This document shows, piece by piece, positions 1-64,000 of a DNA stretch of 64,000 nt; the first letter of the stretch is position 1; the number at the start of each line of letters is the position of its first letter. Source of the DNA: Colwellia sp. 39_35_sub15_T18. Lineage in GTDB: Bacteria > Pseudomonadota > Gammaproteobacteria > Enterobacterales > Alteromonadaceae. Position numbers and translations under genes: made by a program. Location of the stretch: NCBI GenBank assembly GCA_002162675.1, contig MAAE01000015.1, forward strand, positions 34,438 to 98,437, given 5' to 3'. The notes beneath the pieces are model-generated. The model did not search any database, had not been told where the DNA came from, and worked only from the letters and a program-made list of their open reading frames with translations.

Positions 1-99
1 GCGTCAATTATGCCAACGTTAATTAGTGGTAACACTAACGCACCTACAATAATGATTGCCGCCAAAGTTGCCGATAAAATTTTATCTCAATACGCTTAA
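1..99 (+). CDS. 3' end of GMC oxidoreductase (choline dehydrogenase-like), partial
   Basis: Frame 1 reads [32 protein letters not shown]; (D)[16 protein letters not shown] is the GMC C-terminal signature. Confidence 0.85.
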
Positions 100-273
100 G
101 TCTACGTTATTATTAATAAAGCAAACCTACAATTGAGCCAAGCTATATAATTTATACTTATATTGCTTGCGCTGCTCCAATGCTTTTCAGCATATCATTA
201 AAAGTACCCTTTGCTGGAAGATAAAACTAACTTACAGGGTCATATAAGAAACCCCCTTTCTGTTAGGTATTTA

Positions 274-774
274 ATGAAAATTTCAGCATTACGTAAAAAA
301 GTACAATTTATTATTATCATTAGCGTGATGACGACATTTAGCGCTATTTCAGCCGATTACCCAACAGCACCCGCTTGGCAATTAACCACTCAAGCAGGGG
401 GTAAAATTTCACTGAACGATTATCAGGGTAAACCTGTCATTCTGCATTTTTGGGCGACTTGGTGCCCGTACTGTAAAAAGCTTCAACCGAAATTAGTTGA
501 GCTTGAAAAGAAATATAAAGATTCAGGCATTGAAATTGTCGCAATTAGCTTTAATGAAGATGAAGGAGCAATGCCACAAGATGTAATAAAAGCTAGGGGT
601 TATGATTTTATTACCGCGGTTAACGGTGAGCCTGTAGTTAAATTATATGGCGTTAGAGGTACACCGACGACTTTTTTTATTAACCGTCAAGGCCAAGCTA
701 TTTATAAATCTACCAGCTCAGATATTAGTAATCCAAAATTAGAGTTAGCCGTGCAAGAGATCATTAAGCTTTGA
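274..774 (+). CDS. TlpA-family thiol:disulfide oxidoreductase
   Basis: FWATWCPYC CxxC motif and GTPT cis-Pro loop; ATG at 274 gives a signal-peptide-like N-terminus and is preferred over the TTG at 211. Confidence 0.88.
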   Translation: MKISALRKKVQFIIIISVMTTFSAISADYPTAPAWQLTTQAGGKISLNDYQGKPVILHFWATWCPYCKKLQPKLVELEKKYKDSGIEIVAISFNEDEGAMPQDVIKARGYDFITAVNGEPVVKLYGVRGTPTTFFINRQGQAIYKSTSSDISNPKLELAVQEIIKL

Positions 775-792
775 TTTCACTGATTTTAAAGC

Positions 793-819
793 AAAAAAAA
801 GGGAAGCACATTGCTTCCC
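793..819 (-). terminator. Intrinsic terminator of the acyl-CoA dehydrogenase gene
   Basis: GGGAAGCA-cat-TGCTTCCC hairpin (801-819); A8 at 793-800 gives a U-tract on the minus strand. Confidence 0.8.
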
Positions 820-903
820 TCTCACTACTTAAAAAATAACTTCAAAGCTACTTCAAAAATCACTTCAAAAGCTATTTCAAAGTTATATCACGGCGTTAGA
901 AGA

Positions 904-2700
904 CTAAAAAATAAAGTTTTCACTCTCAAGTTCCATCATTGATTCAGCGCCGTTTTCAACACAAGCCGCATGTCCACTGGCTCTTGGTAAAATACGTTGA
1001 AAATAGAAGCGTGCTGTTTTAATTTTAGCTTGATAAAACGCTTTATCCTCGTCACCAGCCGCTAATTTATCTTGAGCCACTTTCACCATTTTAGCCCAGA
1101 AATAAGCTAGCGTTAAATAACCTGAATACATTAAGTAGTCTACTGATGCTGCGCCAATCTCATCAGGATTTTGCATGGCTTTTAAACCTACAGCTTCAGT
1201 CATTTTCTGCCAATCACCACCAAAAGTCATGATAGGTTGAATGAACTCTTGCATAGCTTCATTACCGGCATTTTCAACACAAAATGCCGTTACTTCTGCA
1301 CCAAATGGTTTCAATATAGCGCCTTTAGAGCCTAAAATTTTACGTGCTAATAAATCAAGCGCTTGAATACCCGTGGTGCCTTCGTATAAACAACTAATTT
1401 TTGTATCGCGCATTAGCTGTTCCATGCCCCACTCTTTAATAAAGCCGTGGCCACCAAATACTTGTATACCATGGCTAGTACACTCTAAACCTAACTCGGT
1501 TAAAAACGCTTTAGCAATAGGCGTTAATAAAGCCATTTTGGTTTCTGCTTCCGCTTTTTCAGCTTCGTCTTTACTCGCATGAGCAATATCAACTAACTGA
1601 GCTAAATAGCCAATTAATGCACGACCACCTTCAGCAATAGATTTTTGTGTTAACAACATACGACGTACATCAGGATGTACGATAATAGCATCAGCAGGTC
1701 CATCTGGGTTTTTAACACCTGATAATGAGCGCATTTGTAATCTGTCTTGCGCGTAAGCTAATGCACCTTGAAAAGAAGCATCGGCTGCGGCAACACCTTC
1801 TGAAGCCACACCTAATCGAGCAGCATTCATAAAGGTAAACATGCAGTTTAAACCACGATTTACTTCACCAATTAAATAACCTTTAGCGCCATCAAAGTTA
1901 ATAACACACGTTGCATTAGCATTGATACCCATTTTATGTTCGATTGAGCCACAAGACACAGCGTTTCTATCAGCAACGTCACCCGCTTCAGTAACATTAA
2001 ATTTAGGCACAATAAATAATGAAATACCACGACTTCCTTCAGGAGAGCCTGGGATTCTCGCAATAACAATATGGACAATATTGTCAGATAAATCGTGTTC
2101 ACCGGCAGAAATAAAGATTTTCGTACCGCTAATAGCATAACTGCCATCATCATTTAGTTCAGCTTTAGTACGTAACATACCTAAATCTGTACCACAATGA
2201 GGTTCAGTTAAACACATGGTACCTGTCCATGTTCCTTCAACTAATTTAGGCATAAAGGTATTTTTTTGCACATCGCTACCATGCGCTTCAATTGTCGCTA
2301 AGGCACCGTGACTTAAGCCAGGGTACATAGCAAAGCTATGGTTGGCACCCGAAAAGAATTCATTCATTGCAGTGTTTAAAGAATGCGGTAAACCTTGGCC
2401 ACCAAACTCAACACTTTGTGCCAACGTTGGCCAACCACCTTCCACATATTGTTGATAAGCATCTTTAAAGCCATCAGGCGTTGTTACTTCACCGTCCGTC
2501 CAAGTACACCCTTGCTCATCACCGCTTTGGTTTATTGGGGCAATCACTTGCTCAGTAAATTTTGCTGCTTCACTGATAATAGCATCAACCATATCAAGGC
2601 TAGCATCTTCATAGCCTAGTTTTTGGTAATGGCTCTCGCAATCTAGCAACTCTTGCATTACAAATTTCATATCTCGAACTGGCGCTTTATACTCTGGCAT
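904..2700 (-). CDS. Acyl-CoA dehydrogenase (long form with C-terminal extension)
   Basis: MCLTEPHCGTD, GTKIFIS, QVFGGHGF and YEGTTGIQ motifs. Confidence 0.93.
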   Translation of the reverse strand: MPEYKAPVRDMKFVMQELLDCESHYQKLGYEDASLDMVDAIISEAAKFTEQVIAPINQSGDEQGCTWTDGEVTTPDGFKDAYQQYVEGGWPTLAQSVEFGGQGLPHSLNTAMNEFFSGANHSFAMYPGLSHGALATIEAHGSDVQKNTFMPKLVEGTWTGTMCLTEPHCGTDLGMLRTKAELNDDGSYAISGTKIFISAGEHDLSDNIVHIVIARIPGSPEGSRGISLFIVPKFNVTEAGDVADRNAVSCGSIEHKMGINANATCVINFDGAKGYLIGEVNRGLNCMFTFMNAARLGVASEGVAAADASFQGALAYAQDRLQMRSLSGVKNPDGPADAIIVHPDVRRMLLTQKSIAEGGRALIGYLAQLVDIAHASKDEAEKAEAETKMALLTPIAKAFLTELGLECTSHGIQVFGGHGFIKEWGMEQLMRDTKISCLYEGTTGIQALDLLARKILGSKGAILKPFGAEVTAFCVENAGNEAMQEFIQPIMTFGGDWQKMTEAVGLKAMQNPDEIGAASVDYLMYSGYLTLAYFWAKMVKVAQDKLAAGDEDKAFYQAKIKTARFYFQRILPRASGHAACVENGAESMMELESENFIF

Positions 2701-2757
2701 AGGGTTTCTCCAATATTTATTTCAGCGGCTTCACTATAATAACGAGCCTACTGGTCA

Positions 2758-2786
2758 GTGGTCAGACTTTCAAACAGGTGTTTGAT
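2758..2786. promoter_or_regulatory. PsrA-like operator with an adjacent weak FadR-like half site
   Basis: TTCAAAC-AGGT-GTTTGAT palindrome at 2769-2786 matches the PsrA CAAAC-N4-GTTTG pattern; TGGTCAGAC lies just upstream; both are 5' of a beta-oxidation gene. Confidence 0.6.
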
Positions 2787-2865
2787 TTAATCATGTTCTT
2801 GGCTTTTTATCAAAGAAAAGTTTAATAGATAAATACAATTATGCGATTTTACTTGCCAATAAAAG

Positions 2866-2894
2866 CAAAAAACCATTCGCAATGGAATGGTTTT
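2866..2894 (-). terminator. Intrinsic terminator downstream of the DUF3010-like gene
   Basis: AAACCATTC...GAATGGTTT hairpin with an A-run on its left side. Confidence 0.65.
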
Positions 2895-2922
2895 AAAGTA
2901 AAAAATAGTTTAGATAAAAAAC

Positions 2923-3375
2923 CTACATAGTTTCTAAATAAGCAAATACCGTGCTAAAAGCTTGTTCTTGATATTGTTTCAAGCCTGTATCACGAAAATC
3001 TATATCAATTTGACTCTTTGATAACTCTTTTTTAATAAAACTACCGGCAAGAATTTCAACGTGAAGATCTTGTATCAGCTGAATAGCCGCTTCAACCTTA
3101 AAACCAATTGGACCACCAGCAAATTTACCTTTTAAGGCACGGCCTTTAATAAGCACATGAGTTACTTGATAATCTTCCATTAATTTAGCAAAAGTGAATT
3201 GAAAATTTTGTACTTGCTCTGCATCACCTGCATTATCTAAACTAATTTTTTGAACTCGAGTATGAGGAATGTCATACAAATTATTCTCTTTCGACATAAT
3301 ACAAATAATTGCATCATTGCCCTTTATTTCAACGCCACATGCTTTCATGGAAAATCTCTTTAATATCATATTCAA
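2923..3375 (-). CDS. DUF3010-family protein
   Basis: MKACGVEIKGNDAIIC...GKFAGGPIGFKVEAAIQL pattern recognised from recall. Confidence 0.7.
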   Translation of the reverse strand: MNMILKRFSMKACGVEIKGNDAIICIMSKENNLYDIPHTRVQKISLDNAGDAEQVQNFQFTFAKLMEDYQVTHVLIKGRALKGKFAGGPIGFKVEAAIQLIQDLHVEILAGSFIKKELSKSQIDIDFRDTGLKQYQEQAFSTVFAYLETM

Positions 3376-3709
3376 TAGTTAATTATACCCAATTGTATAA
3401 AACAAAGTAGTCACAAAAACAAATTATTCACAAACATAATTGAACAGCCACTTTTATCTAACACGACCAAGGCACTAAGATTCAAAATATTTTTGTTTCA
3501 TAATCATCCAGCAAATACCACACTAATAAGTGTAAAGTGTCGCTATCAATACATTAAAGCATGCGAAGGTATGCGCATTTTAAAGATTTTGACTAAAAGT
3601 AATAACAACATAGCGGTAAGTTTTAGTTGCAGTTAAAATAAAAAATTGCTTATATAACGTTCACATTAGTATGTTCATTCTAAAATACATTTAATCATGG
3701 AGTTGATAA

Positions 3710-4762
3710 ATGAAAAGCGGTCAAGAGATAAAAATATTAATAGTTGATGACGTTGCAGAAAATATTCAAGTCGCTATGAACATATTAAAGGAAGAAAGCT
3801 ATACATTCTCTTTTGCTAATGATGGTGAAGAAGCATTATCATTAATTAATCATCATAGTTTTGATCTTATCTTACTTGATATTATGATGCCAAAACTTAA
3901 CGGTTATGATGTTTGCAAACAACTAAAATCAAACCCCACATCCCGTGATATTCCGGTAATTTTTCTTACCGCTAAAAACGATGTTGATGCCATTGCAAAA
4001 GGGTTTGATGTCGGAGGTATTGATTATATTGTCAAGCCCTTTCACGCTGGTGAATTACTTGCTCGAACTAAAACACACTTAGAGCTTTATCATGCTAAAC
4101 GGTTACTGGCTCAAAAAAATATAGAATTAGCTTTGAAAGTAGAACATCAAGGAGAGCGTCTGCTAAAAGAAGTTGAAGAAAATCAACGGGAAATGATATA
4201 TGTACTCATGGAGGTTATGGAATCAACCTCAGATGAAACGGGCAAACATATTAAACGTGTTGCTGAAAGTTCTCGATTACTCGCTCATTATACCGATTAT
4301 TTATCTGAGGAGGATGAAGCTGTTATTTTTCATGCCGCTCCCATGCACGACATTGGCAAAATAGCGATACCTAAAGAAATATTGCATAAACCAGGAAAAT
4401 TAACACCTGAAGAATTTAGCATCATGCAAACACATGCACAAAAAGGTAAAGACTTTCTAAAAAACTCCAAACGTAAATTATTAACCGCAGCCGCTATTAT
4501 CGCGCATGAACACCATGAAAAATGGGATGGCACCGGCTACCCTAGAGGCCTAAAAGGCGATGAAATTCATATTTTTGGCCGAATTGTCGCCCTTGCTGAT
4601 GTATTTGATGCCTTAACGCATAAGCGACAATACAAACAAGCTTGGCAAGTTGATGAAGCGGTAAATTACATAAAATCACTGAGTGGTATTCAGTTTGATC
4701 CTCAACTGGTCGATATTTTTATTGAACATTTATCAGAGTTTGTTGCTATTTTAGAAGAATAA
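3710..4762 (+). CDS. Response regulator with HD-GYP c-di-GMP phosphodiesterase domain (RpfG-like)
   Basis: REC domain (DLILLDIMMP), HDIGK, HHEKWDGTGYPRGL. Confidence 0.92.
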   Translation: MKSGQEIKILIVDDVAENIQVAMNILKEESYTFSFANDGEEALSLINHHSFDLILLDIMMPKLNGYDVCKQLKSNPTSRDIPVIFLTAKNDVDAIAKGFDVGGIDYIVKPFHAGELLARTKTHLELYHAKRLLAQKNIELALKVEHQGERLLKEVEENQREMIYVLMEVMESTSDETGKHIKRVAESSRLLAHYTDYLSEEDEAVIFHAAPMHDIGKIAIPKEILHKPGKLTPEEFSIMQTHAQKGKDFLKNSKRKLLTAAAIIAHEHHEKWDGTGYPRGLKGDEIHIFGRIVALADVFDALTHKRQYKQAWQVDEAVNYIKSLSGIQFDPQLVDIFIEHLSEFVAILEE

Positions 4763-4764
4763 AA

Positions 4765-7700
4765 ATGAAAGCATTCCTTTATCAGACCACTATCTGGCTA
4801 CTCTTTTTTTTACTTTTTCAAATCAATAGCGCTGTTTCTCAAACCGCTAAACAAAAATCCATATCACTCACCCCCACCGAACAACGTTGGCTTGATAATC
4901 ACCCTATTATAAAAGTTGCTGGAGGAAGTGAATGGGCTCCTATAGACTTTGTAGGTAAAGATGGCAAGCACCAAGGTTTTTCTCATGATTACTTAGCAAT
5001 GATCGGCAAAAAAACGGGATTAATATTTACTTATGAAACAGCACCATGGACCAAAGCCTACCATAGCGTTTTAACTAAAAAAAACATTTTACTTCCTGCC
5101 CTTTATCAATCACCAGAACGAGATGCTTTTTTACTCTTTAGTCACCAATACCACCGCTCTCTTGACTATTTCTTTACCCGGAATGATGTTTTTTTTGATG
5201 CCCTAACCCCTTTAAAAAACAAAAAACTCGCCTTAGTTAAAGACTACGTCATTGAGCCCATAATCAGAAAAACTTATCCTGATTTACAGATTATACCGAC
5301 AGAGTCATTAGAGAGTGCCATAACAATGGTACTTGAAAACAAGGCAGATCTCATTTATGACTCATACGCCACAATTCAATATGCTTTGAAAAAAAGAGCC
5401 ATCACTAATTTTATTCCTTATAAAATTATTGAACATGCCAAAACATACCCACTTAAAATGGCGACAACAAAAGAAAACCCTGAGCTAATATCAATAATAA
5501 ACAAAGGCATGGCCGCCATTAGCATTAACGATAAAGAAAAACTATTGAAGAAATGGGGGATTTCATCGGCGCTAATATCACCACAAAAAACCTTAACATC
5601 AGCGTTAAGTTTAACCTCAGAACAGCGCGCTTGGATAAACTCACATCCCGTAATTAACGTTGCTGCAGATACGTCATGGTTTCCTTTTGATTTTGTTGAT
5701 AACCAAGGAAATCATGATGGTTTATCACAAGATATATTGGAATATATTGCCAAAAAAACCGGCTTACACTTTGAACTAATCCCAAGCGTTTGGCGTAACT
5801 CTTTATATAAAGTGACCACTAACCAGCTTGATCTATTGCCTGCAATTCATAAAACACCTGCCAGAGAGCGAGAATTAGTTTTCTCGCAAGCCTATTATCA
5901 TCCTGCCATTTATTTTTTCACTCGCGCTACCTCGCAATTATTGCCGAGCAGTGATATATCTGAAAGTAAAATCGCTTTAGTAAGAGAATATGCAAGCTCA
6001 CAAGCTATTACTCAAAAATATCCGTTGATGAAAGTTATTTATACCGACACTATTGCGCAAGCGACTCAATTATTAATGCAGCAAAAAGTTGATTTAATTG
6101 CTGGCGCTCAGTCAGTTATTAACTATGCCATGATCAATAATAATGTCACTAACATCAGCAAGCTAAAACCTACGGTTAACGCTTCAGTAAAAGGCTTACA
6201 CCTTGCCGTTCGTAAAGACTACCAAGCTCTTATCCCCATCATTAATCTCGCGTTAGATTCCATGAGTGAGTTTACTAAGGAGCAATTACATCGAAAATGG
6301 TCGGGTGAAACCACAGCCGATAATCGACAAAAGTTAGCACTTACGGCTAGCGAAGCAGCGTGGCTGTCAAAGCATAAGCAATTTAACATTGTGGTAGATC
6401 CTAATTGGGCTCCTTATGAATCGATTGACAGTAATGGTCAGCATATTGGTATTGTGCCTGAAATTATGAACATCATAAGCAGGCAATTAAATATTGATTT
6501 TAAAATAATAAAAACAAAAAATTGGCAGGAAAGCACCCAAAAATTCAATAATAAAACTGCCGATATTATCTCAGCATCAATTGAATATGCTCATTTAAAT
6601 AACAAAATATTTACCCAAGAATACCTTTCTAGCCCTTTTGTCATCGCGATGCGTGATAATAATCAATACATTGAGAATGTATCACGCATTATCGGTAAAA
6701 AAATCACCCTTGTTGAAGGTTACGCCAGTACTGAGCAACTAATAAAACAATATCCACAACAAAAATTTGAAATAGTTGCCACCATATCACAGGGTTTAGA
6801 AGACCTATACACAGGAAGAACCGATGTCCTTATCGGTATTTTAAAACAGATTAACTATCACATTATTGAAAATGGTTATGATAATTTACGCGTAGTTGGT
6901 AAAACCGTTCATAAAATTAAATTAGGCTTTGCGGTTCAACCCGAACTAGCGCCTTTAGCCACTATATTGAATAAAGCCATTCGACATATCCCGACAAAAC
7001 AAAAACAAGAAATTTTAAACCGCTGGGGTAAAAGCAACTTTTTAGTTAAAACTGATTATCAAATTGTGGCTATTATTAGTATTAGTGCTTTATTAATATT
7101 TTTAATTTTTATTTATTGGAATCAAAAACTTCAAAAAGCTGTTGAGTTACGTTCAGAAAGCGAACAAAACCTGATGGTTGTTATTGCTAACACGCCTATT
7201 ATCATTTTTGTCAGCGAAAAATCTTCATCAAAACTACTGATGGCTAACCCTACCGCAATACAAACTTTAGCCATCAATAAGCAAAGCATTGCTGAGATTA
7301 ACGCCACTGATTTTTATTTATGGCAACAAGACAAGCAAATTATTGGTAACGTAATCGCTAAATTTAAGGCAACTGATCAGCTATCAAACGAGCAAATAAA
7401 ATTACAAAGCCTCAATGGTGAAGTCATTGAAGGGCTACTGTCAGTATCTGCCATTAAATTTCACCGAAAACAAGCTTACCTAAACATTGTCGTCAATTTA
7501 AATAATCGTATAGAAATGGAACAGCAACTCAAAGCCGCAAAAGAGTTTGCTGAACAGGCAAATAGCGCAAAATCTGAATTTTTAGCCAATATGAGTCATG
7601 AAATTAGAACACCAATGAATGCCATCATTGGTTTTACTGAGCTACTTTATGAGCAAATACAAGACGATAAACTCAAAACATTTGTTGCCACCATTAAATC

Positions 7701-9000
7701 AGCGGGTAGCTCATTATTATTGCTCATTAATGACATTTTAGATTTATCTAAAATTGAATCAGGAAATATCAGTATTAACAAAAAAATCATTGATATTCAT
7801 AGTTTATTTGAAGAAATTGGCAATGTTTTCATGATAAGTATACGCAATAAAAACTTAACCTTAATTTTAGATATTGACCCACAAATCCCCAGCGCTTTAA
7901 ATTTAGACGCCGCACGCATTCGACAAGTACTATTCAACTTAGTGGGTAATGCCGTAAAATTTACCGACCAAGGCGTTATTAGGCTGAAAGCGGTTGCTGA
8001 AAATGAAAATACAATTCATAGCTCAGTTGACTTACGTATTGATATTATTGATAGCGGCATCGGCATTCCTGAAAGTGAAATAGAGAATATATTTGAAAAC
8101 TTTCAACAACAAGAAGGGCAAAGTATTCGCAAATATGGCGGGACGGGTTTGGGATTAACAATAAGTAAACGCTTAACTGAACTCATGAATGGCACCTTAA
8201 CCGCGACCAGTAAAGTTAAACAAGGCTCATGTTTCTCTCTGGTTTTAAAGTCTATTGAAGTCGCGAGTATTGCTGCTGAACACACAAAAACGCCTATTTC
8301 CCCATTACATTCAAAAGTGACTTTCCCAAATTGCCGAATTTTAATTGTTGATGACATTAAAAATAATCGTGATTTATTACAAGAGATTTTCATTAATTTG
8401 GATATAACATGTAAGTCGGCAGTTAACGGTGAAGAGGCTGTGAATTACGCCTTAAACGAAAGTTTTGATCTAATTCTAATGGATATCCGCATGCCTAAAA
8501 TGGACGGATATCAAGCCGCAAAACTGATCAAACAAGCATGCCCTAAACTACCTATCGTGGCATTGACCGCTTCAGTCATGAGAGATGATTATGAGCTGCA
8601 ACGCAAAGACAACTTTAATGGTTATTTAAGAAAACCAGTATTAAAAAAGGAATTGCTCAACGAGCTACAGCAGCACCTGCCTTTTAAAATAACTAAAGAA
8701 GAGCTTATCCCCAACGAAAATACTAAAAATAATGACAATAAACTTTTCAGTATTGCTGAAGTGGCAAAGCACTTAAAAGCTGAATACTTACCCCTTTGCC
8801 AAAAACTACAACAGAGTAACAATCTTACTGATATTACTTTATTCGCAACTCAGTTAGCTAAGCTATCAAATGAATATAATGATGATAATTTGCAGCGTTT
8901 TGCCAACACATTAAGCAAAGCGACCGAGTCATTTGACATCAAAGTGATCAAGCAATCATTGATTCATTTCATTGAAGCCGTTGAAAAAATAAATTCATGA
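4765..9000 (+). CDS. Hybrid sensor histidine kinase, BvgS/EvgS-like, with three periplasmic binding domains, TM, PAS-like, HisKA, HATPase and REC
   Basis: Three repeats of the W.P(I/F/Y)(D/E).....G.H.G pattern; FLANMSHEIRTPMN; NLVGNAVKFT; GGTGLGL; DLILMDIRMP. Confidence 0.9.
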   Translation: MKAFLYQTTIWLLFFLLFQINSAVSQTAKQKSISLTPTEQRWLDNHPIIKVAGGSEWAPIDFVGKDGKHQGFSHDYLAMIGKKTGLIFTYETAPWTKAYHSVLTKKNILLPALYQSPERDAFLLFSHQYHRSLDYFFTRNDVFFDALTPLKNKKLALVKDYVIEPIIRKTYPDLQIIPTESLESAITMVLENKADLIYDSYATIQYALKKRAITNFIPYKIIEHAKTYPLKMATTKENPELISIINKGMAAISINDKEKLLKKWGISSALISPQKTLTSALSLTSEQRAWINSHPVINVAADTSWFPFDFVDNQGNHDGLSQDILEYIAKKTGLHFELIPSVWRNSLYKVTTNQLDLLPAIHKTPARERELVFSQAYYHPAIYFFTRATSQLLPSSDISESKIALVREYASSQAITQKYPLMKVIYTDTIAQATQLLMQQKVDLIAGAQSVINYAMINNNVTNISKLKPTVNASVKGLHLAVRKDYQALIPIINLALDSMSEFTKEQLHRKWSGETTADNRQKLALTASEAAWLSKHKQFNIVVDPNWAPYESIDSNGQHIGIVPEIMNIISRQLNIDFKIIKTKNWQESTQKFNNKTADIISASIEYAHLNNKIFTQEYLSSPFVIAMRDNNQYIENVSRIIGKKITLVEGYASTEQLIKQYPQQKFEIVATISQGLEDLYTGRTDVLIGILKQINYHIIENGYDNLRVVGKTVHKIKLGFAVQPELAPLATILNKAIRHIPTKQKQEILNRWGKSNFLVKTDYQIVAIISISALLIFLIFIYWNQKLQKAVELRSESEQNLMVVIANTPIIIFVSEKSSSKLLMANPTAIQTLAINKQSIAEINATDFYLWQQDKQIIGNVIAKFKATDQLSNEQIKLQSLNGEVIEGLLSVSAIKFHRKQAYLNIVVNLNNRIEMEQQLKAAKEFAEQANSAKSEFLANMSHEIRTPMNAIIGFTELLYEQIQDDKLKTFVATIKSAGSSLLLLINDILDLSKIESGNISINKKIIDIHSLFEEIGNVFMISIRNKNLTLILDIDPQIPSALNLDAARIRQVLFNLVGNAVKFTDQGVIRLKAVAENENTIHSSVDLRIDIIDSGIGIPESEIENIFENFQQQEGQSIRKYGGTGLGLTISKRLTELMNGTLTATSKVKQGSCFSLVLKSIEVASIAAEHTKTPISPLHSKVTFPNCRILIVDDIKNNRDLLQEIFINLDITCKSAVNGEEAVNYALNESFDLILMDIRMPKMDGYQAAKLIKQACPKLPIVALTASVMRDDYELQRKDNFNGYLRKPVLKKELLNELQQHLPFKITKEELIPNENTKNNDNKLFSIAEVAKHLKAEYLPLCQKLQQSNNLTDITLFATQLAKLSNEYNDDNLQRFANTLSKATESFDIKVIKQSLIHFIEAVEKINS

Positions 9001-9118
9001 TCCTTTGTGTAGGCGATATAAGCATAAAGCGATATTAAGCAACTAATGAAAGCAAAATCATTATCGATAATTTATGTTATTATTGACAGTAAAAAACGAG
9101 CCAAAAAAACCAAAAAAC

Positions 9119-9853
9119 ATGAAAACAAATAAAAAAACATGCCTTGTCACAGGCGGTAGTTCAGGCATAGGTTTAAGCATAGTAAAACTGTTTTTAGACA
9201 ATAATTATCACGTGTTTAATGTCGATATATCGCCTTCATCCTTCGGTGAATTTTGCCGATGCGATATTAGCAATGTAGAGCAAGTTACTGATGTTATTAA
9301 TGGCATCAGCCAAAAGCACATTATTGATGTTTTAGTATCCAACGCTGGCATTCATTTTTCTGCCAATATAGAAAACACCAGTGAAGCCGACTTAGACAAG
9401 GTCTTTAATATCAATGTTAAAGGCGCTTATGCGGCGATAAAAGCGGTATTGCCCAACATGAAAGCTAATAATAATGGCGCTATTATTGTCATGTCTTCCG
9501 ATCAAGCCCTAGTTGCTAAACACAACTCCTTTGCTTATAACTTAAGTAAAGCCGCTTTAGCCTCCATGGCAAAAACCACCGCTGTAGATTATGCTGCTTT
9601 TAATATTCGCGCTAATGCCGTTTGCCCTGGCACTATCGAAACTCCGCTTTATCATCAAGCCATTGATAATTACTGTCAAAAATCAGGTGCTAACCAAGCA
9701 GAAGTTCATCAAGAAGAAGCGAGCTTACAACCACTGAATCGTTTAGGTCAGCCAGAAGAAGTTGCTGAACTAGTGCTATTTTTAGCCTCTGATAAAGCTA
9801 AATTTATCACCGGCAGTTTACAGGTTATTGATGGTGGTTACACTGCGCAATAG
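9119..9853 (+). CDS. SDR-family oxidoreductase
   Basis: TGGSSGIG, SNAG, YNLSK, VIDGGY; ATG at 9119 preferred over 9074. Confidence 0.9.
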   Translation: MKTNKKTCLVTGGSSGIGLSIVKLFLDNNYHVFNVDISPSSFGEFCRCDISNVEQVTDVINGISQKHIIDVLVSNAGIHFSANIENTSEADLDKVFNINVKGAYAAIKAVLPNMKANNNGAIIVMSSDQALVAKHNSFAYNLSKAALASMAKTTAVDYAAFNIRANAVCPGTIETPLYHQAIDNYCQKSGANQAEVHQEEASLQPLNRLGQPEEVAELVLFLASDKAKFITGSLQVIDGGYTAQ

Positions 9854-9922
9854 TACAGTCCAATAATACTGCGCAATAAAGTAGCGAGTAGCATTACAAG
9901 TGGCAAATACCGAGTAGCGAGT

Positions 9923-10801
9923 ATGAAAATTATCGACCCACACCTGCACTTATTCAATATAGAGCAAGGTGATTATTATTGGTTAAAAGCTGAAAACGCT
10001 CCTTTTTGGCCTGACAAGCAGCTGATCAACCAAACCTTTCAAGAAAGCAATTTAACAGTTTCTAAACCGTTAGAATTAGCTGGCTTTGTTCATATTGAAG
10101 CAGGGTTTGATAATCACCAGCCTTGGCGCGAACTTGCTGCGTTAGAGCAATCATGCAATAAACCTTTTCGAGCCATCGCGACTATTGATTTAACAACGTC
10201 AAGCCAAAATTTTAACGCTGTCATAGAAGAATTAGCCAAGCTTCCCTCATTCGTTGGTGTTCGCCACCTATTAGATGAACAAGCATTGCCTTTGTTAACC
10301 AATCAACAAGTGCTTGATAATATAACAACACTCAATGAAAACGGTTTGATATTTGAAGTGCAACTTGCCTTGATTGAACATATTACAGTCAATAGTTTAT
10401 GTGATGTTATTGCTGATAATCCTGAGATAAGTTTCATTATAAATCACGCGGGCTTCCCCCCCGCTGATAGACACACTATTGAATGGCAGCGCTGGCAAAG
10501 CAATTTAGAAAAATTATCTCTTTTCCCCCATGTGGCGATTAAATGCTCGGGTTGGGAAATGACTGACAGAAACTACCAATCAGCTTGGCTTAATGAAAAC
10601 CTAACCTTGATCTTCGATATTTTTGGCGCAAAAAAAATGATGTTAGCCAGTAACTTTCCCTTATGTTTATTTAGCCACAACAGCTATCAAGATTATTGGC
10701 AAGCCATTATCAATAGTGATTTTTTCCAAACATTAAGCAAGCAAGAAAAAAGCGCCCTGTGTTATGACAATGCGCTTCGTTGGTATGGCGTTAATCTATA
10801 A
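9923..10801 (+). CDS. Amidohydrolase-2 family protein (sugar-lactonase-like)
   Basis: IIDPHLHL, VGVRH, INHAG, LASNFP motifs. Confidence 0.8.
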   Translation: MKIIDPHLHLFNIEQGDYYWLKAENAPFWPDKQLINQTFQESNLTVSKPLELAGFVHIEAGFDNHQPWRELAALEQSCNKPFRAIATIDLTTSSQNFNAVIEELAKLPSFVGVRHLLDEQALPLLTNQQVLDNITTLNENGLIFEVQLALIEHITVNSLCDVIADNPEISFIINHAGFPPADRHTIEWQRWQSNLEKLSLFPHVAIKCSGWEMTDRNYQSAWLNENLTLIFDIFGAKKMMLASNFPLCLFSHNSYQDYWQAIINSDFFQTLSKQEKSALCYDNALRWYGVNL

Positions 10802-10832
10802 CCATTAACAACCTATAGTCATGGCTATATAG

Positions 10833-12008
10833 CTATTTGATTGTGACATGCGGTGAGCGTTTCACCACTTCATCATTTAGCTCAATACCGATACCCGGCT
10901 CTTCAGTGACTTGAAAGAAACCATCAACGGGCTGAGGATCTTGCAAACATAATTCACGATTCCACTCTTTGATGGCATAAGTATGATGTTCATGAATCAA
11001 AAAGTTAGGAATAGCCGTTTCTAAATGTAACGACGCGGCAGTTGCCACTGGGCCACCACAAACGTGGGCTTGAATACGAATATCGTAAACATCGGCATAA
11101 TCGCACACTTTTTTAGCTTCGGTAAAACCGCCGCATAAACCAACATCAGGTTGTAGCACATCAATACTTTGATCTTCAAAATAAGGACGAACATCCCAAC
11201 GATGATACAAACGCTCACCACCAGCAATAGGCACATTAACCCTATCAGCTACTTTTTTATGCACGGCAGGGTTTAGGTAATTCACTGGCTCCTCGTACAT
11301 CATACAGCCTACTTCTTCAACAATAGCGCCCATTTGTATGGCCGATGCCGCGCCCATTAATGAATGTGATTCAAAAATAATATCAACATCTTCACCAACA
11401 GCATCGCGAATAGCACGTAATCTATTACCAAACAAACGCATTTGTGGCTTAGTGAAAAGCTTCGTTCTGTCAAACGATGAACTGCCGTCTTTGTTATAAA
11501 CAATCGGGTCAACTTTTACCGCATCGTAGCCTTCACTCAGCGCTTTTAATGCTGCTTGTGCATATTCTTCCGGCTCGATCAATTTCTTGATTTCACTATC
11601 CCAGTCAAACTGTAATTGACTAGCATAAGTGCGTAGCTTGTCATTGACTTTTCCGCCCAACAATTGATACACAGGCACTCCTAATGCTTTGGCTTTAATA
11701 TCCCAAAGTGCAGTGTCAATAGCACTCATCGCAGAATAAAGCACAGGTCCGCCACCTAAACCCCAAAAGCTTTCTCTGAGCATACGCGACCATAAAAGTT
11801 CAGTATTAAACGGATTAAAGCCAATTAATACCGCCTCTGAAATTTCTTTGAGCATGGCCGCGGCGGCGCTATGCCCCCAGTCATAAGCAAGACCTGCTTC
11901 ACCAACGCCACTAATACCTTCATCGGTATGAATGCGCACAAAAACTGGATTCCAGCCAGCACGTTTAGGGCAATGAATATCAAAAACTTCAATATGGGTA
12001 ATTTTCAT
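10833..12008 (-). CDS. Mandelate racemase/muconate lactonizing enzyme family (acid-sugar dehydratase-like)
   Basis: RIHTDEGISGVGE, SAIDTALWDIKAK, ESH/EEP/GE metal ligands, PGIGIEL. Confidence 0.88.
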   Translation of the reverse strand: MKITHIEVFDIHCPKRAGWNPVFVRIHTDEGISGVGEAGLAYDWGHSAAAAMLKEISEAVLIGFNPFNTELLWSRMLRESFWGLGGGPVLYSAMSAIDTALWDIKAKALGVPVYQLLGGKVNDKLRTYASQLQFDWDSEIKKLIEPEEYAQAALKALSEGYDAVKVDPIVYNKDGSSSFDRTKLFTKPQMRLFGNRLRAIRDAVGEDVDIIFESHSLMGAASAIQMGAIVEEVGCMMYEEPVNYLNPAVHKKVADRVNVPIAGGERLYHRWDVRPYFEDQSIDVLQPDVGLCGGFTEAKKVCDYADVYDIRIQAHVCGGPVATAASLHLETAIPNFLIHEHHTYAIKEWNRELCLQDPQPVDGFFQVTEEPGIGIELNDEVVKRSPHVTIK

Positions 12009-12113
12009 TTTTATCTCTTTAAATTAAGTTCTTTGTCTGTATTTCAAATAAGGTAAATACATACTTATTTTCAGTAACAATTTTGCTTTAAGCTGTATGG
12101 TTCAAGATGAATG

Positions 12114-12890
12114 TTACAAAGCAAAATCTGGGTAAGCTCTTGCTACTCGACGCACCATCGCCGGCCATGCTTTTTGGCCACCCGTTTCACCATTATGAAC
12201 AATATTCGCTTGCGCTTTAATACCGTCAATAATACTTTGTGGTGCATAAATAGGCTTCATACCTGTGGCCATCACCTGTAATTGCACCTGACAGGCACGC
12301 GTTAAATCATACATTTGCATAAAAGCATCTCCTATGGTTTTCCCCATAGTAAGCGCGCCATGATTACGCAGCAGCATAAAATTGCTAGCGCCTAAATCCT
12401 GTTGTAACCTAAGCCTTTCCTCAGCATTAACTGCCAGCCCTTCATAATCATGATAACTCATTGAGGCTAAGGCAAACATTGAATATTGGCTTAGAGGCAG
12501 CAGCCCTTCTTCTAGGCTAGCAATAGCAATAGTTTCATTGGTATGAACATGCATGGCACAAATATCATCATGGCGCGCTTCATGGACGGCACTATGAATA
12601 GTAAAACCTGCCGGGTTAATTTCAAACGGACAGTCATCATCAACAAGGTTGCCATCAATATCTATTTTAACTAAGTTGGATGCCGTCACCTCTTCAAAAG
12701 CTAAACCAAAAGCATTAATTAAAATATGCTCGGTATCGGGAATACGTGCCGAAATATGAGTATGAATTAAATCATCCCAACCATGCATGACCATTAAACG
12801 ATAGCAAGCCGCCAAATCAACACGAAGTTGCCATTCAATCGCTGACACTTTATTTTTTAAATTTATTTTCGGAATTTCAAACATGCTCAT
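12114..12890 (-). CDS. Class II aldolase/adducin family protein
   Basis: HISAR, GFTIHSAVH, HVH, LLRNHG zinc-binding motifs. Confidence 0.88.
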   Translation of the reverse strand: MSMFEIPKINLKNKVSAIEWQLRVDLAACYRLMVMHGWDDLIHTHISARIPDTEHILINAFGLAFEEVTASNLVKIDIDGNLVDDDCPFEINPAGFTIHSAVHEARHDDICAMHVHTNETIAIASLEEGLLPLSQYSMFALASMSYHDYEGLAVNAEERLRLQQDLGASNFMLLRNHGALTMGKTIGDAFMQMYDLTRACQVQLQVMATGMKPIYAPQSIIDGIKAQANIVHNGETGGQKAWPAMVRRVARAYPDFAL

Positions 12891-13002
12891 GTCCTTAAAT
12901 TAAATCGTTCGAGCTCAATGATTAAATTTTAACTGAGTAAGCCCTTTCATTAAAGAAAGAGTTACAATAACTTACTATCCCCAATCAAATATAACCTTTT
13001 AC

Positions 13003-13770
13003 ATGTGTATTTTATTCTTTGCCATCAAGCAACATCCAAAATATCCGCTGATTATATGTGCCAATCGAGATGAATTTCATCAAAGGCCTGCGCAAGCGAT
13101 GCATTGGTGGCCGAGCAAAAATGAGCAAGGTGCCATGTTAGCAGGTAAAGATTTACAAGCTGGTGGCACTTGGTTGGGTTTGAATAAGCAGGGACGGTTT
13201 AGCGCCTTAACTAATTTTCGCCAGCCACAGCTATTTGATAGTAATAAACAATCTCGTGGTGATTTAGTGTTGCACGCACTAGCCCAGCAAGATGATGACA
13301 TCGCCTCACAGTTAGCAAAGTCGGCACGTGATTATAACGGCTTTAATTTAGTGTTTGGGCAATTAAACAATTTAGCTTGTTTTGACAGTGTTTCACAAAA
13401 GCTACAGCCATTAAGCACGGGTTTTCACAGTTTATGCAACGGTGCATTAGATGATATTTGGCCAAAAATGGCACAAGGACAAAGCCAATTGGCAAAAACA
13501 GTGCAAAATCAGCCTTTAGATATAGATAAACTATTTGAGCTAATGACCAATAGCAAACAGGCAAAAAACGAACATTTGCCCAATACCGGTGTGCCTTTAA
13601 ACTGGGAGCAATTACTCAGTGCTATTTTTATCGTTTCGCCCGAATATGGCACACGTACTACCAATATTATTAGCCAAGATACCGAAGGAAAGGTGACTGT
13701 TTATGATCGAAGTTATGATGAACAAGGACTTTGTATAGAGAAACAAATGTTTGAATTTATTCCTGTTTAA
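13003..13770 (+). CDS. NRDE/TANGO2 family protein
   Basis: MCILF...ANRDEF, GGTWLG, LTN, YGTRT. Confidence 0.92.
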   Translation: MCILFFAIKQHPKYPLIICANRDEFHQRPAQAMHWWPSKNEQGAMLAGKDLQAGGTWLGLNKQGRFSALTNFRQPQLFDSNKQSRGDLVLHALAQQDDDIASQLAKSARDYNGFNLVFGQLNNLACFDSVSQKLQPLSTGFHSLCNGALDDIWPKMAQGQSQLAKTVQNQPLDIDKLFELMTNSKQAKNEHLPNTGVPLNWEQLLSAIFIVSPEYGTRTTNIISQDTEGKVTVYDRSYDEQGLCIEKQMFEFIPV

Positions 13771-13788
13771 CTATGCTCTTTTGTAACT

Positions 13789-13880
13789 ATTCACCACCGA
13801 GCCGCTACGCTTCACAGAGGGCTCTTCGAGCCTACACAGAGGTTTTAATATTCTCGGTATAGCGTGGTGTTCTCTGTAGT
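13789..13880. repeat. REP-like intergenic element
   Basis: CACAGAGG twice (13813, 13835), opposed by CTCTGT (13872); ACCGAG/CTCGGT pair; starts just after a stop codon. Confidence 0.4.
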
Positions 13881-13927
13881 AATACTTTTAAGCTGAATAA
13901 ATACCTTCTTTTAACCAAAGTCGCTAT

Positions 13928-14107
13928 TTAGCTAAAAAAAATCCCTTTTATAATCGCGGCCAGCAAAATAACAAACACCAATATACGGCTAGTTTTACTA
14001 AATTTTGCTTGTTGCTCATCGCTCATCGGCTTACCGAATCGCTCGCCTAAAATCACCATTAGCGCGACAGCACCAAACACACAAGCTAATATAATTAATA
14101 AAGTCAT
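13928..14107 (-). CDS. Small two-TM membrane protein, 59 aa, not in ORF track
   Basis: MTLLIILACVFGAVALMVILGERFGKPMSDEQQAKFSKTSRILVFVILLAAIIKGIFFS*; AAGGGA upstream of ATG. Confidence 0.75.
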   Translation of the reverse strand: MTLLIILACVFGAVALMVILGERFGKPMSDEQQAKFSKTSRILVFVILLAAIIKGIFFS

Positions 14108-14192
14108 CTTTTCCCTTGAAAAATTTTACAAATGCTAGAAATACATTAACATAGCCACTGGCTTTATTTATCTTTTATTATTGCGTATTTCT

Positions 14193-15419
14193 ATGACCCA
14201 GACAGATGATTTCTATCAAAAACGTCGATTTATTATTCGACTTGGCAAAGCATTACACAAGCTAGGCTCTACCGCTTATCGTTTAGAAGATAATTTACTT
14301 TCTATTGCCCATTTTTTAGATCTGCGCGCTTCTTTCATCATTACCCCAACGGCATTAACCTTTATTTTATCTGATGATGAAGATGATCAGCAGTACAATC
14401 ACCTAGTGCGAGTAACACCGGGTGAAATAGACTTAGGCTCTTTGGCACGTATCGATGAATTAGTTGATGAACTGATCAATGGCGAACGAACACTCACTGA
14501 AGCTATAGAGCGCTTAAAAGAAGTCAATGCCAAACCACCTCCTTATGGCATAATATTAACCTTTTTAGCCTTTGGCGCATCTAGCGGCGCTTTTGCTATG
14601 TTAATGCACACCAGTTGGCATGACGTTTTTTGGTCAACTATATTAGGCTTTGTGGTCTTTCTTTTTGTTATGTGGGCAGAGCGCTCGCGCCGCGTAACAG
14701 AAATGTTAGAACCTATAGCTGCGTTAACGACTTCACTGCTCGCCTCCTTTATATCAATATTTGATCCCAGCATTAATATCCCGATGATTATTTTATCCAG
14801 TATTATTGCTTTTATTCCGGGGTTATCGTTAACGGTAGGTTTGTCAGAATTAGCCGCCCGGCATTTAATGTCAGGTACTGCCCGGATCATGGACAGTGTC
14901 ATGGTGCTGTTCAAACTCTATTTTGGCGCGGTTTTAGGCATGGCATTAGGCAAGTTAATTTGGGGAGAAGTCTCCTTTGTCGCCCCTGAAACAATGCCCG
15001 TTTGGACGTCTTGGTTAGCGGTAACCTGTCTTTCTATCTCTTTGGTTATTTTATTTAAAGTGCGTTTAAAAGATGCGCCTTGGGGCATGATTGCCGGTTA
15101 TATTTCTTTTAGCGTTAGCATCTGGGCTAGTACATACTTAGGCGTGGCGTTAGGCGCTTTTGTTGGTGCTTTTGCTTTAGGCGTATATAGTAATTTATTT
15201 TCTCGTGTTATGAACTTACCTTCATCTATTGTACGTTTACTAGGCCTTGTGGTGTTAGTGCCCGGTTCAAAAGTATATATGGGATTAAATACCTTAGTAT
15301 CAGGAGAACAAATGTTAGCAGTAACAGATTTAGGCTCACAAACTTTTTTAATTTTTATGTCATTAGTTGCAGGAATTATTTTCTCAAATGTTGCTATGCC
15401 CCATAGAAAAACACTCTAG
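14193..15419 (+). CDS. ThrE-family threonine/serine exporter
   Basis: RLGKALHKLGSTAYRLE, many TM helices, FIPGLSLT and LVPG motifs; ATG at 14193. Confidence 0.85.
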   Translation: MTQTDDFYQKRRFIIRLGKALHKLGSTAYRLEDNLLSIAHFLDLRASFIITPTALTFILSDDEDDQQYNHLVRVTPGEIDLGSLARIDELVDELINGERTLTEAIERLKEVNAKPPPYGIILTFLAFGASSGAFAMLMHTSWHDVFWSTILGFVVFLFVMWAERSRRVTEMLEPIAALTTSLLASFISIFDPSINIPMIILSSIIAFIPGLSLTVGLSELAARHLMSGTARIMDSVMVLFKLYFGAVLGMALGKLIWGEVSFVAPETMPVWTSWLAVTCLSISLVILFKVRLKDAPWGMIAGYISFSVSIWASTYLGVALGAFVGAFALGVYSNLFSRVMNLPSSIVRLLGLVVLVPGSKVYMGLNTLVSGEQMLAVTDLGSQTFLIFMSLVAGIIFSNVAMPHRKTL

Positions 15420-15434
15420 CGATATATTAATACC

Positions 15435-16097
15435 ATGAAAACTAAAGAAAATAATAAAAACACCGCTTCTACTTACCATCACGGTGATTTACATAGCTGC
15501 TTAATAACCACAGCAACCACCATGATATCGGAAGAAGGGATTGAAGCACTGTCATTAAGAAAATTAGCGCTGCGCATAGGTGTGTCACGCACGGCGGCCT
15601 ATCACCACTTTAAAGATAAAAATGATTTGTTATCAGCTATTGCTGCCCAAGGCTTTGTTTCTTGGCAAGCGCAAGCTGAACGTTTATTTACCGATAAAAA
15701 ATCATCTGAACGAGAAAAATTTCAAAATTTTGTCCACCATTATGTACGCTTTGCCACGCAAAATGCCGCTATTTACCAACTAATGTTTGGTAATACCCTT
15801 TGGAAGAAGGAAGAAAATAACAGTGAGACAGCAAAGCAAAGTTCGCAAAGCCAAAGCTCGCAAAACTTGAAAGACGTTGCCTACCCTAGTTTTCAATACC
15901 AAGTTAAAATGATTAAAGCATGGCAACATAAAGGTATGCTACCTAGCACTGAACCCTCTTTACGTTTAGCACAAGTAACTTGGGCAACCTTACACGGTAT
16001 TGCCCAGTTAGTTATTGATGGTATTTATGCCGATGCCAGTCAAATTGATGAAATGTGTCAATGTGCCGTGAATCTACTTTTGGCTAGTTCGAAATAA
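15435..16097 (+). CDS. TetR/AcrR family regulator (WHG-type C-terminus)
   Basis: YHHGDL...LSLRKLALRIGVSRTAAYHHF; WATLHG. Confidence 0.9.
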   Translation: MKTKENNKNTASTYHHGDLHSCLITTATTMISEEGIEALSLRKLALRIGVSRTAAYHHFKDKNDLLSAIAAQGFVSWQAQAERLFTDKKSSEREKFQNFVHHYVRFATQNAAIYQLMFGNTLWKKEENNSETAKQSSQSQSSQNLKDVAYPSFQYQVKMIKAWQHKGMLPSTEPSLRLAQVTWATLHGIAQLVIDGIYADASQIDEMCQCAVNLLLASSK

Positions 16098-16353
16098 TTA
16101 TCGGGCAATGATTAAAGACCACTCTCCTAAACTCTTCTTGTAAACAGAAAGTAAATAGTTTATAAATTTCTAGTTAGAAAGCAAAATGTAAAGAGATGTT
16201 TCACTCACTAGAATTTTGCTTTAATTCCCCGTAATATCGAGCAATCGTGTTTTATGTCAATAAATATTTGTACCGTTATACTTTGTACAATGGATTTTTT
16301 ACAATGGATAAAGCACCGCGATACACTCTTTAAAATAAAATGAGATTCAAAAA

Positions 16354-18420
16354 ATGAAAGCGATTATAACAAGCGCTGTCTGTTCTTCTTTGTTGCTACT
16401 TAGCGGCTGTAGCAACGGCGACGGTACCACAGCACAAAGCAGTATCGAAGCACCACAAAAAACAGTATTAGCCTCGGGTATCGAACAAGCAAACATTGAC
16501 AAAAGTGTTCGTCCACAAGACAATTTTTATCGCTATATCAATGGCGGTTGGATGAATAGCCATGACATTCCTGGCGATAAAACTGCTATTGGCTCTTTCT
16601 ATGACTTACGTGATAAGGCCGATGATGATGTAAAAGCTATTATTGAAGAGCTTGCGGCAACCGACAACTTGAAAGCAGGTTCTGACGAGCAAAAAGTGGC
16701 GGATATATTTCGTTCATATATGGATAGCGAACAACGTAACGCTGCGGGCATAACACCTGTTCAATCTATATTAACGGCTATTGATGATATTAAAAACAAA
16801 GATGATTTAGCTGAATTCTTTGGCACCTACTCAACCACAGGCATTACCAACCCATTAGCCTTGTACATTAGTATTGATTCAAAAGAATCAACAAGTTACG
16901 CCATTCACATCTGGCAAAATGGTTTAAACCTACCCGACAGAGATTATTATTTCAATGAAGAAGAGCGCTTTGTAAATTTACGTAGTGGTTATGTAACACA
17001 CATTGAAAATATGTATAACTTAGCAGGCATAGACAAGGGTGAGGATGCGGCTAAAAACATTATGGCGTTAGAAACAAGCCTTGCCCATTACCATTGGACA
17101 CGTGTGCAAAGCCGTGACAGCGAAAAACGTTATAACAAATTTGCCACCGCAGAGTTAAATACCATTACCGATAAATTTAATTGGCAGGCATTTTTACAAG
17201 CTGAAAATGTTGCTAGCCAAAAAGATATTATTATCAATCAACCCGACTTTATTGAAGGCTTTGGTAAAGTATTTGATGACACTTCACTTAATATCTGGAA
17301 GCAATATTTAACATTTAATACCTTGAGTGCCTTTTCTGGTTATTTAACTGCTGAGCTTGATAATGAAAATTTTGATTTCTTTTCAAAACAATTAAATGGC
17401 CGACAAGAGCAGCGTCCACAATGGAAACGTGGTGTTAGTGTGGTTAACTCAAACTTAGGCGAAGTTATTGGTAAAGTTTATGTTACTCGTCACTTTACCC
17501 CTGAAGCTAAATCTCGCATGAGTGGCTTAGTTGAAAACTTACGTAATGCTTACGGTGCAAGTATTGATGACCTAACATGGATGTCAGCAGATACTAAAAA
17601 AGCGGCACAGGTAAAACTGGCAGCCTTTACCCCTAAAATAGGTTACCCAGACAAATGGGAAGACTATTCAAGCCTAACGATAAAGTCTGATGATATTGTT
17701 GGTAATATTATTCGCTCACGTAAAGTCTCTAGCGAAAAAGAAATAGCTAAACTAGGTGGTCCAATTCGAAAATGGGAATGGCACATGACACCACAAACAG
17801 TCAATGCTTACTACAACCCACCAGCAAATGAAATAGTGTTTCCTGCGGCAATTTTACAACCGCCGTTCTTTAACATGAAAGCGGATGAAGCCGTAAATTA
17901 CGGTGGCATTGGTGCGGTAATTGGCCATGAAATGGGCCATGGCTTTGATGATCAAGGCAGTAAGTATGACGCAACAGGTAACTTACGCAACTGGTGGACG
18001 GAGCAAGATCTAAAAGAATTTTCTAGTCGCACTCAGGCCCTAGTTAACCAATATGCTGATTACCAAGTATTTGATGACTTAAACGTTAATGGTGAATTAA
18101 CCTTAGGCGAAAACATTGGTGATCTATCAGGTGTTACTATTGCTTACAAAGCTTATAAAGCATCACTAAATGGTGCAGAAGCGCCTATTATTGACGGTTT
18201 AACGGGCGATCAACGCTTCTTTATGGGTTATGCTCAAATTTGGCGTTCAAAAATAGTTGAGAAATCAATGCGTAACCGTGTAGCAACAGACCCTCATTCT
18301 CCTGGTGAGTTCCGTGCTTTAGGTTCACTTTCAAACATGAACGAGTTCTACCAAGCCTTTGATGTTAAAGAAGGCGATGCTATGTATATAGCGCCTGAAA
18401 AACGCGTTAAAATTTGGTAA
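16354..18420 (+). CDS. M13-family zinc metallopeptidase lipoprotein (PepO/neprilysin-like)
   Basis: Lipobox LSGC, VNAYY, HEMGH, GENIGD, HSP...R. Confidence 0.93.
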   Translation: MKAIITSAVCSSLLLLSGCSNGDGTTAQSSIEAPQKTVLASGIEQANIDKSVRPQDNFYRYINGGWMNSHDIPGDKTAIGSFYDLRDKADDDVKAIIEELAATDNLKAGSDEQKVADIFRSYMDSEQRNAAGITPVQSILTAIDDIKNKDDLAEFFGTYSTTGITNPLALYISIDSKESTSYAIHIWQNGLNLPDRDYYFNEEERFVNLRSGYVTHIENMYNLAGIDKGEDAAKNIMALETSLAHYHWTRVQSRDSEKRYNKFATAELNTITDKFNWQAFLQAENVASQKDIIINQPDFIEGFGKVFDDTSLNIWKQYLTFNTLSAFSGYLTAELDNENFDFFSKQLNGRQEQRPQWKRGVSVVNSNLGEVIGKVYVTRHFTPEAKSRMSGLVENLRNAYGASIDDLTWMSADTKKAAQVKLAAFTPKIGYPDKWEDYSSLTIKSDDIVGNIIRSRKVSSEKEIAKLGGPIRKWEWHMTPQTVNAYYNPPANEIVFPAAILQPPFFNMKADEAVNYGGIGAVIGHEMGHGFDDQGSKYDATGNLRNWWTEQDLKEFSSRTQALVNQYADYQVFDDLNVNGELTLGENIGDLSGVTIAYKAYKASLNGAEAPIIDGLTGDQRFFMGYAQIWRSKIVEKSMRNRVATDPHSPGEFRALGSLSNMNEFYQAFDVKEGDAMYIAPEKRVKIW

Positions 18421-18458
18421 TAACTGTGCTGTAAAGCAAGATTTATCTTTCTATTTTT

Positions 18459-18481
18459 AAAGCAGCTTCGGCTGCTTTTTT
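18459..18481 (+). terminator. Intrinsic terminator after the M13 peptidase gene
   Basis: AAAGCAGC-TTCG-GCTGCTTT followed by a T-run. Confidence 0.85.
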
Positions 18482-18534
18482 ATTTTCTTTTTTTATGTTT
18501 AGTTAATTTTTATAACACCAAACACAATTACTAT

Positions 18535-18553
18535 TGATAATTACTCTCATTTG
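18535..18553. promoter_or_regulatory. Fur-box-like site upstream of bfd
   Basis: TGATAAT-T-ACTCTCA matches 12 of 14 positions of TGATAATnATTATCA; bfd is a classic Fur target. Confidence 0.7.
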
Positions 18554-18597
18554 CATTAGTATACCTGTATTAACTTATAACTTTTCAGGTATCATTT

Positions 18598-18792
18598 ATG
18601 TACGTTTGTATTTGCCATGGGGTAACTGACTCACACATTGAAGCGGCAGTTGACAATGGCGCTCACACTATGCAGCAATTAAGTCGCGAATTAAAAATTG
18701 GCTCGCAATGTGGCAAATGTTGTCAATGTAGTAAGCGGGTATTAAATAATAAACTGATGCAAATTGCTGAAGCTGAGCCGAGTGTCGCCTAA
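18598..18792 (+). CDS. bfd: Bacterioferritin-associated ferredoxin
   Basis: MYVCICHGVTD...GSQCGKC, 64 aa. Confidence 0.92.
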   Translation: MYVCICHGVTDSHIEAAVDNGAHTMQQLSRELKIGSQCGKCCQCSKRVLNNKLMQIAEAEPSVA

Positions 18793-18886
18793 TAGTTTAG
18801 CCCCTATATAACGTACCAAAAGTAACGTACCAGAAGTAATGGGTAAAGGGTAACAGCCAATACATAACGATCTCATTGGTGATTTT

Positions 18887-18929
18887 ATTAACGGTTTCAT
18901 TAACGGTTTCATTAACGGTTTCATTAACG
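18887..18929. repeat. 12-bp tandem repeat (ATTAACGGTTTC), three copies plus a partial
   Basis: Read directly from the sequence. Confidence 0.9.
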
Positions 18930-19464
18930 ATAATAACTTTCTAAAATCATTAATACTATTGCTGCTCCACACAAAACTTTTCCAATTATCCCTCTTGCCA
19001 GTCACAAAAAATTTAAACCTATAGCTTAACCCTTACCATAAATAAATTAGTGCTTTGGTAAAATTTCTCAAAAAAGCACAGACTCAATTCACCACTGGAA
19101 ATCATTGTTCCAGCCCAATACATTTTAGCCATCTAAACATCTATAATTTGCAAAAAAGGATAAAGCAAGGTAAATTACCTCATTAACGTTTTCCTCTCCT
19201 TGCTAGCGATCATGATAAAAAAGTGCAACTAGCCTTAACCAACGTAAAGCAAAATGATGCGGATGATAGTTCCTGATACTGTTCGAAAAATTACAGGAGC
19301 AAGCACATTAAAACCAGTACTAGGCAGTGCCTTCTTGCTGTTTATTATCGTTTGTACAAGAAATAGGATAGTAGTGGCAAGATACGGGCTATAGTTAAGA
19401 AAAATATCACTAACAAGACTCTAATTAATAGTTAATAGTTATGACGTTCACAAAAGGCAAAAAA

Positions 19465-20076
19465 ATGACAGATAAAAATGCAGACAAAAAAAGTGTACAA
19501 CATAAAAAGCGCATGCAAGCAGTCAAAGAAAAAGTTGACCAGCGCATCGATAATGCTCAAGAAGAACGTGGTTTACTCATCGTAATCACCGGTAATGGTA
19601 AGGGTAAATCTACCTCTGGTTTTGGCACCATAGCCCGCGCTGTTGGTCACGGTCTTAATGCGGCGGTGGTGCAATATATCAAAGGTACTTGGGCTTGTGG
19701 TGAGCGAAAGTTACTTGAAAATGCAGGTGTCGGCTTTGATGTTATGGCAACGGGGTTCACTTGGAACACCCAAGATAAAGAAAAAGACATAACCGCAGCA
19801 CAAAAAGTATGGCAACGAAGTAAGGACTTACTTTCTGACAAAAACATTGATGTGGTTTTGCTCGATGAGATAACTTATATGATCTCCTACAAATATATTG
19901 ATTTAGATGAGGTTATTGCGGCATTGAACAACCGACCTAAAGATCAACATGTTATTATCACTGGCCGAGCATGTCATCGAGCTATTATCGACTTAGCGGA
20001 TACTGTCAGTGAAGTGCAGTCAATCAAGCATGCGTTTGATAATGGCATCAAGGCACAAAAAGGCATTGACTGGTAA
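19465..20076 (+). CDS. cobO: Cob(I)yrinic acid a,c-diamide adenosyltransferase
   Basis: TGNGKGKSTSGFG, QYIKG, LLDEI, ITGR, KHAFDNGIKAQKGIDW; ATG at 19465 preferred over 19441. Confidence 0.93.
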   Translation: MTDKNADKKSVQHKKRMQAVKEKVDQRIDNAQEERGLLIVITGNGKGKSTSGFGTIARAVGHGLNAAVVQYIKGTWACGERKLLENAGVGFDVMATGFTWNTQDKEKDITAAQKVWQRSKDLLSDKNIDVVLLDEITYMISYKYIDLDEVIAALNNRPKDQHVIITGRACHRAIIDLADTVSEVQSIKHAFDNGIKAQKGIDW

Positions 20077-20112
20077 ACTCGACCTGCTTGAGCTAGAGCT
20101 AGTGGCTGGTTA

Positions 20113-20484
20113 TTACTTTTTACCCTGACAAAGCAGCCACATTTTTTCATTGTATTGCCGCATATAAGCAATCACTTTTTCACGGTCAATCCTATCTTGC
20201 TCAGTGTTAATAACATCGCCTGTTTTAGCCATATATTTTTTACCACATAAAGCGATGGCCGACTTAATATCACTTTTTTCAAGCCCTGGTACATTAATAC
20301 CGCGTGTCGCTGTTATTAATAAGCGGTAATCTTGCCCTTGCGCAGCTACAGCCAGTGCTTGCGATAAAACAGAAGGCGCAGGCTCCTTTTTAGCTGCACT
20401 ATTATCTTGTTCACTTTGGCTAAAGGCAGTACTACAACTTGTCGTTGTTGAGAGAAAAAACAATATGGCCATATATTTCAACAT
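20113..20484 (-). CDS. Hypothetical exported protein or lipoprotein
   Basis: 123-aa ORF with a hydrophobic N-terminus ending in TTSC; 3 nt downstream of the peptidase gene. Confidence 0.6.
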   Translation of the reverse strand: MLKYMAILFFLSTTTSCSTAFSQSEQDNSAAKKEPAPSVLSQALAVAAQGQDYRLLITATRGINVPGLEKSDIKSAIALCGKKYMAKTGDVINTEQDRIDREKVIAYMRQYNEKMWLLCQGKK

Positions 20485-20487
20485 AAC

Positions 20488-23073
<2,586 letters not shown>

Positions 23074-23233
23074 TACTACTTCATATTATTTCTATTGTAA
23101 AGATTAGCGTTAATAGCATAAAAAAACCACCGACAATTTCGAGCCAATGGTTAATGTGAAGACACTATTTCTTTTAAAATTTTTTAACACATACTTTAAT
23201 TTGCAAAAACGTTTTAATTTGAACGCGAGAAAT

Positions 23234-24178
23234 TTAACTTTTATCGAGGTAAAGTTCCATTTGTACATTGCACCTTTCATACGAAGATACTGCCCCATTT
23301 ATATGTTCAAACCCTAATTTACTGTATAAATTCACCGCTGACTCTAAGATACTATTACTTTCAAGATATAAGCGTTTAGCTTTAAGTAACTTAGCTCGTT
23401 CAATAATGCTTTGACCCAATAATAAACCAATACCCTTGCCTTGAACGCTTGGTGATACTGCCATTTTTGCTAACTCACAAGTATCTTTGTCCATTTTTAT
23501 TAATGCACAACAACCAACAGGAACATTATTATACAAGGCTATTAGAATAGTGCCTCCTTGATGCAAAATATAACCTTCAGGATTATCTAATGCTTTATAA
23601 TCTGGTTCTTCTAACTTCCAATACTGACTTATCCATTCAGCGTTTAACGTTTTAAATGCTGCTTGATAAATAGGTGCATAGTCCACAATACGGATACTAT
23701 TTCTTGCGCTTTTATCATCTATCCGAGCACTTAACGTGTGATACCTTAAATGCTGCTGAGTTACCGTTAAAGCTTGCCACAAATCTATACCTGTTTCTTG
23801 TGTCAATTGATTCATCACTAAGTCAACTGCTTTACATTGCTTTTCCATGGCTGGAATCATCAATTTTGCGCGCTCATTTAACTTTATTAAGGTGACACGC
23901 GAATCTTTTGTCGATTTATAGCTGTCAATTAAACCTGCTATTTTCATTTCCTTAATTATTTTACTCACTGAAACATGCGAGTGTTTAATTTCTTTAGCTA
24001 TATTTACAACTGAATCGGATTTTTTAGAAGCTAAAACATAAAAAACAGGAAACCATTTAGGCTCGATGGCAAAGTTAAATGCAGAGTATATTTTTTCTGC
24101 GTCTTGCGAAACTTGATCAGCTAACGCTCTTAAAGCGGTTCCTATTGTGACGTGACCTAACTCATTATATAACTTCAT
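23234..24178 (-). CDS. MarR-type wHTH / GNAT acetyltransferase fusion
   Basis: N-terminal wHTH (IAKEIKHSHVSVSKII, KDSRVTLIKL); C-terminal GNAT (ELAKMAVSPSVQGKGIG, LYLESN). Confidence 0.88.
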   Translation of the reverse strand: MKLYNELGHVTIGTALRALADQVSQDAEKIYSAFNFAIEPKWFPVFYVLASKKSDSVVNIAKEIKHSHVSVSKIIKEMKIAGLIDSYKSTKDSRVTLIKLNERAKLMIPAMEKQCKAVDLVMNQLTQETGIDLWQALTVTQQHLRYHTLSARIDDKSARNSIRIVDYAPIYQAAFKTLNAEWISQYWKLEEPDYKALDNPEGYILHQGGTILIALYNNVPVGCCALIKMDKDTCELAKMAVSPSVQGKGIGLLLGQSIIERAKLLKAKRLYLESNSILESAVNLYSKLGFEHINGAVSSYERCNVQMELYLDKS

Positions 24179-24448
24179 ACTATCAACCTCCGTAACTGAT
24201 TACGGATATATTATCTAATTAATTGCTAGCTTGTCAAAATATTTTTCCTGATATTCTAGCGAAGTTGTAATTATCAGTATCGGGTATATTGATACTCAAT
24301 CATCCATGTTGATTGTTCATTTCAAACATTTAGCGTAATCACGTAATACTTGAATCACCTCACTATTCATCATGCTTTAAGCAACGACAAAAAATAGCAA
24401 ACTGTAATTTTGTAAAAATCATTGATACCTATTAAAAAAGTACCATCC

Positions 24449-24480
24449 AAAAAAAACTGTTACATTTTTCAATGTAACAG
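24449..24480 (-). terminator. Intrinsic terminator of the RND operon
   Basis: Perfect CTGTTACATT-N4-AATGTAACAG inverted repeat with an A-run to its left. Confidence 0.7.
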
Positions 24481-24540
24481 CTTCAAGTCCACTTTCTAGC
24501 CACCGACAATGCGATGGTTTTTGTTATATATAAGCAGTTA

Positions 24541-27500
24541 TTAGCTGCTTTTATTCTCAACAGCCTGACTTCCAAACAGCATTTGCTTAATAAAGTTAAT
24601 TAAGTGTCTAAATATAACCCGAAGATCTTCAATGATCATATACAAGCTGGGAATAAATATTAAAGTCACTATCGTGGCAAATAACACCCCAAATGAGAGT
24701 GACACGGCCATTGGGATAACGATTTGTGCTTGGGCACTGGTTTCAAAAAAGATAATGGGTACTAAACCAATAAAGGTTGTTAGTGAAGTAAGCATAATGG
24801 CTCTAAAACGCTTAGTACCCGCATGCATTACCGCATCTTTTAAACGCTCACCACGCTTTCTCGCATTGTTAACGTAATCTACCATCACTAAGGAGTCATT
24901 CACCACCACACCTGAGGCGGCTAAAATACCCATAATAGATAAAGCGCTTAAATCCATGCCGAGCATAAAGTGCCCCATTACAGCACCAATAACACCAAAC
25001 GGAATAACCACCATAATCATAACGGCTTGTGAGTATGACTTTAATGGAATAGCGAGTAGCGAAAATATCACCATCAAGGAAATAACAAAGTCTCGCAATT
25101 GATCATCGGCACTGTCCATTTCTTCTTGAATACTGCCTGACACTTCACTCTTAACCAGTGGGTATTGTCTTAATAGCTTAGGAATATAGTTGTCACGAAT
25201 ATCTTTAGCCACCTCAAATGGCTCTACTTGTTCCGCGTCGACACTAGCCCAAACATTAATGGTACGGTTACCATTTTCACGGCGAATGCGAGTGACACCA
25301 TCGGTTAAGGTGATATTCGCAAGCTCAGACAAAGGTAATTCAGCGCCGTTTGGCGCTTGAATCATCACATCATCAACATGACCAACACTACTGCGTTGTT
25401 CAAGCGGATAACGTACCATCACTTTGATTTCTTCACTATCACGCAGAATACGTTGTGCCTCTAAACCGTAAAAACTATAACTAACTTGTGAGGCTATTTC
25501 GGCTAATGTTAACCCTAGGCTATGTGCTAAAGGCTTTAATGCTAATTGCACTTCTTTGGCGCTGGTTTGGCGAGAATCATTGACATCTCCCACGCCTTTA
25601 AGTGAATTAAGCTTAGCTTTTAACTCTTTTGCGACTGCCAACAACTGCGCGTCATTTTGACTTTCTAGTCTAAAAGCAACATCACCGTCATCACGGCCAC
25701 CACCAAAAAAGTTATCACTGATGGTGAGTGACTTAACCCCTGGATAATTGGGGATTTCCTTACGCCACATATCAGCTAGTTCGAAAGTATTGATAGCTCT
25801 ATCTTTTGGCACAACCAATTTAACCATGACTTGACCACTAGTACGAGTGCGTAATTCAACCTGCATATCCGCAATCATGCTATTGCCATATTGTTCTTCA
25901 ATGTCTTTATCTACTTTATAGAGAATACGTTCAATATTCAGTAAGGTTGCTAGTGTGGCCTTTTCTGACGCATCAACATTCATATCAATAGTAATACGAG
26001 GAAAATCATGCGGTATTTTAGGTTGGCCAATAAAACGTACAAAGCCACCGCCATACAAACCAGCACTTAATAGCATTAAGCTGATAAAAAACATCAATAC
26101 CGCGTAACGGTATTCCAAACAACGCGATAACATTGGACGGTAACTATTGGCAATAAAGCCTTTTAACCAAATATCAATCCAGCGACGAAGTCGATCCAGC
26201 GGGTTTTTCGGGTTAAATTTCTTTACTTTCATTTTGACTAAATGAGCTGGCAATATAAGTTTTGACTCAATTAAGGAGAAAATCAAACATAAAACCACGA
26301 CCGCGCCAATAGCTTTACCAAAGGCTGATGAAGGGCCTTCACCAAAGAGAAACGGGACAAACACCGCAATAGTGGTTAATACCCCAAAGGTTGCTGGCAT
26401 AGCCACCCGTTTAACACCGCGAATAACATTGTCTGTGGTATGGCCGTGCTCTTCTATTTCATCATGAGCACTTTCCCCCATCACAATCGCGTCATCAACA
26501 ACGATACCCAGCACTAAAATAAAAGCGAAAAGGCTGATAACATTAATGGTGACATCAACAAATTCCATCGGCATAACTAATAGCGTGCCTAAGAAACAAA
26601 CAGGTAAGCCCATCATTACCCAAAAGGCTAAACGAACACGTAAAAACAGTGCCAGCATTAAAAAGACTAAAATGGCACCACTTTTCATGTTGTCTACCAT
26701 CATGTTTAGGCGGCCTTCGAGGTAATAGGTCATATCAACCCATTTCTCTAATTTTACGCCCTGTGGCAATACGTCTGCTTTATCTTTTACATAAGCCTTA
26801 ACCACTTGTGCAACATCGGTAATGCTTTGATTATCAGCTGCACCAATAAAGAAAGTCACCGAGTTTTTACCGTTAAACTTAGAATATTGCAGACCCTCTT
26901 CAAAACCATCAACAATCGTAGCAATATCACCGAGTAAAACCTTGCTGCCATCTTCTAGGGTGATAACGGGAATTTGCTCAAACTCATGACCACGATAAGC
27001 TTGGTTTTCTACCCGTAAATTAATATAGCCATTTTCAGCGCGAATTTGCCCTGCCGACATATTACGAGAATAACTGCGCACGGCATTGGCAACATCGTTA
27101 AAACTTAAACCGTACTCCCTCAGCTTGTCTTTACTCACTTCCACCGAAATTTCATAGCCTAAACCGCTATAAAACTCTGAGACATTAATGCTAGGGAGCT
27201 GTTGAATTTCATCATGAATTTTTCGGCCTAACTCTTTTAATTCCGCATTAGTTAAGTCACCGTATAGGCTGATATACATAACTTCCTGAGTGAACTTTTC
27301 ACGCTCCACTTTAATGCGTTCCATACCATCTGGAAAGCTAGAGATAGAGTCTATAGCTGACTTTACTTCTTCAAGCACAACCTGAGGATCGTAATCTAAT
27401 TCAACTTCAAACCAACCATTTGAATAACCCCGATTAGAATAAGTGATCACGCGTTTAAGGCCTTGCACCGTTTCTAATGCTTCTTCGATCTTAATGGTGA

Positions 27501-27825
27501 TACCTTCTTCCACTTCTTGTGGTGCAGACCCCGGATAAGGGGCAACATAAGATATCCAATTAATTTTAACTTGCGGAAACATTTGTTTATCAATAGTTTG
27601 TATGGTGAGAAAACCACCAAGTAAAATGAAAACCATTAATAAGTTAGCGGCAATAGAATTACGGGCGAACCAAGCAATTATGCCCTTATTAGTATCAATA
27701 GTGGTGTCAATAGTAGTATCAATTGAAGCATCGACAAGCTTTTCTTCAGCTGCTGCCTTCTCATCATTATCACTGTTGTTAATATTATTATTTTTATCAT
27801 TTTCTTTATTAAGAAAGGAGCTCAT
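24541..27825 (-). CDS. RND efflux transporter permease subunit
   Basis: WFARNSIAANLLM, GIVVDDAIV, GVVVNDSLV, RFRAIMLTSLTT. Confidence 0.93.
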   Translation of the reverse strand: MSSFLNKENDKNNNINNSDNDEKAAAEEKLVDASIDTTIDTTIDTNKGIIAWFARNSIAANLLMVFILLGGFLTIQTIDKQMFPQVKINWISYVAPYPGSAPQEVEEGITIKIEEALETVQGLKRVITYSNRGYSNGWFEVELDYDPQVVLEEVKSAIDSISSFPDGMERIKVEREKFTQEVMYISLYGDLTNAELKELGRKIHDEIQQLPSINVSEFYSGLGYEISVEVSKDKLREYGLSFNDVANAVRSYSRNMSAGQIRAENGYINLRVENQAYRGHEFEQIPVITLEDGSKVLLGDIATIVDGFEEGLQYSKFNGKNSVTFFIGAADNQSITDVAQVVKAYVKDKADVLPQGVKLEKWVDMTYYLEGRLNMMVDNMKSGAILVFLMLALFLRVRLAFWVMMGLPVCFLGTLLVMPMEFVDVTINVISLFAFILVLGIVVDDAIVMGESAHDEIEEHGHTTDNVIRGVKRVAMPATFGVLTTIAVFVPFLFGEGPSSAFGKAIGAVVVLCLIFSLIESKLILPAHLVKMKVKKFNPKNPLDRLRRWIDIWLKGFIANSYRPMLSRCLEYRYAVLMFFISLMLLSAGLYGGGFVRFIGQPKIPHDFPRITIDMNVDASEKATLATLLNIERILYKVDKDIEEQYGNSMIADMQVELRTRTSGQVMVKLVVPKDRAINTFELADMWRKEIPNYPGVKSLTISDNFFGGGRDDGDVAFRLESQNDAQLLAVAKELKAKLNSLKGVGDVNDSRQTSAKEVQLALKPLAHSLGLTLAEIASQVSYSFYGLEAQRILRDSEEIKVMVRYPLEQRSSVGHVDDVMIQAPNGAELPLSELANITLTDGVTRIRRENGNRTINVWASVDAEQVEPFEVAKDIRDNYIPKLLRQYPLVKSEVSGSIQEEMDSADDQLRDFVISLMVIFSLLAIPLKSYSQAVMIMVVIPFGVIGAVMGHFMLGMDLSALSIMGILAASGVVVNDSLVMVDYVNNARKRGERLKDAVMHAGTKRFRAIMLTSLTTFIGLVPIIFFETSAQAQIVIPMAVSLSFGVLFATIVTLIFIPSLYMIIEDLRVIFRHLINFIKQMLFGSQAVENKSS

Positions 27826-27827
27826 AA

Positions 27828-29060
27828 TTATTCTCCCTTATTATCATTACTAGCAACTTGCGTATCTTCACTGTCATTGCTTTTTTCTTGGCTTTCGTTC
27901 TGGTTTTCTTTTGACTCAGCTGCCTCTACATCACTAGCTAACGCTAATTTCATCCCATTTACCGGGTAATCTAAAGCTGAAATAATTAATTGATCACCAT
28001 CAAGCAAGCCACTGGCAACAATAACATTAGCCCCTTGTTGGCGCACAATTTCAATAGCGGCGTAATTAAGTTTTGATTCTCCATTTAAAATGGCAACAGT
28101 ATCATTAACGACAAGGTAGCGAGGGATCATGCTGGCATTGGCAAGTTGTTGACCAATAATTTCGGCGTTAACATAAGTGCCAAACCTTAATGGCACGCTA
28201 TCGCTTTTTGAGGAAATTTGGTAAGGGTCTTGAATTTCCGCCACTAAATAACTCATGCGACTTTTTGCATCTATCACCCCTTCACTACGGGCAATATTTG
28301 CTTGCCATTGCACGGTACGACCCGCATAAGCGCCATTAAGGCTAACATTTGCTTGTTCACCTTGATTATTTAAAAACTGCAATTGATTATCTGCCACAGG
28401 TAAACGTATTTCAGCAACCGCAGTACCTAATAATTTACCTAATTGTGTACCTGTACTGACAAACGAGCCTAGCCCTATCATTCTGCTTTCAATAATCGCA
28501 TCATAAGGCGCTCTAATTTCAGTACGTTGCAAATTACGCTCAGCTCTAAGTACAGAGGCTTGCGCCGCTTTGACACGAGCAAGCTCTTGGGCTAATTGAG
28601 GCTTACGCAAACTTAGCTCGGTAGGTGATGAATCAGTGATCTGTTTCCACTCTCGCTCTGCCACTTTGCCTTGAGCAACTTCTTGCTCTAAAGCCGATCG
28701 CGCCGAAGCCATATTGGCTTGCGCATCAATCAAGGCGGCGTGATAATCATTGGGATCAATACGAGCCAATAATTGCCCTTTTTTCACTAAACCACCGCGT
28801 ACAAAAATATCATTCAATTCAACAATTTCACCATTAACTTGTGCCACTAACATGGTTTCATATTTAGGTTTCACCACACCATACGAGTCAACATGTAACG
28901 TCATCGGTGCCACGACAATTTTTTTAACCGCCACCATAGGAGTAGTATCTACTGCTTCTTTCTCTTCAGGCGGCTTTTTCATACTAGAAAAGCCAACTAA
29001 AGCAATGATGCCAACTGTTAAAATGACAATGGGTAATATAATTTGTTTTTTGCGAGCCAC
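27828..29060 (-). CDS. RND efflux periplasmic adaptor (MFP)
   Basis: N-terminal TM, lipoyl half-motifs (VKKGQLLARID, IRAPYDA), coiled coil; 2 nt upstream of the permease start. Confidence 0.9.
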   Translation of the reverse strand: MARKKQIILPIVILTVGIIALVGFSSMKKPPEEKEAVDTTPMVAVKKIVVAPMTLHVDSYGVVKPKYETMLVAQVNGEIVELNDIFVRGGLVKKGQLLARIDPNDYHAALIDAQANMASARSALEQEVAQGKVAEREWKQITDSSPTELSLRKPQLAQELARVKAAQASVLRAERNLQRTEIRAPYDAIIESRMIGLGSFVSTGTQLGKLLGTAVAEIRLPVADNQLQFLNNQGEQANVSLNGAYAGRTVQWQANIARSEGVIDAKSRMSYLVAEIQDPYQISSKSDSVPLRFGTYVNAEIIGQQLANASMIPRYLVVNDTVAILNGESKLNYAAIEIVRQQGANVIVASGLLDGDQLIISALDYPVNGMKLALASDVEAAESKENQNESQEKSNDSEDTQVASNDNKGE

Positions 29061-29454
29061 TGTTTTATCCCTTTTGAATTCAAGTGATGTGTCACACCAA
29101 TTGAATTAATATTATTTTCAGAAACAGATGATTGAAGTCAATCACCACATTTTTTATGTGGTAAATCATAACGAATAAGTCATCACGAAATACTACAAAG
29201 TTGTAACTGTGTATTTCAAAATGTGCGCCTATTTGTAAAAAACACTAAAAAAACTCATAAATTACATTTTTTTACTTTAATATCAAGCAGGTACATAAAA
29301 TGTTTTTATAACTGTTTTTTAGCTTAAATTATCATAGACTGAACTATTGAATAAGCTGTTAGTTTATTTCACCATTATTTAAACTTTTCCAAAATTAAAG
29401 TTGGCAAATTAACCACTTATTTATCTAAATTGAAAAGATCACCAAGGAGATACC

Positions 29455-29919
29455 ATGCTCGATAAAATTAGTACCTTTTTTAACACCTTGCTAGCTCATG
29501 AGCCTAATGAAAAGAATGCAGAACTCTCTTTAGAGATTGCTTGTGCCGTTTTGCTTTGTGAAGTAATGCGTGCCGATAGCGTTTTTACCGAAGCAGAGCA
29601 AGCGCAATTGAGCGCCATTTTAACTACACAATTTGCTCTTGATGCTCAAGAAGTTAGCGCCATTTTAGCGCAAGCATTTGAATTGAGTGACAACGCTAAT
29701 GATTTTTACCAATTTACTTCTAAACTCAATCAACATTATTCGCTAGATGAGCGTATTAAAATCGTCACTTTATTATGGCAAGTGGCTTATGCGGACGGAG
29801 AGTTAGCCAGCATTGAAGAGCATATTATTAGAAAAATTGCCGACTTGCTCCACCTGCGCCATAGTGAATATATAGCGACAAAAATTGCTGCCGAAGCGTT
29901 AAAAAATCAGTTATCATAG
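29455..29919 (+). CDS. TerB-family (tellurite-resistance-like) protein
   Basis: ACAVLLCEVMRAD, LWQVAYADGEL..IEEHIIRKIADLL. Confidence 0.85.
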   Translation: MLDKISTFFNTLLAHEPNEKNAELSLEIACAVLLCEVMRADSVFTEAEQAQLSAILTTQFALDAQEVSAILAQAFELSDNANDFYQFTSKLNQHYSLDERIKIVTLLWQVAYADGELASIEEHIIRKIADLLHLRHSEYIATKIAAEALKNQLS

Positions 29920-29954
29920 CAAGTTGAATTCACCCTCTAATCTCAGGCAATTTT

Positions 29955-30797
29955 ATGTCGCAAGTCAACGCCAATATTGGCAAATATAACACCCTAAACA
30001 TTATCGCGGTAACCGATAATGGCGCTTACCTTGACGGCGGTGATTTAGGTGAAATTTTATTGCCTAATCGCTTTCTCCCAGGTGATAGTAAAATAGGCGA
30101 AAGTATTGAGGTTTTTCTCTATACAGACTCTGCCGACAGACTGGTTGCCACCACTGAAAAAGTTTTAGGTCAGGTCGGTGAGTTTGTGTCATTAAAAGTG
30201 GCGCAAGTAAATAAAATGGGCGCTTTTTTAGATTGGGGCTTACCGAAAGATTTACTGGTTCCTTATAACCAGCAGCACACAGCAATGGAAGTGGGTAAAT
30301 ATTATTTAGTGCGTATTTTTCTTGATCAACGTACTGAACGGGTGGCGGCATCAAGCAAGCTTGATAAATTTATCGATGTTTGGCCTGCTGAATATCAGCA
30401 AGGTGATAAGGTAAAATTAATAATTGGTGGCAAAACCGATTTAGGTTTTAAAGCCATAGTGAACGATTTACATTGGGGTTTACTATACGATAATGAAATT
30501 TTTCAACCATTACGCATCGGTAAAAAAATTGATGGTTATATCAAACAAGTGCGTGAAGATGGCCGCTTAGATTTGCTTTTAACGCGCGGCAGCAAAAACA
30601 CAGTTAATAGCTTTGCTGACAAGTTGCTCGATAATTTACAAAAAAATAATGGTTTTCTGCCATTGCATGACAAAAGTGCGCCAGAATTAATTCAAAGAAC
30701 GTTAGGGGTAAGTAAAAAAACCTTTAAAGCAACGGTGGGTAACTTACTGAAAAATGGTAAGTTGAGCATTGAAAAAGATGGTATTAGACTGAAGTAG
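29955..30797 (+). CDS. cvfB: CvfB/YitL-like S1-domain RNA-binding protein
   Basis: GAYLDGG...ILLP, GAFLDWGLPKDLLVP, C-terminal wHTH SKKTFKATVGNL. Confidence 0.85.
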   Translation: MSQVNANIGKYNTLNIIAVTDNGAYLDGGDLGEILLPNRFLPGDSKIGESIEVFLYTDSADRLVATTEKVLGQVGEFVSLKVAQVNKMGAFLDWGLPKDLLVPYNQQHTAMEVGKYYLVRIFLDQRTERVAASSKLDKFIDVWPAEYQQGDKVKLIIGGKTDLGFKAIVNDLHWGLLYDNEIFQPLRIGKKIDGYIKQVREDGRLDLLLTRGSKNTVNSFADKLLDNLQKNNGFLPLHDKSAPELIQRTLGVSKKTFKATVGNLLKNGKLSIEKDGIRLK

Positions 30798-30856
30798 TCA
30801 ATCCCTTTAACTACTTCATTTATAAGCGTGGCTATATTAGCGCAGATTAGCGCAGA

Positions 30857-30979
30857 TTAGCGCAACATAGTATACCAACCCATGAGCATAGGTAACAAAG
30901 GAAAGGCGAACATGGCAAGTATAACTGATAAAATCAGACCTGCGCCTGTGCTATCTTTAAAATCTTCATCGTGTGACAT
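30857..30979 (-). CDS. Small single-TM protein, 40 aa, not in ORF track
   Basis: MSHDEDFKDSTGAGLILSVILAMFAFPLLPMLMGWYTMLR*; AGGAAG 8 nt upstream. Confidence 0.6.
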   Translation of the reverse strand: MSHDEDFKDSTGAGLILSVILAMFAFPLLPMLMGWYTMLR

Positions 30980-31395
30980 CTTTACAGCTTCCTAAAAGGG
31001 TAAAAAACGCGTTTATTTTAGCGAGTAATGATATCAAAGCATAGTTTTTTATTGATCTATATCAAGTATAAATACCAGTTATAATGATAATAGCTTTAAC
31101 CCCCCCCCTGAGGGGGGATTAAAGGTGACTGAAGTCTGGAGTTTTTTAAACGCCTATAAATCAGCTTATGCGCAGGCTTTCAATCAGGAAAACCTGCTAT
31201 TAGCTTAGTTAACTTATCATTGTGCTAGGTTATATTCTCCAAGCAAAGAACGACTCAATCGGCTCTGTATTTTTAAGAAATCAAGTATTTTAGAACTAGC
31301 AAGTTGTATAAGTTTTGCTTTTTACAAACATTCACAAAATAAATCTTCTCTATTATTATTTTAAATACAAGCGGTATTTATATTACATTTCGACC

Positions 31396-31430
31396 AACAG
31401 ATCAGACCACATCAACTGGCTTTACCAGTT
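31396..31430. promoter_or_regulatory. Two tandem FadR-like operators upstream of the lipase
   Basis: AACAGATCAGACCACAT (12/16) and AACTGGCTTTACCAGTT (13/16) against AACTGGTCnGACCAGTT, 1 bp apart. Confidence 0.6.
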
Positions 31431-31701
31431 AGAACCATTAAGAGTAAACAATCAAAAAAAACCACTAACCCTTTGAATAAAAAATAAAAATAAAAACTCA
31501 CTCAGATAAACCTCCCCCGAAACTAAGGGTAAAAAATAAAGCTTAATATTTTTATCCTTTTTTTGTAATAAAACATATTTTCTTGGCGGTTTAAGAAAAG
31601 TGACCCCTTGCACAAAATAAGTTGTTGGGATAATAATCAATGCAGCGGTTCTAGCCGTAATAATATCTATAAATAAAAACAATAAATAAAAAACAATAAG
31701 A

Positions 31702-32649
31702 GTGAATATTATGAAAATAGTTATGAAAGTATGGTTATACGTAGCCTTAGTATTGTTAGTTAACTTATACACGCCGTCATCGGCTCAAGCACAAGCGACA
31801 AAATACCCAGTCGTGTTAGTCCATGGTTTTCTGGGGTTTGACGATATACTCGGTATTGATTATTTTTACCGTATCCCCAACACCCTAAGACGACAAGGTA
31901 CAGAAGTTTTTGTTGCGCAAGTTTCAGCGTTTAATTCAACAGAGCTACGCGGTGAGCAACTTCGCACATACGTGCAAGCAGTACTAGCACAAACAGGTGC
32001 AGAAAAAGTTAATCTAATCGGCCATAGTCATGGCAGCCCAACCTCTCGTTATGTTGCCAGCTTAAACCCAGAAATGGTTGCTTCAGTAACGTCAGTCGGT
32101 GGTGTTAATTGGGGTAGCCGTCTTGCTGATGTATTACGCGGTGCAGTACCCGTTGATTCATGGACTGAGAGCCTAGTAAGTAATGGCTTTGATGCTTTAG
32201 GGGTAGTCATTAATTTTGCTTCTGGTGGTGAAGATTATCCTATTGATGGCTTAGCGATGGCTCATTCGTTAACAACAGCTGGCACAATTGAATTTAATCA
32301 AACCTATCCAGAAGGTGTGCCAGAATATTACTGTGGTGAAGGTGAAGAAGTTGCTAGTAATGGCGTCCGCTATTATTCATGGTCTGGTGGTAGTCCAACA
32401 ACTAATATCTTCGATGTCTCTGATATTGCCTTGGGTTTAACAAGTCTTGCTTTTAATGACTCAAATGAGGCAAATGACGGCGCGGTATCTATATGCAGCT
32501 CGCATTTAGGTAAAGTAATTAAAGACGATTATAAAATGAATCACCTTGACGAAATGAATCACCTATTCGGTTTGGTGAGCTGGTGGGAAACTAATCCAGA
32601 AACACTATACAGAAATCATGTCAATGATTTAGCCAGTATGGGCTTATAA
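31702..32649 (+). CDS. Secreted triacylglycerol lipase (family I, foldase-dependent)
   Basis: YPVVLVHGFLGF, GHSHG nucleophile elbow, NDGAV, MNHLDEMNH; true start may be ATG 31711 or 31723. Confidence 0.92.
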   Translation: MNIMKIVMKVWLYVALVLLVNLYTPSSAQAQATKYPVVLVHGFLGFDDILGIDYFYRIPNTLRRQGTEVFVAQVSAFNSTELRGEQLRTYVQAVLAQTGAEKVNLIGHSHGSPTSRYVASLNPEMVASVTSVGGVNWGSRLADVLRGAVPVDSWTESLVSNGFDALGVVINFASGGEDYPIDGLAMAHSLTTAGTIEFNQTYPEGVPEYYCGEGEEVASNGVRYYSWSGGSPTTNIFDVSDIALGLTSLAFNDSNEANDGAVSICSSHLGKVIKDDYKMNHLDEMNHLFGLVSWWETNPETLYRNHVNDLASMGL

Positions 32650-32767
32650 AAAAGTGACTATCAATAAACCGTGTTGATTTCTACAGCTTATATTTTGATA
32701 GCTTTTGTATAGTTTTTAATAGTTCAGATCAGTGTTTGTTGACCATTATCAACAAATATTCGACAAC

Positions 32768-32796
32768 AGCATGAGTATAGTGACTATGCTCATGCT
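32768..32796. other. 13-bp-stem hairpin between lipase and foldase
   Basis: AGCATGAGTATAG-TGA-CTATGCTCATGCT with one G.U pair and no U-tract. Confidence 0.7.
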
Positions 32797-32875
32797 AGCT
32801 TAAATATTAAAGGCACTATCATACGCGATAACATATCTGCTAAAAACCAACACACAGCCAATAAAAGCTAATCGT

Positions 32876-33841
32876 TTGGATTATATTGTGATAAAAAAAT
32901 ATCTCTTTATCGTGAGTGTACTCGCGATAATAGCGCTAGGGTTATATTTTCAATTACCTAGCCTTAACACCAGCAACGATGATAGTGCGAATAGTAATAT
33001 GTCATCAGCTCAGCAAAATATGCCAATTAAAAAGCAAGAAATTGTTAATAACAATAAACACAACGAGGCGACTAATTGGCGCTTAGCATCGCTACTGCCC
33101 TTACAGCTCAACATACAGCTGAGATGGGCATTTGACGATATAATACAAAAACATCTAGACACTGAGCAACCGATAAACGTATTGCTGAATGAATTGATAA
33201 AAGAGTTAAAATTATCAGCATTAGAAAAAGGTTATTTACTTGATTTATTTAGCCGTTATCGTGCCTATAAAGTATCACTGGCAGATATTAAAAAAGCTGG
33301 CCCTGATATTACCCAACACATTGATTTTGAAGAAACGCTGTCATTTATTAATTTAGCGCATGAACGGCAACTTGACTATTTCAACCAAGTAGAAATAGAC
33401 GTTTTTTTCGCCCAAGACAATAAATACGATAAACAAGCATTAGCTAGGCTTGCTATTCAGCAAGATGAAAGTTTATCTGTTGAAGCGAAGCAGGCGCTTA
33501 TTTTACATCAAATTAACCAAATGGATGAGGAAGATAGAGACGTTTATTTGCCAAGCTTAGAAGCGGCCAATATTGCTGATTATATTTCTGGTAAAACTGA
33601 AAACATACCTGTGCAGAGTGCCGCCATAAATGAACGTATTGAAAAAGTCAAACAAAGCGAAAGTCACTGGAAATCACGCGTTAAGGGGTATCAAGCTTTT
33701 TTGTCGACTAACCAACAAGCAGAGTTATCTGTACCCGATAAACAACTGGCATTAGCAGCTTATAGACAGGAAAACTTCTCGAAAAATGAGTTAAAACGTT
33801 TGCAGGTTTTCATTAAAAACCCAGAATTGTTGGCAGATTAA
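32876..33841 (+). CDS. Lipase-specific foldase (lipase secretion chaperone)
   Basis: N-terminal TM, R..FD motif (LRWAFDD), LFSRYRAYK, mostly helical; follows the lipase gene. Confidence 0.8.
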   Translation: MDYIVIKKYLFIVSVLAIIALGLYFQLPSLNTSNDDSANSNMSSAQQNMPIKKQEIVNNNKHNEATNWRLASLLPLQLNIQLRWAFDDIIQKHLDTEQPINVLLNELIKELKLSALEKGYLLDLFSRYRAYKVSLADIKKAGPDITQHIDFEETLSFINLAHERQLDYFNQVEIDVFFAQDNKYDKQALARLAIQQDESLSVEAKQALILHQINQMDEEDRDVYLPSLEAANIADYISGKTENIPVQSAAINERIEKVKQSESHWKSRVKGYQAFLSTNQQAELSVPDKQLALAAYRQENFSKNELKRLQVFIKNPELLAD

Positions 33842-33857
33842 TACCTTAGTGCCTTGC

Positions 33858-33961
33858 GTGTTATCTTGCCTAGTTGCTTTGCTTAGTTACCTAGCATAGT
33901 TACCTCGCATAGTTACCTTGTGTAGTTATCTTGCCTAGTTGCTTTGCTTAGTTACCCCGCA
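33858..33961. repeat. Degenerate 13-bp tandem array, 8 units, consensus TAGTTAYCTTGCN
   Basis: Units in exact 13-bp phase; units 1-3 recur as units 6-8 (65-bp higher-order period). Confidence 0.85.
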
Positions 33962-33964
33962 TGG

Positions 33965-34543
33965 TTAACTGGGCTTAAGCGCGACTATTTGTGCAATGGC
34001 TTGTTGAGTATTTTTATCTTCAGATTGCTTAACAAGCCCTTCAAAACTATGCAGTATTTGCCAGTCAGAAAACTGTTCAACTAGCTCTGTTGGCCGTAAT
34101 AAAAAATCGGGGTTTTTAGGACGACCAAGTTGTGCTTGTTGCTCAGTGAAGGTTTCATAAATAATCATACCGCCAGGCTTTATTGCCGCTTTTAACTGTG
34201 TAAACAACTGACGATGTAAATATCTAAAAACCATAATAGCGCTAAATGTTTTACCTTGCAGTGGTGAGCTGTGCTCTATTTCAAGGTCTACTTGCCAGCT
34301 TTGTGCTAGAGATTGTTGATTTTTGGTGAGGTTAGCTAAAGACAACTCCACATTTTTCAATGCATCGCTTTTAACATCCGCAAACGTTGTGGGAATATTA
34401 TGTTCAATTAAAAAAAGGCCATTGCGTCCATTACCACAAGCAAGATCAAGTACGCTACTTTGCTGCTCAGCATGTAAACCTTGCAAACGAGTTAAGTACT
34501 TATCTAACAAAGGAGAATGGGACAATTTCAATGACCTTATCAA
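33965..34543 (-). CDS. Class I SAM-dependent methyltransferase (TehB-like)
   Basis: VLDLACGNGRN, IMVFRYLHR, GGMIIYETF. Confidence 0.88.
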   Translation of the reverse strand: MIRSLKLSHSPLLDKYLTRLQGLHAEQQSSVLDLACGNGRNGLFLIEHNIPTTFADVKSDALKNVELSLANLTKNQQSLAQSWQVDLEIEHSSPLQGKTFSAIMVFRYLHRQLFTQLKAAIKPGGMIIYETFTEQQAQLGRPKNPDFLLRPTELVEQFSDWQILHSFEGLVKQSEDKNTQQAIAQIVALKPS

Positions 34544-34612
34544 GTCAATACCGAGCCGTATAAGAAAGTACTCACTTCAATATACGGATCCAGTTTAACC
34601 AATTAATATGAA

Positions 34613-37129
34613 TTAAAAGCTGCCACGAATACCAAGACTAAAGCTACGCCCAGGTAATGGCGCATCTTCTTTTAAGAAAGAAGAATGCACAAAGCCTAGC
34701 TCATCGGTTAAATTTTGGCCTTTAACATACAAAACAATGTCATTGTCCATAATATTCAAACCCGTATTATTTAAATAATAGTTAAAGTTGAAATCAACAA
34801 TCGTATAAGCCGCTGTTGCTGTTTCAAGTTGTCCAATATTATCTTGCTCAAAATAATGGTTTACTGAAATTTCACTGGCAAAGCTATTCGCTTGATAATT
34901 AAGTGACGAGCCTAATCGCATAGGAGGAGTACGTGGCAAATAATCACCATTAGTCAATTTAGCATTAATATAATCACCAAAAACGGTTAATTTGAATGGA
35001 CTTGAAATTTGATATGCAACTTCTGCTTCTAAACCATACATTTCAACGTCAGCTTGTTGATAGATTAATATTGGTAAACCTTCTTCTTCGTGATCATCAT
35101 CTTCTTCATGTTCATCATGCTCTTCGTGACTATCTTCAAAAATTAGCCCGGTATCTTGTTGGAAGTAAAAGTCATCAACTCGATTATAAAAAGCACTCAC
35201 TACAAAACCAAAGTCGCCTTCAAACTTACGCCAAGTTAAATCGATACTATGGGAGGTTTCTATTTCTGGTGCATTTTCAGCTAGTTCCACATGAATCTCA
35301 TCGCCATGCTCATCATGCTCATGGTCTTCTTCTCCATGCCCCTCGTCGTTATCTTCTTCAATATGTAAATCAAACATAGCACCCACTTCGAATGTATTGG
35401 TGCCAATATGGGGGCCGAATGAAAATAATTCAGAAGCTGAAGGAGCTCGTTGTGACAAAGCCAGAGATAAGCCTAAGTTATAGCCGTCTTGATAATCCCA
35501 AACAAAGCCAGCCGAAGCACTTACTGGAGTAAAGTCTTGTTGTTCGAATGACACTAGCTCTTGTTCATGATCATCAAAGCCAATTAGCGTATCATCAGCC
35601 TCAATTGATACCTGTTCAATTCTAGCTCCTAATTGCACTAATACATCACCAAAGTGTTTTTCTTCAAGCCAAGCAGCGGCAAAGCTATCTGTTTTTGAAG
35701 GTGGAGTGAAAGCTTCATCACCAATAGCTTCAAAATCTGAGCCTTTATAGTGTAAAGTCCAAGCCCCTTTCCAACCTTGGTATGTTTGATGATATAGATC
35801 GACTTTAAGCTCACTACTTTCATTATTAAAAGTCGTCCCTATAGCGCCATCTTCAATCTCTTTATGTTGATAATCTGTATAAGCAAATTTTGCTGAAACT
35901 TGTTTAAGGAAGTTATCATCAAAGTTAACTTCACTCAGCAGTTGTACTCTATCTTGTCGCATTTCGGCACTGGTACCTTCTTCATGCTCTTCATGTTCCT
36001 CATCCTCTTCTTCACCATGATGCTCATGACCTGGAATACCATAATCTTTGCTTACGCTACCGTATGAGAAGCCAACGAAACCTTGATCAAATAAATAACT
36101 TGAGCCAATGGTAAAGCCACTAGATTCAGAGTAGCTATCAGCAAGTGTATCTGAATTTTCCTCTTCTTCATGGTCATCATGTTCTTCGTGTTCTTCGTGT
36201 TCTTCGTGTTCTTCATCATGATCTTCTGCTTCAAAACCTTTAGGTAACTTATAATTACCTGCATCGCGCCAATAGCCATCAAGGTGTACCGCAAATTTCT
36301 CTCCGCCTATTTCTAAGCCTTTTTGTAATGATAGGCCTGCTTGTTTCTCGTCAGAGCCATCGTTATATTGTAACAACCACTCAGCCATAGTCTCGTTTGA
36401 CGTTGGTACTCTGTTATCAACGACATTAACCACACCACCAATAGCACCGCTGCCATAAAATAATGTTGATGGGCCACGCAATACTTCAATTTGTGTTGCT
36501 GTACTCGTTTCAGTTGAAATAGCATGATCGGCTCCTACGCGAGAGGCATCCCCTACATCTAAGCCATTTTGTGTAATCAATACTCGAGGCCCATCCAAAC
36601 CACGAATAATAGGACTACTGGTCACTCCACCATAAAAACTAGCATGAACACCCACTTCATTCTTTAAGGTTTCACCTAAAGTTGACGCTTGTTTTAGTTT
36701 TAAATCATCACCTGCAAGTACATTAATGGGTAAAGCTGATTCTATTGACGATGAATGTAAAGGCGTAGCATAAATATCAATAATTTCTAATACAGAAGGC
36801 GATAACTGAATTCGTAGACCTGAAATGTCATCTTGCTTAACCGTTATAACCTGATTGTTATGGGAGTAATTTGAAGCACTGGCATGTAATTCAATATCGC
36901 CAGACTTTAACTCTGGTAAGGTAAAAAAACCTTGTTCATCACTAGTAACTTTTTTATCGCTACCATGAATTGTAACTGTTGCCCCACTGATAGCTTTCCC
37001 CTTAGGATCAATAACTTGACCAGAAATATTTTGTGCTAAAGAGAGTGAGCTATAGCTAAGTGTGGTAACCGATAAACATAATGAGCAGGCAGTCGCTAGC
37101 TTACTTTTTGAGAATTTTTTTAACAACAT
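34613..37129 (-). CDS. TonB-dependent receptor, ZnuD-like, His/Glu-rich
   Basis: Plug motifs PIIRG and IEVLRGPSTLFYGSGAIGGVVN; C-terminal GRSFSLGIRGSF; four His/Glu tracts. Confidence 0.9.
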   Translation of the reverse strand: MLLKKFSKSKLATACSLCLSVTTLSYSSLSLAQNISGQVIDPKGKAISGATVTIHGSDKKVTSDEQGFFTLPELKSGDIELHASASNYSHNNQVITVKQDDISGLRIQLSPSVLEIIDIYATPLHSSSIESALPINVLAGDDLKLKQASTLGETLKNEVGVHASFYGGVTSSPIIRGLDGPRVLITQNGLDVGDASRVGADHAISTETSTATQIEVLRGPSTLFYGSGAIGGVVNVVDNRVPTSNETMAEWLLQYNDGSDEKQAGLSLQKGLEIGGEKFAVHLDGYWRDAGNYKLPKGFEAEDHDEEHEEHEEHEEHDDHEEEENSDTLADSYSESSGFTIGSSYLFDQGFVGFSYGSVSKDYGIPGHEHHGEEEDEEHEEHEEGTSAEMRQDRVQLLSEVNFDDNFLKQVSAKFAYTDYQHKEIEDGAIGTTFNNESSELKVDLYHQTYQGWKGAWTLHYKGSDFEAIGDEAFTPPSKTDSFAAAWLEEKHFGDVLVQLGARIEQVSIEADDTLIGFDDHEQELVSFEQQDFTPVSASAGFVWDYQDGYNLGLSLALSQRAPSASELFSFGPHIGTNTFEVGAMFDLHIEEDNDEGHGEEDHEHDEHGDEIHVELAENAPEIETSHSIDLTWRKFEGDFGFVVSAFYNRVDDFYFQQDTGLIFEDSHEEHDEHEEDDDHEEEGLPILIYQQADVEMYGLEAEVAYQISSPFKLTVFGDYINAKLTNGDYLPRTPPMRLGSSLNYQANSFASEISVNHYFEQDNIGQLETATAAYTIVDFNFNYYLNNTGLNIMDNDIVLYVKGQNLTDELGFVHSSFLKEDAPLPGRSFSLGIRGSF

Positions 37130-37241
37130 GGGGGTATTCCAATAAAAATAAAAATATAAAGATAAATATTGTGCTCAATGAATTACCTAGGCTTAATAAC
37201 CCAAGCATAAGAAAACACTAAGCAATGTAATAATGATTAAT

Positions 37242-37511
37242 TTATTGAAATGTTGGTGGTGCTCTTAACTGAGGTTGCATAAAGTCATTAACTTTACCGT
37301 GAACTATAGTGACTTTTTGAAGTTTAAGATTATAACTCGCAACATAATGAAAACGAATTTGGGGTAATTCTGGTGGCGTATCTATCCCTTGATGGCATAT
37401 ATAACACTCTTGCTGCTCAGAGCTAAGGGAGTGATCGGTTAGATGATCGGCATGAACAAGCGTTGACGTTAAAAACAGCAAAACAAAAACCACGAGTGCC
37501 AGGGCATTCAT
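37242..37511 (-). CDS. Small exported metal-binding protein (DUF2946-like)
   Basis: Signal peptide, HADH, ECYICH, C-terminal RAPP; ATG at 37511 preferred over 37583. Confidence 0.7.
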   Translation of the reverse strand: MNALALVVFVLLFLTSTLVHADHLTDHSLSSEQQECYICHQGIDTPPELPQIRFHYVASYNLKLQKVTIVHGKVNDFMQPQLRAPPTFQ

Positions 37512-37566
37512 GGTTATTAGTTTGTTGCTTGAGTTTTTATTTACTAGGAAGAGTAACATCATATTA

Positions 37567-37584
37567 AAGTGATAATATAACACT
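37567..37584 (-). promoter_or_regulatory. Zur-box-like site
   Basis: Minus strand TGTTATA-T-TATCACT versus TGTTATAnTATAACA; upstream of the ZnuD-like operon. Confidence 0.6.
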
Positions 37585-37677
37585 ATAATTTTATCTACAA
37601 GCGCTTTATCCCGGTAATATCACGAGGCAGTTTCAGGGCTAGAGCTTAAAGCTAGAATTCAAGGCTATAGTTCAAAA

Positions 37678-38573
37678 CTAAAGTTCAAAGTAATCTTGGA
37701 ATACTTTATAAAGCTCAGTGCCTTGATTCACACTCGCCGAAGCAAAATGTAAAATAGGGAGCACTTGCCTATCAAGGCAAATATTGTGCAAAGGACTACC
37801 GCTACCATCGCCATTGGCACTCTCATCGACACAATAATTATCCATTCTTAAAATGCGCGCTAATGGCTCACCTGCGGGTAATGGCTTACCAAACTCAGCT
37901 AAATAATCCACCATGCCGCCCATTGGAGAATATAAGGCTTTGTAATCTTTAAGATAACAACCGTAACGCGTCATTTTTTGTGGCGTGTAATGATTACCGC
38001 TGATCACCCCTTTATATTGCAAATAGCTTAAAATGCCCAAAGCGTCTTGATGAGCAACATCTAAGTCAATTTGCTCTTGTGAACCAAGTTCAACCGTAAA
38101 GCTTTCTTTAGCAAAAGCGCCTTCACCCATCACAAAATTTCGCCCTAAATCTTGGTAAGCTTGTTGTAAGCTCCACCATGGGCAAAAGGTGGCTTCATCC
38201 ATGGCGCCATCAAAATCATTAGGGATAAAAATAGTATGAGGAATATCAAAATAGCTAGCACTGGCTTTAATATATTCAGGACAATATAAATGCTTGCTTG
38301 AAATAGGGCCAGTATGTAAATCAAGTACTAAGTCAGCTTGATGCGCCATAAGTTGTAGCTGATAAGCAATACGTTGACCTGTGGTTATCCCCCAAATATT
38401 GTGATCAAGTTTTTGTTCAATTTGATCTATTAATAATTGTTGAAAACTAGCCTGAATTTCTTCTTGTGATGCATCAATATGTTGTTGAGCAAAAGGCGCA
38501 ATAACCGTTTCGTCAAAGTGATACATTCTGTTCCAGTTAACGCCCGTAATAGGGTCAAACCGTCCTAAAGTAT
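37678..38573 (-). pseudogene. 3' part of a succinylglutamate desuccinylase/aspartoacylase (M14-like) gene, 5'-truncated at the island boundary
   Basis: TLGRFDPITGVNWNR, LDLHT and VELG are present; the N-terminal HGxE zinc motif is absent; the preceding MNCGILN does not resemble the family. Confidence 0.75.
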
Positions 38574-39341
38574 TTAGAATCCCACAATTCATTGCGTATG
38601 TATTCCATCAACTTTAGCCTCAACCAAAGACTGAAAGACCGACGATTTGCCCTATAAATATAGGCCAACACTAAAATAAGCAATTCTGACCGATTACAAA
38701 ATCCAATAAATATCCCCTGCGCATGTATTCTCCTTGTGTTTATAAATACGCAAAGCATTGCGTATAATCCTTTACATACTTATTCGCCTCATATACTTGT
38801 TTTGAGGCGGAAATGTGTAGTCACAGATCACAAATTATTTTTATATTACAAAAATTACTGACTTGAATCTCTTTAATTTAAATTTCTTTTAAAATTTATT
38901 TTCAGTCACTTTGACTACTTATTTAATATAGCCGCACAACCGATAACACCAATATTTATTATAACTAATATTAATTACACACCTAAACCATTAAAAAAAC
39001 ATGTTTTATTCGTTATACACAATAAAATTTTACAACTTTATATAATTTACACTAAATTATATAAAGAAATAATAAACACTTAAATAATTGATATAAAAGA
39101 AGAAAATCAAAAAATAAAATTTGACTTCTTACCTATTTCAAACAACACTTAAGAAATATTCAATGAAGACCAACATTATGACAAAAACAAATAAACAAAC
39201 AAAAAAAAACACCAGCACATTTAGTGAATGTTTGGATCAAAAAATTGAAAGCTCGAAATGACAATGTTCAATATGAATAATTCATCCGAACAATGGGGCA
39301 TTTCAGCTCATTGATTTGCTATGAGAAACACAAGGATTTAA

Positions 39342-40787
39342 TTGCTTTTGAAAAATGTAACATTTGTTAGATTGCCCAATGGAAACCGCAGATTACTCGA
39401 CAATAACAGTAGTCCTATCGACGCATTTAATCAGTTCCATAAACACTTGGATGAAAAATCAAAACTCGGTGAAGGAACAATCACCATGTACGGCGATGAT
39501 TTAGCACGTTTCCTGGACTACATGATAGAAACGAGAGTATTCCTGAGTGATGTTGCACCGACAAGGAAAGAGTTGGATGAGGCAGTGAATGCTTACCCTG
39601 ATTATTTAGCAAACGGTGATAAATCCAAAAACTCGTTTGTAGCAGAAATTGCTAAACGAATTGGTGGGTTCAAGGGGGTTAACGTTGATGGGCATCACAT
39701 TGCAGCGGTCAACCATTTCTTAGTGTTCGCAGAGCAGCTCGCAAAGGACATGTTTGAATTAGCGGAACTTGTGGCAGGGGTCACTATTGATTCACCCGCA
39801 CTTGTTTTCTCTGCGTTACAAGGCGAAGTCAAAATGTCCCCCCATGAAATTAATCGCATACGACAAAATTCTGTCTTTGGCGCAAATCTTCGGCAAATCA
39901 AGACTTGGAAGAAGGCAAGGTTGCAGTCAAAAAACAAAGGCAATCAGAAAAATATCGATCCTAAAAGCGACATCTGCTTGTTGCAGCAAACAGAAGATCT
40001 TTACGTGGAAGGGGCGAACATGGACTTCCCTCTTGAACATTTTCAAGAACTGCTCGAAAACGAACCTTGCCCCAGAAACCGTGCACTGTGGGCATTATTG
40101 GGCGGCGGTGGCCTCCGACAGAGTGAGGGGGTGATCACATATATTCCCTTGGTCTTCCCTGAAGAGCAGATTGTTAGGATAGTTGACCCCAACGATTGGC
40201 GTGGTTCCTCAAAATACAAAGTACCGCACCGCTTCAAGGGGCGCGAAACAGCCAACGTATACATCATCCCGGCTTTACGACAAATCTTTTTTGATAGCTA
40301 CCTAGACTTAATGAAAATAAGGCCGCTCTCTGATGAATATTACGTTTTTTTGAAACATGACAAAAAGAGTTATGCGGAACCGCTTCACCTTGCAACCAAT
40401 ACAACTCTGAACAAGGCATTTAAAAAGGCTCAGAGACGCATTGGAATGACGACTTTGTACACCTTACAAAGCTTGCGCCACATGTACGGTGTTTTTATGG
40501 TTAACCATTTCCCCACGCCTTGGAAAACTGAGAATGGACTTGATATTGGACACGTTCAGCAGTTGATGGGGCACGCATGCCTTGAAAGCACGAAACGGTA
40601 TGCCAAGAAAAAGAAAAGTCTTTTGAATGCCAAAATGGAACTTGGGGAGCGTATGTTAATGGGAGAATCTCACCTTGATTTGCCTGGAATGATAGTCAAA
40701 AACTTACGTGATCAAGCGGACGCTATCGAGAAAAAATCAATGGCAAGTAAAGAAAAACAAGCAATAGCAACCGAGGGAATATTATGA
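39342..40787 (+). CDS. Tyrosine recombinase/integrase
   Basis: GGLRQSEG (R), FKGRET (K), LQSLRH (QxxR in place of HxxR), LMGHACLESTKRY (H...Y); TTG start. Confidence 0.85.
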   Translation: MLLKNVTFVRLPNGNRRLLDNNSSPIDAFNQFHKHLDEKSKLGEGTITMYGDDLARFLDYMIETRVFLSDVAPTRKELDEAVNAYPDYLANGDKSKNSFVAEIAKRIGGFKGVNVDGHHIAAVNHFLVFAEQLAKDMFELAELVAGVTIDSPALVFSALQGEVKMSPHEINRIRQNSVFGANLRQIKTWKKARLQSKNKGNQKNIDPKSDICLLQQTEDLYVEGANMDFPLEHFQELLENEPCPRNRALWALLGGGGLRQSEGVITYIPLVFPEEQIVRIVDPNDWRGSSKYKVPHRFKGRETANVYIIPALRQIFFDSYLDLMKIRPLSDEYYVFLKHDKKSYAEPLHLATNTTLNKAFKKAQRRIGMTTLYTLQSLRHMYGVFMVNHFPTPWKTENGLDIGHVQQLMGHACLESTKRYAKKKKSLLNAKMELGERMLMGESHLDLPGMIVKNLRDQADAIEKKSMASKEKQAIATEGIL

Positions 40788-43700
40788 TTAATGCCACAAA
40801 GGATATCATCATTCTCAATGAAGGCAAGGTGCTAGATTGCGTCGATGAATTCACGAAAGCAATGCTGGATAGAGGTATTGTAACGGAAGGGATAAAAAGG
40901 CAGTCAACAATGTTATATCTTGATTACAAAGACCTTTCTCTCATACAACAAGGTGCATTTGCATACTATTTGATGCCCGTGCTAAAAAACATCACCATCA
41001 CTCGATTGCGTGAGTTGTATCAGATAACTCTAATTGCAAAAGGGGAATTTGACAAACAGAAAAAAATCGAAGACATCCTGAACTGTAAATTTCATCACCC
41101 AAAAGTTACTGCTGGTGTGCACGCAGCCTGCCTTACCTTGTTTGTTTGGCTGTGGGAGTATAGGATAGCGGTTTTGTCAGCCAACTTTAAAGTTATCGCA
41201 AAATATCGCATTGTTGGCAAGATTAGAAATGAAATATTAGACAAGCTCTTGGAACTACAAGTAGCAGGTGCTAAAAGCAACCAAGAGGTGGCAGATTATA
41301 GAGTAGCAGCAAGTTGCCTAGCTTACATTCTATCCACCGATTGGCGCTTATGGACAGATGTATCACTCTTAGGCTATTGGGAGAATTTACGTTCTCCTGA
41401 CGCAATCACACTTTCTTTTCACAGTGCTCCTAAACTTTTATTTGAGTTGGCTGCTGACAACGGAGCCGCATACTCACAAAAAGATGTAGACAATGTCTTT
41501 TCAAGAAGCGGCACGCATGCTGCAAAATTAGCAGATCCATTAATCCTGTTAAACACATTAGAACAAATAAACAACTATTTAGAAGGGTCAGTCACCATTG
41601 AAGGGATTAATGGTGGAACTTTGCAGATTGCCAGGAAAAAAGGCGTTTCCACATTATCCAGAATGAAAGCTAACGCCGCAAACGTCCGCTTTGGCGGGAG
41701 TATAAATGATTCTATAAAACTCGATGTTGGCAATATGAGACCTAAAGATAAGCTTGCCCATTATGCCAAGCACGATGATATGGATAATTACTTGAAATAC
41801 CTTCCTAAGCTGAAAAAAAATCATATAGACCTCAACTACCTGGACATGGGGTTTTATCCAGGTCTCAGCGTAGAGCCAAGAATTCAGTTTCCTGAATGGT
41901 GTACAGTGATTGAGGCTTACGTTAAAACAATTGTGACATCAATTAAAAGCCGCAAAGGATTTATTGCTTATCTTGCAGACTATCTGTTTGTCTACTTAGT
42001 TTGCTTTTATGAATCGAATACGAATGCGGTTCACCATCTTCCGACAAAAATTCAAGATTTTAGCCGTGTTATTTTCTGGGATCAAACCGTCATGCCAAAG
42101 GAATTGCAGACTAATGCACCGATAACTTTCGCTGAATTCATCAAAGAAAGAGCGCCTTCACATTCTGGCAAGATGGTTAACATTGCGCAGGGTTTCTTCG
42201 AATTTATAAAGACTAACTATTGCGACTACCATCCTGAGTTTCCTGACGCACTCGTGCTCAATAACTTCGAAAATCCAATCAATCAAAAGGCAGATGTTGC
42301 AGGTAAGTGGAATAACAAGTCCGCACCTACAAATAAGATCGCCATGCCGATAGAAACCTTGCCATTCGTCCACAACACGTTGCGTGTGCTTAACGAGGCG
42401 CATAATAAGCTACAGAAATTCCTTCTTAAGGATGAAAATGCGAGCAAGAGATCATCGTATACAAGAGAGCATCCTGTTTTTAAATTATCAGATTGGGATA
42501 TCGATTGCTCTTTTGAATTGAATGGGAAAACGGTGCGTTTTGATGTGATCCCTGATTTATTTAACTGGGAACGTGGTGGAGGCCATTATCCTGCCTTGAG
42601 TTGCTTTCGGATGCTAAGAACGAATGTGCATGCAGGTCAGCGAATGGAAAACATTCAATGGCTGGATATTGATAATTTTGACCAAAACTCACAAGGCCGA
42701 GTTAATGGCTACTTCCAACCACTCTGGATTGATATTGACAAAATATACGAAAGCCGTATCGCAAAAACCCCAACATTCATACTCGATGAACTCCAAGCAG
42801 AACGTGAATACCAAAGGACATATGGGCTTGAAATTTCGCCCATAAAATCAACTTTTTCAGAGAAACTTATTTCCCCTCTTTTTAGAAGTAACGCTGCTCA
42901 AAATACAGGTGGACCTTTTTGTGACCAAGCCTATTTAGATTTATGGGTAGATATACTCTGGTTTATTCAGCAACATTATAACGAATTTGTGCCTCCCTCT
43001 AAACAGCATAGCTTTGTGCGTTTGGTGCCCTATAAGGATAGCACGGGTAAGAATGCCAACAACTACCAATGGAATCAGGGCGTGCCTATTATCGACTCCG
43101 ATGGGGTACATCACAATGGCAATGCGACAGCACTTCAATTGCTTGCCGTCCATACACCACACTCTATGCGAAATACTTATACCGTAGCACGTAAAGGATT
43201 GATCGATTATCAAGATCTCATGGAACAGCAGGGTTGGACAGCAGAAGTCACCATGCATCATTATCTACAGGCCATGCATCAAAACGATAAAGAAAGGCTT
43301 TTAGAGTTGGCTGACAAATCAATAATGGAGGGTACATGTCTCACTGAGGGTGCGTCTTTACAGGCACTTTTTTTGCAAGGAAACAATGCTATTAGACCCT
43401 CAAAGGAAGGTTCTGCAATGAGTGAGTCGCTTGCCGCCGGAGCTGAGGCAGTCATTCATGATCAGGGCCTAATCTCTATACGAGTCACAGAGTTAGATGA
43501 ATATAGTGGTGATGACGGTCTGATGATGCTCAAAGCGCAACAACGCAGTATTAAACCCGTTATTTTTGACCATTGCCTCTGTCCCGCAGGGGGAGATTGT
43601 CCGAAAGAAATTGTTGCAATCATTGGCGAGAGAAATCGCTGTGGATTATGTCCTATCGCTTGCTACGGTATCGATCACATCAGCGGCCTGAATGCACGCA

Positions 43701-44197
43701 TAACTGAAAAGCGTGATGCGGCTAATAAAGGTCTCGATATGCTAAAACGGTTGGAAGCAAGAAATGAAGTTCCCTCTGCAACAGCTCATATCAAAGAACA
43801 GATCAATCTGAACCAATCCGAAGTTGGCTCAATGCGTATGACCGCTAATTTGCTTGAGAAAAAGCTAGAGCGCGGTGAATTAGATCGATACCTGTGCAGA
43901 CATCCAGATATGGTCAAAAATGTGGTTAAAATTTCAATTGATACCACCAGTGAACGTAACCTATTCCTCTCAAAATTGATCGATGCACAAGCGCACCCTC
44001 AATACTGTAGCGAAGGCTTCGTGGATCAGTGCTATGCACATTACCGAAGATTTAATGCTGATAAGAATAAACAAGATGTTGAAAGCGATCCCGTACAAGT
44101 TGTCGCGGGGCATTTATCAGCAATTATGCGAGAAAAAAATATAGGTATCAACCAATTGCTTTCAGTCCCTGAATTTAAACAACTGGTCGAGGTTTAG
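40784..44197 (+). CDS. Very large tyrosine-recombinase-like protein (VPA1269-like), 1137 aa
   Basis: AGQRMENIQWLD, HTPHSMRNTY, QGWTAEVTMHHY; Cys cluster CLCPAGGDCP...CGLCPIAC; ATGA overlap with the upstream integrase. Confidence 0.65.
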   Translation: MINATKDIIILNEGKVLDCVDEFTKAMLDRGIVTEGIKRQSTMLYLDYKDLSLIQQGAFAYYLMPVLKNITITRLRELYQITLIAKGEFDKQKKIEDILNCKFHHPKVTAGVHAACLTLFVWLWEYRIAVLSANFKVIAKYRIVGKIRNEILDKLLELQVAGAKSNQEVADYRVAASCLAYILSTDWRLWTDVSLLGYWENLRSPDAITLSFHSAPKLLFELAADNGAAYSQKDVDNVFSRSGTHAAKLADPLILLNTLEQINNYLEGSVTIEGINGGTLQIARKKGVSTLSRMKANAANVRFGGSINDSIKLDVGNMRPKDKLAHYAKHDDMDNYLKYLPKLKKNHIDLNYLDMGFYPGLSVEPRIQFPEWCTVIEAYVKTIVTSIKSRKGFIAYLADYLFVYLVCFYESNTNAVHHLPTKIQDFSRVIFWDQTVMPKELQTNAPITFAEFIKERAPSHSGKMVNIAQGFFEFIKTNYCDYHPEFPDALVLNNFENPINQKADVAGKWNNKSAPTNKIAMPIETLPFVHNTLRVLNEAHNKLQKFLLKDENASKRSSYTREHPVFKLSDWDIDCSFELNGKTVRFDVIPDLFNWERGGGHYPALSCFRMLRTNVHAGQRMENIQWLDIDNFDQNSQGRVNGYFQPLWIDIDKIYESRIAKTPTFILDELQAEREYQRTYGLEISPIKSTFSEKLISPLFRSNAAQNTGGPFCDQAYLDLWVDILWFIQQHYNEFVPPSKQHSFVRLVPYKDSTGKNANNYQWNQGVPIIDSDGVHHNGNATALQLLAVHTPHSMRNTYTVARKGLIDYQDLMEQQGWTAEVTMHHYLQAMHQNDKERLLELADKSIMEGTCLTEGASLQALFLQGNNAIRPSKEGSAMSESLAAGAEAVIHDQGLISIRVTELDEYSGDDGLMMLKAQQRSIKPVIFDHCLCPAGGDCPKEIVAIIGERNRCGLCPIACYGIDHISGLNARITEKRDAANKGLDMLKRLEARNEVPSATAHIKEQINLNQSEVGSMRMTANLLEKKLERGELDRYLCRHPDMVKNVVKISIDTTSERNLFLSKLIDAQAHPQYCSEGFVDQCYAHYRRFNADKNKQDVESDPVQVVAGHLSAIMREKNIGINQLLSVPEFKQLVEV

Positions 44198-44201
44198 TAA
44201 T

Positions 44202-44963
44202 ATGGGAAGACGTAAAGGTGATAACCCTTTTAAGTCTAGACAGTTAGGAATGATTGATGGAAAAATCAAACTGATCAATGGTTATTTGGCATCGCTACCG
44301 AAGGGGTTGACGTTTGAGGAATATAAAGATTTTGAAAAGTATATCGCCGACAAAGTTGGGTGTTGTATCACGACTATTACACGCCAAGATGCATATATTA
44401 AATTAATTGTCACCAAATGGGGGGATATGAATCCCGATATTGACAAGATAGACCCCGATAATGCGACTCCTGCTCAAATTAAAAAACTTGTAGATTATTA
44501 CAAGGTGGAAAGTGCAACCTCGAAAGGTGATTTACGAAGAAAGCAAAAATATTTTGAAAGCGCAGAATATATTAATGAGTGGCTAGAATCGAATGCCACG
44601 AGTGAGCAGCCTTATCTCATCCCTTGGCTAGCAGAAGCTGATATGGAGCCAAAACGCCTTTCTGACGACTCGGTCATAACTGAACAGACAAAGTTGCTAT
44701 CAGGCGGTTTAGATAAGCCAGAGGGCACTGGCAGTGAACCAAGTTGGCAGCAGAAATACGAAGTGACCTGTGAGGCTTTTGCTCTTTATATCTCTAAAAC
44801 GGGAAGCATATGGGGCATTAATTATGACCGTAAGGCAGACACTTTGATAGGCGCACCAATTACTGAGGATGATGACACCATTGATTATTACCTCCCAGAC
44901 GAAAGCGTTCCGAATGCCTCTTTAAGATATTTACGTGAATTCTTGGACGGAAAAGGACGCTAA
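44202..44963 (+). CDS. Hypothetical protein in the recombinase operon
   Basis: 253-aa ORF, 4 nt after the previous stop; no motif recognised. Confidence 0.7.
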   Translation: MGRRKGDNPFKSRQLGMIDGKIKLINGYLASLPKGLTFEEYKDFEKYIADKVGCCITTITRQDAYIKLIVTKWGDMNPDIDKIDPDNATPAQIKKLVDYYKVESATSKGDLRRKQKYFESAEYINEWLESNATSEQPYLIPWLAEADMEPKRLSDDSVITEQTKLLSGGLDKPEGTGSEPSWQQKYEVTCEAFALYISKTGSIWGINYDRKADTLIGAPITEDDDTIDYYLPDESVPNASLRYLREFLDGKGR

Positions 44964-44964
44964 C

Positions 44965-45465
44965 ATGTCAAACATATTGCTTGCTGAATTGAGCAACATG
45001 CCAGCCAACTCAAAATCAACAGTCATGTTGAAAGAGTACCTTAGTAAGTTGTTAAAAGAAGGCTGGAAGTTACCGGAGGGCAACAGCAAGGAAGGTGTTG
45101 ACATAACGGCTCTTACGAACTCAGCGGGGCTTGGGCGACAGGCGTTTTACCCTGACCGAGGTGCCGCTGAAACTATAACAATGTACCAATGGGCAGTGAA
45201 AAAAATTGGTATTGAAACCATTATTGAGCGAGAAGAACGCGCATTAAATTCAGACACAACTGACGCAGAAATATTAAAGACGATGCTGAAAGAATCCGAA
45301 AGAAAGCTTGGAGATAAAGGTAAAGAAGTTCTGAAGTTACAGGCACATAACAGAAACCTTGTTAAGCAACTTAAAAAACGTAATGACGAGATCGAGCAAA
45401 TGAATTCCGTCAATACAGCGCGTCTGGATGGATATGAGGTGATAATCCCGTGGATAAACGAATAA
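44965..45465 (+). CDS. Small HTH-like plus coiled-coil protein in the recombinase operon
   Basis: VDITALTNSAGLGRQAFY HTH-like segment followed by heptads; ATG 1 nt after the previous stop. Confidence 0.65.
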   Translation: MSNILLAELSNMPANSKSTVMLKEYLSKLLKEGWKLPEGNSKEGVDITALTNSAGLGRQAFYPDRGAAETITMYQWAVKKIGIETIIEREERALNSDTTDAEILKTMLKESERKLGDKGKEVLKLQAHNRNLVKQLKKRNDEIEQMNSVNTARLDGYEVIIPWINE

Positions 45466-45476
45466 TTAACAGCTTC

Positions 45477-47498
45477 ATGTTGGTGACATCCATTCGCCCA
45501 CAGCTTAACTCTGTTAGCGTCTCTGGCACATACGACAAGCAACAACGCACGGCTGAATTTCCAGACCTCAATAATATTCCGCGTGTTGGGGATTTAATTC
45601 AGATGAACGGCATCCTTGTACAAGGGGAGCGTCGAAGAGTTCTGAAAGTAAAAAGTTGGAAGCTTACACCTGCGACTGCCGCAAATATTTTTGAATTCAT
45701 TAAACGCGCTATATCCTTTAAGAGTGTCTTAAATAATCGACAGCTAAAAGCCCTTCATAAAGCCTACTTTGCCTTTCCAAGGCGGCTCATTGCAGCTATG
45801 TCGGGAAATCGAACAGCAGAATTGGAACGAGTCGTCGGTTGTTTCATGACTGCCGCCAAACTTGAAGGGGCTTGGGAGGTTCATCTCCGTGAACTCAAGG
45901 TTGTGCACTATTTGTCAGAATACAGCTTAAACCCGCAGGAGGCGCTCGCTATGCTCGATTTACATCACCTTAAAGTCATTGAGGTTGTTGAAACCAACCC
46001 CTACGCGCTGATGCCTGTCATAGGCTTTGAACGAGTGGACGCTATCTGTATGAAAAAAGGGATTGATGAATTTGACCCTCAACGGCTTGCTGCCCTTGGC
46101 TGTTACTTAGCTAGAAAGCAAACGCAGAATACTGGCAGTAGTCTGTTAAGCGAACATGACTTCAATATCGGAGCACAGGAGTTTGGGGTTGATACTCGTT
46201 CAATAATTTATGAATCAAAGCGCAGTGGGGTCTTGATTGTAAACGGGGAGTGTATAACTTCAGCTTGCTATCACGAGATGGAAACAAGGATTCGCACCTA
46301 TCTAACACAAGTAGAAAGGCTTCCTTGTGTGATGTTTCATGATTACGAAATTGACACTGAAATATCTCTATTTAACCGGATTGGAATATTCCCTTTGCAT
46401 GAAAAGCAAGCTTTGGCTGTTCGGCTCGCTATGCATCATCCAATCACCTGTATACGAGGCGCGGCAGGGGTTGGAAAAACAGAAGTCATCAATGCTATCT
46501 CAACCATTAACAAGCGAATGACAGGAACGTCTGTGACATCAACCGCGTTGAGTTCAATTGCTGTTGATCGTATAAAACAAGCCACAGGTCTTAAAGAATG
46601 CTACACAATCGCAAAACTCAAATCCGACTACTTGCTGAAAAAGCTAGACATCAAAGCTGGCACAATCTTAGTAGTTGATGAAAGCTCTATGCTGAGCGTT
46701 CAGGATCTATATGTGCTCTGTAACCTCGGTCTTCGTGATGTTCGTATAGTGTTTGTTGGTGACACAAATCAGTTAGAACCGATAGGTTACGGCTCTTTCT
46801 TTAAACAAGCGACACAATACTTTCCAACCACAACATTAACAAAAGTATGGCGAGCTGAGGCAAAAGAAATAACTTTTGCAGCCAACACTATTTTGAACGG
46901 TGAACGACCAAGTGCTCAAGGTGCATTTGGCTATATAAAAAGACAGATAAATGAAATAGTATCTTATGCACACGAAGAGAATGCACAAGTTATCGCTGCA
47001 ACAAATAGAACAGTGGCAAAGATAAACACGGAGATCCAAACAGCTAAATATTCTGCATCTGCGGTGCCAGACCTCTCGATTATGTCAACACCTTTTTATC
47101 GAGGTGATAGAGTGATTTTCACTAGGAACTTGAATAACTTAGGAATATACAATGGACAGTTTGCCAAGTTCGTATGGGCTAAGAACAACGAACTAGTATT
47201 TCATCTTGAAACTGCAAGCGGGAAGCACAGTGAAAAGATTATTAGTTATCATCAGGCTGCCAATGCAGGTGTTCAATTGGGGTACGCTTGTACGGGACAC
47301 AAGTCACAAGGGGCTGGCTTCGACAAAGTTGTAGCGGTGATGGAGAATATACCTATGTGCAATAAAAACTGGGCATACACAGCAATAACAAGAGCGAAAA
47401 AAGAAGTACGTGTTGCTGAAATTACAAGGCTAGAAACTGTGATGAACCAACCAATTCTACAACGAATGACGCAACGAATGGTTCCGCTAGTGTCTTAA
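45477..47498 (+). CDS. RecD2-like SF1B helicase/ATPase
   Basis: GAAGVGKT, VVDESSM, VGDTNQLEPIG, GYACTGHKSQG, YTAITRAK; N-terminal NPY..GFERVD segment; ATG at 45477 preferred over 45450. Confidence 0.88.
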   Translation: MLVTSIRPQLNSVSVSGTYDKQQRTAEFPDLNNIPRVGDLIQMNGILVQGERRRVLKVKSWKLTPATAANIFEFIKRAISFKSVLNNRQLKALHKAYFAFPRRLIAAMSGNRTAELERVVGCFMTAAKLEGAWEVHLRELKVVHYLSEYSLNPQEALAMLDLHHLKVIEVVETNPYALMPVIGFERVDAICMKKGIDEFDPQRLAALGCYLARKQTQNTGSSLLSEHDFNIGAQEFGVDTRSIIYESKRSGVLIVNGECITSACYHEMETRIRTYLTQVERLPCVMFHDYEIDTEISLFNRIGIFPLHEKQALAVRLAMHHPITCIRGAAGVGKTEVINAISTINKRMTGTSVTSTALSSIAVDRIKQATGLKECYTIAKLKSDYLLKKLDIKAGTILVVDESSMLSVQDLYVLCNLGLRDVRIVFVGDTNQLEPIGYGSFFKQATQYFPTTTLTKVWRAEAKEITFAANTILNGERPSAQGAFGYIKRQINEIVSYAHEENAQVIAATNRTVAKINTEIQTAKYSASAVPDLSIMSTPFYRGDRVIFTRNLNNLGIYNGQFAKFVWAKNNELVFHLETASGKHSEKIISYHQAANAGVQLGYACTGHKSQGAGFDKVVAVMENIPMCNKNWAYTAITRAKKEVRVAEITRLETVMNQPILQRMTQRMVPLVS

Positions 47499-47953
47499 TT
47501 TGTAGTAGCTCAAACTTGAATTGACACTTTTAGTAAATAGGACTTTATCAAGCCTGACGGTATCTAAAGCTACCACTATAGATTCTTTAAATTAAATTGT
47601 CATCTCTCCCGACTGACCTAAAACGTTCATGTGGTAATCGCACTACTTAATAGTCTAGTTTGTCTCGCTAATATTTGTATTCTCACCTTCTATAGTTTAA
47701 TGCTATGTGTAAAGGCAAAGAAATCAACCAGTCATGTTTACCCCTTATTATGTGCTTAAATGCTATTAAAGTACTATTGTAAAGGAAAATCACATTGAAA
47801 AAGCCAACGTAAATTATAATACATGTTGAAAAACAAAAACTTAAGTGGTGGGAGTAATTGTAAAATACAGGTAAAACAAATGGTTATACATTTCTATTGT
47901 ATAAGTTGGCTTTCTTTGTATAATAAATCAACTATTAACAAAGGAGTTATAAC

Positions 47954-48097
47954 ATGAACACTCAGCCAAATACAGCAACACCAACAAAACAACTTAGCCC
48001 TGTACTTGCTAGATTAATGGAAGAAGTTAGAAATAATAAAAATACTGTTGGTGGCAGTTATGATAGAACTCACAATCGCCACAATAGAGGCCAGTAA
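47954..48097 (+). CDS. yhhA: YhhA-family cyclophane RiPP (triceptide) precursor, 47 aa, not in ORF track
   Basis: MNTQPNTATPTKQLSPVLARLMEEVRNNKNTVGGSYDRTHNRHNRGQ*; AAGGAG RBS; YDR/HNR/HNR motifs; 5 nt before the rSAM gene (symbol unrelated to E. coli yhhA). Confidence 0.9.
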   Translation: MNTQPNTATPTKQLSPVLARLMEEVRNNKNTVGGSYDRTHNRHNRGQ

Positions 48098-48102
48098 CCT
48101 TT

Positions 48103-49221
48103 ATGGCAGTACGTTTGGATACGGTATTAATTAAAACGGCAAGCCGTTGTAATTTAGATTGCTCTTATTGTTATGTTTACCAAGGTGAAGATACTAGTTG
48201 GAAACAGCAACCTAAAAAGATGTCCGTAGAAACAATAAACGTGCTAGTTAACCGACTTGTTGAACAGTCACAAAGCCAAAGTGTCGGTTTTGCAATTGTT
48301 CTTCATGGAGGGGAGCCTTTATTGCTTGGGTATGAGCGATTGCAATATCTTCTTAAGCTATTAAGGGAGAGTTTTAATCACGAGCTATATCCGATAAGCC
48401 TACAAACCAATGGGGGCTTGTTAACAAAAAAGTATCTAGATCTTTTTTCTGATATGAAAGTTAGTGTCTCTGTTAGTATTGATGGGAATAGGCTCGCTAA
48501 TGATTTGGCTAGAGTCAGCCGTTCAGGACAAAGTTCATTTGATGATACCGTTAAAGGTATTCATTTATTGAAAAGCCATCCTGATAATGATTTTCTATTC
48601 GCTGGAACGCTTTCTGTTGTACAGCCATCTATATCACCACTCGACACCTACAATTTTTTGAAAAGTTTAGGCACTCCAAGCATGGATTTTCTATTTCAGG
48701 ATGGTAATCATGATAAATTACCGCTAGGTAAAATATCATTTGAGTCAACTGAATATGGTTCATGGATGTCTGAGTTATTGACGATTTATCTTTCTGATAA
48801 AGAGCCTGTAAAGATACCTTGTATTGATGACATTATAAGGTTATCGATGGGGGGGAAATCATCTAAAGAAGGGAAAGGGCAAGAGTCATTTGGTATTTTA
48901 ATAATAGAAACTGATGGTGAAATAAGAAAAAACGATACACTACGATTATCATTTGACGGTGCTGACTTTTTCAGTGTTAGGGAAAATGTTAGAGATACCC
49001 CTTTATCTAGGGTTATTAACTCTAGTGAATTTAAAGCTGTTTCTGAATTACAGACACCCACGTCTTCAACTTGTTTAAATTGTGCCTCTTTAGACGTTTG
49101 TGGTGGTGGAATGCCTCTTTACAGATGGAGCGATCAAAATGGATATGATAACCCTTCAATTTTCTGCAAAGATCATTATATTTTTATTGAAAATATAAAA
49201 TCCACTTTGCATGGAATCTAA
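48103..49221 (+). CDS. yhhB: Cyclophane-forming radical SAM/SPASM peptide maturase
   Basis: CNLDCSYC, HGGEPLL, IIETDG, C-terminal CLNCASLDVCGGG...IFC. Confidence 0.88.
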   Translation: MAVRLDTVLIKTASRCNLDCSYCYVYQGEDTSWKQQPKKMSVETINVLVNRLVEQSQSQSVGFAIVLHGGEPLLLGYERLQYLLKLLRESFNHELYPISLQTNGGLLTKKYLDLFSDMKVSVSVSIDGNRLANDLARVSRSGQSSFDDTVKGIHLLKSHPDNDFLFAGTLSVVQPSISPLDTYNFLKSLGTPSMDFLFQDGNHDKLPLGKISFESTEYGSWMSELLTIYLSDKEPVKIPCIDDIIRLSMGGKSSKEGKGQESFGILIIETDGEIRKNDTLRLSFDGADFFSVRENVRDTPLSRVINSSEFKAVSELQTPTSSTCLNCASLDVCGGGMPLYRWSDQNGYDNPSIFCKDHYIFIENIKSTLHGI

Positions 49222-49247
49222 TTTATTTTCATCAAATAGGCTAAATT

Positions 49248-49838
49248 ATGTTTCCAAATTTAAATGATATTGACTTTAAGGATGAACCTTATAAGTTTTT
49301 TTCTAGTTCTCCAAATACCGATGATAAAACGATATCAACATGGTTAGATTGGTTTGAAAATCAAGCGCCTTGGCGTTTAGTTGAGACGGATTTTTATGAG
49401 CAACATGAATTTAGCTTATTAAATATGGATTTGCCAGAATGTGTTTCTATCTTGGCTCATGAGGATACTTTAAATCATGTGAAAAGTAAGGTTGAGGAGT
49501 TATTTAATGTTCGACTTTCTAGTAATTTAGAAGTTATCGCTCATAAATTAGTTAAGGGTCAAACGATTCGAATTCATAATGACTTTCTAAATATTAATGA
49601 TAGAGAGACGCATAGAGTATTACTACAATTAAACCGAAATTTTGATGAAAGTAACGGTGGCTTTTTGATGATATTTAAAGGGAAGGAGCCTGAAGATTTA
49701 GTTGAGATAATCGAACCTATTAGTGGTTCTGTTCAAGGGTTTGAAATATCTTCTGAATCACATCATGCCGTGAGTACCATCCATAGCGGAGAAAGGTATA
49801 CAGTGGTTTATTCCTTTAGAGAAATAGTTAACGATTAA
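49248..49838 (+). CDS. yhhC: 2OG-Fe(II) oxygenase associated with the cyclophane RiPP
   Basis: IRIHND (HxD), GG.L, SHHAVS (distal H), ERYTVVYSF. Confidence 0.85.
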   Translation: MFPNLNDIDFKDEPYKFFSSSPNTDDKTISTWLDWFENQAPWRLVETDFYEQHEFSLLNMDLPECVSILAHEDTLNHVKSKVEELFNVRLSSNLEVIAHKLVKGQTIRIHNDFLNINDRETHRVLLQLNRNFDESNGGFLMIFKGKEPEDLVEIIEPISGSVQGFEISSESHHAVSTIHSGERYTVVYSFREIVND

Positions 49839-49981
49839 TTACAGAATATGAATGGCATAGCTACCTGTCAGATTTAATTAAGCTCTGTAATTTACAAATG
49901 TCAGAATTTCTGTTTCATCCAACACAACACACAAATCAATGCGCAATAACTTATGCCACCATTTAGTAATTCCGTTTACAG

Positions 49982-51361
49982 TTAACTGCATTTAGCGAAT
50001 ACCTCTAAGGCTTTTACTTGTTGCAACGCACAGTTTTTAGGCCAACCAAATCGCTTATCATCAGGAACACCTGCTGAAGTATCAAATGGCACTATCCATA
50101 AACTTAAGACACTCTCATCATCAAAATCAAAACTCTGCTCAATAGCCTCTTGAAAGTCAGCATGACTTGGGTAAATCAAAAATAGCTCACCTTTACCCTT
50201 TAAATATTTATGACCGTAGGCAAACATTTGATAAAAATCTGATTGTGATAAACCATATTTATTGTCTTCATCTGTTTGATTAATCAACTTCCACTTAGTA
50301 TCAAGTACGCAGGCACTTTGACCTTTTTTTATTCCGTTAGTGTAACGAAGTAAAAGGTCAGGTTTGAGTTGAAATCGTCTTTTACTTTTATGTTTAACCA
50401 AGTATTTAGAACTAGCTTGTGTCTTTAAACTTAAACCTTCAAGAGGATGTTTATTTAAAATACTCGCGACATAGCTTTCAAATACGGCTTCCATGGGGAA
50501 CAACAATGAAAAAGCATTACTTTTCCCTTGTAATGTTAGTGGTGAAAACCCTTCAAGAATTAGCCTTGTCCACGCAAGAGGGGCTTCATAATAATTCATA
50601 CCTCTATCGAGCTTGATACTGGCAAAATCATTCTTAATATTATTACTGACAGGTATGTCGGCAAAAGCAAACAGTAACTCTTGAATGAGTTTTTGGTTAT
50701 TGGCACTTCGACTGTAGCCACTTACTTTTTTTAGTGCTGTGTGAAGTAAACGATTTACGGGCCTATCTTGCTGATATTCTTCATACTCAACATAAAATTT
50801 ATGCTTATTAATGAAATTATGCTGAACTTGCTTGCCCACTAATAATTTACCTTTTAAGAAAGCAACATTATCTTGCTGTCTCACATAATCACTGCGTAAC
50901 CCTCGCTTAATTAGCGTATTTACCGCAGTCAAAAATTGGCTTATAAACACCTCTAATAACGGTATTTTATTTTTAGCCAAGTTAGCATTATGAGTTTGAA
51001 GATGGCGAAACTGCTTCAGTTCTTTTAACATCATCAACAGCGAGGCACGAGACACCTCTTTAGCATCACCACTTGCTATTTTTTTAGCAAGCTTTGGTAG
51101 AACTTCTATTTGTGTTCCGTCAGGCGTAAAAAGAACGCCTGCATAGTTTTGAACTTGCAGCACTTCACAATTATCAACCTGCTTTAAGCGTAAAAATCTA
51201 CTTTCTGATTCATCACACAAGCATAGTTTTTTTAAATAATCGTATGCTTTTTTAGAAATTGGTTTTATCTTGGCAGAGGCTTGGATTTTATTACTATCAT
51301 CATCGCCATTACCTAAATAACCAAATTCAAATACGGATGTTTGTTTCTTTACAACCAGCAT
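49982..51361 (-). CDS. mcrC: McrC-family restriction nuclease subunit
   Basis: VQNYAG, IEVLPK, LFPMEAVFE, LKPDLLL...LDTKWK...SDFYQMFAY; start overlaps the mcrB stop. Confidence 0.9.
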   Translation of the reverse strand: MLVVKKQTSVFEFGYLGNGDDDSNKIQASAKIKPISKKAYDYLKKLCLCDESESRFLRLKQVDNCEVLQVQNYAGVLFTPDGTQIEVLPKLAKKIASGDAKEVSRASLLMMLKELKQFRHLQTHNANLAKNKIPLLEVFISQFLTAVNTLIKRGLRSDYVRQQDNVAFLKGKLLVGKQVQHNFINKHKFYVEYEEYQQDRPVNRLLHTALKKVSGYSRSANNQKLIQELLFAFADIPVSNNIKNDFASIKLDRGMNYYEAPLAWTRLILEGFSPLTLQGKSNAFSLLFPMEAVFESYVASILNKHPLEGLSLKTQASSKYLVKHKSKRRFQLKPDLLLRYTNGIKKGQSACVLDTKWKLINQTDEDNKYGLSQSDFYQMFAYGHKYLKGKGELFLIYPSHADFQEAIEQSFDFDDESVLSLWIVPFDTSAGVPDDKRFGWPKNCALQQVKALEVFAKCS

Positions 51362-53646
51362 TAAGCGTTGCTCTTTTCAGCCACAACAGAGTCTTCACCT
51401 GTAGCAGGTTCTTCATTAACAGATGCTTTATCTATCTTTTTAAGTACAGTTTCATCATAAATTGCTTGGTATGCCAGATGGTTATGCCATGCAGAGTGCT
51501 CATCATCAAAATCAGCGAGTTTGAAGGTCGTCTTTTTATCTTCATAGGTTTCTAAACCATGATCTTCGCCAAAAATATCGTTATATGACGAGACATGCTT
51601 TTTAATGAAAACATATGGGATTAACGCCTTACTCTTCTTTCGATTATCACCCAGCACTAAACGTATTTTATTCCAATCTTCAAAAAAATATTCTTCTAAT
51701 AATGGGATGATTTTATTTCTAAAGACATGTTGAAGCTCTTCAAAGGCTTTATCTTCGTCTTCTAAATCAACTATGGCAGCAACAGGCATAAAGAACGCAT
51801 GACCTAGCGTATGCTCTCGGTCATAAAGCACTTCAATACGTTCATTCATTTTACTCAGTAACAAATTAAGCTTAATGCCGTTAACCGACTTACCTGCAAA
51901 TAATTCAGGTTTTGGCATCATTTCAACAAAATCAAAACGACGGCGTAATGCAGTATCCATCATCGCCAACGATCTATCTGCCGTGTTCATCGTACCAATG
52001 ATGTGAAGGTTGTCAGGAACAGAAAAAAGAACATTTGAATAAGGCAACGTTACTTCTATCGCTTCAGGTTGTCCGTTACGTTTTGATGGTTCTATTAGAG
52101 TAATTAACTCACCAAATATTCTTGAAATGTTACCTCGGTTAATTTCATCAATAATTAAAACAAAGTTTTTTCTTTCCACAGCAGGCATCTGCTCAGGAGC
52201 ACTAATCTCTCTTAAAAATTTGACTAACGGACGATAGTAAACTCCTAATCCAGACTTGTACTCACGTCTACCTTCAAAAATTTCTCTTAGGGTGGAAATA
52301 CTTAATGTGTGATCTTGGCTGCCACCTCTTTTTTCAAAAAATATCCGCTTGTCATTAAAGTCCAAAATTTTAAATGAGGTCTTAGACATATTCACTTCAA
52401 CGTAATCTTCTTCAGAAAACAGTTCTGTAAAAGCTAACCAAGCATTGTCGAAATTATATGTCGATTCAGAGGCTTTACTATTGAGAAACTTTTCGGCCTG
52501 ACGAGCTATGTCTTTAAAAACACCAGCTTCAACATCGTAGGATATATTGCCATCATCTGAAGAAGCTTTAAGCCCTTCAACAAATTCTTCATAACCATAA
52601 CTTTGATGAAAAGTAACAAACCTAATTCGGCCTTCTGACACTAAATCATCGTATTGCTCTTGATACTCTGCTCTTACTTCATCAATAGAACCTTCTTCAG
52701 GAGAAAATCCAGGCTCTGCCGCATTAACAGCTTCCACTATTGTATTATATGTTTTACCTGTTCCTGGAGGGCCATAAAGGATCTTATTTAAAGACCCTTG
52801 AGTTATTGTTGGATATTTCTGTTCATCAGAATTAACAAAACTTTCACTGTTATTTTTCATGAACAATTCAAAATTTTGTTTCGCACCGTTAAAAGCAAAA
52901 TCAATTAAGGCTTTACGTTCTGGTTTGTCTGGTAAGACTCTCCAAATACGTTTTTGATAGGTATACATGTACCAAGTTAATTTTTTAAAATTGGGTTGCC
53001 AGTCAACTTTTACGGTTTTACCATCATTTAAATTCTCAATAACGATACCAATAGCTTTGATATCCATGACCGATGCCATTTTTCCATTGTTATCAAAAGG
53101 TAAACCATGAGTTTGAGTGTATACTGACTTTATTGCGATCTTATCGCCTTTTTGTATTTGTTTTATTTTATCAGTATATTTCCCATCATTACCGCCTTGC
53201 CAGATACTTTCCTTAATAAACCGTTCAGTTTGGTCATCAACGCCACCATATGAAGCGCCTAAAAACCAATACACTTTATTACTTTCATCACTCTTTCCCT
53301 GTACTTCAAACCCCAAAGTGCTAGCTTTATCTACGAACCTTGAAATATTATCGATACCCCATTGAGTCGTTATCAATAACTCCCCATCTGTAACAGAAAT
53401 AATTTCATCATCTTTGGAAAAGTAACGATTATTTTTTTTATCATCAGAGTTTTCAGGTAATGCATCATATTCAATTTTATTTATAAAAATCCCTCTTGTA
53501 CCTTGCAGTTCATTAGGAAAAGCTTCGAGTAACTCCTGCAAGTTTGGCGCTTCATTTTCAACGTATTCCTTTATCACAGCTAAAACTAAACGGTTCTTAT
53601 GGTGAGAGCGCCCATTAAATATATATTTTGTAAAATCTTTTAGCAT
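51361..53646 (-). CDS. mcrB: McrB-family AAA+ GTPase with extended N-terminal specificity domains
   Basis: LYGPPGTGKT, TFHQSYGYEEFVEG, IIDEINRGN, GTMNTADRS, ALRRRF. Confidence 0.92.
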   Translation of the reverse strand: MLKDFTKYIFNGRSHHKNRLVLAVIKEYVENEAPNLQELLEAFPNELQGTRGIFINKIEYDALPENSDDKKNNRYFSKDDEIISVTDGELLITTQWGIDNISRFVDKASTLGFEVQGKSDESNKVYWFLGASYGGVDDQTERFIKESIWQGGNDGKYTDKIKQIQKGDKIAIKSVYTQTHGLPFDNNGKMASVMDIKAIGIVIENLNDGKTVKVDWQPNFKKLTWYMYTYQKRIWRVLPDKPERKALIDFAFNGAKQNFELFMKNNSESFVNSDEQKYPTITQGSLNKILYGPPGTGKTYNTIVEAVNAAEPGFSPEEGSIDEVRAEYQEQYDDLVSEGRIRFVTFHQSYGYEEFVEGLKASSDDGNISYDVEAGVFKDIARQAEKFLNSKASESTYNFDNAWLAFTELFSEEDYVEVNMSKTSFKILDFNDKRIFFEKRGGSQDHTLSISTLREIFEGRREYKSGLGVYYRPLVKFLREISAPEQMPAVERKNFVLIIDEINRGNISRIFGELITLIEPSKRNGQPEAIEVTLPYSNVLFSVPDNLHIIGTMNTADRSLAMMDTALRRRFDFVEMMPKPELFAGKSVNGIKLNLLLSKMNERIEVLYDREHTLGHAFFMPVAAIVDLEDEDKAFEELQHVFRNKIIPLLEEYFFEDWNKIRLVLGDNRKKSKALIPYVFIKKHVSSYNDIFGEDHGLETYEDKKTTFKLADFDDEHSAWHNHLAYQAIYDETVLKKIDKASVNEEPATGEDSVVAEKSNA

Positions 53647-53710
53647 TTGTGATTTCTTTCCTATTTTTTAATAGATCCATTAATAACTGAAAGCTCGTGA
53701 AAGAAACTAA

Positions 53711-54790
53711 TTAACTCTCTTGTTCTTCTGGGTAAGCCAGTGGTGTAACAGCAGACCATCCTTCGCGTGCTGGTGCATTATTCTGCGTTCTTATACAGCC
53801 ATCTTCAGTCGAAATAACTTTACCTTTTCGATGAATCATACCTCTAACAACAGATTTTCTTGGATGATGTTCATCTTCTTTGGATGCACTAACAATTGCT
53901 GTAAAAGTAGTGTCATCAGGTGCAGGTTGAAAGAAAGGTTTCTCACCTAACCAACGATCTAATAATTCAGTCGAGACATTTCGTCTAGAGCCATGATGTG
54001 GCACTTGAAAACGGTCTATACCTGGCAATGCAAGTCCAGCATATGGAGCATAATCAGCGGCTTCGGTTAATGCATCACGTCCAGCATCACCTGTAAGTAA
54101 TATTTTGTTGTCACATAAATAAGCATACTGAACAACACTCATTTCATTTTCCGCAGAAGTTGGATCTGATGAAAAATTCTCATCTCCCCAAAGCACAGCC
54201 ACTATGGTACGAGCAGCTTCATTCAACATTCCGAACAAGCCACTAAAAACATCTTCAGATTTTTCGTGATGTTCAGGGGTTTTATCAGACTCAACAACTA
54301 AATCTAAATATCGAGTTTTAGACGGAGCCATTACCGTAAACCCTCCAATAAAAGCACCTTGTAACGGCTCTTTTATAGTTATACCTTTTTGTGAGGCAAT
54401 ATCTTCTAACGCAACTAAGTTGGGGTATAATTCTTTTAATCTTTTCTTTAAATTTTCTACTGAAGTGAAACGCTTGAATCTATCGATAAGCTCGTCTGCA
54501 TAAAGCCACGGCCTCAACATCCATAGCTCACCAACATTATAACTTTCTAATACTGTTCTTAACCCACCAGCATGATCACCATCAGGATGAGTTACTACAA
54601 CTGCATCAATATAAGTTGGTGTGCCATAATGTTCATTTATATGCGCAACTACTTTGTCACCTGTAGCTTGAAAGCCGCCATCAACAACATGAATTCGTTG
54701 AACTCCATTGGTTTGATACCTAATGCAAATAGCATCGCCACTTTTTTTAGAATCAACGTTTAAAAAATCAATTTCATAAAAGTCATCCAT
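53711..54790 (-). CDS. MBL-fold metallo-hydrolase (ComEC/Rec2-like catalytic domain, standalone)
   Basis: VVDGG, THPDGDHAGG, LLTGDA, QVPHHGS, HHP. Confidence 0.85.
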   Translation of the reverse strand: MDDFYEIDFLNVDSKKSGDAICIRYQTNGVQRIHVVDGGFQATGDKVVAHINEHYGTPTYIDAVVVTHPDGDHAGGLRTVLESYNVGELWMLRPWLYADELIDRFKRFTSVENLKKRLKELYPNLVALEDIASQKGITIKEPLQGAFIGGFTVMAPSKTRYLDLVVESDKTPEHHEKSEDVFSGLFGMLNEAARTIVAVLWGDENFSSDPTSAENEMSVVQYAYLCDNKILLTGDAGRDALTEAADYAPYAGLALPGIDRFQVPHHGSRRNVSTELLDRWLGEKPFFQPAPDDTTFTAIVSASKEDEHHPRKSVVRGMIHRKGKVISTEDGCIRTQNNAPAREGWSAVTPLAYPEEQES

Positions 54791-55260
54791 TACTTCTCTT
54801 CCTTATTATCTTCACTCAACTTCCCATTTCTGGTTTTTTCTATGCCAAATAATGACTTACCAATTTCTTCAATTTTTGCCACAAATTTATCAACGTTTAG
54901 CCCTGCAAAAAAAGCAAATGCATAATAACCAAAATTACCAGCATCAGTGTCTTGAGACGCATCCAGAACAACTAAACCAGCTTTCAAAAATACATAAGCC
55001 ACAATCCCGCATATAAAACTGGTTAATGGTCGCAAGTAGTACCAAATTTCCCACGATTTAGTCCACCTGTCATGAACACAGCGATTGAGATAAACGGAGC
55101 GTAGGCAATACAAAACACCACCTAATGTGGCTATCAACGCACATCGAATTGCCAATTCACTCTCAGCTAATGATTCAGGCAAGCCAAATTGCTCTAGACC
55201 TAAAAATACAGACGCTATTATTAAAAGCATCACTACCAAATATGTAATCACCAATTTCAT
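54790..55260 (-). CDS. Uncharacterised multi-TM membrane protein
   Basis: About four hydrophobic segments; WYYLRP...G and FAFFAG; stop overlaps the MBL start. Confidence 0.75.
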   Translation of the reverse strand: MKLVITYLVVMLLIIASVFLGLEQFGLPESLAESELAIRCALIATLGGVLYCLRSVYLNRCVHDRWTKSWEIWYYLRPLTSFICGIVAYVFLKAGLVVLDASQDTDAGNFGYYAFAFFAGLNVDKFVAKIEEIGKSLFGIEKTRNGKLSEDNKEEK

Positions 55261-55273
55261 TTACGTTCCTTGT

Positions 55274-56440
55274 CTATAGTTCGCCAGAGAAAGCTTTTTG
55301 GCTCAAAGATTCAAACAATGGTTGATGACTTTGATTTTTAGCCCGTTGCAACAATTGCAATGTACTTTGAACTATTGATTCAAACCTCTCTTGCACACCT
55401 ATTGGTGGGACAATAACATCAAGAGACTCTACTTGCAGTTTTGTAAGAGCTTCTCTAGTTGCACCACCAGCACTAGCGATACTCATGATCTTTTGTTTGT
55501 AACTACTCGATGTAATTAACCTTGCTATAAAAATTGGCAATACCTTTTCTGGTTTAGTTCTTACGATACATACGTGCTGGTTAACTCTTGCGGGTAATAT
55601 GTCATTATCAACCAGCGCAGCCCTACAAACAGAAGCTCCCGTTATGTTCAATAAAAGATCATCTTTTTCAATTATCACGTTTTTTAACTTTTCAGCCTGT
55701 TCATCCGATATAAAAGCGAGATTTTTATGTACAAATTTATTGTCATGAACATTTAGACTACGGATTAACGAAATGCCTTGCTCAATATATGCCTCCTTAC
55801 CACCTCTAGGCGTAGAACCACTTCCTAACTTATTAGTTAGTTCTTTTAGTGATTTAACATCCCAACCTTTCGGATTGGTGACGGGATCGCCAAACATATC
55901 TAGGAAGACGCTGCGGAGGAAGTCGTCGGCGAGGTTGATGCCTTGTTGGCGTTTTCGGCGAATGGCATCGGCTTTATCTAATATCGTAACGATGCGTTTT
56001 TGCTCATTCAGTGGTGGCAGTAACATTGGATAATCTTTAAGAGCATCCATATCTACACCACTTTGACCAGCAGTGCGCTGTGATAAGCCATCAATTAATC
56101 GAAAAAGCTTATCTTGTTTCAAAAAATGGTAAAGATAATCTTTATCTACTTTTTCTGAAGGTTTTGCTTTCATTAAGGCAACATTATATGCACCTTCTAG
56201 CCCTTTTAATATTTGGAATACCGGGGGGCCATAACGCCCAATCATTACGTCATGCTTAGTACAAAACTTCTTAGTTGAGTCTTCTTTAATATAAGTTAAG
56301 TTCTTATCAGATTTATAATCTCTAATTTGCAATAAGCGAACATACCCTTCTTTAGGCTCATATATGAAGGAAGATTTTGGAGGTTGTGATCCACCAACAA
56401 AACTAACAACATCTCCAAGCTTAACTACAGGGCAACTCAC
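55274..56440 (-). CDS. hsdS: Type I R-M specificity subunit
   Basis: Two TRDs with conserved [10 protein letters not shown] and PPIGVQERF repeats; GTG start overlaps the hsdM stop. Confidence 0.92.
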
Positions 56441-58026
56441 AGCATTTTCTCCAACACTTTTAAATCAGCTAAAATTTCATTTTCTAAGCTCACTAGCTTA
56501 CCTAAGATCTCTTTTGGTGGATCGTAGCTTTCTTCTTCATATACAACTTCTTTGTAGCGGTTGATGGAAAGGTCGTATTTGTTCGAAGTAATATCATCTT
56601 TACTTACCCAAAAAGCTTTCTGAGTTTTATCGTTTTTGTCCGTTTCAGCAACGGATTTATCACGCGCTTTAAATTCAGCTACTAAGCTTGGCAAGTCATT
56701 ATCTTTAATTGGGGTACGTTTATCATCAAGCGAGAAACCATCGGCTTGTACATCATAAAACCAAACATGGTCGGTAGTGCCACCTTTAGTGAAAATTAGA
56801 ATAGCAGTTGATACACCCGCATAAGGTTTAAAGACACCACTTGGCAGTGAAATAACGGCTTCAAGCTGATTGTTATCAATTAATAACTGACGCAGTTGCA
56901 CGTGGCCTTTTGATGAACCAAATAATACACCATCAGGCACGATAGTCGCTGAGCGGCCACCCACTTGTAACATGCGCTCAATAAGCGCTACAAAAAGCAA
57001 CTCTGTTTTCTTAGTTTTAACTTTACGTAATAGTTCTGGGCAAACATCTTCTTCGTCTAATGACCCTTTGAACGGTGGATTGGCGAGAATAATTTGCATG
57101 CCGCCTTTTGCTTCATTAGGGAAGTTTTCACTAAAGCGCTGGCTTAAGGTATCTTGATAATGAATGTCGGGCTGTTTAATACCGTGCATTACCAAGTTCA
57201 TTACTGCAACACGTAACATGGTAGCGTCAAAGTCAAAGCCGTGAAACATGTCAGTATCAATGTGTTTTCTGTCTTCTGGTTCAATTAAGTCGCCAGAATA
57301 AAGTACATTTTCAACTTGCTTGCCATGGATATCTAACATCGGTATACCTGCATCATCGCCTTCGCTGATGAATAGTGGCTCTCGTTCAATGCCTTCGGCA
57401 GAGGTATATTTTTCCAGCAAGTATTCATAAGAAACAGATAAAAAACCACCTGTTCCAGTTGATGGATCGCAAATACGGCTGGTTTTATCAGGGTCCATGA
57501 TTTCAACCATGGCACGAATGATATGACGTGGCGTTCTAAACTGACCGTTAATACCTGCGGTTGTTAACTTACTAAGCAAGTATTCATATAAATCACCTTT
57601 GGTATCGGAATTATCAAGTGGCAAGTCGTTAACCATTTCTACCGCTTTTACCAATAAGCTTTGCTTTTGGATCATCAATTGCGCATCTTTCATAAACTCG
57701 GCAAACAGTGATCCTTCATTATCTTCTGATGAACTTGAAGCAAAAAATGGAAACAGCTCATCTTTTACCACTTTATAAAGCTCTTCAGCACCTAAATGGC
57801 GAATATTTTGCCAGCGCAAATGTTGCTGCTGTTCGTTAAAGCGGTGATTAAACGCTTTTTTAGTACGGGCGCTGCGTTTTTCATCAGCTTGTTCGTTCAT
57901 ATCAAGCATGCGGGCATACATTAAAAAGGTAATTTGCTCAATTACCGTTAACGGATTGGTTATACCGCCCGTCCAGAATTCTTCCCAAAGTTTGTCTATT
58001 TTGCTTTTTAGTGGACCAGTGATCAT
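56437..58026 (-). CDS. hsdM: Type I R-M N6-adenine methyltransferase
   Basis: [34 protein letters not shown]. Confidence 0.94.
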
Positions 58027-58110
58027 GTGGTTCTCTTCGTTTTGTTTTATTCGGCTGTGACTATAAATTTGTTAGTTAGCCTAATATTGATTTTAAAATT
58101 AGTATTAAAT

Positions 58111-61100
58111 TTAGATTCGGATTTCTTTTTCGATGCTTGTTGACTTATCGCCAAGTTCAACATCAAATTGTTTTATAAATTGTTCAATAACATCGGCTTG
58201 TTTTTCGTTAAATACACCGTCTAGACCCATGTCGTGAATTTGAGTAAATGGCGCATCATACAGTTGTTCTATTTGAATGGAACCATAACGAATTAAGTGG
58301 TTCTTTAACATGCTTATAAAGCGCAGTTGTTTAGCGTTAACATGAGTATGTATTTCTTGTACAAACTCCATAAAACTTTGCTCAATAGCAGCTTTATCCA
58401 TACCGACTATGGTTCGAAGGATTTTGTCTAGGCTTGCTGATGATTCAGGGAAAAATTCTTTAAGAGTATTTAAATCAACTTTCGGGTTTTGGGTATGCAC
58501 TAATGAGTTTAGTTGTACTAAATCATCTTTACTCACCGCAATACCCGCTCGTATTTTTTGCAAAACAACATCAGTTTCGAATAATGGTGACAGTGTTTTT
58601 TCTACCTCTTGACGGAATATTTGATAATCAATAGACACAATTTTGGTTGGCCTTTCAGTCACTATATAATCTGCTGCATCTTCTTTAATATCTAAGATGA
58701 GTTCTGGCTCAGGTACATAAGTACCTTTGTCACGCAAATGGATAATGCTACGCAGTGCTATGCGGCTTTCTTCTAATGCTGCAAAGGTTAAATCTTGCCA
58801 ATAGGCTTCAGTTTGTATTTTGGCAATATCACTTGCTTTAGCTCGCACTTCATTAAGGTGCATTTGCAGCGTTTCAACTTTGTTCATTACACTTTGCTTG
58901 GCCAAATCAATTTGACTTGGGTCGATATATACCAAGGTTTGAATGATTGCCATTTCATTATCAAATTTATAGGCTTCACTTTGCCCCATGATATTGCGCC
59001 ATTGCATCAGTGATGCTACTTGCTCAAACAAATTTGCTTTCATTTGCGGAGCGAATTGGTTGAGTGCTTTTTCATCTTTACATGCTTCAACGACTTGCCA
59101 GTTATCTCGTACAGCTATGGTATTCATATCAAGAGAACATACATCTTGATAAATTAATTTAATCACTTCATCAAAAGTTGCTACATCCGCTTTTTTAAGC
59201 GTGGTTTCAGCCAAGGTTAAACGTGATTCAAAAAGCTTTTGGGTAAGCGATTTGCTTTGCTTTACGTCTTCTTCTTCTGGGTCCATATCGAAGTAATCGA
59301 AGTTTTCCCAGTGATCGAATATCAAGAAGTGTGATTTATCTTTACCTTTGCCATAGAGGTCTTTACATAAACGTGTACCACGACCAATCATTTGCCAGAA
59401 TTTAACTTTCGACTTGATTGGTTTAGCAAAAACAAGGTTTACACATTCTGGTACATCAATACCTGTATCAAGCATATCCACTGACACAGCAATACGAACG
59501 CTATTTTCTTCACTTGATTTAAAGTCATCAGTGAGTTCTTCTGCTCGTTCAAATTTTGAGTGAATGAAACGACAAAAGTTACTGCCAAGTTGTGGGTACA
59601 TTTCACCAAATAATTCTACCAATAGTTCAGCGTGAAGTATGTTACGAGCAAAAACAATGGTTTTTCCCGGTAATTGCCCATCAACATCACGTATACCTTT
59701 TTCCATTAAGTTACGTAAAATAACACGGTTGGTATCTTTATTTTTAACGGCTTCATCAACTTGCTTTGCATCAAAGTTTAACTCGTTAGGATCGATACCC
59801 TGTTCTTCAAGCTGAGCAACCTGTTCGTCTGTTAGGTTATCTTTTTTAATGCCTTCACGTAGAAATTTTGTGGTAAAACTAACAATTTTATAAGGAACTA
59901 AGTTCTCTTCTTCAATCGCTTGTTCTAACGGATAGTTAGCTGTTGGCAATTTGAAGTCACAGCCAAATAACTGACAAGTTGAACGCGATACCATCTCGAC
60001 AGGTGTTGCGGTTAAACCGATCTCTAACGCATCAAAGTATTTAAAGATATCACCATATATATTATAAATAGAGCGATGTGATTCATCTGCCACTATAAGA
60101 TCGAAATATCCAACATCATACTTTTGAAATATGCTCATCATACCTGGGTATGTAGCGACAAATACACGAGCGCTGTCTGCCAATCCTTTTTTACTTTTAC
60201 CAACAACATACAAAGGTTCATTGGTATGTTCATTAAAGGCATTACCTGCTTGTTTTCGTAGTTCTTTTCGGTCACATAAAAACAAGACTCGCTTAGCCCA
60301 ACCTGCATCTAATAGTCGTTTAGCTAATGCGATAGAAACACGGGTTTTTCCTGTTCCTGTTGCCATAACCATAAGTGACTTGCGGTGTTTTTTGCTAAAA
60401 CGTTCGCTAACACGTGTGATAGCTTCCATTTGATATATGCGTCCTGCGACATTGGTATCAATTGGAGTTTGATTTAAGTCTTTTTTAAGGCTGCGTTGTT
60501 TTATAAGGTATTGCAGACTGTCTTTTGAGTAGTAACCGTATAGCTTACGGCTATTGTAACCTTGTGCATCGTCTAAAATACGAATGTCGTAGCCATTAGA
60601 ATAGAATATTACTGGACGTTGACCATATTGAGTTTCTAATGCATCAGCATAAATTTTGGCTTGTTCTCGACCTTTTTCAGCAGAGTGTTTAGCCGCTTTA
60701 GCTTCTATGACTGCTAGTGGTTTTCCATCGTCATCCCAAAGCACATAGTCAACTCGGCCATTACCTGTAGGTGTTGGTTGGTTAGTTACATCAACTTCTT
60801 TACCAACTTCATCGGTACTCGATTCATCAAGCGATACATCCCATCCTGCGGCACGTAAGTCCATATCAATAATACGAGCACGAGTTTCATCTTCGCTAAA
60901 GTTAAAGCTTGAGGTAATTTGTTTATTGCGCCCTTTAACTTCAGCCACTTTCGCTTGATTGATAGTTTGTTTAAGTTTGGCAGCTTCAAGCTGCGCTAGT
61001 TTTTGCGCTTGCTCAGATATGGCTAATTCTTCTAGTGCTTTTTTCAGGCGAGTTTCATTATCAGCGAGTTGCTCGGCAAGTTGCTTGTTCTTTTTAGTGA

Positions 61101-61551
61101 ATTCAGCGTCAGCCTGATTTACGGGCTGCTTTTGTTCTGGTGCTGTAAATACAGGACAATCGCTTTGCTTGCCATTGTCGTAAGCCATAAATAGATAACA
61201 GGCAATAAAATAGCTTTCTTTAAGTATCCAGATCGCTTGTTGTTGATCAACCTGACCTTGGTGGGCAGCTTGGTTGCCACTTTTACGAATAGCATGCAGT
61301 TTGTCGGTAATAAGATTTGGAACGACACTGGTGAAATCGTCAGACGTGAGTTTATCGTAGATAGTGGAATTAGGAAAAACAGGCAGTCGTAGCTCTTTGT
61401 AGAGATAACCAACGACTTGTTCAGCAAAGCAGCGTAACTTTACCAGTGCGCTTTGCGGATCATCAATAGCATATTCTTCTGCAAATGCAGCAAGCTGATG
61501 TAACTGTGGCCACCTTTTTTGAATATGTTCAAAATTCATTGATTGCTTCAT
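58111..61551 (-). CDS. hsdR: Type I restriction subunit R (EcoAI/EcoEI-like, N-terminal DUF4145-like domain)
   Basis: GRVDY...IEAK nuclease motif, MATGTGKT, DESHR, QMIGRGTR; start at 61551 or 61539 because ATG 61575 lies upstream of the predicted sigma-54 +1. Confidence 0.92.
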   Translation of the reverse strand: MKQSMNFEHIQKRWPQLHQLAAFAEEYAIDDPQSALVKLRCFAEQVVGYLYKELRLPVFPNSTIYDKLTSDDFTSVVPNLITDKLHAIRKSGNQAAHQGQVDQQQAIWILKESYFIACYLFMAYDNGKQSDCPVFTAPEQKQPVNQADAEFTKKNKQLAEQLADNETRLKKALEELAISEQAQKLAQLEAAKLKQTINQAKVAEVKGRNKQITSSFNFSEDETRARIIDMDLRAAGWDVSLDESSTDEVGKEVDVTNQPTPTGNGRVDYVLWDDDGKPLAVIEAKAAKHSAEKGREQAKIYADALETQYGQRPVIFYSNGYDIRILDDAQGYNSRKLYGYYSKDSLQYLIKQRSLKKDLNQTPIDTNVAGRIYQMEAITRVSERFSKKHRKSLMVMATGTGKTRVSIALAKRLLDAGWAKRVLFLCDRKELRKQAGNAFNEHTNEPLYVVGKSKKGLADSARVFVATYPGMMSIFQKYDVGYFDLIVADESHRSIYNIYGDIFKYFDALEIGLTATPVEMVSRSTCQLFGCDFKLPTANYPLEQAIEEENLVPYKIVSFTTKFLREGIKKDNLTDEQVAQLEEQGIDPNELNFDAKQVDEAVKNKDTNRVILRNLMEKGIRDVDGQLPGKTIVFARNILHAELLVELFGEMYPQLGSNFCRFIHSKFERAEELTDDFKSSEENSVRIAVSVDMLDTGIDVPECVNLVFAKPIKSKVKFWQMIGRGTRLCKDLYGKGKDKSHFLIFDHWENFDYFDMDPEEEDVKQSKSLTQKLFESRLTLAETTLKKADVATFDEVIKLIYQDVCSLDMNTIAVRDNWQVVEACKDEKALNQFAPQMKANLFEQVASLMQWRNIMGQSEAYKFDNEMAIIQTLVYIDPSQIDLAKQSVMNKVETLQMHLNEVRAKASDIAKIQTEAYWQDLTFAALEESRIALRSIIHLRDKGTYVPEPELILDIKEDAADYIVTERPTKIVSIDYQIFRQEVEKTLSPLFETDVVLQKIRAGIAVSKDDLVQLNSLVHTQNPKVDLNTLKEFFPESSASLDKILRTIVGMDKAAIEQSFMEFVQEIHTHVNAKQLRFISMLKNHLIRYGSIQIEQLYDAPFTQIHDMGLDGVFNEKQADVIEQFIKQFDVELGDKSTSIEKEIRI

Positions 61552-61577
61552 TCCTGTTTGATTCCTTGTGTCCATAA

Positions 61578-61595
61578 TTGCAAGAGCAGCGCCAA
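61578..61595 (-). promoter_or_regulatory. Sigma-54 (-24/-12) promoter upstream of hsdR
   Basis: Minus strand TTGGCGC-TGCTC-TTGCAA matches TGGCAC-N5-TTGCW with exact GG-N10-GC spacing. Confidence 0.75.
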
Positions 61596-61620
61596 ATTTA
61601 CTTATTGAATGTTTCTATCA

Positions 61621-63123
61621 CTATTTTTCTGATGCTAAACCTAAACGCTTCATCCAGTTGCTTAGCGTTTGGTGGTCTTTTAATCCAAGCATCTTAGTTG
61701 CATGTTTCTTTATGTTCCCGCTTGCTTTCAATGCCGCTTCAACATAGTTTTTTTGATATTGTTCAGTAAGTTGAGTAATATCAACTTTGTCATTATAAGA
61801 TAATACGACATCTGTACAATCATTACTTTGATGTCGATTAATTATCGCATCACTAAGATCTTTATCTGTAATGATTTGTGAGTCTGACCACAAAAACGCT
61901 CTGTTTAATGTGTTCCATAATTCTCTAATATTACCAGGCCAAGACTGCGATAAAATAAAATTAATTCCCTTTTCGGAAATATTTTTACCTACGTAGTATG
62001 GATGTTTACAGCCAGCTTTGTTTATTTGCTTAGTAAGTTGCTCAACTATAAACGGGATATCTTCAGCTCGCTCTCGTAATGCAGGCATTTGAATAATGCC
62101 TACAGCCAAACGATAAAATAGGTCTTCTCGAAACTTTCCTTTACTTACTAGCTTCAATAAATCTTGATGCGTAGCTGCAATTACACGCACATCCACATTG
62201 ATTGTTTTTGTATCGCCTAGCCGATTAACTTCACCTTGCTGTAATACTCTAAGTAATTTAACCTGAATAGTCGGAGTAAGTTCTCCCACTTCATCTAAAA
62301 ATAAAGTTCCACCATTGGCTTGTTCAAAAAGACCAGGGTGATCTTTTTCTGCTCCGGTGAATGCACCCTTTTTATGACCAAACAAAGTAGAATCGACAAG
62401 GCTTTCAGCCAGTGCACCACAATTTACCGTTCTAATTGGTTTATTAGCTCTTAAGCTTCCTTGGTGTATGGCATTAGCCATTAATTCTTTACCTGTGCCT
62501 GTTTCACCTAATATCAAAGCTGACACTTCAGAACGAGCAATTCTCTTGGCTCTTTCGACAACTTCTTTCATCGATAGCGATTGCACAGTTAACTCAGAAA
62601 AGGCTTTTTCAATTTTTGGTAACGATGTTGCAGAATTAGCAATATTTCTGGCAGCCGACTTTACGTACACCTGACCAAAATCAATGGGAATCTCGACTTG
62701 CTGCAACTCATTTTTCGGTGTTGCCTGTAAGAATTGTACATTGGCTTTACCTTTACCTAAAAGAACAGACAAAGTAGTCATTGCAGGTGTACCTGATGTC
62801 AGGTTAATAGATAAGGTATCTGCGGCTTCGCTTAGTTTAGTTATCCAACTTTCAGTTACTTGGTGGATAGATTCATAGTCAATAGGGTTTACGATATCAG
62901 CTTTGTAAACTTGGATATCTTGAGCTGGTCTATTTATAGTTGCCATACGTTTTTTTACAAAACGTTCAAATTGAATCCATTTATTTTCATCTTTATTTGA
63001 AAGAATAACAATTTTATCAAATGGAATTAGTGATTTAGTAGCAAGTGTAATGATGGCAGCACTTTGTTCATGCTCCATATTTAAAATATCACGATTGCCT
63101 AACCAAGTAAGAAGTGTATGCAC
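61621..63123 (-). CDS. Sigma-54 enhancer-binding activator with RtcR/CARF-like N-terminal domain
   Basis: N-terminal TWLGNRD...INLTSGTPAM; GETGTGKE, GAFTGA, FLDEV, FREDLFYRL, WPGNIREL; C-terminal HTH; GTG start. Confidence 0.88.
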   Translation of the reverse strand: MHTLLTWLGNRDILNMEHEQSAAIITLATKSLIPFDKIVILSNKDENKWIQFERFVKKRMATINRPAQDIQVYKADIVNPIDYESIHQVTESWITKLSEAADTLSINLTSGTPAMTTLSVLLGKGKANVQFLQATPKNELQQVEIPIDFGQVYVKSAARNIANSATSLPKIEKAFSELTVQSLSMKEVVERAKRIARSEVSALILGETGTGKELMANAIHQGSLRANKPIRTVNCGALAESLVDSTLFGHKKGAFTGAEKDHPGLFEQANGGTLFLDEVGELTPTIQVKLLRVLQQGEVNRLGDTKTINVDVRVIAATHQDLLKLVSKGKFREDLFYRLAVGIIQMPALRERAEDIPFIVEQLTKQINKAGCKHPYYVGKNISEKGINFILSQSWPGNIRELWNTLNRAFLWSDSQIITDKDLSDAIINRHQSNDCTDVVLSYNDKVDITQLTEQYQKNYVEAALKASGNIKKHATKMLGLKDHQTLSNWMKRLGLASEK

Positions 63124-63204
63124 TGTATATTGCTTATTATTATTTCTTTGTAAACTATCTTACCTTAAATAAAATAATTTACATTATTAAAAACAAGGGA
63201 GATT

Positions 63205-63966
63205 TTAAATTTCGATTTTCATCGAATATCTTCCAATTTTTTCGAAGGTATTATCATTATTTGGCTTGTCAAATTTCTTTGGTGAGATAAGCAAATACTT
63301 GGAACCATCAGTTTTAGGGCTTACTTCCCACATATGATTACAACCTGATCGATTAATAGCAAAACAACCATGCTCTCTAGAGAGCCACTGGTTTTCACTT
63401 ACTTTAACACCACAACAAGGACAGCAAAGAAAATGCTCAAAATTTTCGGCCATTGAGATGATTTTTTCAACAGATTTTTTAATAGTAACATCACGATCAT
63501 TTTTAGTTATTAAATTAGAAATAGTAGGTACTAATGACATAAATGGTTTCGACACGAACATATTATTCTCATGGATCGCCCAATGATCATTGTTAATTTT
63601 TTTCAGCTCATTAATAAGTGATGTTGGTATTTTATTAACTTCTGAATGTAATGATTTATATGTCTCTTTTGCTAACCACTTTGAGATTAATGACGCTAAT
63701 AGCTCTAGAGAATAAAAATTAGTTGGGGAAGAGCAAACTACCTTATTATCGATGATCTTTTCCCGACGTAACGAAAGTAGTACTCTTTGAATTCCGTTGT
63801 CATCTTTAATCTCTGTATTTATTATGCTTTCAGTAAAGCATGGTACAAAGCATAAGCTTTTATTTTCTCTAGTTAAAAAAATCTCTGAATTTTCGGTAAT
63901 TGAAAATCTAATTGGTTTTGTGCCATTTCTAACAAAATGATTAGAACTTTGTTCCTTAAAGTTCAA
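63205..63966 (-). CDS. Hypothetical protein with a possible C-terminal zinc ribbon
   Basis: 253-aa ORF; CCPCCG and GC...GCNH Cys pattern. Confidence 0.6.
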   Translation of the reverse strand: MNFKEQSSNHFVRNGTKPIRFSITENSEIFLTRENKSLCFVPCFTESIINTEIKDDNGIQRVLLSLRREKIIDNKVVCSSPTNFYSLELLASLISKWLAKETYKSLHSEVNKIPTSLINELKKINNDHWAIHENNMFVSKPFMSLVPTISNLITKNDRDVTIKKSVEKIISMAENFEHFLCCPCCGVKVSENQWLSREHGCFAINRSGCNHMWEVSPKTDGSKYLLISPKKFDKPNNDNTFEKIGRYSMKIEI

Positions 63967-64000
63967 TTCATGTAAAGTCCTTTTAACCAGATCAGAGCAA

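Follow-up and report, generated by a model that had tools for sequence, protein, structure and literature searches.

What does a cross-linked peptide do in a cell when no exporter, peptidase or immunity gene adjoins the genes that make it? The question is raised by a small cassette in the window analysed here (the whole stretch of 64,000 nucleotides from Colwellia sp. 39_35_sub15_T18), in which three co-directional open reading frames occupy positions 47954-49838 of the forward strand (Table 1). These frames coincide exactly with those that an earlier, sequence-only reading had described as a 47-aa precursor followed by a radical SAM enzyme and a 2OG oxygenase. The translated precursor, MNTQPNTATPTKQLSPVLARLMEEVRNNKNTVGGSYDRTHNRHNRGQ, carries the leader motif S-P-V-L-A-R-L-M-E-E-V-R-N, lacks a hydrophobic signal sequence, and ends in the core Y36DRTHNRHNRGQ47, where the three aromatic-X-Arg motifs of that description are found near the C-terminus (Y36-D37-R38, H40-N41-R42 and H43-N44-R45).

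Table 1. Features of the yhhABC locus and its surroundings, in window coordinates.
Feature	Position	Strand or orientation	Evidence
Tyrosine recombinase (integrase)	39342-40787	co-directional with yhhABC	
RecD-like SF1 helicase	45450-47498	co-directional with yhhABC	
Putative promoter, TTGTAT / 16 nt / TATAAT	47897..47924	+	read from sequence, weak evidence
Shine-Dalgarno AAGGAG, 7 nt ahead of yhhA ATG	47941..47946	+	read from sequence
yhhA, 47-aa precursor	47954..48097	+	NF041705, 65 bits (cut-off 36)
yhhB, cyclophane-forming radical SAM/SPASM maturase (three-residue cyclophane-forming enzyme), 372 aa	48103..49221	+	NF041707; Pfam Radical_SAM
yhhC, 2OG-Fe(II) oxygenase, 196 aa	49248..49838	+	NF041706; Pfam 2OG-FeII_Oxy_3/4
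McrC, McrB	49982-53646	convergent, downstream of yhhC	PF10117, E 3.7e-99
HsdS/M/R, type I R-M	55274-61575	convergent, downstream of yhhABC	

The proposed identity of the cluster as a YhhA/B/C triceptide pathway was borne out by comparison with NCBIfam. All three proteins exceed the equivalog cut-offs, well past what chance would give (YhhA, E 4.9e-18; YhhB, E 3.2e-149, 496.9 bits against a cut-off of 445; YhhC, E 4e-73, 245 bits against a cut-off of 150), and the cluster therefore belongs to the known YhhABC family; on the models of its sister families, FxsB and XyeB, the window YhhB scores lower (297.8 and 158.8, respectively). YhhB contains the CX3CX2C motif (C16-x3-C20-x2-C23) and four C-terminal cysteines that are all family-invariant (C324, C327, C333 and C355), and YhhC contains an H-x-D motif (H110-N-D112) plus later histidines. 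The precursor had also been called unannotated, which proved mistaken: a curated model exists, and gene callers do call yhhA in identical public contigs, where the same gene arrangement is seen. Judged by homology, the locus is thus an intact YhhABC triceptide cassette, a new member of a pathway that is already known and biochemically characterised. Compared with an 85%-identical relative (L057), dN/dS is 0.10 for yhhA, 0.10 for yhhB and 0.13 for yhhC; at about 0.1, the cassette is under purifying selection and is not decaying, and these values indicate that the reduced three-gene form, which has no effector gene, is functional.

The promoter signals are weak. A perfect -10 hexamer lies ahead of yhhA (47919-47924), and the accompanying -35 hexamer matches at 3 of 6 positions only, which is why this candidate promoter is absent from the consensus-scan list; the promoter and terminator scan of 47300-50200 gave hit numbers fewer than, or no more than, those in shuffled sequence, and nothing usable. 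The yhhC start lies 27 nt past yhhB on the same strand.

The chemistry of this pathway was reported by Sugiyama et al. (2022, J Am Chem Soc 144:11580, as cited in PMC11002830, PMC11499958 and PMC12186529). As described in the citing papers, YhhB links Tyr-C3 to Arg-C-beta and His-C2 to Arg-C-beta, the latter forming an "HNR cyclophane" (PMC11002830, PMC11499958), and the YhhC product is L-erythro-beta-hydroxy-Asp (PMC12186529), such that the type system of the family is reported to contain three C-C cyclophane cross-links (-2 Da each) and one beta-hydroxy-Asp (+16 Da) (PMC11002830, PMC11499958, PMC12186529). The open-access text that mentions YhhB gives no biological function for its products, in keeping with the statement of the sequence-only reading that none was established. 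Applied to the window, this scheme predicts that the ribosome makes the YhhA precursor, that YhhB, by radical SAM chemistry, would join Tyr36-C3 to Arg38-C-beta, His40-C2 to Arg42-C-beta and His43-C2 to Arg45-C-beta to give three small cyclophane rings, and that YhhC would beta-hydroxylate Asp37. For the family these steps are established by published biochemistry; for the window locus we infer them from equivalog-level homology.

The type pathway shares its gene set and gene order with the window, and the core YDRTHNRHNRGQ is common to the window and both Neisseria loci examined (L028, read directly, and L032, by tblastn). It is likewise a three-gene form, with neither of the additional genes described below (the HExxH gene and PtuAB). 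The window YhhB is 46-49% identical to the Neisseria/Moraxella YhhB and falls in a separate clade, and the window copy differs from the type pathway in being carried as integrase-island cargo, next to McrBC and type I R-M.

In that island, upstream of yhhABC, lies a tight co-directional operon (39342-47498) encoding the integrase, proteins of 1137, 253 and 176 aa, and the RecD-like helicase. The three intervening proteins have no family match, and for the 1137-aa protein Pfam, NCBIfam, PADLOC, the PDB and plasmids gave none. Downstream and convergent lie McrC, McrB, an MBL-fold protein, a 156-aa ORF and HsdS/M/R, followed by an RtcR-like regulator, so that the immediate neighbours of the cassette are the helicase and McrC. 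The reported placement between a mobility operon and McrBC/type I R-M is therefore correct, and with McrBC and type I R-M clustered with a recombinase the region is a defence island. Neither a tRNA nor convincing flanking direct repeats (37.5-64 kb) that would mark its ends were found, and the GC profile is unremarkable (yhh 0.35, window mean 0.38). McrBC was considered as a functional partner of yhhABC and set aside as a coincidence, the pairing being found only in the window lineage.

A scan of one genome per species yielded 44 Yhh loci, which span Gammaproteobacteria, Alphaproteobacteria, Acidobacteriota, one spirochaete, Neisseria, Moraxella and Acinetobacter. The A-B-C order is retained in 41/44; the other three (L031, L032 and L045) retain yhhB and yhhC, their precursor not being picked up in one of two screens. 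Across these relatives the YhhA core, Y-[DN]-R-x-H-[NH]-R-H-N-R, is almost unchanged and is preceded by a conserved leader motif, P-x-L-x-R-L-x-E-E-V-[RK]; counted over 60+ loci from Proteobacteria, Acidobacteriota and Spirochaetia, the form Y-D-R-x-H-N-R-H-N-R is near-invariant.

Clustering of the neighbouring ORFs revealed three further conserved genes, all missing from the window. Directly 3' of yhhC, 36 of the 44-locus set carry an aKG-HExxH peptide hydroxylase (TIGR04267, E 9e-31). The ATPase-HNH pair of Septu, PtuA/PtuB, occurs in 25/44 loci, all from MAGs or metagenomes and none from cultured isolates, and in 8/44 an OLD-like ATPase-Toprim protein takes its place; altogether, 33/44 species-level loci contain one or the other within the block, mostly 58-450 bp from the yhh genes, with gene calls that are crude in high-GC loci. 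As in stand-alone Septu, the linked proteins are full-length matches to the PADLOC Septu models (PtuA, PDLC00304, E 4e-131; PtuB, PDLC00339, E 6e-84), and PtuA matches solved PtuA structures; they also match the NCBIfam PtuA and PtuB models, with scores below the curated cut-offs. The OLD-like protein is an ABC-type ATPase in which the Walker A/B motifs are invariant and Toprim-like motifs, LCEDxVAEG and LDGD, are present; it matches PADLOC HEC-04 (1.5e-36) and the retron type I-B ATPase-Toprim model (3e-22). PtuAB takes three placements: divergent upstream, co-directional upstream (Acidobacteriota), or between yhhC and the HExxH gene, as ptuBA in L009, L019 and L039. The window itself encodes neither PtuA nor PtuB and so is not a Septu locus; HMMs built from the Yhh-linked relatives found no PtuA, PtuB, OLD-like ATPase or HExxH gene in a six-frame translation of the 64 kb.

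The link between nuclease and yhh genes also shows in trees and distances. A reciprocal metagenome scan seeded with Yhh-linked PtuA yielded 80 loci, and in the resulting neighbour-joining tree (which, like that of YhhB, has no support values) all 30 full-length Yhh-linked PtuA proteins fall in one clade. Its sister consists of stand-alone PtuAB, which has no conserved third gene, and yhh is never present beside the more distant PtuA. Only L067 departs from this pattern within the linked clade, and its sequence follows that of L068 at 99% identity until a breakpoint that falls within ptuB. The relationship is thus asymmetric: PtuA of this clade is never intact without yhh, while yhh does occur without PtuAB. 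Pairwise distances of YhhB and PtuA are strongly correlated (r = 0.90; 0/2000 Mantel permutations as high), near the value for PtuA and PtuB themselves (0.93), and may in part reflect shared vertical descent. Yhh-linked and stand-alone PtuA showed no clade-specific insertion, acidic patch or charge change that would hint at a peptide-binding site.

In the YhhB tree, each of the three deep clades contains the architecture with PtuAB and HExxH, one clade has PtuAB at some loci and the OLD-like ATPase at others, and the three-gene form has arisen in two clades, both derived: that of the window and that of Neisseria/Moraxella. The six-gene block of ptuA-ptuB, yhhABC and the aKG-HExxH hydroxylase is thus probably the predominant and deepest architecture of the family. 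Gene content and trees together argue that the Yhh family is tied, physically and phylogenetically, to Septu and OLD-type nucleases. This link is the new element here, the YhhABC pathway and its chemistry being known; no mention of PtuA together with RiPP, radical SAM, SPASM or 2OG enzymes was found in the open-access literature.

The sequence-only reading had proposed a defence role on other grounds, namely the island placement of the cassette and its lack of export, and had suggested scoring defence-gene enrichment around yhhB homologues. Inside the block, nucleases are embedded; beyond it, the wider flanks hold ordinary, heterogeneous housekeeping genes, with no family occurring more than 3 times in 147 ORFs and only sporadic PADLOC hits, and no enrichment was seen there around the six-gene systems. 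The claim of a nuclease link therefore rests on the embedded genes and not on islands, and the heterogeneity of the flanks marks the block itself as the conserved unit. The defence idea is supported in part, through the relatives and not through the window locus: for the family it gains from the PtuAB or OLD-like gene in 33/44 blocks and from the single PtuA clade, evidence of another kind than island placement and stronger, while the window cassette carries neither nuclease gene. Nucleic-acid binding by the peptide, which the same reading entertained, is pure speculation. YhhB is absent from IMG/VR (one 26% radical SAM match only) and from GenBank phages (matches of at most 31% identity).

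Where the peptide acts bears directly on its role. Characterised radical SAM RiPPs are mostly secreted bioactive peptides, and the Yhh product could be a classical antibiotic or signal of this kind, exported and freed of its leader by unlinked generic transporters and proteases, with the proximity of nucleases reflecting co-transfer of accessory genes. The window YhhA does have a Gly-Gly pair ahead of its core (G33-G34), an ABC ATPase lies within 5-7 kb in 3/44 loci, and there is an ABC system near L032. However, the Gly-Gly pair is not conserved (SS in L057, NGA in L050, other residues in most relatives) and no PCAT is present, which rules out a double-glycine leader site, and the ABC system of L032 is an NMT1-type importer. 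The earlier observation that no transporter, protease or immunity gene is adjacent holds for the window and, as regards exporters and proteases, extends to the relatives, where about 60 loci show no recurring exporter or protease next to the cassette and the 147 flanking ORFs no recurring C39 peptidase, exporter or transporter family (MFS_1 in 2/147); a dedicated exporter or leader peptidase, as found in clusters for exported RiPPs, is thus missing from window and relatives alike. With a core that is invariant across phyla instead of diversified, and a PtuA clade obligately linked to yhh, we consider secretion unlikely. With exporters and peptidases missing across the family, no signal sequence on YhhA and an invariant core, the mature peptide would remain in the cytoplasm.

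A cytoplasmic peptide could also be a cofactor. In the PQQ and mycofactocin systems a radical SAM/SPASM enzyme acts on a small peptide, no exporter is present and the product is cytoplasmic; the Yhh peptide might similarly be a peptide-derived cofactor, or a metal binder like the copper-chelating bufferins, whose His/Arg-rich rings bind metal or serve in redox reactions. The absent exporter, the His-rich and strongly conserved core, and the embedding of some effector-less cassettes in metabolic genes are all compatible with this. The PQQ and mycofactocin clusters, however, contain processing enzymes and partner dehydrogenases, and no such gene recurs at Yhh loci, nor does any metal-homeostasis gene; the cross-links use up the His C2 positions, and neither the obligate PtuAB/OLD-like linkage nor the presence of cassettes on a conjugative plasmid and in integrase islands would be explained. 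On balance a cofactor or metal-binding role appears quite unlikely.

The cassettes without an effector occur in varied settings. Some of them, like that of the window in its island, have defence genes or mobile elements around them: L057 lies beside the Pycsar genes PycTM and AGS_C cyclase, an AAA_15/21 ATPase and ResIII/VspR; on a conjugative plasmid of Vibrio echinoideorum (type MOBF/MPF_F), where traY is some 8-10 kb distant, the cassette is accompanied by a kinase/PP2C pair, an AAA ATPase and a PvuRts1I-like gene; and L060 lies in an integrase island with HxsBCD, PIN and YafO. Others occur in non-defence settings (urease, DsbD/SHMT, Mfd, a sulfonate importer, T6SS). In Neisseria, in Moraxella and in a Pseudomonas MAG, effector-less cassettes adjoin housekeeping genes and are under purifying selection, so the peptide must have some role for which no cis-encoded nuclease is required. 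The nuclease link of the window copy accordingly holds by family, not by locus. One further possibility, that such cassettes are orphan antitoxins or anti-defence modules whose peptide silences Yhh-type PtuAB or OLD nucleases and so protects an island or plasmid entering a host with such a system, would fit both the toxin-antitoxin pattern expected of a PtuA clade never intact without yhh, with yhh occurring without PtuAB, and the effector-less cassettes on the Vibrio plasmid and in integrase islands, but it is wholly inferential, several effector-less cassettes are chromosomal and bear no mobile-element signature, and no genome is known where both forms meet, making it very unlikely.

The closest parallel to the nuclease-linked loci comes from retrons. 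PtuAB serves as the effector of type I-A retrons, and an ABC-ATPase-Toprim protein as that of type I-B retrons (PMC7736814); in Ec78, a complex of RT, ncRNA and msDNA sequesters PtuAB, which is toxic once displaced and is released upon phage attack (PMC12819146). Like Retron-Septu (type I-A, Ec78/Eco7) and the type I-B retrons (PMC12819146, PMC12640716, PMC7736814), the Yhh relatives join a biosynthetic module to PtuA and PtuB or to an ABC-ATPase-Toprim protein, with an effector clade tied to the module. They differ in having no reverse transcriptase or ncRNA, their product being a modified cationic peptide and not msDNA: neither yhh nor PtuAB has a reverse transcriptase as its neighbour, whether in the window or in its relatives, and a group II intron accounts for the sole match in the 147 flanking ORFs. 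In the window an effector is missing altogether, and effector sequestration by Yhh would be an analogy only. A second precedent is provided by lanthiphages, anti-phage lanthipeptide clusters of Actinobacteria whose function was shown experimentally (bioRxiv 10.1101/2024.06.26.600839): here too a RiPP pathway with a defence role was found by co-location with defence genes, in another RiPP class, with other enzymes and in other phyla. Lanthiphages are not described as nuclease-fused, and the anti-phage role of Yhh is putative.

These observations suggest a model in which the matured Yhh peptide stays in the cytoplasm and, in conflict with phages or mobile elements, binds or regulates ABC-ATPase nucleases, taking the part that RT-msDNA plays in retron-Septu. 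We favour this regulator model because the effector clade is never intact without the module while the module occurs alone, the pattern of a toxin and its neutralising or sensing partner, and we put the chances of the whole model at about even. The same, roughly even, standing applies to a conflict-related cytoplasmic role, and the antitoxin-like detail is less probable than that. At the level of the family the evidence supports such a role in the cytoplasm and in conflict; we infer it for the window copy, the reduced cargo of an integrase island, which would act alone or on a partner encoded elsewhere.

More tentatively, it is possible that Yhh-type triceptides are intracellular immune components and not natural-product antibiotics, with the peptide as a sensor or antitoxin that restrains a PtuAB or OLD-like nuclease, a peptide counterpart of retron msDNA. 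Making the peptide would require SAM, Fe-S clusters, O2 and 2-oxoglutarate, and its supply could therefore signal metabolic takeover by a phage, for example by SAM-degrading anti-restriction enzymes. Cassettes on mobile elements that carry no effector, such as that of the window beside its SAM-dependent type I R-M, might then be stand-alone guards or anti-Septu decoys.

If this is true, Yhh would be the second case, after retrons, in which a biosynthetic module has co-opted the PtuAB effector, and would join the few RiPPs that have been implicated in defence against phages. Triceptides are a large RiPP class with solved chemistry, and the tie to nucleases makes the purpose of the Yhh products experimentally approachable.

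Comparing YhhA cores across the loci, we found that three-gene cassettes end in YDRTHNRHNRGQ, and in cassettes that also carry the aKG-HExxH hydroxylase gene the core is mostly YDRVHNRHNRG[RK], or ends at HNR. YNR takes the place of YDR in some metagenomic cores.

The operon preceding yhhA (see table) could serve mobility, or it could be a defence system not yet recognised as such. Its 481-aa tyrosine recombinase bears a weak GmtY-like match, scoring 33 bits where the cut-off is 340, and its RecD-like helicase matches PADLOC type IV RecD and PDC-S68/S53. Searches of Pfam, NCBIfam and PADLOC gave no hit for the 1137-, 253- and 176-aa proteins encoded alongside, and the 1137-aa protein was not matched in the PDB or among plasmids either. 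In an Acinetobacter locus (L022) this place ahead of yhhA is taken by two recombinases and unknown proteins of 719 and 138 aa.

On the other side of yhhABC, residues 3-116 of the McrB homologue match the PADLOC candidate PDC-S57 (E 4e-12), and because of this match its long N-terminal region is suggested to hold a non-canonical DNA-recognition domain. Placed between mcrB and hsdS are the MBL-fold gene, whose product is weakly similar to Avs1a-MBL and 6A-MBL, far under the cut-offs, and the 156-aa ORF. The island may end, on this far side, with the gene for the RtcR-like activator, immediately after hsdR.

Features of the window island and of related yhh loci
Feature	Location	Coordinates	Strand
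Five-gene operon, overlapping genes	window	39342-47498	+
McrB homologue, 761 aa, long N-terminal region	window	51361-53646	-
MBL-fold protein (359 aa) and unknown 156-aa ORF	window	53711-55260	-
Sigma-54 activator, RtcR-like, N-terminal CARF-like domain	window	61621-63123	-
yhhABC (L050/L142)	Vibrio echinoideorum plasmid p1	record 12137-14001	
PtuAB pair and OLD-like ATPase fragment	L039	8707-9531 and 11985-14179	
HxsB/C/D	L060	13704-16475	
HxsB/C/D	L143	12840-15092	
Distant fused 'YhhB' (PGAP name)	L143, Rhizobium tumorigenes plasmid		
Distant fused 'YhhB' (PGAP name)	L144, Novosphingobium pentaromativorans pLA4		

The Vibrio plasmid p1 is conjugative (MOBF/MPF_F). Some 8-10 kb separate its yhhABC from traY, with the cassette facing away from the tra operon, a position that may correspond to the plasmid leading region. 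This cassette adjoins a 660-aa AAA_15/21 ATPase and a paired Ser/Thr kinase and PP2C.

Both fused 'YhhB' proteins (roughly 710 aa; distant, at 31-35% identity) are accompanied by a YhhA-family precursor, a GNAT protein and a glycosyltransferase; the Rhizobium copy neighbours Fic and ParDE, and the Novosphingobium copy neighbours a Piwi-domain protein, a SMEK-domain protein, two integrases and a DNA methylase. L060 and L143, which are unrelated loci, each have a His-Xaa-Ser radical SAM system, another peptide-rSAM type, a few kb or less from the yhh cassette.

Finally, one related locus (L039) carries both the Septu pair PtuAB and a fragment of the alternative effector gene, the OLD-like ATPase, which looks like the footprint of an effector exchange.

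Follow-up and report, generated by a model that had tools for sequence, protein, structure and literature searches.

Restriction-modification is usually regarded as constitutive, and the locus described here raises the question of whether restriction can be kept off until a signal calls for it. In the window (the whole stretch of DNA analysed, 64,000 nucleotides), a gene for an RtcR-like bacterial enhancer-binding protein (bEBP) stands ahead of a string of restriction genes on the same strand (Table 1). The preliminary description proposed that these genes are induced through sigma-54 and a CARF/RtcR-like activator, and computation supports the proposal: the activator is complete, and the promoter box recurs in 49 of 49 related loci. 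Because the layout is conserved in all of these loci, a signal probably turns restriction on here, as judged from sequence. The locus as a whole is likely to be a defence operon headed by the RtcR-like activator, with a sigma-54 promoter serving as the switch.

As an idea, sigma-54/CARF control of restriction-modification is not new, having been in print since 2014. Makarova et al. 2014 (PMC4012209) predicted from gene order that an RtcR-like family acts as sigma-54 activators of restriction-modification, and Bell et al. 2024 (eLife, Koonin; PMC11090510) predicted the same role, likewise from gene order, for an RtcR-homologue family in restriction-modification and defence “superoperons”. No mapped promoter and no experimental test of this activator family was found in the literature. 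What is new here is the conserved promoter, the conserved dyad in the activator's own promoter, an intragenic element under synonymous constraint, and evidence for the swapping of cassettes at the promoter. An exact promoter, conserved in every relative examined, makes the 2014 gene-order prediction open to simple experiments.

Table 1. Features of the activator and restriction locus, in window coordinates.
Feature	Coordinates	Strand	Evidence or sequence
3' part of DUF2357/McrC-like gene, continuing past the window end	63205..64000	-	Frame open to base 64000
Bipartite conserved element 5' of activator gene	63150..63182	-	GTAAATTATTTTAT, 5 nt, GTAAGATAGTTTAC
RtcR-like bEBP, 500 aa	61621..63123	-	CARF–AAA+(GAFTGA)–HTH
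Intragenic element in activator ORF	61955..61989	-	GGTAAAAATATTTCC GAAAAG GGAATTAATTTTAT; synonymous-site constraint
Sigma-54 type promoter, TGGCGC-TGCTC-TTGCA	61579..61594	-	TGGCGCTGCTCTTGCA; GG 61593-61592, GC 61581-61580
hsdR, Type I restriction subunit	58111-61575 as called, 58111..61551 revised	-	PADLOC REase_I 2.2e-256; Pfam
hsdM, Type I methyltransferase	56437..58026	-	PADLOC MTase_I 1.3e-179; Pfam N6_Mtase and HsdM_N
hsdS, specificity subunit with two target-recognition domains	55274..56440	-	PADLOC Specificity_I 3.1e-79, full length; Pfam Methylase_S in two stretches
Small membrane protein (4-TM gene)	54790..55260	-	About four hydrophobic segments
MBL-fold metallo-hydrolase, defence-candidate family	53711..54790	-	PADLOC PDC-M48B 3e-169; Pfam Lactamase_B
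mcrB-like GTPase with long N-terminal region	51361..53646	-	NTAD (NxxD) signature; AAA_5; NCBIfam McrB
mcrC, final gene of the string	49982..51361	-	Pfam McrBC PF10117 3.7e-99; ORF map

The seven genes from hsdR to mcrC all lie on the minus strand and are separated, in order, by 84, -4, 13, -1, 64 and -1 bp. These coordinates bear out the earlier account of a co-oriented string with overlaps or gaps below 90 bp, the largest gap being 84 bp. No terminator-like sites were found on the minus strand in the intergenic gaps of the string, and Rfam gave no matches between 49500 and 64000. The gene beyond mcrC is convergent in the ORF map. The string opens with a complete Type I restriction-modification set, hsdR, hsdM and hsdS each having a full-length PADLOC match. 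HsdR combines an N-terminal DUF4145 domain, ResIII and an EcoEI_R_C tail (Pfam), and is assigned to the EcoAI/EcoEI-type family. The small membrane protein has hydropathy segments at residues 1-28, 35-58 and 78-102, with one more near 110-125, and has no family match in profile searches including Pfam and PADLOC; it matches the ‘4 TM domain’ accessory gene in Fig 8 of Bell et al. The MBL-fold protein shows weak similarity to Avs1a and LmuA. At the end of the string the GTMNTAD sequence of McrB and the PF10117 match of McrC identify a canonical McrBC (Type IV restriction) pair. An assignment of this pair to the CoCoNuT type was rejected, as McrB has the NxxD (NTAD) form and a coiled coil was not apparent in its sequence.

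The activator has an N-domain resembling CARF (residues 1-150), a sigma-54 AAA+ domain (about 176-424) and a C-terminal helix-turn-helix (about 449-494). It aligns from residue 1 to 496 with positions 1-480 of the 481 in the PADLOC model RtcR_PspF2--CARF_AAA_HTH (PDLC01995; E 3.4e-180), while Pfam finds Sigma54_activat (PF00158, 1.4e-68, residues 180-342) and AAA_lid_14. All 81 homologues compared share the Walker A and B motifs (GETGTGKE and LFLDEVGE) without change, and likewise G253, T256, G257 and A258 of the GAFTGA loop; the intact loop described earlier is thus present, at G253-A258, in a full-length activator. Helices at 449-494 in the AlphaFold2 (AF2) model account for the helix-turn-helix prediction, with weak HTH_8 matches in relatives. 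The NCBIfam RtcR model aligns to residues 19-487, and against the equivalog NF038308 the protein scores 308.9 bits, below the 650-bit cutoff, ten other relatives falling at about 280-336 bits; by sequence it is RtcR-like but not RtcR proper. The window contains no rpoN, and the reported absence of rtcA and rtcB from it holds, the best tblastn match having an E of 0.52.

The likeness of the N-domain to CARF rests on several partial matches. From residue 56 onward the BLASTP alignment with E. coli RtcR runs collinearly at 29% identity, placing INLTSGT opposite IHITTGT. Weak CARF matches are found to Pfam Cas_Csm6_CARF (1.2e-4, 22.2 bits, under the 27.5 cutoff) and to PADLOC CARF_HEPN (9.5e-6) and Csx1/Csm6 (1.1e-5); three homologues carry a precomputed PF22208 match, and hhalign of the domain against residues 1-200 of E. 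coli RtcR is weak (E 0.008, probability 5%). The LTSGTP sequence noted earlier as a sensor motif is found at residues 108-113. An AF2 model from a single sequence was of no use (pLDDT 36), and the model from the 81-sequence alignment was taken instead (pLDDT 83 overall, about 90 for the Rossmann-like N-domain). Its N-domain strands span 2-7, 37-42, 70-74, 103-107, 129-134 and 140-143, the last two adjacent as a beta5-beta6 hairpin. T6 forms the polar end of strand 1 and N107-L-T109-S-G-T-P113 follows strand 4, a CARF signature in the RtcR-type variant, which lacks the basic K/R of [DN]x[ST]xxx[RK] and in which S110 and G111 are invariant. By strand order and the N-x-T motif the domain models as CARF-like, as anticipated, while the best 50 Foldseek matches of the whole activator model in the PDB are all AAA+ chains, with no solved CARF structure among them. 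A PDB sequence search with the family profile matched the AAA+/HTH part only (from about residue 145) and not the N-domain, and one with residues 1-200 of E. coli RtcR found nothing. Sequence and model together support the view that the sigma-54 activator is complete and that its N-domain is an RtcR-like CARF domain.

The promoter box was recovered where the preliminary description had placed it, in the short gap between the bEBP gene and hsdR, starting 26 nt past the activator stop codon (61594-61579, minus strand). Four sites in the window match TGGCAC-N5-TTGCW with at most one mismatch; both GG and GC are kept in two, and the hsdR box is the sole one of the four that lies between genes and points towards one. 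At up to two mismatches there are 49 matches against 38.9±6.2 expected, a count that is not significant by itself. The scan of other activator loci suggested earlier gave a clear result: of the 49 related loci whose sequence extends far enough downstream (44 distinct sequences), every one has TGG..-N5-.TG[C/A] in the same gap. With a chance rate of about 0.005 per locus, coincidence does not account for the hsdR box. Conservation is confined to the -24 and -12 columns (TGGCA, TTGC), the flanks and the 5-nt spacer varying freely; in three relatives the -12 reads TTGA rather than TTGC. This supports reading the box as the phylogenetic footprint of a sigma-54 promoter. Counting from the C of the -12 GC at 61580, the predicted +1 lies at about 61568, which excludes the called ATG at 61575 as the hsdR start, as had been argued. 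That ATG sits at -7 and is not conserved, and the conserved start is the ATG at 61551 (MKQSMNFEH), giving an HsdR of 1146 aa; annotators have reason to move the start codon.

The relatives come from Shewanella, Alteromonas, Pseudoalteromonas, Colwellia and Psychrosphaera, and a family search with the N-domain of the window as query gave 111 cluster representatives at E ≤ 1e-3. The order activator, promoter, defence gene is strict across the relatives. What follows the promoter is less uniform: hsdR comes directly after it in about 44 of the 49 loci, Zorya type I replaces hsdR in two, and Druantia type III is found behind hsdR in some. The window and the related locus L066 have activators that are 97-98% identical, yet their promoters and their hsdR lineages differ. 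Since the two share the activator but neither promoter nor hsdR lineage, the promoter appears to travel with the cargo, and this comparison is evidence that downstream cassettes have been swapped at the promoter.

Genes flanking the activator on its upstream side vary between loci. In the window, the product of 63205..64000 matches the C-terminal end of a DUF2357 protein of 612 aa in L066 at 97% identity, and there the gene upstream encodes a coiled coil of about 450 aa and a GTPase with an NHD (NxD) motif. The window gene is therefore probably the last of an upstream CoCoNuT-type system co-oriented with the activator. Only the tail of this final gene lies in the window, and the CoCoNuT features were read in L066.

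Two further conserved elements were found within and upstream of the activator gene. The bipartite element at its 5' side is a candidate -10 (TAAGAT) with an operator or binding site. Over the 49 loci, exact GTAA-N6-TTAC has 38 matches, each of them no more than 100 nt ahead of the bEBP start; the rest of the interval from -600 to +3000 has none. Within the gene, codons 378-389 show an excess synonymous conservation of 1.03 bits per codon against a gene mean of 0.34 (sliding-window sd 0.13), and almost all of 48 sequences encode Ser383 as TCC, though TCC makes up 8% of Ser codons. The element here is a dyad, TAAA..TTCC-N6-GGAA..TTTA, centred some 400 nt before the predicted +1, and is a candidate enhancer (UAS). 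No enhancer was found at the usual -80 to -200, and no inverted repeat is common to the loci within 320 nt upstream of the promoter. Relative to the promoter, the conserved enhancer candidates lie at about -400 and about -1600. The two are distinct motifs, since a matrix of the upstream site ranks the intragenic site best in only 3 of 49 loci. One other candidate was set aside: a repeat at 61753-61784 in the window is not conserved, and the high codon conservation over the same place (residues 443-460) is due mostly to two-codon amino acids in an AT-rich gene.

A scheme of operation can be proposed from these parts. The activator would be made from its own promoter, which carries the conserved dyad. 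At rest it would be inactive, with RNA polymerase and sigma-54 waiting at the -24/-12 promoter as a closed complex. On binding of a signal to the CARF domain the AAA+ ring would assemble, its GAFTGA loops would touch sigma-54, and ATP would be spent to open the promoter. By analogy, the signal could be RNA ends or cyclic nucleotides. Transcription would begin near 61568 and cover hsdR, probably reading through hsdM, hsdS, the 4-TM and MBL genes, mcrB and mcrC. The sigma-54 mechanism allows essentially no basal open-complex formation, and from a promoter with almost no basal activity the restriction subunit would stay off until the signal. Such gating would make restriction less costly and less harmful to the cell itself, and it would tie defence systems together as stages of one response.

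The scheme can be varied in how far the transcript extends. The sigma-54 promoter might govern hsdR only, with hsdMS, and perhaps the 4-TM and MBL genes and mcrBC, on constitutive promoters of their own, so that modification is constant and restriction alone inducible; we hold this to be a serious contender, at somewhat short of even chances. EcoKI has separate hsdR and hsdMS promoters, and in Type I systems a fully inducible methylase would expose the host to its own enzyme. A separate constitutive hsdMS promoter is likely, since wholly inducible hsdMS would leave host DNA unmethylated at the moment of induction. The box always lies directly before hsdR, and the hsdR-hsdM interval in relatives ranges from 39 to 2375 nt, with unrelated insertions (Fic/RhuM, DNA ligase, 98-aa ORFs); in the window, the AT-rich 84-bp gap holds a -10-like TATAGT at 58065-58060 in common with the closest relative, L067. 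Against this, no promoter ahead of hsdM recurs from locus to locus, a consensus scan of the gap gave no site scoring at least 9/12, and the tight spacing without terminators is compatible with read-through. A further alternative, in which the match arose by chance or has decayed and the restriction genes are simply transcribed by read-through from a sigma-70 promoter of the activator gene, is very improbable: near-consensus sites are not enriched in the window and no terminator separates the activator gene from hsdR, but the box persists in every locus amid varying surroundings, far above its chance rate, and stays with the cargo upon cassette exchange.

A different doubt concerns the ligand. 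Promoter and activator may be real and the CARF-like domain still sense no nucleic acid, responding instead to a protein partner that restrains or releases it, much as PspA acts on PspF or as RtcA/RtcB bind the CARF domain of RtcR, or to an unrelated small molecule, which we judge rather unlikely. The loop N107-L-T-S-G-T-P113 lacks the basic residue usually present in CARF domains that bind nucleotides, and Makarova et al. 2014 (PMC4012209) noted that its absence from the RtcR-type motif may mean a different ligand. According to PMC9650030, RtcA and RtcB bind the RtcR CARF domain directly, yet the window has neither gene. However, no small gene for a partner is conserved beside the activator, its upstream neighbours differing between loci, and the conserved T109, S110, G111 and T112 are placed where CARF ligands bind.

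The preferred reading of a signal-switched operon can be extended to one in which activator and promoter form a portable infection-inducible cassette, with cargo plugged in at the promoter and first codons, that senses RNA damage from a nearby RNA-targeting system, for instance the adjacent CoCoNuT. This extension is speculative and, on balance, doubtful. The cargoes cited for it are hsdR in two lineages, Zorya I, and Druantia III placed after hsdR. If it were true, one defence system would switch on the DNA-restriction arm of another transcriptionally, and the restriction subunit would be absent until infection.

Dedicated regulator genes are known to head other defence operons, as with the BrxR/CapW WYL regulators and the C-proteins of Type II restriction-modification, which tie expression to a signal or to timing. 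Those are sigma-70 repressors or activators, whereas the system in the window uses the all-or-none sigma-54 mechanism. In architecture there is a close likeness to RtcR and rtcBA of E. coli and Salmonella, with the same CARF–AAA+(GAFTGA)–HTH order and a sigma-54 target promoter. The E. coli rtcBA promoter reads TGGCAC-GACGG-TTGCAATTAT and that of the window TGGCGC-TGCTC-TTGCAATTAT, the -12 region being identical. Unlike the divergent rtcBA regulator, that of the window is co-oriented with and upstream of its target, and its cargo is DNA restriction rather than RNA repair. As in the family linked to restriction-modification by Makarova et al. 2014 (PMC4012209), the activator directly precedes a Type I system. 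The locus is also an RtcR-headed defence superoperon in the sense of Bell et al. 2024 (PMC11090510, Fig 8), with the CARF activator gene 5'-most, then Type I restriction-modification, 4-TM and MBL-fold accessory genes, co-directional close packing and a CoCoNuT-type system nearby; it differs in that a canonical NxxD McrBC, not a CoCoNuT, closes the string, and the CoCoNuT-like genes are instead found upstream, ahead of the activator gene. PspF, which drives the pspA operon of the phage shock response, is likewise a sigma-54 activator with a closely related AAA+/HTH core and responds to an infection-type stress, but PspF lacks a sensor domain and the PspA protein governs it, in contrast to the CARF-like N-domain seen here. 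The PADLOC name RtcR_PspF2 reflects this kinship.

The genes at 49982–63123 form a co-oriented string on the minus strand in the ORF map of the window (see table), and family scans agree with every assignment in it. From hsdR to mcrC, the successive spacings are 84, −4, 13, −1, 64 and −1 bp. No terminator-like site was found on the minus strand in any gap of the string, and the gene beyond mcrC is convergent. The activator, sigma-54 type box and restriction string noticed in the preliminary description are confirmed by the gene calls, the family scans and the location of the box. The NTAD signature marks the predicted McrB as canonical. In the Pfam matches, its Walker A region (289–307) is separated from the remaining AAA+ domain by some 150 residues, and the first 116 residues of its N-terminal region (about 280 aa) are similar to the PADLOC candidate PDC-S57.

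Genes and sequence elements of the activator and restriction locus
Feature	Position	Strand	Match or remark
ORF, open to the window edge	63205–64000	−	97% identical to the tail of the 612-aa DUF2357 (McrC-like) protein of L066, a locus with a near-identical activator
Bipartite element: GTAAATTATTTTAT, 5 nt, GTAAGATAGTTTAC	63182–63150	−	upstream of the activator start codon
Sigma-54 activator, 500 aa	61621–63123	−	Sigma54_activat 1.4e-68
Intragenic element, 35 nt, dyad TAAA..TTCC-N6-GGAA..TTTA	61989–61955	−	inside the activator ORF; synonymous-site constraint
Box TGGCGCTGCTCTTGCA	61594–61579	−	26 nt after the activator TAG stop
hsdR	58111–61575 (as called)	−	PADLOC REase_I 2.2e-256, full length
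hsdM	56437–58026	−	PADLOC MTase_I 1.3e-179, full length
hsdS	55274–56440	−	PADLOC Specificity_I 3.1e-79, full length
Membrane protein, 156 aa	54790–55260	−	
MBL-fold protein	53711–54790	−	PADLOC PDC-M48B 3e-169
mcrB	51361–53646	−	
mcrC	49982–51361	−	McrBC PF10117 3.7e-99

Allowing up to two mismatches, the window holds 49 matches against 38.9±6.2 expected, a count that by itself proves nothing; the box is the sole near-perfect match there that keeps both GG and GC, is intergenic and faces a gene. Relatives of the activator were drawn from species genomes (L001–L006), contigs encoding specific homologues (L060–L066) and metagenomes, queried with the N-domain only (L067–L113). The loci counted (n=49) each have a family member of full length followed by 100 nt or more of sequence. 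The requested scan of these other loci found TGG[CT][AG]N-N5-[TC]TG[CA] 3–38 nt past the activator stop codon in all 49 (44 distinct sequences), a pattern with a chance of about 0.005 in a random 120-nt stretch. In the alignment, conservation is confined to the TGGCA and TTGC columns, the 5-nt spacer and flanks being free to vary, and together these features make the box a clear phylogenetic footprint of a predicted sigma-54 promoter. In E. coli, rtcBA has a known sigma-54 promoter with the sequence TGGCAC-GACGG-TTGCAATTAT; the window box is TGGCGC-TGCTC-TTGCAATTAT. Three relatives (L100, L103 and L107) have TTGA, not TTGC, at −12 and keep TGGCAC at −24; their promoters may be weakened or altered.

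Conservation of the box in 49/49 loci and the intact GAFTGA loop support, at the level of sequence, the earlier proposal that restriction is controlled by sigma-54 and a CARF-like activator. It is an attractive alternative that the promoter drives only hsdR rather than all seven genes, since the host would then be protected by a methylase made constitutively. The −12 GC (C at 61580) puts the predicted +1 at about 61568. The called ATG at 61575 would fall at −7 and is absent from relatives, and all loci have in common a start that corresponds to ATG 61551 (MKQSMNFEH, or VKKSNFEF in the second hsdR lineage), with an AAGGA-type ribosome site before it. On these grounds HsdR is predicted to have 1146 aa, starting at ATG 61551, and the exclusion of the 61575 start proposed from the +1 is borne out.

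Within the activator, GAFTGA (253–258) and the Walker motifs are invariant in 81 homologues. An AlphaFold model from the alignment of these homologues has a pLDDT of 83 overall and about 90 in the N-domain (1–150), an alternating beta-alpha fold of six strands, the last two of which (129–134 and 140–143) are adjacent. This layout, including the adjacent last strands, matches the CARF core arrangement of Makarova et al. 2014 (PMC4012209). The motif past strand 4, N107-L-T-S-G-T-P113, reads as an RtcR-type variant of [DN]x[ST]xxx[RK] without the basic residue. PADLOC RtcR_PspF2--CARF_AAA_HTH matches the full length (3.4e-180), the NCBIfam RtcR model aligns to residues 19–487, and BLASTP against E. 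coli RtcR is collinear from residue 56, with INLTSGT opposite IHITTGT. Csm6/Csx1 CARF models match weakly, and a distant stand-alone relative of the N-domain has a Csm6 match; the top 50 Foldseek matches of the whole model all fall in the AAA+ domain and so do not confirm the CARF fold. The model, motif and PADLOC match support the RtcR/CARF-like nature suggested for the N-domain. RtcR proper is ruled out (309 bits against a 650-bit cutoff), and a search of the window bore out the absence of rtcA and rtcB. A search of 1.84 billion proteins with the N-domain alone gave 111 cluster representatives, of which many are about 500 aa in length. Marine gammaproteobacteria (Shewanella, Alteromonas, Pseudoalteromonas, Colwellia and Psychrosphaera) supply the named relatives.

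Directly after the promoter, about 44 of the 49 loci have hsdR, which occurs in two lineages (PADLOC REase_I PDLC03047 in the window, PDLC03042 in L066). In L083 (7500–11379) and L004, the promoter is followed by a remnant 'MKKSM' start and then by Zorya type I in place of hsdR (ZorA1 1.7e-80, ZorB1 3.1e-52), while in L002 (Shewanella phaeophyticola; 15029–21286) Druantia type III genes, with DruH split into three ORFs, come after hsdR and no hsdM lies within 6.5 kb. The activator and its upstream gene are 97–98% identical between the window and L066, and divergence begins right past the activator stop (61579–61620 versus 11504–11570), with unrelated promoters and hsdR lineages; this places the predicted exchange point, or recombination junction, at the promoter. 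The hsdR–hsdM interval of relatives often holds unrelated genes (Fic/RhuM, DNA ligase, small ORFs). Short GC-rich hairpins without a T-run (for example gtaggtcgggc...gcccgtc) lie just 5' of the hsdM ribosome site in L001, L060, L063 and L072–L074; the window has no such hairpin before hsdM, and has a −10-like TATAGT at 58065–58060.

Two further elements are conserved at the activator gene. The exact dyad GTAA-N6-TTAC of the bipartite element has 38 matches over the 49 loci; each is no more than 100 nt upstream of the activator start, and the rest of the interval from −600 to +3000 has none. The element contains a good −10 (TAAGAT/TAATAT), the genes upstream of it vary from locus to locus, and it is likely to be the activator's own promoter with a putative operator. 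The window has three exact GTAA-N6-TTAC sites against 1.6 expected; one (GTAATTCCGTTTAC, 49966–49979), 3 nt past the mcrC stop codon, may be due to chance. Synonymous sites are strongly constrained at codons 378–389 of the activator (excess of 1.03 bits/codon; mean 0.34, sd 0.13), the rare Ser codon TCC being nearly fixed there. The intragenic element, with its centre some 400 nt upstream of the predicted +1, may be an enhancer and is the best candidate for one; it may instead have a role at the RNA level. Between −80 and −200, the usual place for an enhancer, the loci share no inverted repeat. The two elements were rejected as a single motif, because a PWM from the bipartite element misses the intragenic one.

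Makarova et al. 2014 (PMC4012209) considered RtcR-like proteins linked to restriction-modification as likely sigma-54 activators of downstream genes, and Bell et al. 2024 (PMC11090510) described superoperons that have Type I restriction-modification directly after an RtcR homologue, with 4-TM and MBL-fold accessory genes, and CoCoNuTs in the same clusters, in their figure. Neither reported a promoter, no experimental test of the family was found in the literature, and restriction genes go unmentioned in a 2025 survey of sigma-54 regulons. The locus adds a good new example to a kind that had already been predicted, and does not represent a new one. In L066 (1–9919), the DUF2357 gene comes after four others, for a Ser/Thr kinase, a UPF1-like helicase, a 500-aa protein and an 808-aa protein that combines a coiled coil of about 450 aa with a GTPase. 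The GTPase has NHD, which is the CoCoNuT NxD signature, and the cluster appears CoCoNuT-like. In Bell et al. the CoCoNuT comes last, whereas here it would sit upstream of the RtcR-like gene.

The string lies inside a genomic island that begins at an integrase gene (39342–40787), with ordinary chromosomal genes to its left. The start of the island (39342–47498, plus strand) encodes the tyrosine integrase, a 1137-aa protein without a family match, two small ORFs and a RecD2-like helicase, and may represent a further module, for defence or of a mobile element. Convergent on mcrC, at 48103–49838 (plus strand), a radical-SAM enzyme adjoins a YhhC-type 2OG-Fe(II) oxygenase; with an NCBIfam cyclophane-containing peptide maturase match (4e-73) in this region, they are likely a RiPP maturation pair.

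What the first reader, a model, noticed from the sequence alone, without database searches (positions are those of the whole stretch)
53711..55260. Translationally coupled membrane protein and MBL hydrolase wedged between hsdS and mcrB
The two genes overlap (TAATG at 54790) and occupy the slot between type I R-M and McrBC, where accessory defence genes are often found. The hydrolase has intact HxDxDH and HHGS metal motifs but no ComEC membrane domain or signal peptide. The partner is a small multi-TM protein with no family I can name. It could be an undescribed two-gene defence module (nuclease or nucleotide hydrolase plus membrane effector).
Basis: partly seen in the sequence, partly recalled or inferred. 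Interest (0 to 1): 0.62.

Follow-up and report, generated by a model that had tools for sequence, protein, structure and literature searches.

The report
Membrane protein plus ComEC-like nuclease pair
Two overlapping genes between a type I restriction system and McrBC encode a small four-helix membrane protein and a ComEC-like metal-dependent hydrolase; the pair is a variant of a catalogued but untested candidate anti-phage module, and its membrane protein is also an unannotated companion of the known 6A-MBL defence system.

Summary
A 156-aa membrane protein (54790-55260, minus strand) and a 359-aa MBL-fold protein (53711-54790, minus strand) overlap in TAATG. The HPDGDH and HHGS motifs are intact.

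The pair is not undescribed.
- The MBL matches PADLOC candidate component PDC-M48B over its full length (E 3e-169). Its closest solved fold is the ComEC nuclease domain.
- PDC-M48A is itself a small membrane protein, so "small TM protein + MBL" is already a catalogued, untested defence candidate.
- The membrane partner here is different. It has no Pfam, NCBIfam or PADLOC hit, no detectable homology to PDC-M48A, and no PDB fold match.

Co-occurrence is strong.
- 73 of 80 genome loci centred on this membrane family carry an MBL gene. In 41 of them the locus is a 6A-MBL-type operon with E2/E1/JAB genes.
- 33-35 of 51 assessable loci centred on the MBL have an adjacent small multi-TM gene, drawn from at least five unrelated families (background 7/115).
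- This genome has no E2-E1-JAB gene.

Most likely this is a stand-alone form of MBL-based defence: a gated DNase working with a membrane partner. The mechanism is inferred, not shown. I class it as a new variant of a known kind, of moderate interest.

The parts
54790..55260 (-). mem: 156-aa small inner-membrane protein. Predicted 4 TM with N-in/C-in topology and a conserved cytoplasmic face. The family is unnamed.
   Evidence: ORF. At least 247 homologues. No Pfam, PADLOC or NCBIfam hit. AF2 model with pLDDT 87.7 has helices 2-25, 29-62, 68-98, 110-121, 123-138 and 144-154. No PDB fold match. Charge distribution follows the positive-inside rule.
53711..54790 (-). MBL: 359-aa cytoplasmic ComEC-like metallo-beta-lactamase-fold hydrolase, a probable DNase, of the PDC-M48B family.
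   Evidence: PADLOC PDLC04676 at E 3e-169, residues 1-358 against profile 1-356/357. Pfam PF00753 at 38.9 bits against a cut-off of 22.7. AF2 pLDDT 91.3. Best PDB fold match is the ComEC beta-lactamase-like domain 9ic4, E 1.7e-13. Best profile match to solved structures is also ComEC.
54788..54792 (-). TAATG stop/start overlap of mem and MBL, consistent with translational coupling.
   Evidence: Read from the sequence. ORF coordinates.
54572..54589 (-). Codons for HPDGDH (H68-H73), MBL metal-binding motif 2.
   Evidence: Sequence read. H68, D72 and H73 are invariant and D70 is at least 90% conserved among 53 homologues.
53987..53998 (-). Codons for HHGS (H265-S268), the distal metal-binding motif.
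   Evidence: Sequence read. H265, H266 and G267 are invariant.
54212..54271 (-). Codons for MBL residues 174-193, a variable and probably disordered loop. It is a candidate gating or regulatory insertion; this is inference.
   Evidence: It is the only segment of the AF2 model with pLDDT below 50, and the region is variable in alignments A3 and A7. Gating insertions exist in related protease-activated MBL nucleases (PMC12799240).
55030..55086 (-). Codons for mem residues 59-77 (NRCVHDRWTKSWEIWYYLR), a conserved basic loop predicted to be cytoplasmic.
   Evidence: Mean conservation is 3.1 bits, against 1.5 and 2.1 bits for the two predicted periplasmic loops. The family mean is 3.6 K+R residues in this loop. 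N59, W66, W70, W73, Y74 and R77 are invariant or nearly so.
54826..54897 (-). Codons for mem residues 122-145: the NVDKF motif, an amphipathic helix and the GIxxSR motif, predicted to be cytoplasmic.
   Evidence: These are the most conserved non-TM segments, at 3.4-3.6 bits. N122, V123, D124, F126, E131, I140 and R144 are invariant.
55274..61575 (-). Context only: the type I R-M genes hsdR (58111-61575), hsdM (56437-58026) and hsdS (55274-56440), directly upstream and co-oriented.
   Evidence: Pfam Methylase_S. PADLOC REase_I at E 2e-256. The same gene order occurs in L082 and L001.
49982..53646 (-). Context only: mcrB (51361-53646) and mcrC (49982-51361), directly downstream and co-oriented.
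   Evidence: Pfam AAA_5 and McrBC, and NCBIfam McrB and McrC.

Best explanation
The two genes form a stand-alone anti-phage or anti-mobile-element cassette of the class 'small multi-TM protein + ComEC-like MBL hydrolase'. This class includes PADLOC candidate PDC-M48. The cassette works without the E2-E1-JAB genes that accompany related MBLs in 6A-MBL systems.

Shown here:
- The pairing is conserved across phyla.
- The MBL has an intact, conserved metal centre and a ComEC-nuclease-like fold.
- The membrane protein's conserved surface lies on its predicted cytoplasmic side.
- The cassette is patchily distributed and sits in defence and mobile contexts.

Inferred:
- The MBL is a metal-dependent DNase that acts as the effector, as its protease-gated relatives do.
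- The membrane protein binds it through its cytoplasmic loop and C-terminal amphipathic helix. In this way it holds the enzyme inactive or positions it at the inner membrane.
- A membrane-linked event during infection, such as genome entry or envelope perturbation, then licenses DNA degradation. This destroys the invading DNA or aborts the infection.

The cassette is probably transcribed with the flanking hsdRMS and mcrBC genes.
For: Identity of the MBL:
- It matches PDC-M48B at E 3e-169, with weaker hits to the defence MBLs LmuA, RTasMBL and Avs1a.
- Its closest fold is the ComEC MBL nuclease domain 9ic4, E 1.7e-13. The closest sequence profile match to a solved structure is also ComEC.
- The metal ligands are invariant in 53 homologues.

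Function of related MBLs: defence MBLs of this ComEC-like group are gated Zn-dependent dsDNA nucleases that kill the cell (10.1101/2025.11.14.688446; PMC12799240).

Co-occurrence:
- 73 of 80 loci centred on mem hold an MBL gene.
- 33-35 of 51 assessable loci centred on the MBL have an adjacent same-strand ORF with at least 2 TM segments. The partners come from at least 5 unrelated families. The background is 7 of 115.
- PDC-M48A is one of those TM families.

Link to 6A-MBL:
- 41 of 80 mem loci carry E2/E1/JAB genes together with MBLs that score above the NCBIfam 6A-MBL cut-offs.
- The window's mem nests (support 100/96) inside a clade of such operons.

Stand-alone status: the genome has no 6A cap2_3 protein.

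Accessory and mobile character:
- The MBL occurs in only 2 of 61 relatives.
- The same hsdRMS-mem-MBL-mcrBC array occurs in L082.
- Elsewhere the upstream neighbours include a type IIG R-M gene and a DrmD-like SNF2 gene.
- 180 plasmids carry mem next to a 6A-type MBL/E2-E1-JAB block.

Conserved cytoplasmic face of mem.
Against: - No experiment exists for PDC-M48 or for this pair. Defence activity is inferred from context and relatives.
- Nuclease activity has been shown only for the protease-linked clade (Avs1a/HamM type). The window protein matches that clade only weakly (Avs1a 44.8 bits against a cut-off of 420). The second-best structural neighbour is a phosphorylcholine esterase, so a substrate other than DNA is possible.
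- No protease or other known gate is present.
- Membrane partners from at least five unrelated families are interchangeable, and mem switches between MBL clades. This fits an exchangeable effector as well as it fits an anchor or sensor.
- mem has conserved charged residues inside its TM helices (R54, K93). These suggest a channel-like role more than a passive anchor.
- My attempt to quantify defence-island enrichment of the neighbours was uninformative.
Confidence: 0.6

Rival explanations
1. CBASS/Pycsar-like logic. The MBL is the upstream sensing or signal-making (or signal-processing) enzyme, and the small membrane protein is the killing effector, a pore or channel. The window holds the 'type I' form and 6A-MBL is the 'type II' form, primed by Cap2/Cap3-like E2-E1-JAB.
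For: - In 6A-type operons the MBL occupies the place of the CD-NTase. Its C-terminus carries Gly/Ala tails (GGxGYA, PRVG, PRAG+3) of the kind suited to E1 adenylation, next to cap2_3-like proteins.
- PMC11601596 groups 'Type II CBASS/Pycsar/MBL' as pathways that conjugate their signalling enzymes.
- Unrelated small TM families are swapped beside the same MBL clade, as effectors are in CBASS.
- mem has conserved intramembrane R54 and K93.
Against: - Related defence MBLs are themselves the nuclease effectors (10.1101/2025.11.14.688446; PMC12799240).
- mem has only about 60 cytoplasmic residues and no recognisable ligand-binding domain.
- The window-type MBL ends in an acidic YPEEQES tail with no Gly, and the genome lacks E2-E1-JAB.
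- No signal molecule is known for any MBL system.
Confidence: 0.22
2. The pair is an accessory of the flanking restriction systems and not an autonomous module. For example, it could be a nuclease/anchor add-on that works only together with HsdRMS or McrBC.
For: - The genes are co-oriented with gaps of 13 nt and 64 nt, and no convincing promoter or terminator lies between them.
- The same hsdRMS-mem-MBL-mcrBC order occurs in L082, and hsdMS-mem-MBL in L001.
- Elsewhere mem overlaps the stop codon of a type IIG R-M gene or a DrmD-like SNF2 gene.
Against: - Only 2 of 160 related loci share the hsd/mcr neighbours. Most pairs sit in other contexts, including E2-E1-JAB operons and plasmids.
- Between the window and L082, McrB is 50% identical but the MBL is 89% identical. 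The neighbours are therefore mosaic and have not co-evolved with the pair.
Confidence: 0.08
3. The pair has a non-defence function: a membrane-associated phosphodiesterase or hydrolase for envelope or metabolite turnover, or a DNA-uptake remnant. In this reading the defence-island location is incidental.
For: - The second-best structural neighbours are the phosphorylcholine esterase Pce/CbpE and other phosphodiesterases.
- One source labels mem homologues 'H+/Cl- antiporter ClcA'.
- No experimental defence data exist.
Against: - The MBL occurs in only 2 of 61 relatives.
- The pair is carried on plasmids beside integrases.
- It is linked to the validated 6A-MBL system.
- The MBL family is listed by PADLOC.
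- Neither Pfam nor NCBIfam supports the ClcA label.
- The MBL is cytoplasmic, so it cannot reach the envelope.
Confidence: 0.06

Closest known systems
PADLOC phage-defence candidate PDC-M48 (components A and B; PADLOC-DB v2.0.0)
   Same: - It has the same two-gene architecture: a small multi-TM protein directly upstream of, and coupled to, a ComEC-like MBL.
- The window's MBL matches PDC-M48B model PDLC04676 end to end (E 3e-169).
   Different: - The window's membrane protein does not match any PDC-M48A model. None of 20 family members hit at E<=1, and hhalign against a PDC-M48A alignment gives probability 0.1%.
- PADLOC's rule for the two-component system would therefore presumably not call it.
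- PDC-M48 is itself untested. No paper in the searched library mentions it.
6A-MBL anti-phage system (operon type 6a of Iyer, Burroughs and Aravind 2006, PMC1779556; NCBIfam NF058523 cap2_3 and NF058524 MBL enzyme; anti-phage activity attributed to van den Berg et al. 2024 by PMC13276650 and 10.1101/2025.09.30.679545)
   Same: - It has a ComEC-like MBL enzyme.
- The window's membrane-protein family is encoded inside or beside 41 of the 80 sampled 6A-type operons and on 180 plasmids.
- The window's mem nests within a clade of mem-MBL-E2E1-JAB operons.
   Different: - There is no E2-E1-JAB gene in the window or anywhere in the genome.
- The window's MBL scores 21.9 bits against the 220-bit cut-off of NF058524.
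- It ends in YPEEQES, not a Gly/Ala tail.
- NCBIfam defines 6A-MBL by two proteins and does not list the membrane protein.
Protease-gated MBL nucleases of defence systems (HamM of Hachiman-HamMAB, Avs1a of AVAST type 1, CanC; PMC12799240; 10.1101/2025.11.14.688446)
   Same: - It belongs to the ComEC-like MBL group, with weak HMM matches to Avs1a, LmuA and RTasMBL.
- It carries insertions relative to the ComEC domain, including a disordered loop at residues 174-193.
- It is encoded as a separate gene next to its partner.
   Different: - The partner is a small membrane protein, not a trypsin-like or caspase-like protease.
- The matches are far below the family cut-off (44.8 against 420 bits).
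- Neither zymogen behaviour nor DNase activity has been tested for this clade.
ComEC C-terminal beta-lactamase-like nuclease domain (PMC8579336; PMC12455585; PDB 9ic4)
   Same: - It is the best structural and profile match.
- It works in a membrane-associated setting on DNA.
   Different: - In ComEC the MBL domain is fused to the competence channel and, according to PMC8579336, faces outward. Here it is a separate cytoplasmic protein with an unrelated 4-TM partner.
- TIGR00361 scores 38 bits against a cut-off of 190.
Kiwa (KwaA membrane sensor plus KwaB) and Zorya: a functional analogy only, drawn from my own knowledge of the field
   Same: - A membrane-embedded component is paired with a cytoplasmic DNA-directed effector.
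- PDC-M48A shows a marginal KwaA match (E 0.0034).
   Different: - The window's proteins have no sequence relation to these systems.
- The analogy was not tested.

Membership tests
PADLOC PDC-M48 | Component B: match to a PDC-M48B HMM | tested here: met
   PDLC04676 at E 3e-169 and 560.5 bits, residues 1-358 against profile 1-356/357.
PADLOC PDC-M48 | Component A: match to a PDC-M48A HMM (PDLC04670-04672) | tested here: not met
   The window protein has no hit at E<=10. None of 20 family members hit at E<=1. True PDC-M48A proteins score E 5e-62 and 2e-65 in the same library. hhalign of A2 against A4 gives probability 0.1%.
PADLOC PDC-M48 | Adjacent, co-oriented arrangement of a small TM gene and an MBL gene | tested here: met
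   A 1-nt TAATG overlap.
6A-MBL anti-phage system | cap2_3 protein (E2-E1-JAB fusion, NF058523) present | tested here: not met
   No match above the cut-off anywhere in the genome. The best hit is 53.9 bits against 320, consistent with housekeeping ThiF/MoeB-like E1s.
6A-MBL anti-phage system | MBL enzyme reaching the NF058524 cut-off | tested here: not met
   21.9 bits against a cut-off of 220. Bona fide members from related loci score 349-403 bits.
6A-MBL anti-phage system | MBL with a C-terminal Gly/Ala tail suited to E1 adenylation (my inferred criterion, by analogy with type II CBASS) | tested here: not met
   The window's MBL ends in ...AYPEEQES. 6A-type MBLs end in GGxGYA, PRVG, PMG or PRAG+3.
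Protease-MBL nuclease modules (Avs1a/HamM/CanC) | Partner trypsin-like, caspase-like or subtilisin-like protease encoded next to the MBL | tested here: not met
   The neighbours are mem, hsdS and mcrB. None has a protease domain in Pfam.
Protease-MBL nuclease modules (Avs1a/HamM/CanC) | MBL reaching the Avs1a equivalog cut-off (NF041809) | tested here: not met
   44.8 bits against a cut-off of 420.
ComEC/Rec2 | Competence membrane domain and OB fold fused to the MBL domain | tested here: not met
   The 359-aa protein contains only the MBL fold. TIGR00361 scores 38.4 bits against 190.
Metallo-beta-lactamase fold superfamily | Pfam PF00753 above the gathering score, intact metal-binding motifs and the MBL fold | tested here: met
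   38.9 bits against 22.7. HPDGDH, D235 and HH265-266 are invariant. Foldseek finds 52 PDB MBL-fold matches at E<=1e-3.
Anti-phage defence system (functional class) | Protection against phage, shown by experiment | not testable with these tools
   No experimental report on PDC-M48 or on this pair was found.

The most novel reading that the evidence does not exclude
ComEC-like MBL enzymes with small 4-TM partners may form a third CBASS/Pycsar-style family of immune pathways.
- The 'type I' form is TM + MBL, as in this window and in PDC-M48.
- The 'type II' form is 6A-MBL, primed by Cap2/Cap3-like E2-E1-JAB.

On this reading the membrane family found here is an overlooked functional component of 6A-MBL, including the copies on about 180 enterobacterial plasmids. 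It would act either as the membrane effector or as the site to which the conjugation machinery tethers the nuclease.
Probability: 0.3. Interest if true: 0.75.

Novelty: new variant of a known kind. Interest (0 to 1): 0.52.

Why it matters
MBL-based defence is only starting to be understood. The protease-gated MBL nucleases were described in 2025, and the 6A-MBL system has a phenotype but no published mechanism that I could find.

This locus, together with 160 related loci, shows three things:
- The same MBL clade is almost always paired with a small membrane protein.
- The membrane partner can be any of at least five unrelated families, of which only one is catalogued (PDC-M48A).
- One uncatalogued family, the one in this window, is embedded in or beside 41 of the 80 sampled 6A-MBL-type operons and on many clinical-type plasmids. 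NCBIfam does not list it as a component.

If the membrane protein is functionally required, current definitions of 6A-MBL and PDC-M48 are incomplete, and detection tools under-call these systems.

The pair in this window has only two genes and no E2-E1-JAB layer. That makes it a simple construct for asking how a membrane protein controls a ComEC-like nuclease, or is controlled by it.

Tried and rejected
- Homology of mem to PDC-M48A, or to the ~210-aa TM partner family: hhalign probabilities 0.1% and 0.5%. Rejected.
- Fold match for mem in the PDB: the best Foldseek E-value is 0.62, so nothing meaningful.
- The JGI label 'H+/Cl- antiporter ClcA' for mem homologues: neither Pfam nor NCBIfam supports it.
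- mem as the Ubl-like substrate of E2-E1-JAB: its C-terminus is a conserved GIxxSR motif followed by a variable hydrophilic tail with no terminal Gly. The 6A-type MBLs do carry Gly/Ala tails. Rejected.
- Simple tblastn with the window's MBL suggested that only 19 of 80 mem loci had an MBL. This was a sensitivity artefact. Clustering and HMMs raised the count to 73 of 80.
- Quantifying defence-island enrichment of neighbours with PADLOC in alignment mode: 266 models were hit, dominated by redundant methyltransferase models, with no usable fraction and no control. Inconclusive.
- PADLOC on ten large ORFs of the window. Apart from hsdR (58111-61575) and the RecD-like helicase gene (45450-47498), none hit, so the defence island is confined to about 39-63 kb.
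- Literature: 'PDC-M48' gave 0 papers. The primary 6A-MBL paper (van den Berg et al. 2024, Cell Host Microbe) is not held, so I could not check whether their tested construct included the membrane gene.
- A structure of the mem-MBL complex: the tool folds single chains only.
Full report
**1. Observation**

The ORF listing gives a 156-aa ORF at 54790..55260 (-) and a 359-aa ORF at 53711..54790 (-). In the sequence, the stop codon of the first (TAA, 54792-54790) and the start codon of the second (ATG, 54790-54788) share one base. This gives TAATG on the minus strand, and an AAGGAAG run lies about 8 nt upstream.

The first ORF starts 13 nt after the hsdS stop codon, and those 13 nt contain AAGGA. 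The second ORF ends 64 nt before the mcrB start.

The flanking genes are a type I specificity subunit, McrB and McrC. hsdR matches PADLOC REase_I at E 2e-256. The promoter/terminator scan finds nothing convincing between hsdS, the pair and mcrB: 11 terminator-like sites against 8.7 expected, and none in the two short gaps. The seven genes probably form one transcription unit.

**2. The hydrolase**

- Pfam PF00753 scores above its cut-off.
- PADLOC gives a full-length match to PDC-M48B model PDLC04676 (E 3e-169). It gives weaker matches to the MBL components of Lamassu (LmuA), DRT (RTasMBL) and AVAST type 1 (Avs1a).
- NCBIfam gives only sub-threshold matches to Avs1a, ComEC/Rec2 and the 6A-MBL enzyme.
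- A profile of 12 homologues finds ComEC MBL domains as the closest solved structures.
- An AF2 model built on 53 homologues has pLDDT 91.3. Its only disordered segment is residues 174-193.
- The model's best PDB match is the beta-lactamase-like domain of ComEC (9ic4, E 1.7e-13). Next come the phosphorylcholine esterase Pce and RNase J/CPSF73 nucleases.
- H68, D72, H73, D235, H265 and H266 are invariant among 53 homologues.

Two 2025 papers show that the protease-linked defence MBLs of this ComEC-like group are gated, Zn-dependent dsDNA nucleases that act as death effectors (10.1101/2025.11.14.688446; PMC12799240). The ComEC MBL domain is itself a nuclease (PMC8579336). DNase is therefore the most likely activity here. 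It is inferred, not shown.

**3. The membrane protein**

- It has no hit in Pfam, NCBIfam or PADLOC. None of 20 diverse family members hits PADLOC either.
- It is nonetheless a well-conserved family. At least 247 proteins were found across Pseudomonadota, Bacteroidota, Verrucomicrobiota, Planctomycetota, Omnitrophota and other phyla. Among 95 aligned sequences, 23 columns are invariant.
- The AF2 model (pLDDT 87.7) has three long helices, a hydrophobic short helix joined to an amphipathic helix, and a terminal helix. Foldseek finds no PDB relative.
- Family-wide charge counts fit a 4-TM, N-in/C-in topology. The two predicted periplasmic loops are acidic and poorly conserved (1.5 and 2.1 bits).
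- The predicted cytoplasmic loop 59-77, the NVDKF amphipathic helix and the GIxxSR motif are basic or mixed in charge and highly conserved (3.1-3.6 bits).
- Conserved R54 and K93 lie within the TM helices.

**4. Co-occurrence, seen from the membrane protein**

I fetched 80 genome loci centred on mem homologues. A plain tblastn with the window's MBL found an MBL in only 19 of them. Clustering of the neighbours, labelled BLAST and HMMs then showed MBL genes in 73 of 80. Of the remaining seven, three end at or near a contig edge.

- 41 loci also carry E2/E1/JAB genes. Their MBL and E2-E1-JAB proteins score above the NCBIfam cut-offs for the two defined 6A-MBL components (669 against 320 bits; 349-403 against 220 bits).
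- Arrangements include mem-MBL-E2E1-JAB (Yersinia, Pectobacterium, Enterobacter, Aeromonas, Idiomarina), MBL-E2E1JAB-mem, MBL-E2-mem (Bacteroidota), and a divergent [E2E1JAB<-MBL][WYL->mem] block (Pseudomonas).
- 180 plasmids, mostly from Klebsiella and E. coli, hold a mem homologue. The two I inspected carry that last block, with mem annotated as 'hypothetical protein'. No phage record holds mem.
- 31 loci have only PDC-M48B-type MBLs, as the window does.

**5. Co-occurrence, seen from the hydrolase**

I fetched 80 metagenome loci centred on close MBL relatives (41-89% identity). Only about 12 contain the mem family. Most of the others carry a different small membrane gene, tightly coupled to the MBL:
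- a ~165-aa family, which turned out to be PDC-M48A itself (E 5e-62 and 2e-65);
- a ~210-aa family;
- a ~260-aa family encoded downstream;
- at least one more family.

Of 51 loci with enough flank on both sides, 33-35 have an adjacent same-strand ORF with at least 2 TM segments. Among other ORFs of similar size the figure is 7 of 115. Eight loci have an E2-E1-JAB gene upstream instead, and three of those also show the 6A-type MBL gene ahead of it. mem has no detectable homology to PDC-M48A or to the ~210-aa family.

'Small TM protein + this MBL clade' is thus a robust design with non-homologous replacement of the membrane part. PADLOC's PDC-M48 captures one version of it.

**6. Place of the window's copy**

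- In a maximum-likelihood tree of 80 mem proteins, the window groups with L001 (Glaciecola MAG, 74% identity). Both nest with 100/96 support in a 12-member clade whose other ten members come from mem-MBL(6A)-E2E1-JAB operons. The tree needs at least 10-12 changes of partner architecture.
- The window's genome has no cap2_3 protein.
- 6A-type MBLs end in Gly/Ala tails (GGxGYA, PRVG, PMG, PRAG+3), as expected for substrates of a Cap2-like E1. The window-type MBLs end in an acidic ...YPEEQES tail.
- The window therefore holds a derived form that is independent of E2-E1-JAB.
- The MBL is present in only 2 of 61 related genomes.
- The same hsdRMS-mem-MBL-mcrBC order recurs in a TARA contig (L082). 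There the MBL is 89% and mem 96% identical, but McrB only 50%. In L001 the order is hsdMS-mem-MBL. The array is mosaic.
- In the window, defence genes are confined to about 39-63 kb (earlier notes).

**7. Mechanism**

Best supported (0.6): a stand-alone defence cassette in which the MBL is a gated DNase and the membrane protein is its regulator, anchor or sensor, acting through its conserved cytoplasmic face.

The main rival (0.22) reverses the roles along CBASS lines. In that reading the MBL is the upstream enzyme and the membrane protein is the pore effector. It is supported by three points:
- the MBL sits in the CD-NTase-like position in 6A operons;
- the membrane partners are interchangeable.

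Weaker rivals are an accessory role for the flanking restriction systems (0.08) and a non-defence hydrolase (0.06).

No experiment on PDC-M48 or on this pair was found. The primary 6A-MBL paper is not held.

**8. Comparison and novelty**

The pair works like PDC-M48 and shares its B component, but it fails the A-component test. It fails every defining test for 6A-MBL, for the protease-MBL modules and for ComEC. I therefore file it as a new variant of a known kind.

Earlier notes of this scan, from other genomes, reached similar readings. I consulted them after my own analysis. They are not independent evidence.

The points of interest are the uncatalogued membrane family and its unannotated link to 6A-MBL operons and plasmids. 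They make a minimal two-gene construct available for testing how membrane proteins and ComEC-like nucleases cooperate in immunity.

Noticed in passing
L002-L013, L019-L026, L034, L049, L068, L077 and others (6A-type MBL genes): MBLs encoded next to E2-E1(-JAB) end in Gly/Ala tails (GGxGYA, PRVG, PMG, KAG, or PRAG followed by 2-3 residues). This fits E1 adenylation and JAB trimming of the MBL C-terminus, as for CD-NTases in type II CBASS. PDC-M48B-type MBLs lack such tails.
   Followed up: partly
L165 (E. coli plasmid NZ_CP054225.1) and L166 (V. parahaemolyticus plasmid NZ_CP085859.1); 180 plasmid records in all: The two plasmids inspected share a conserved four-gene block, [E2-E1-JAB ('Mov34/MPN/PAD-1') <- MBL] [WYL regulator -> mem]. 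It lies beside integrases on the E. coli IncF plasmid and on the conjugative Vibrio plasmid. mem is annotated as 'hypothetical protein'.
   Followed up: partly
L028, L037, L038, L045, L051, L052, L057 (Bacteroidota): A variant operon, MBL - stand-alone E2 (~217 aa, with a SEC-C motif; PADLOC E2 at E 2e-50) - mem. No E1 or JAB was detected within 6 kb.
   Followed up: no
L001:3530-4483, L016, L036, L044, L039, L064-L067, L072-L073: Many stand-alone mem loci carry two MBL genes of different PDC-M48B sub-clades (PDLC04673, 04674, 04676) around the membrane gene. The window has only one.
   Followed up: no
L125, L128, L136 (metagenome contigs): A 6A-type MBL + E2-E1-JAB operon is followed directly by a window-type MBL (53-54% identical, with the same ...YPEEQES tail) and no membrane gene.
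   Followed up: no
L016, L017, L030 and L060, L061: The mem start overlaps the stop codon of a DrmD-like SNF2 helicase gene (PADLOC DrmD at E 3e-204) or of a type IIG restriction-methylase gene (E 2e-257). This suggests the cassette repeatedly docks onto other defence genes.
   Followed up: no
window 61621-63123 (-): An RtcR/PspF-like CARF-AAA-HTH enhancer-binding protein (PADLOC PDLC01995, E 3e-180) lies directly upstream of, and co-oriented with, hsdR. It is the subject of another note of this scan and may control the whole hsdRMS-mem-MBL-mcrBC array.
   Followed up: no
window 51361-53646 (-), McrB residues 3-116: The N-terminal ~115 residues of McrB match the C-terminal parts of PADLOC candidates PDC-S57 (E 4e-12) and PDC-S11. 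This may be a shared DNA-reader domain.
   Followed up: no
L008 (Apirhabdus apintestini): The MBL, E2-E1 and JAB genes of the mem-MBL-E2E1-JAB operon are each split into two ORFs, while mem is intact. This is probably a decaying copy.
   Followed up: no
L087:11-529, L096:243-749, L139:3131-3796: PDC-M48A-type and another TM partner give marginal PADLOC matches to KwaA and to the type VI-B CRISPR-associated membrane proteins Csx27/tm_4 (E about 4e-3 to 6e-4).
   Followed up: no
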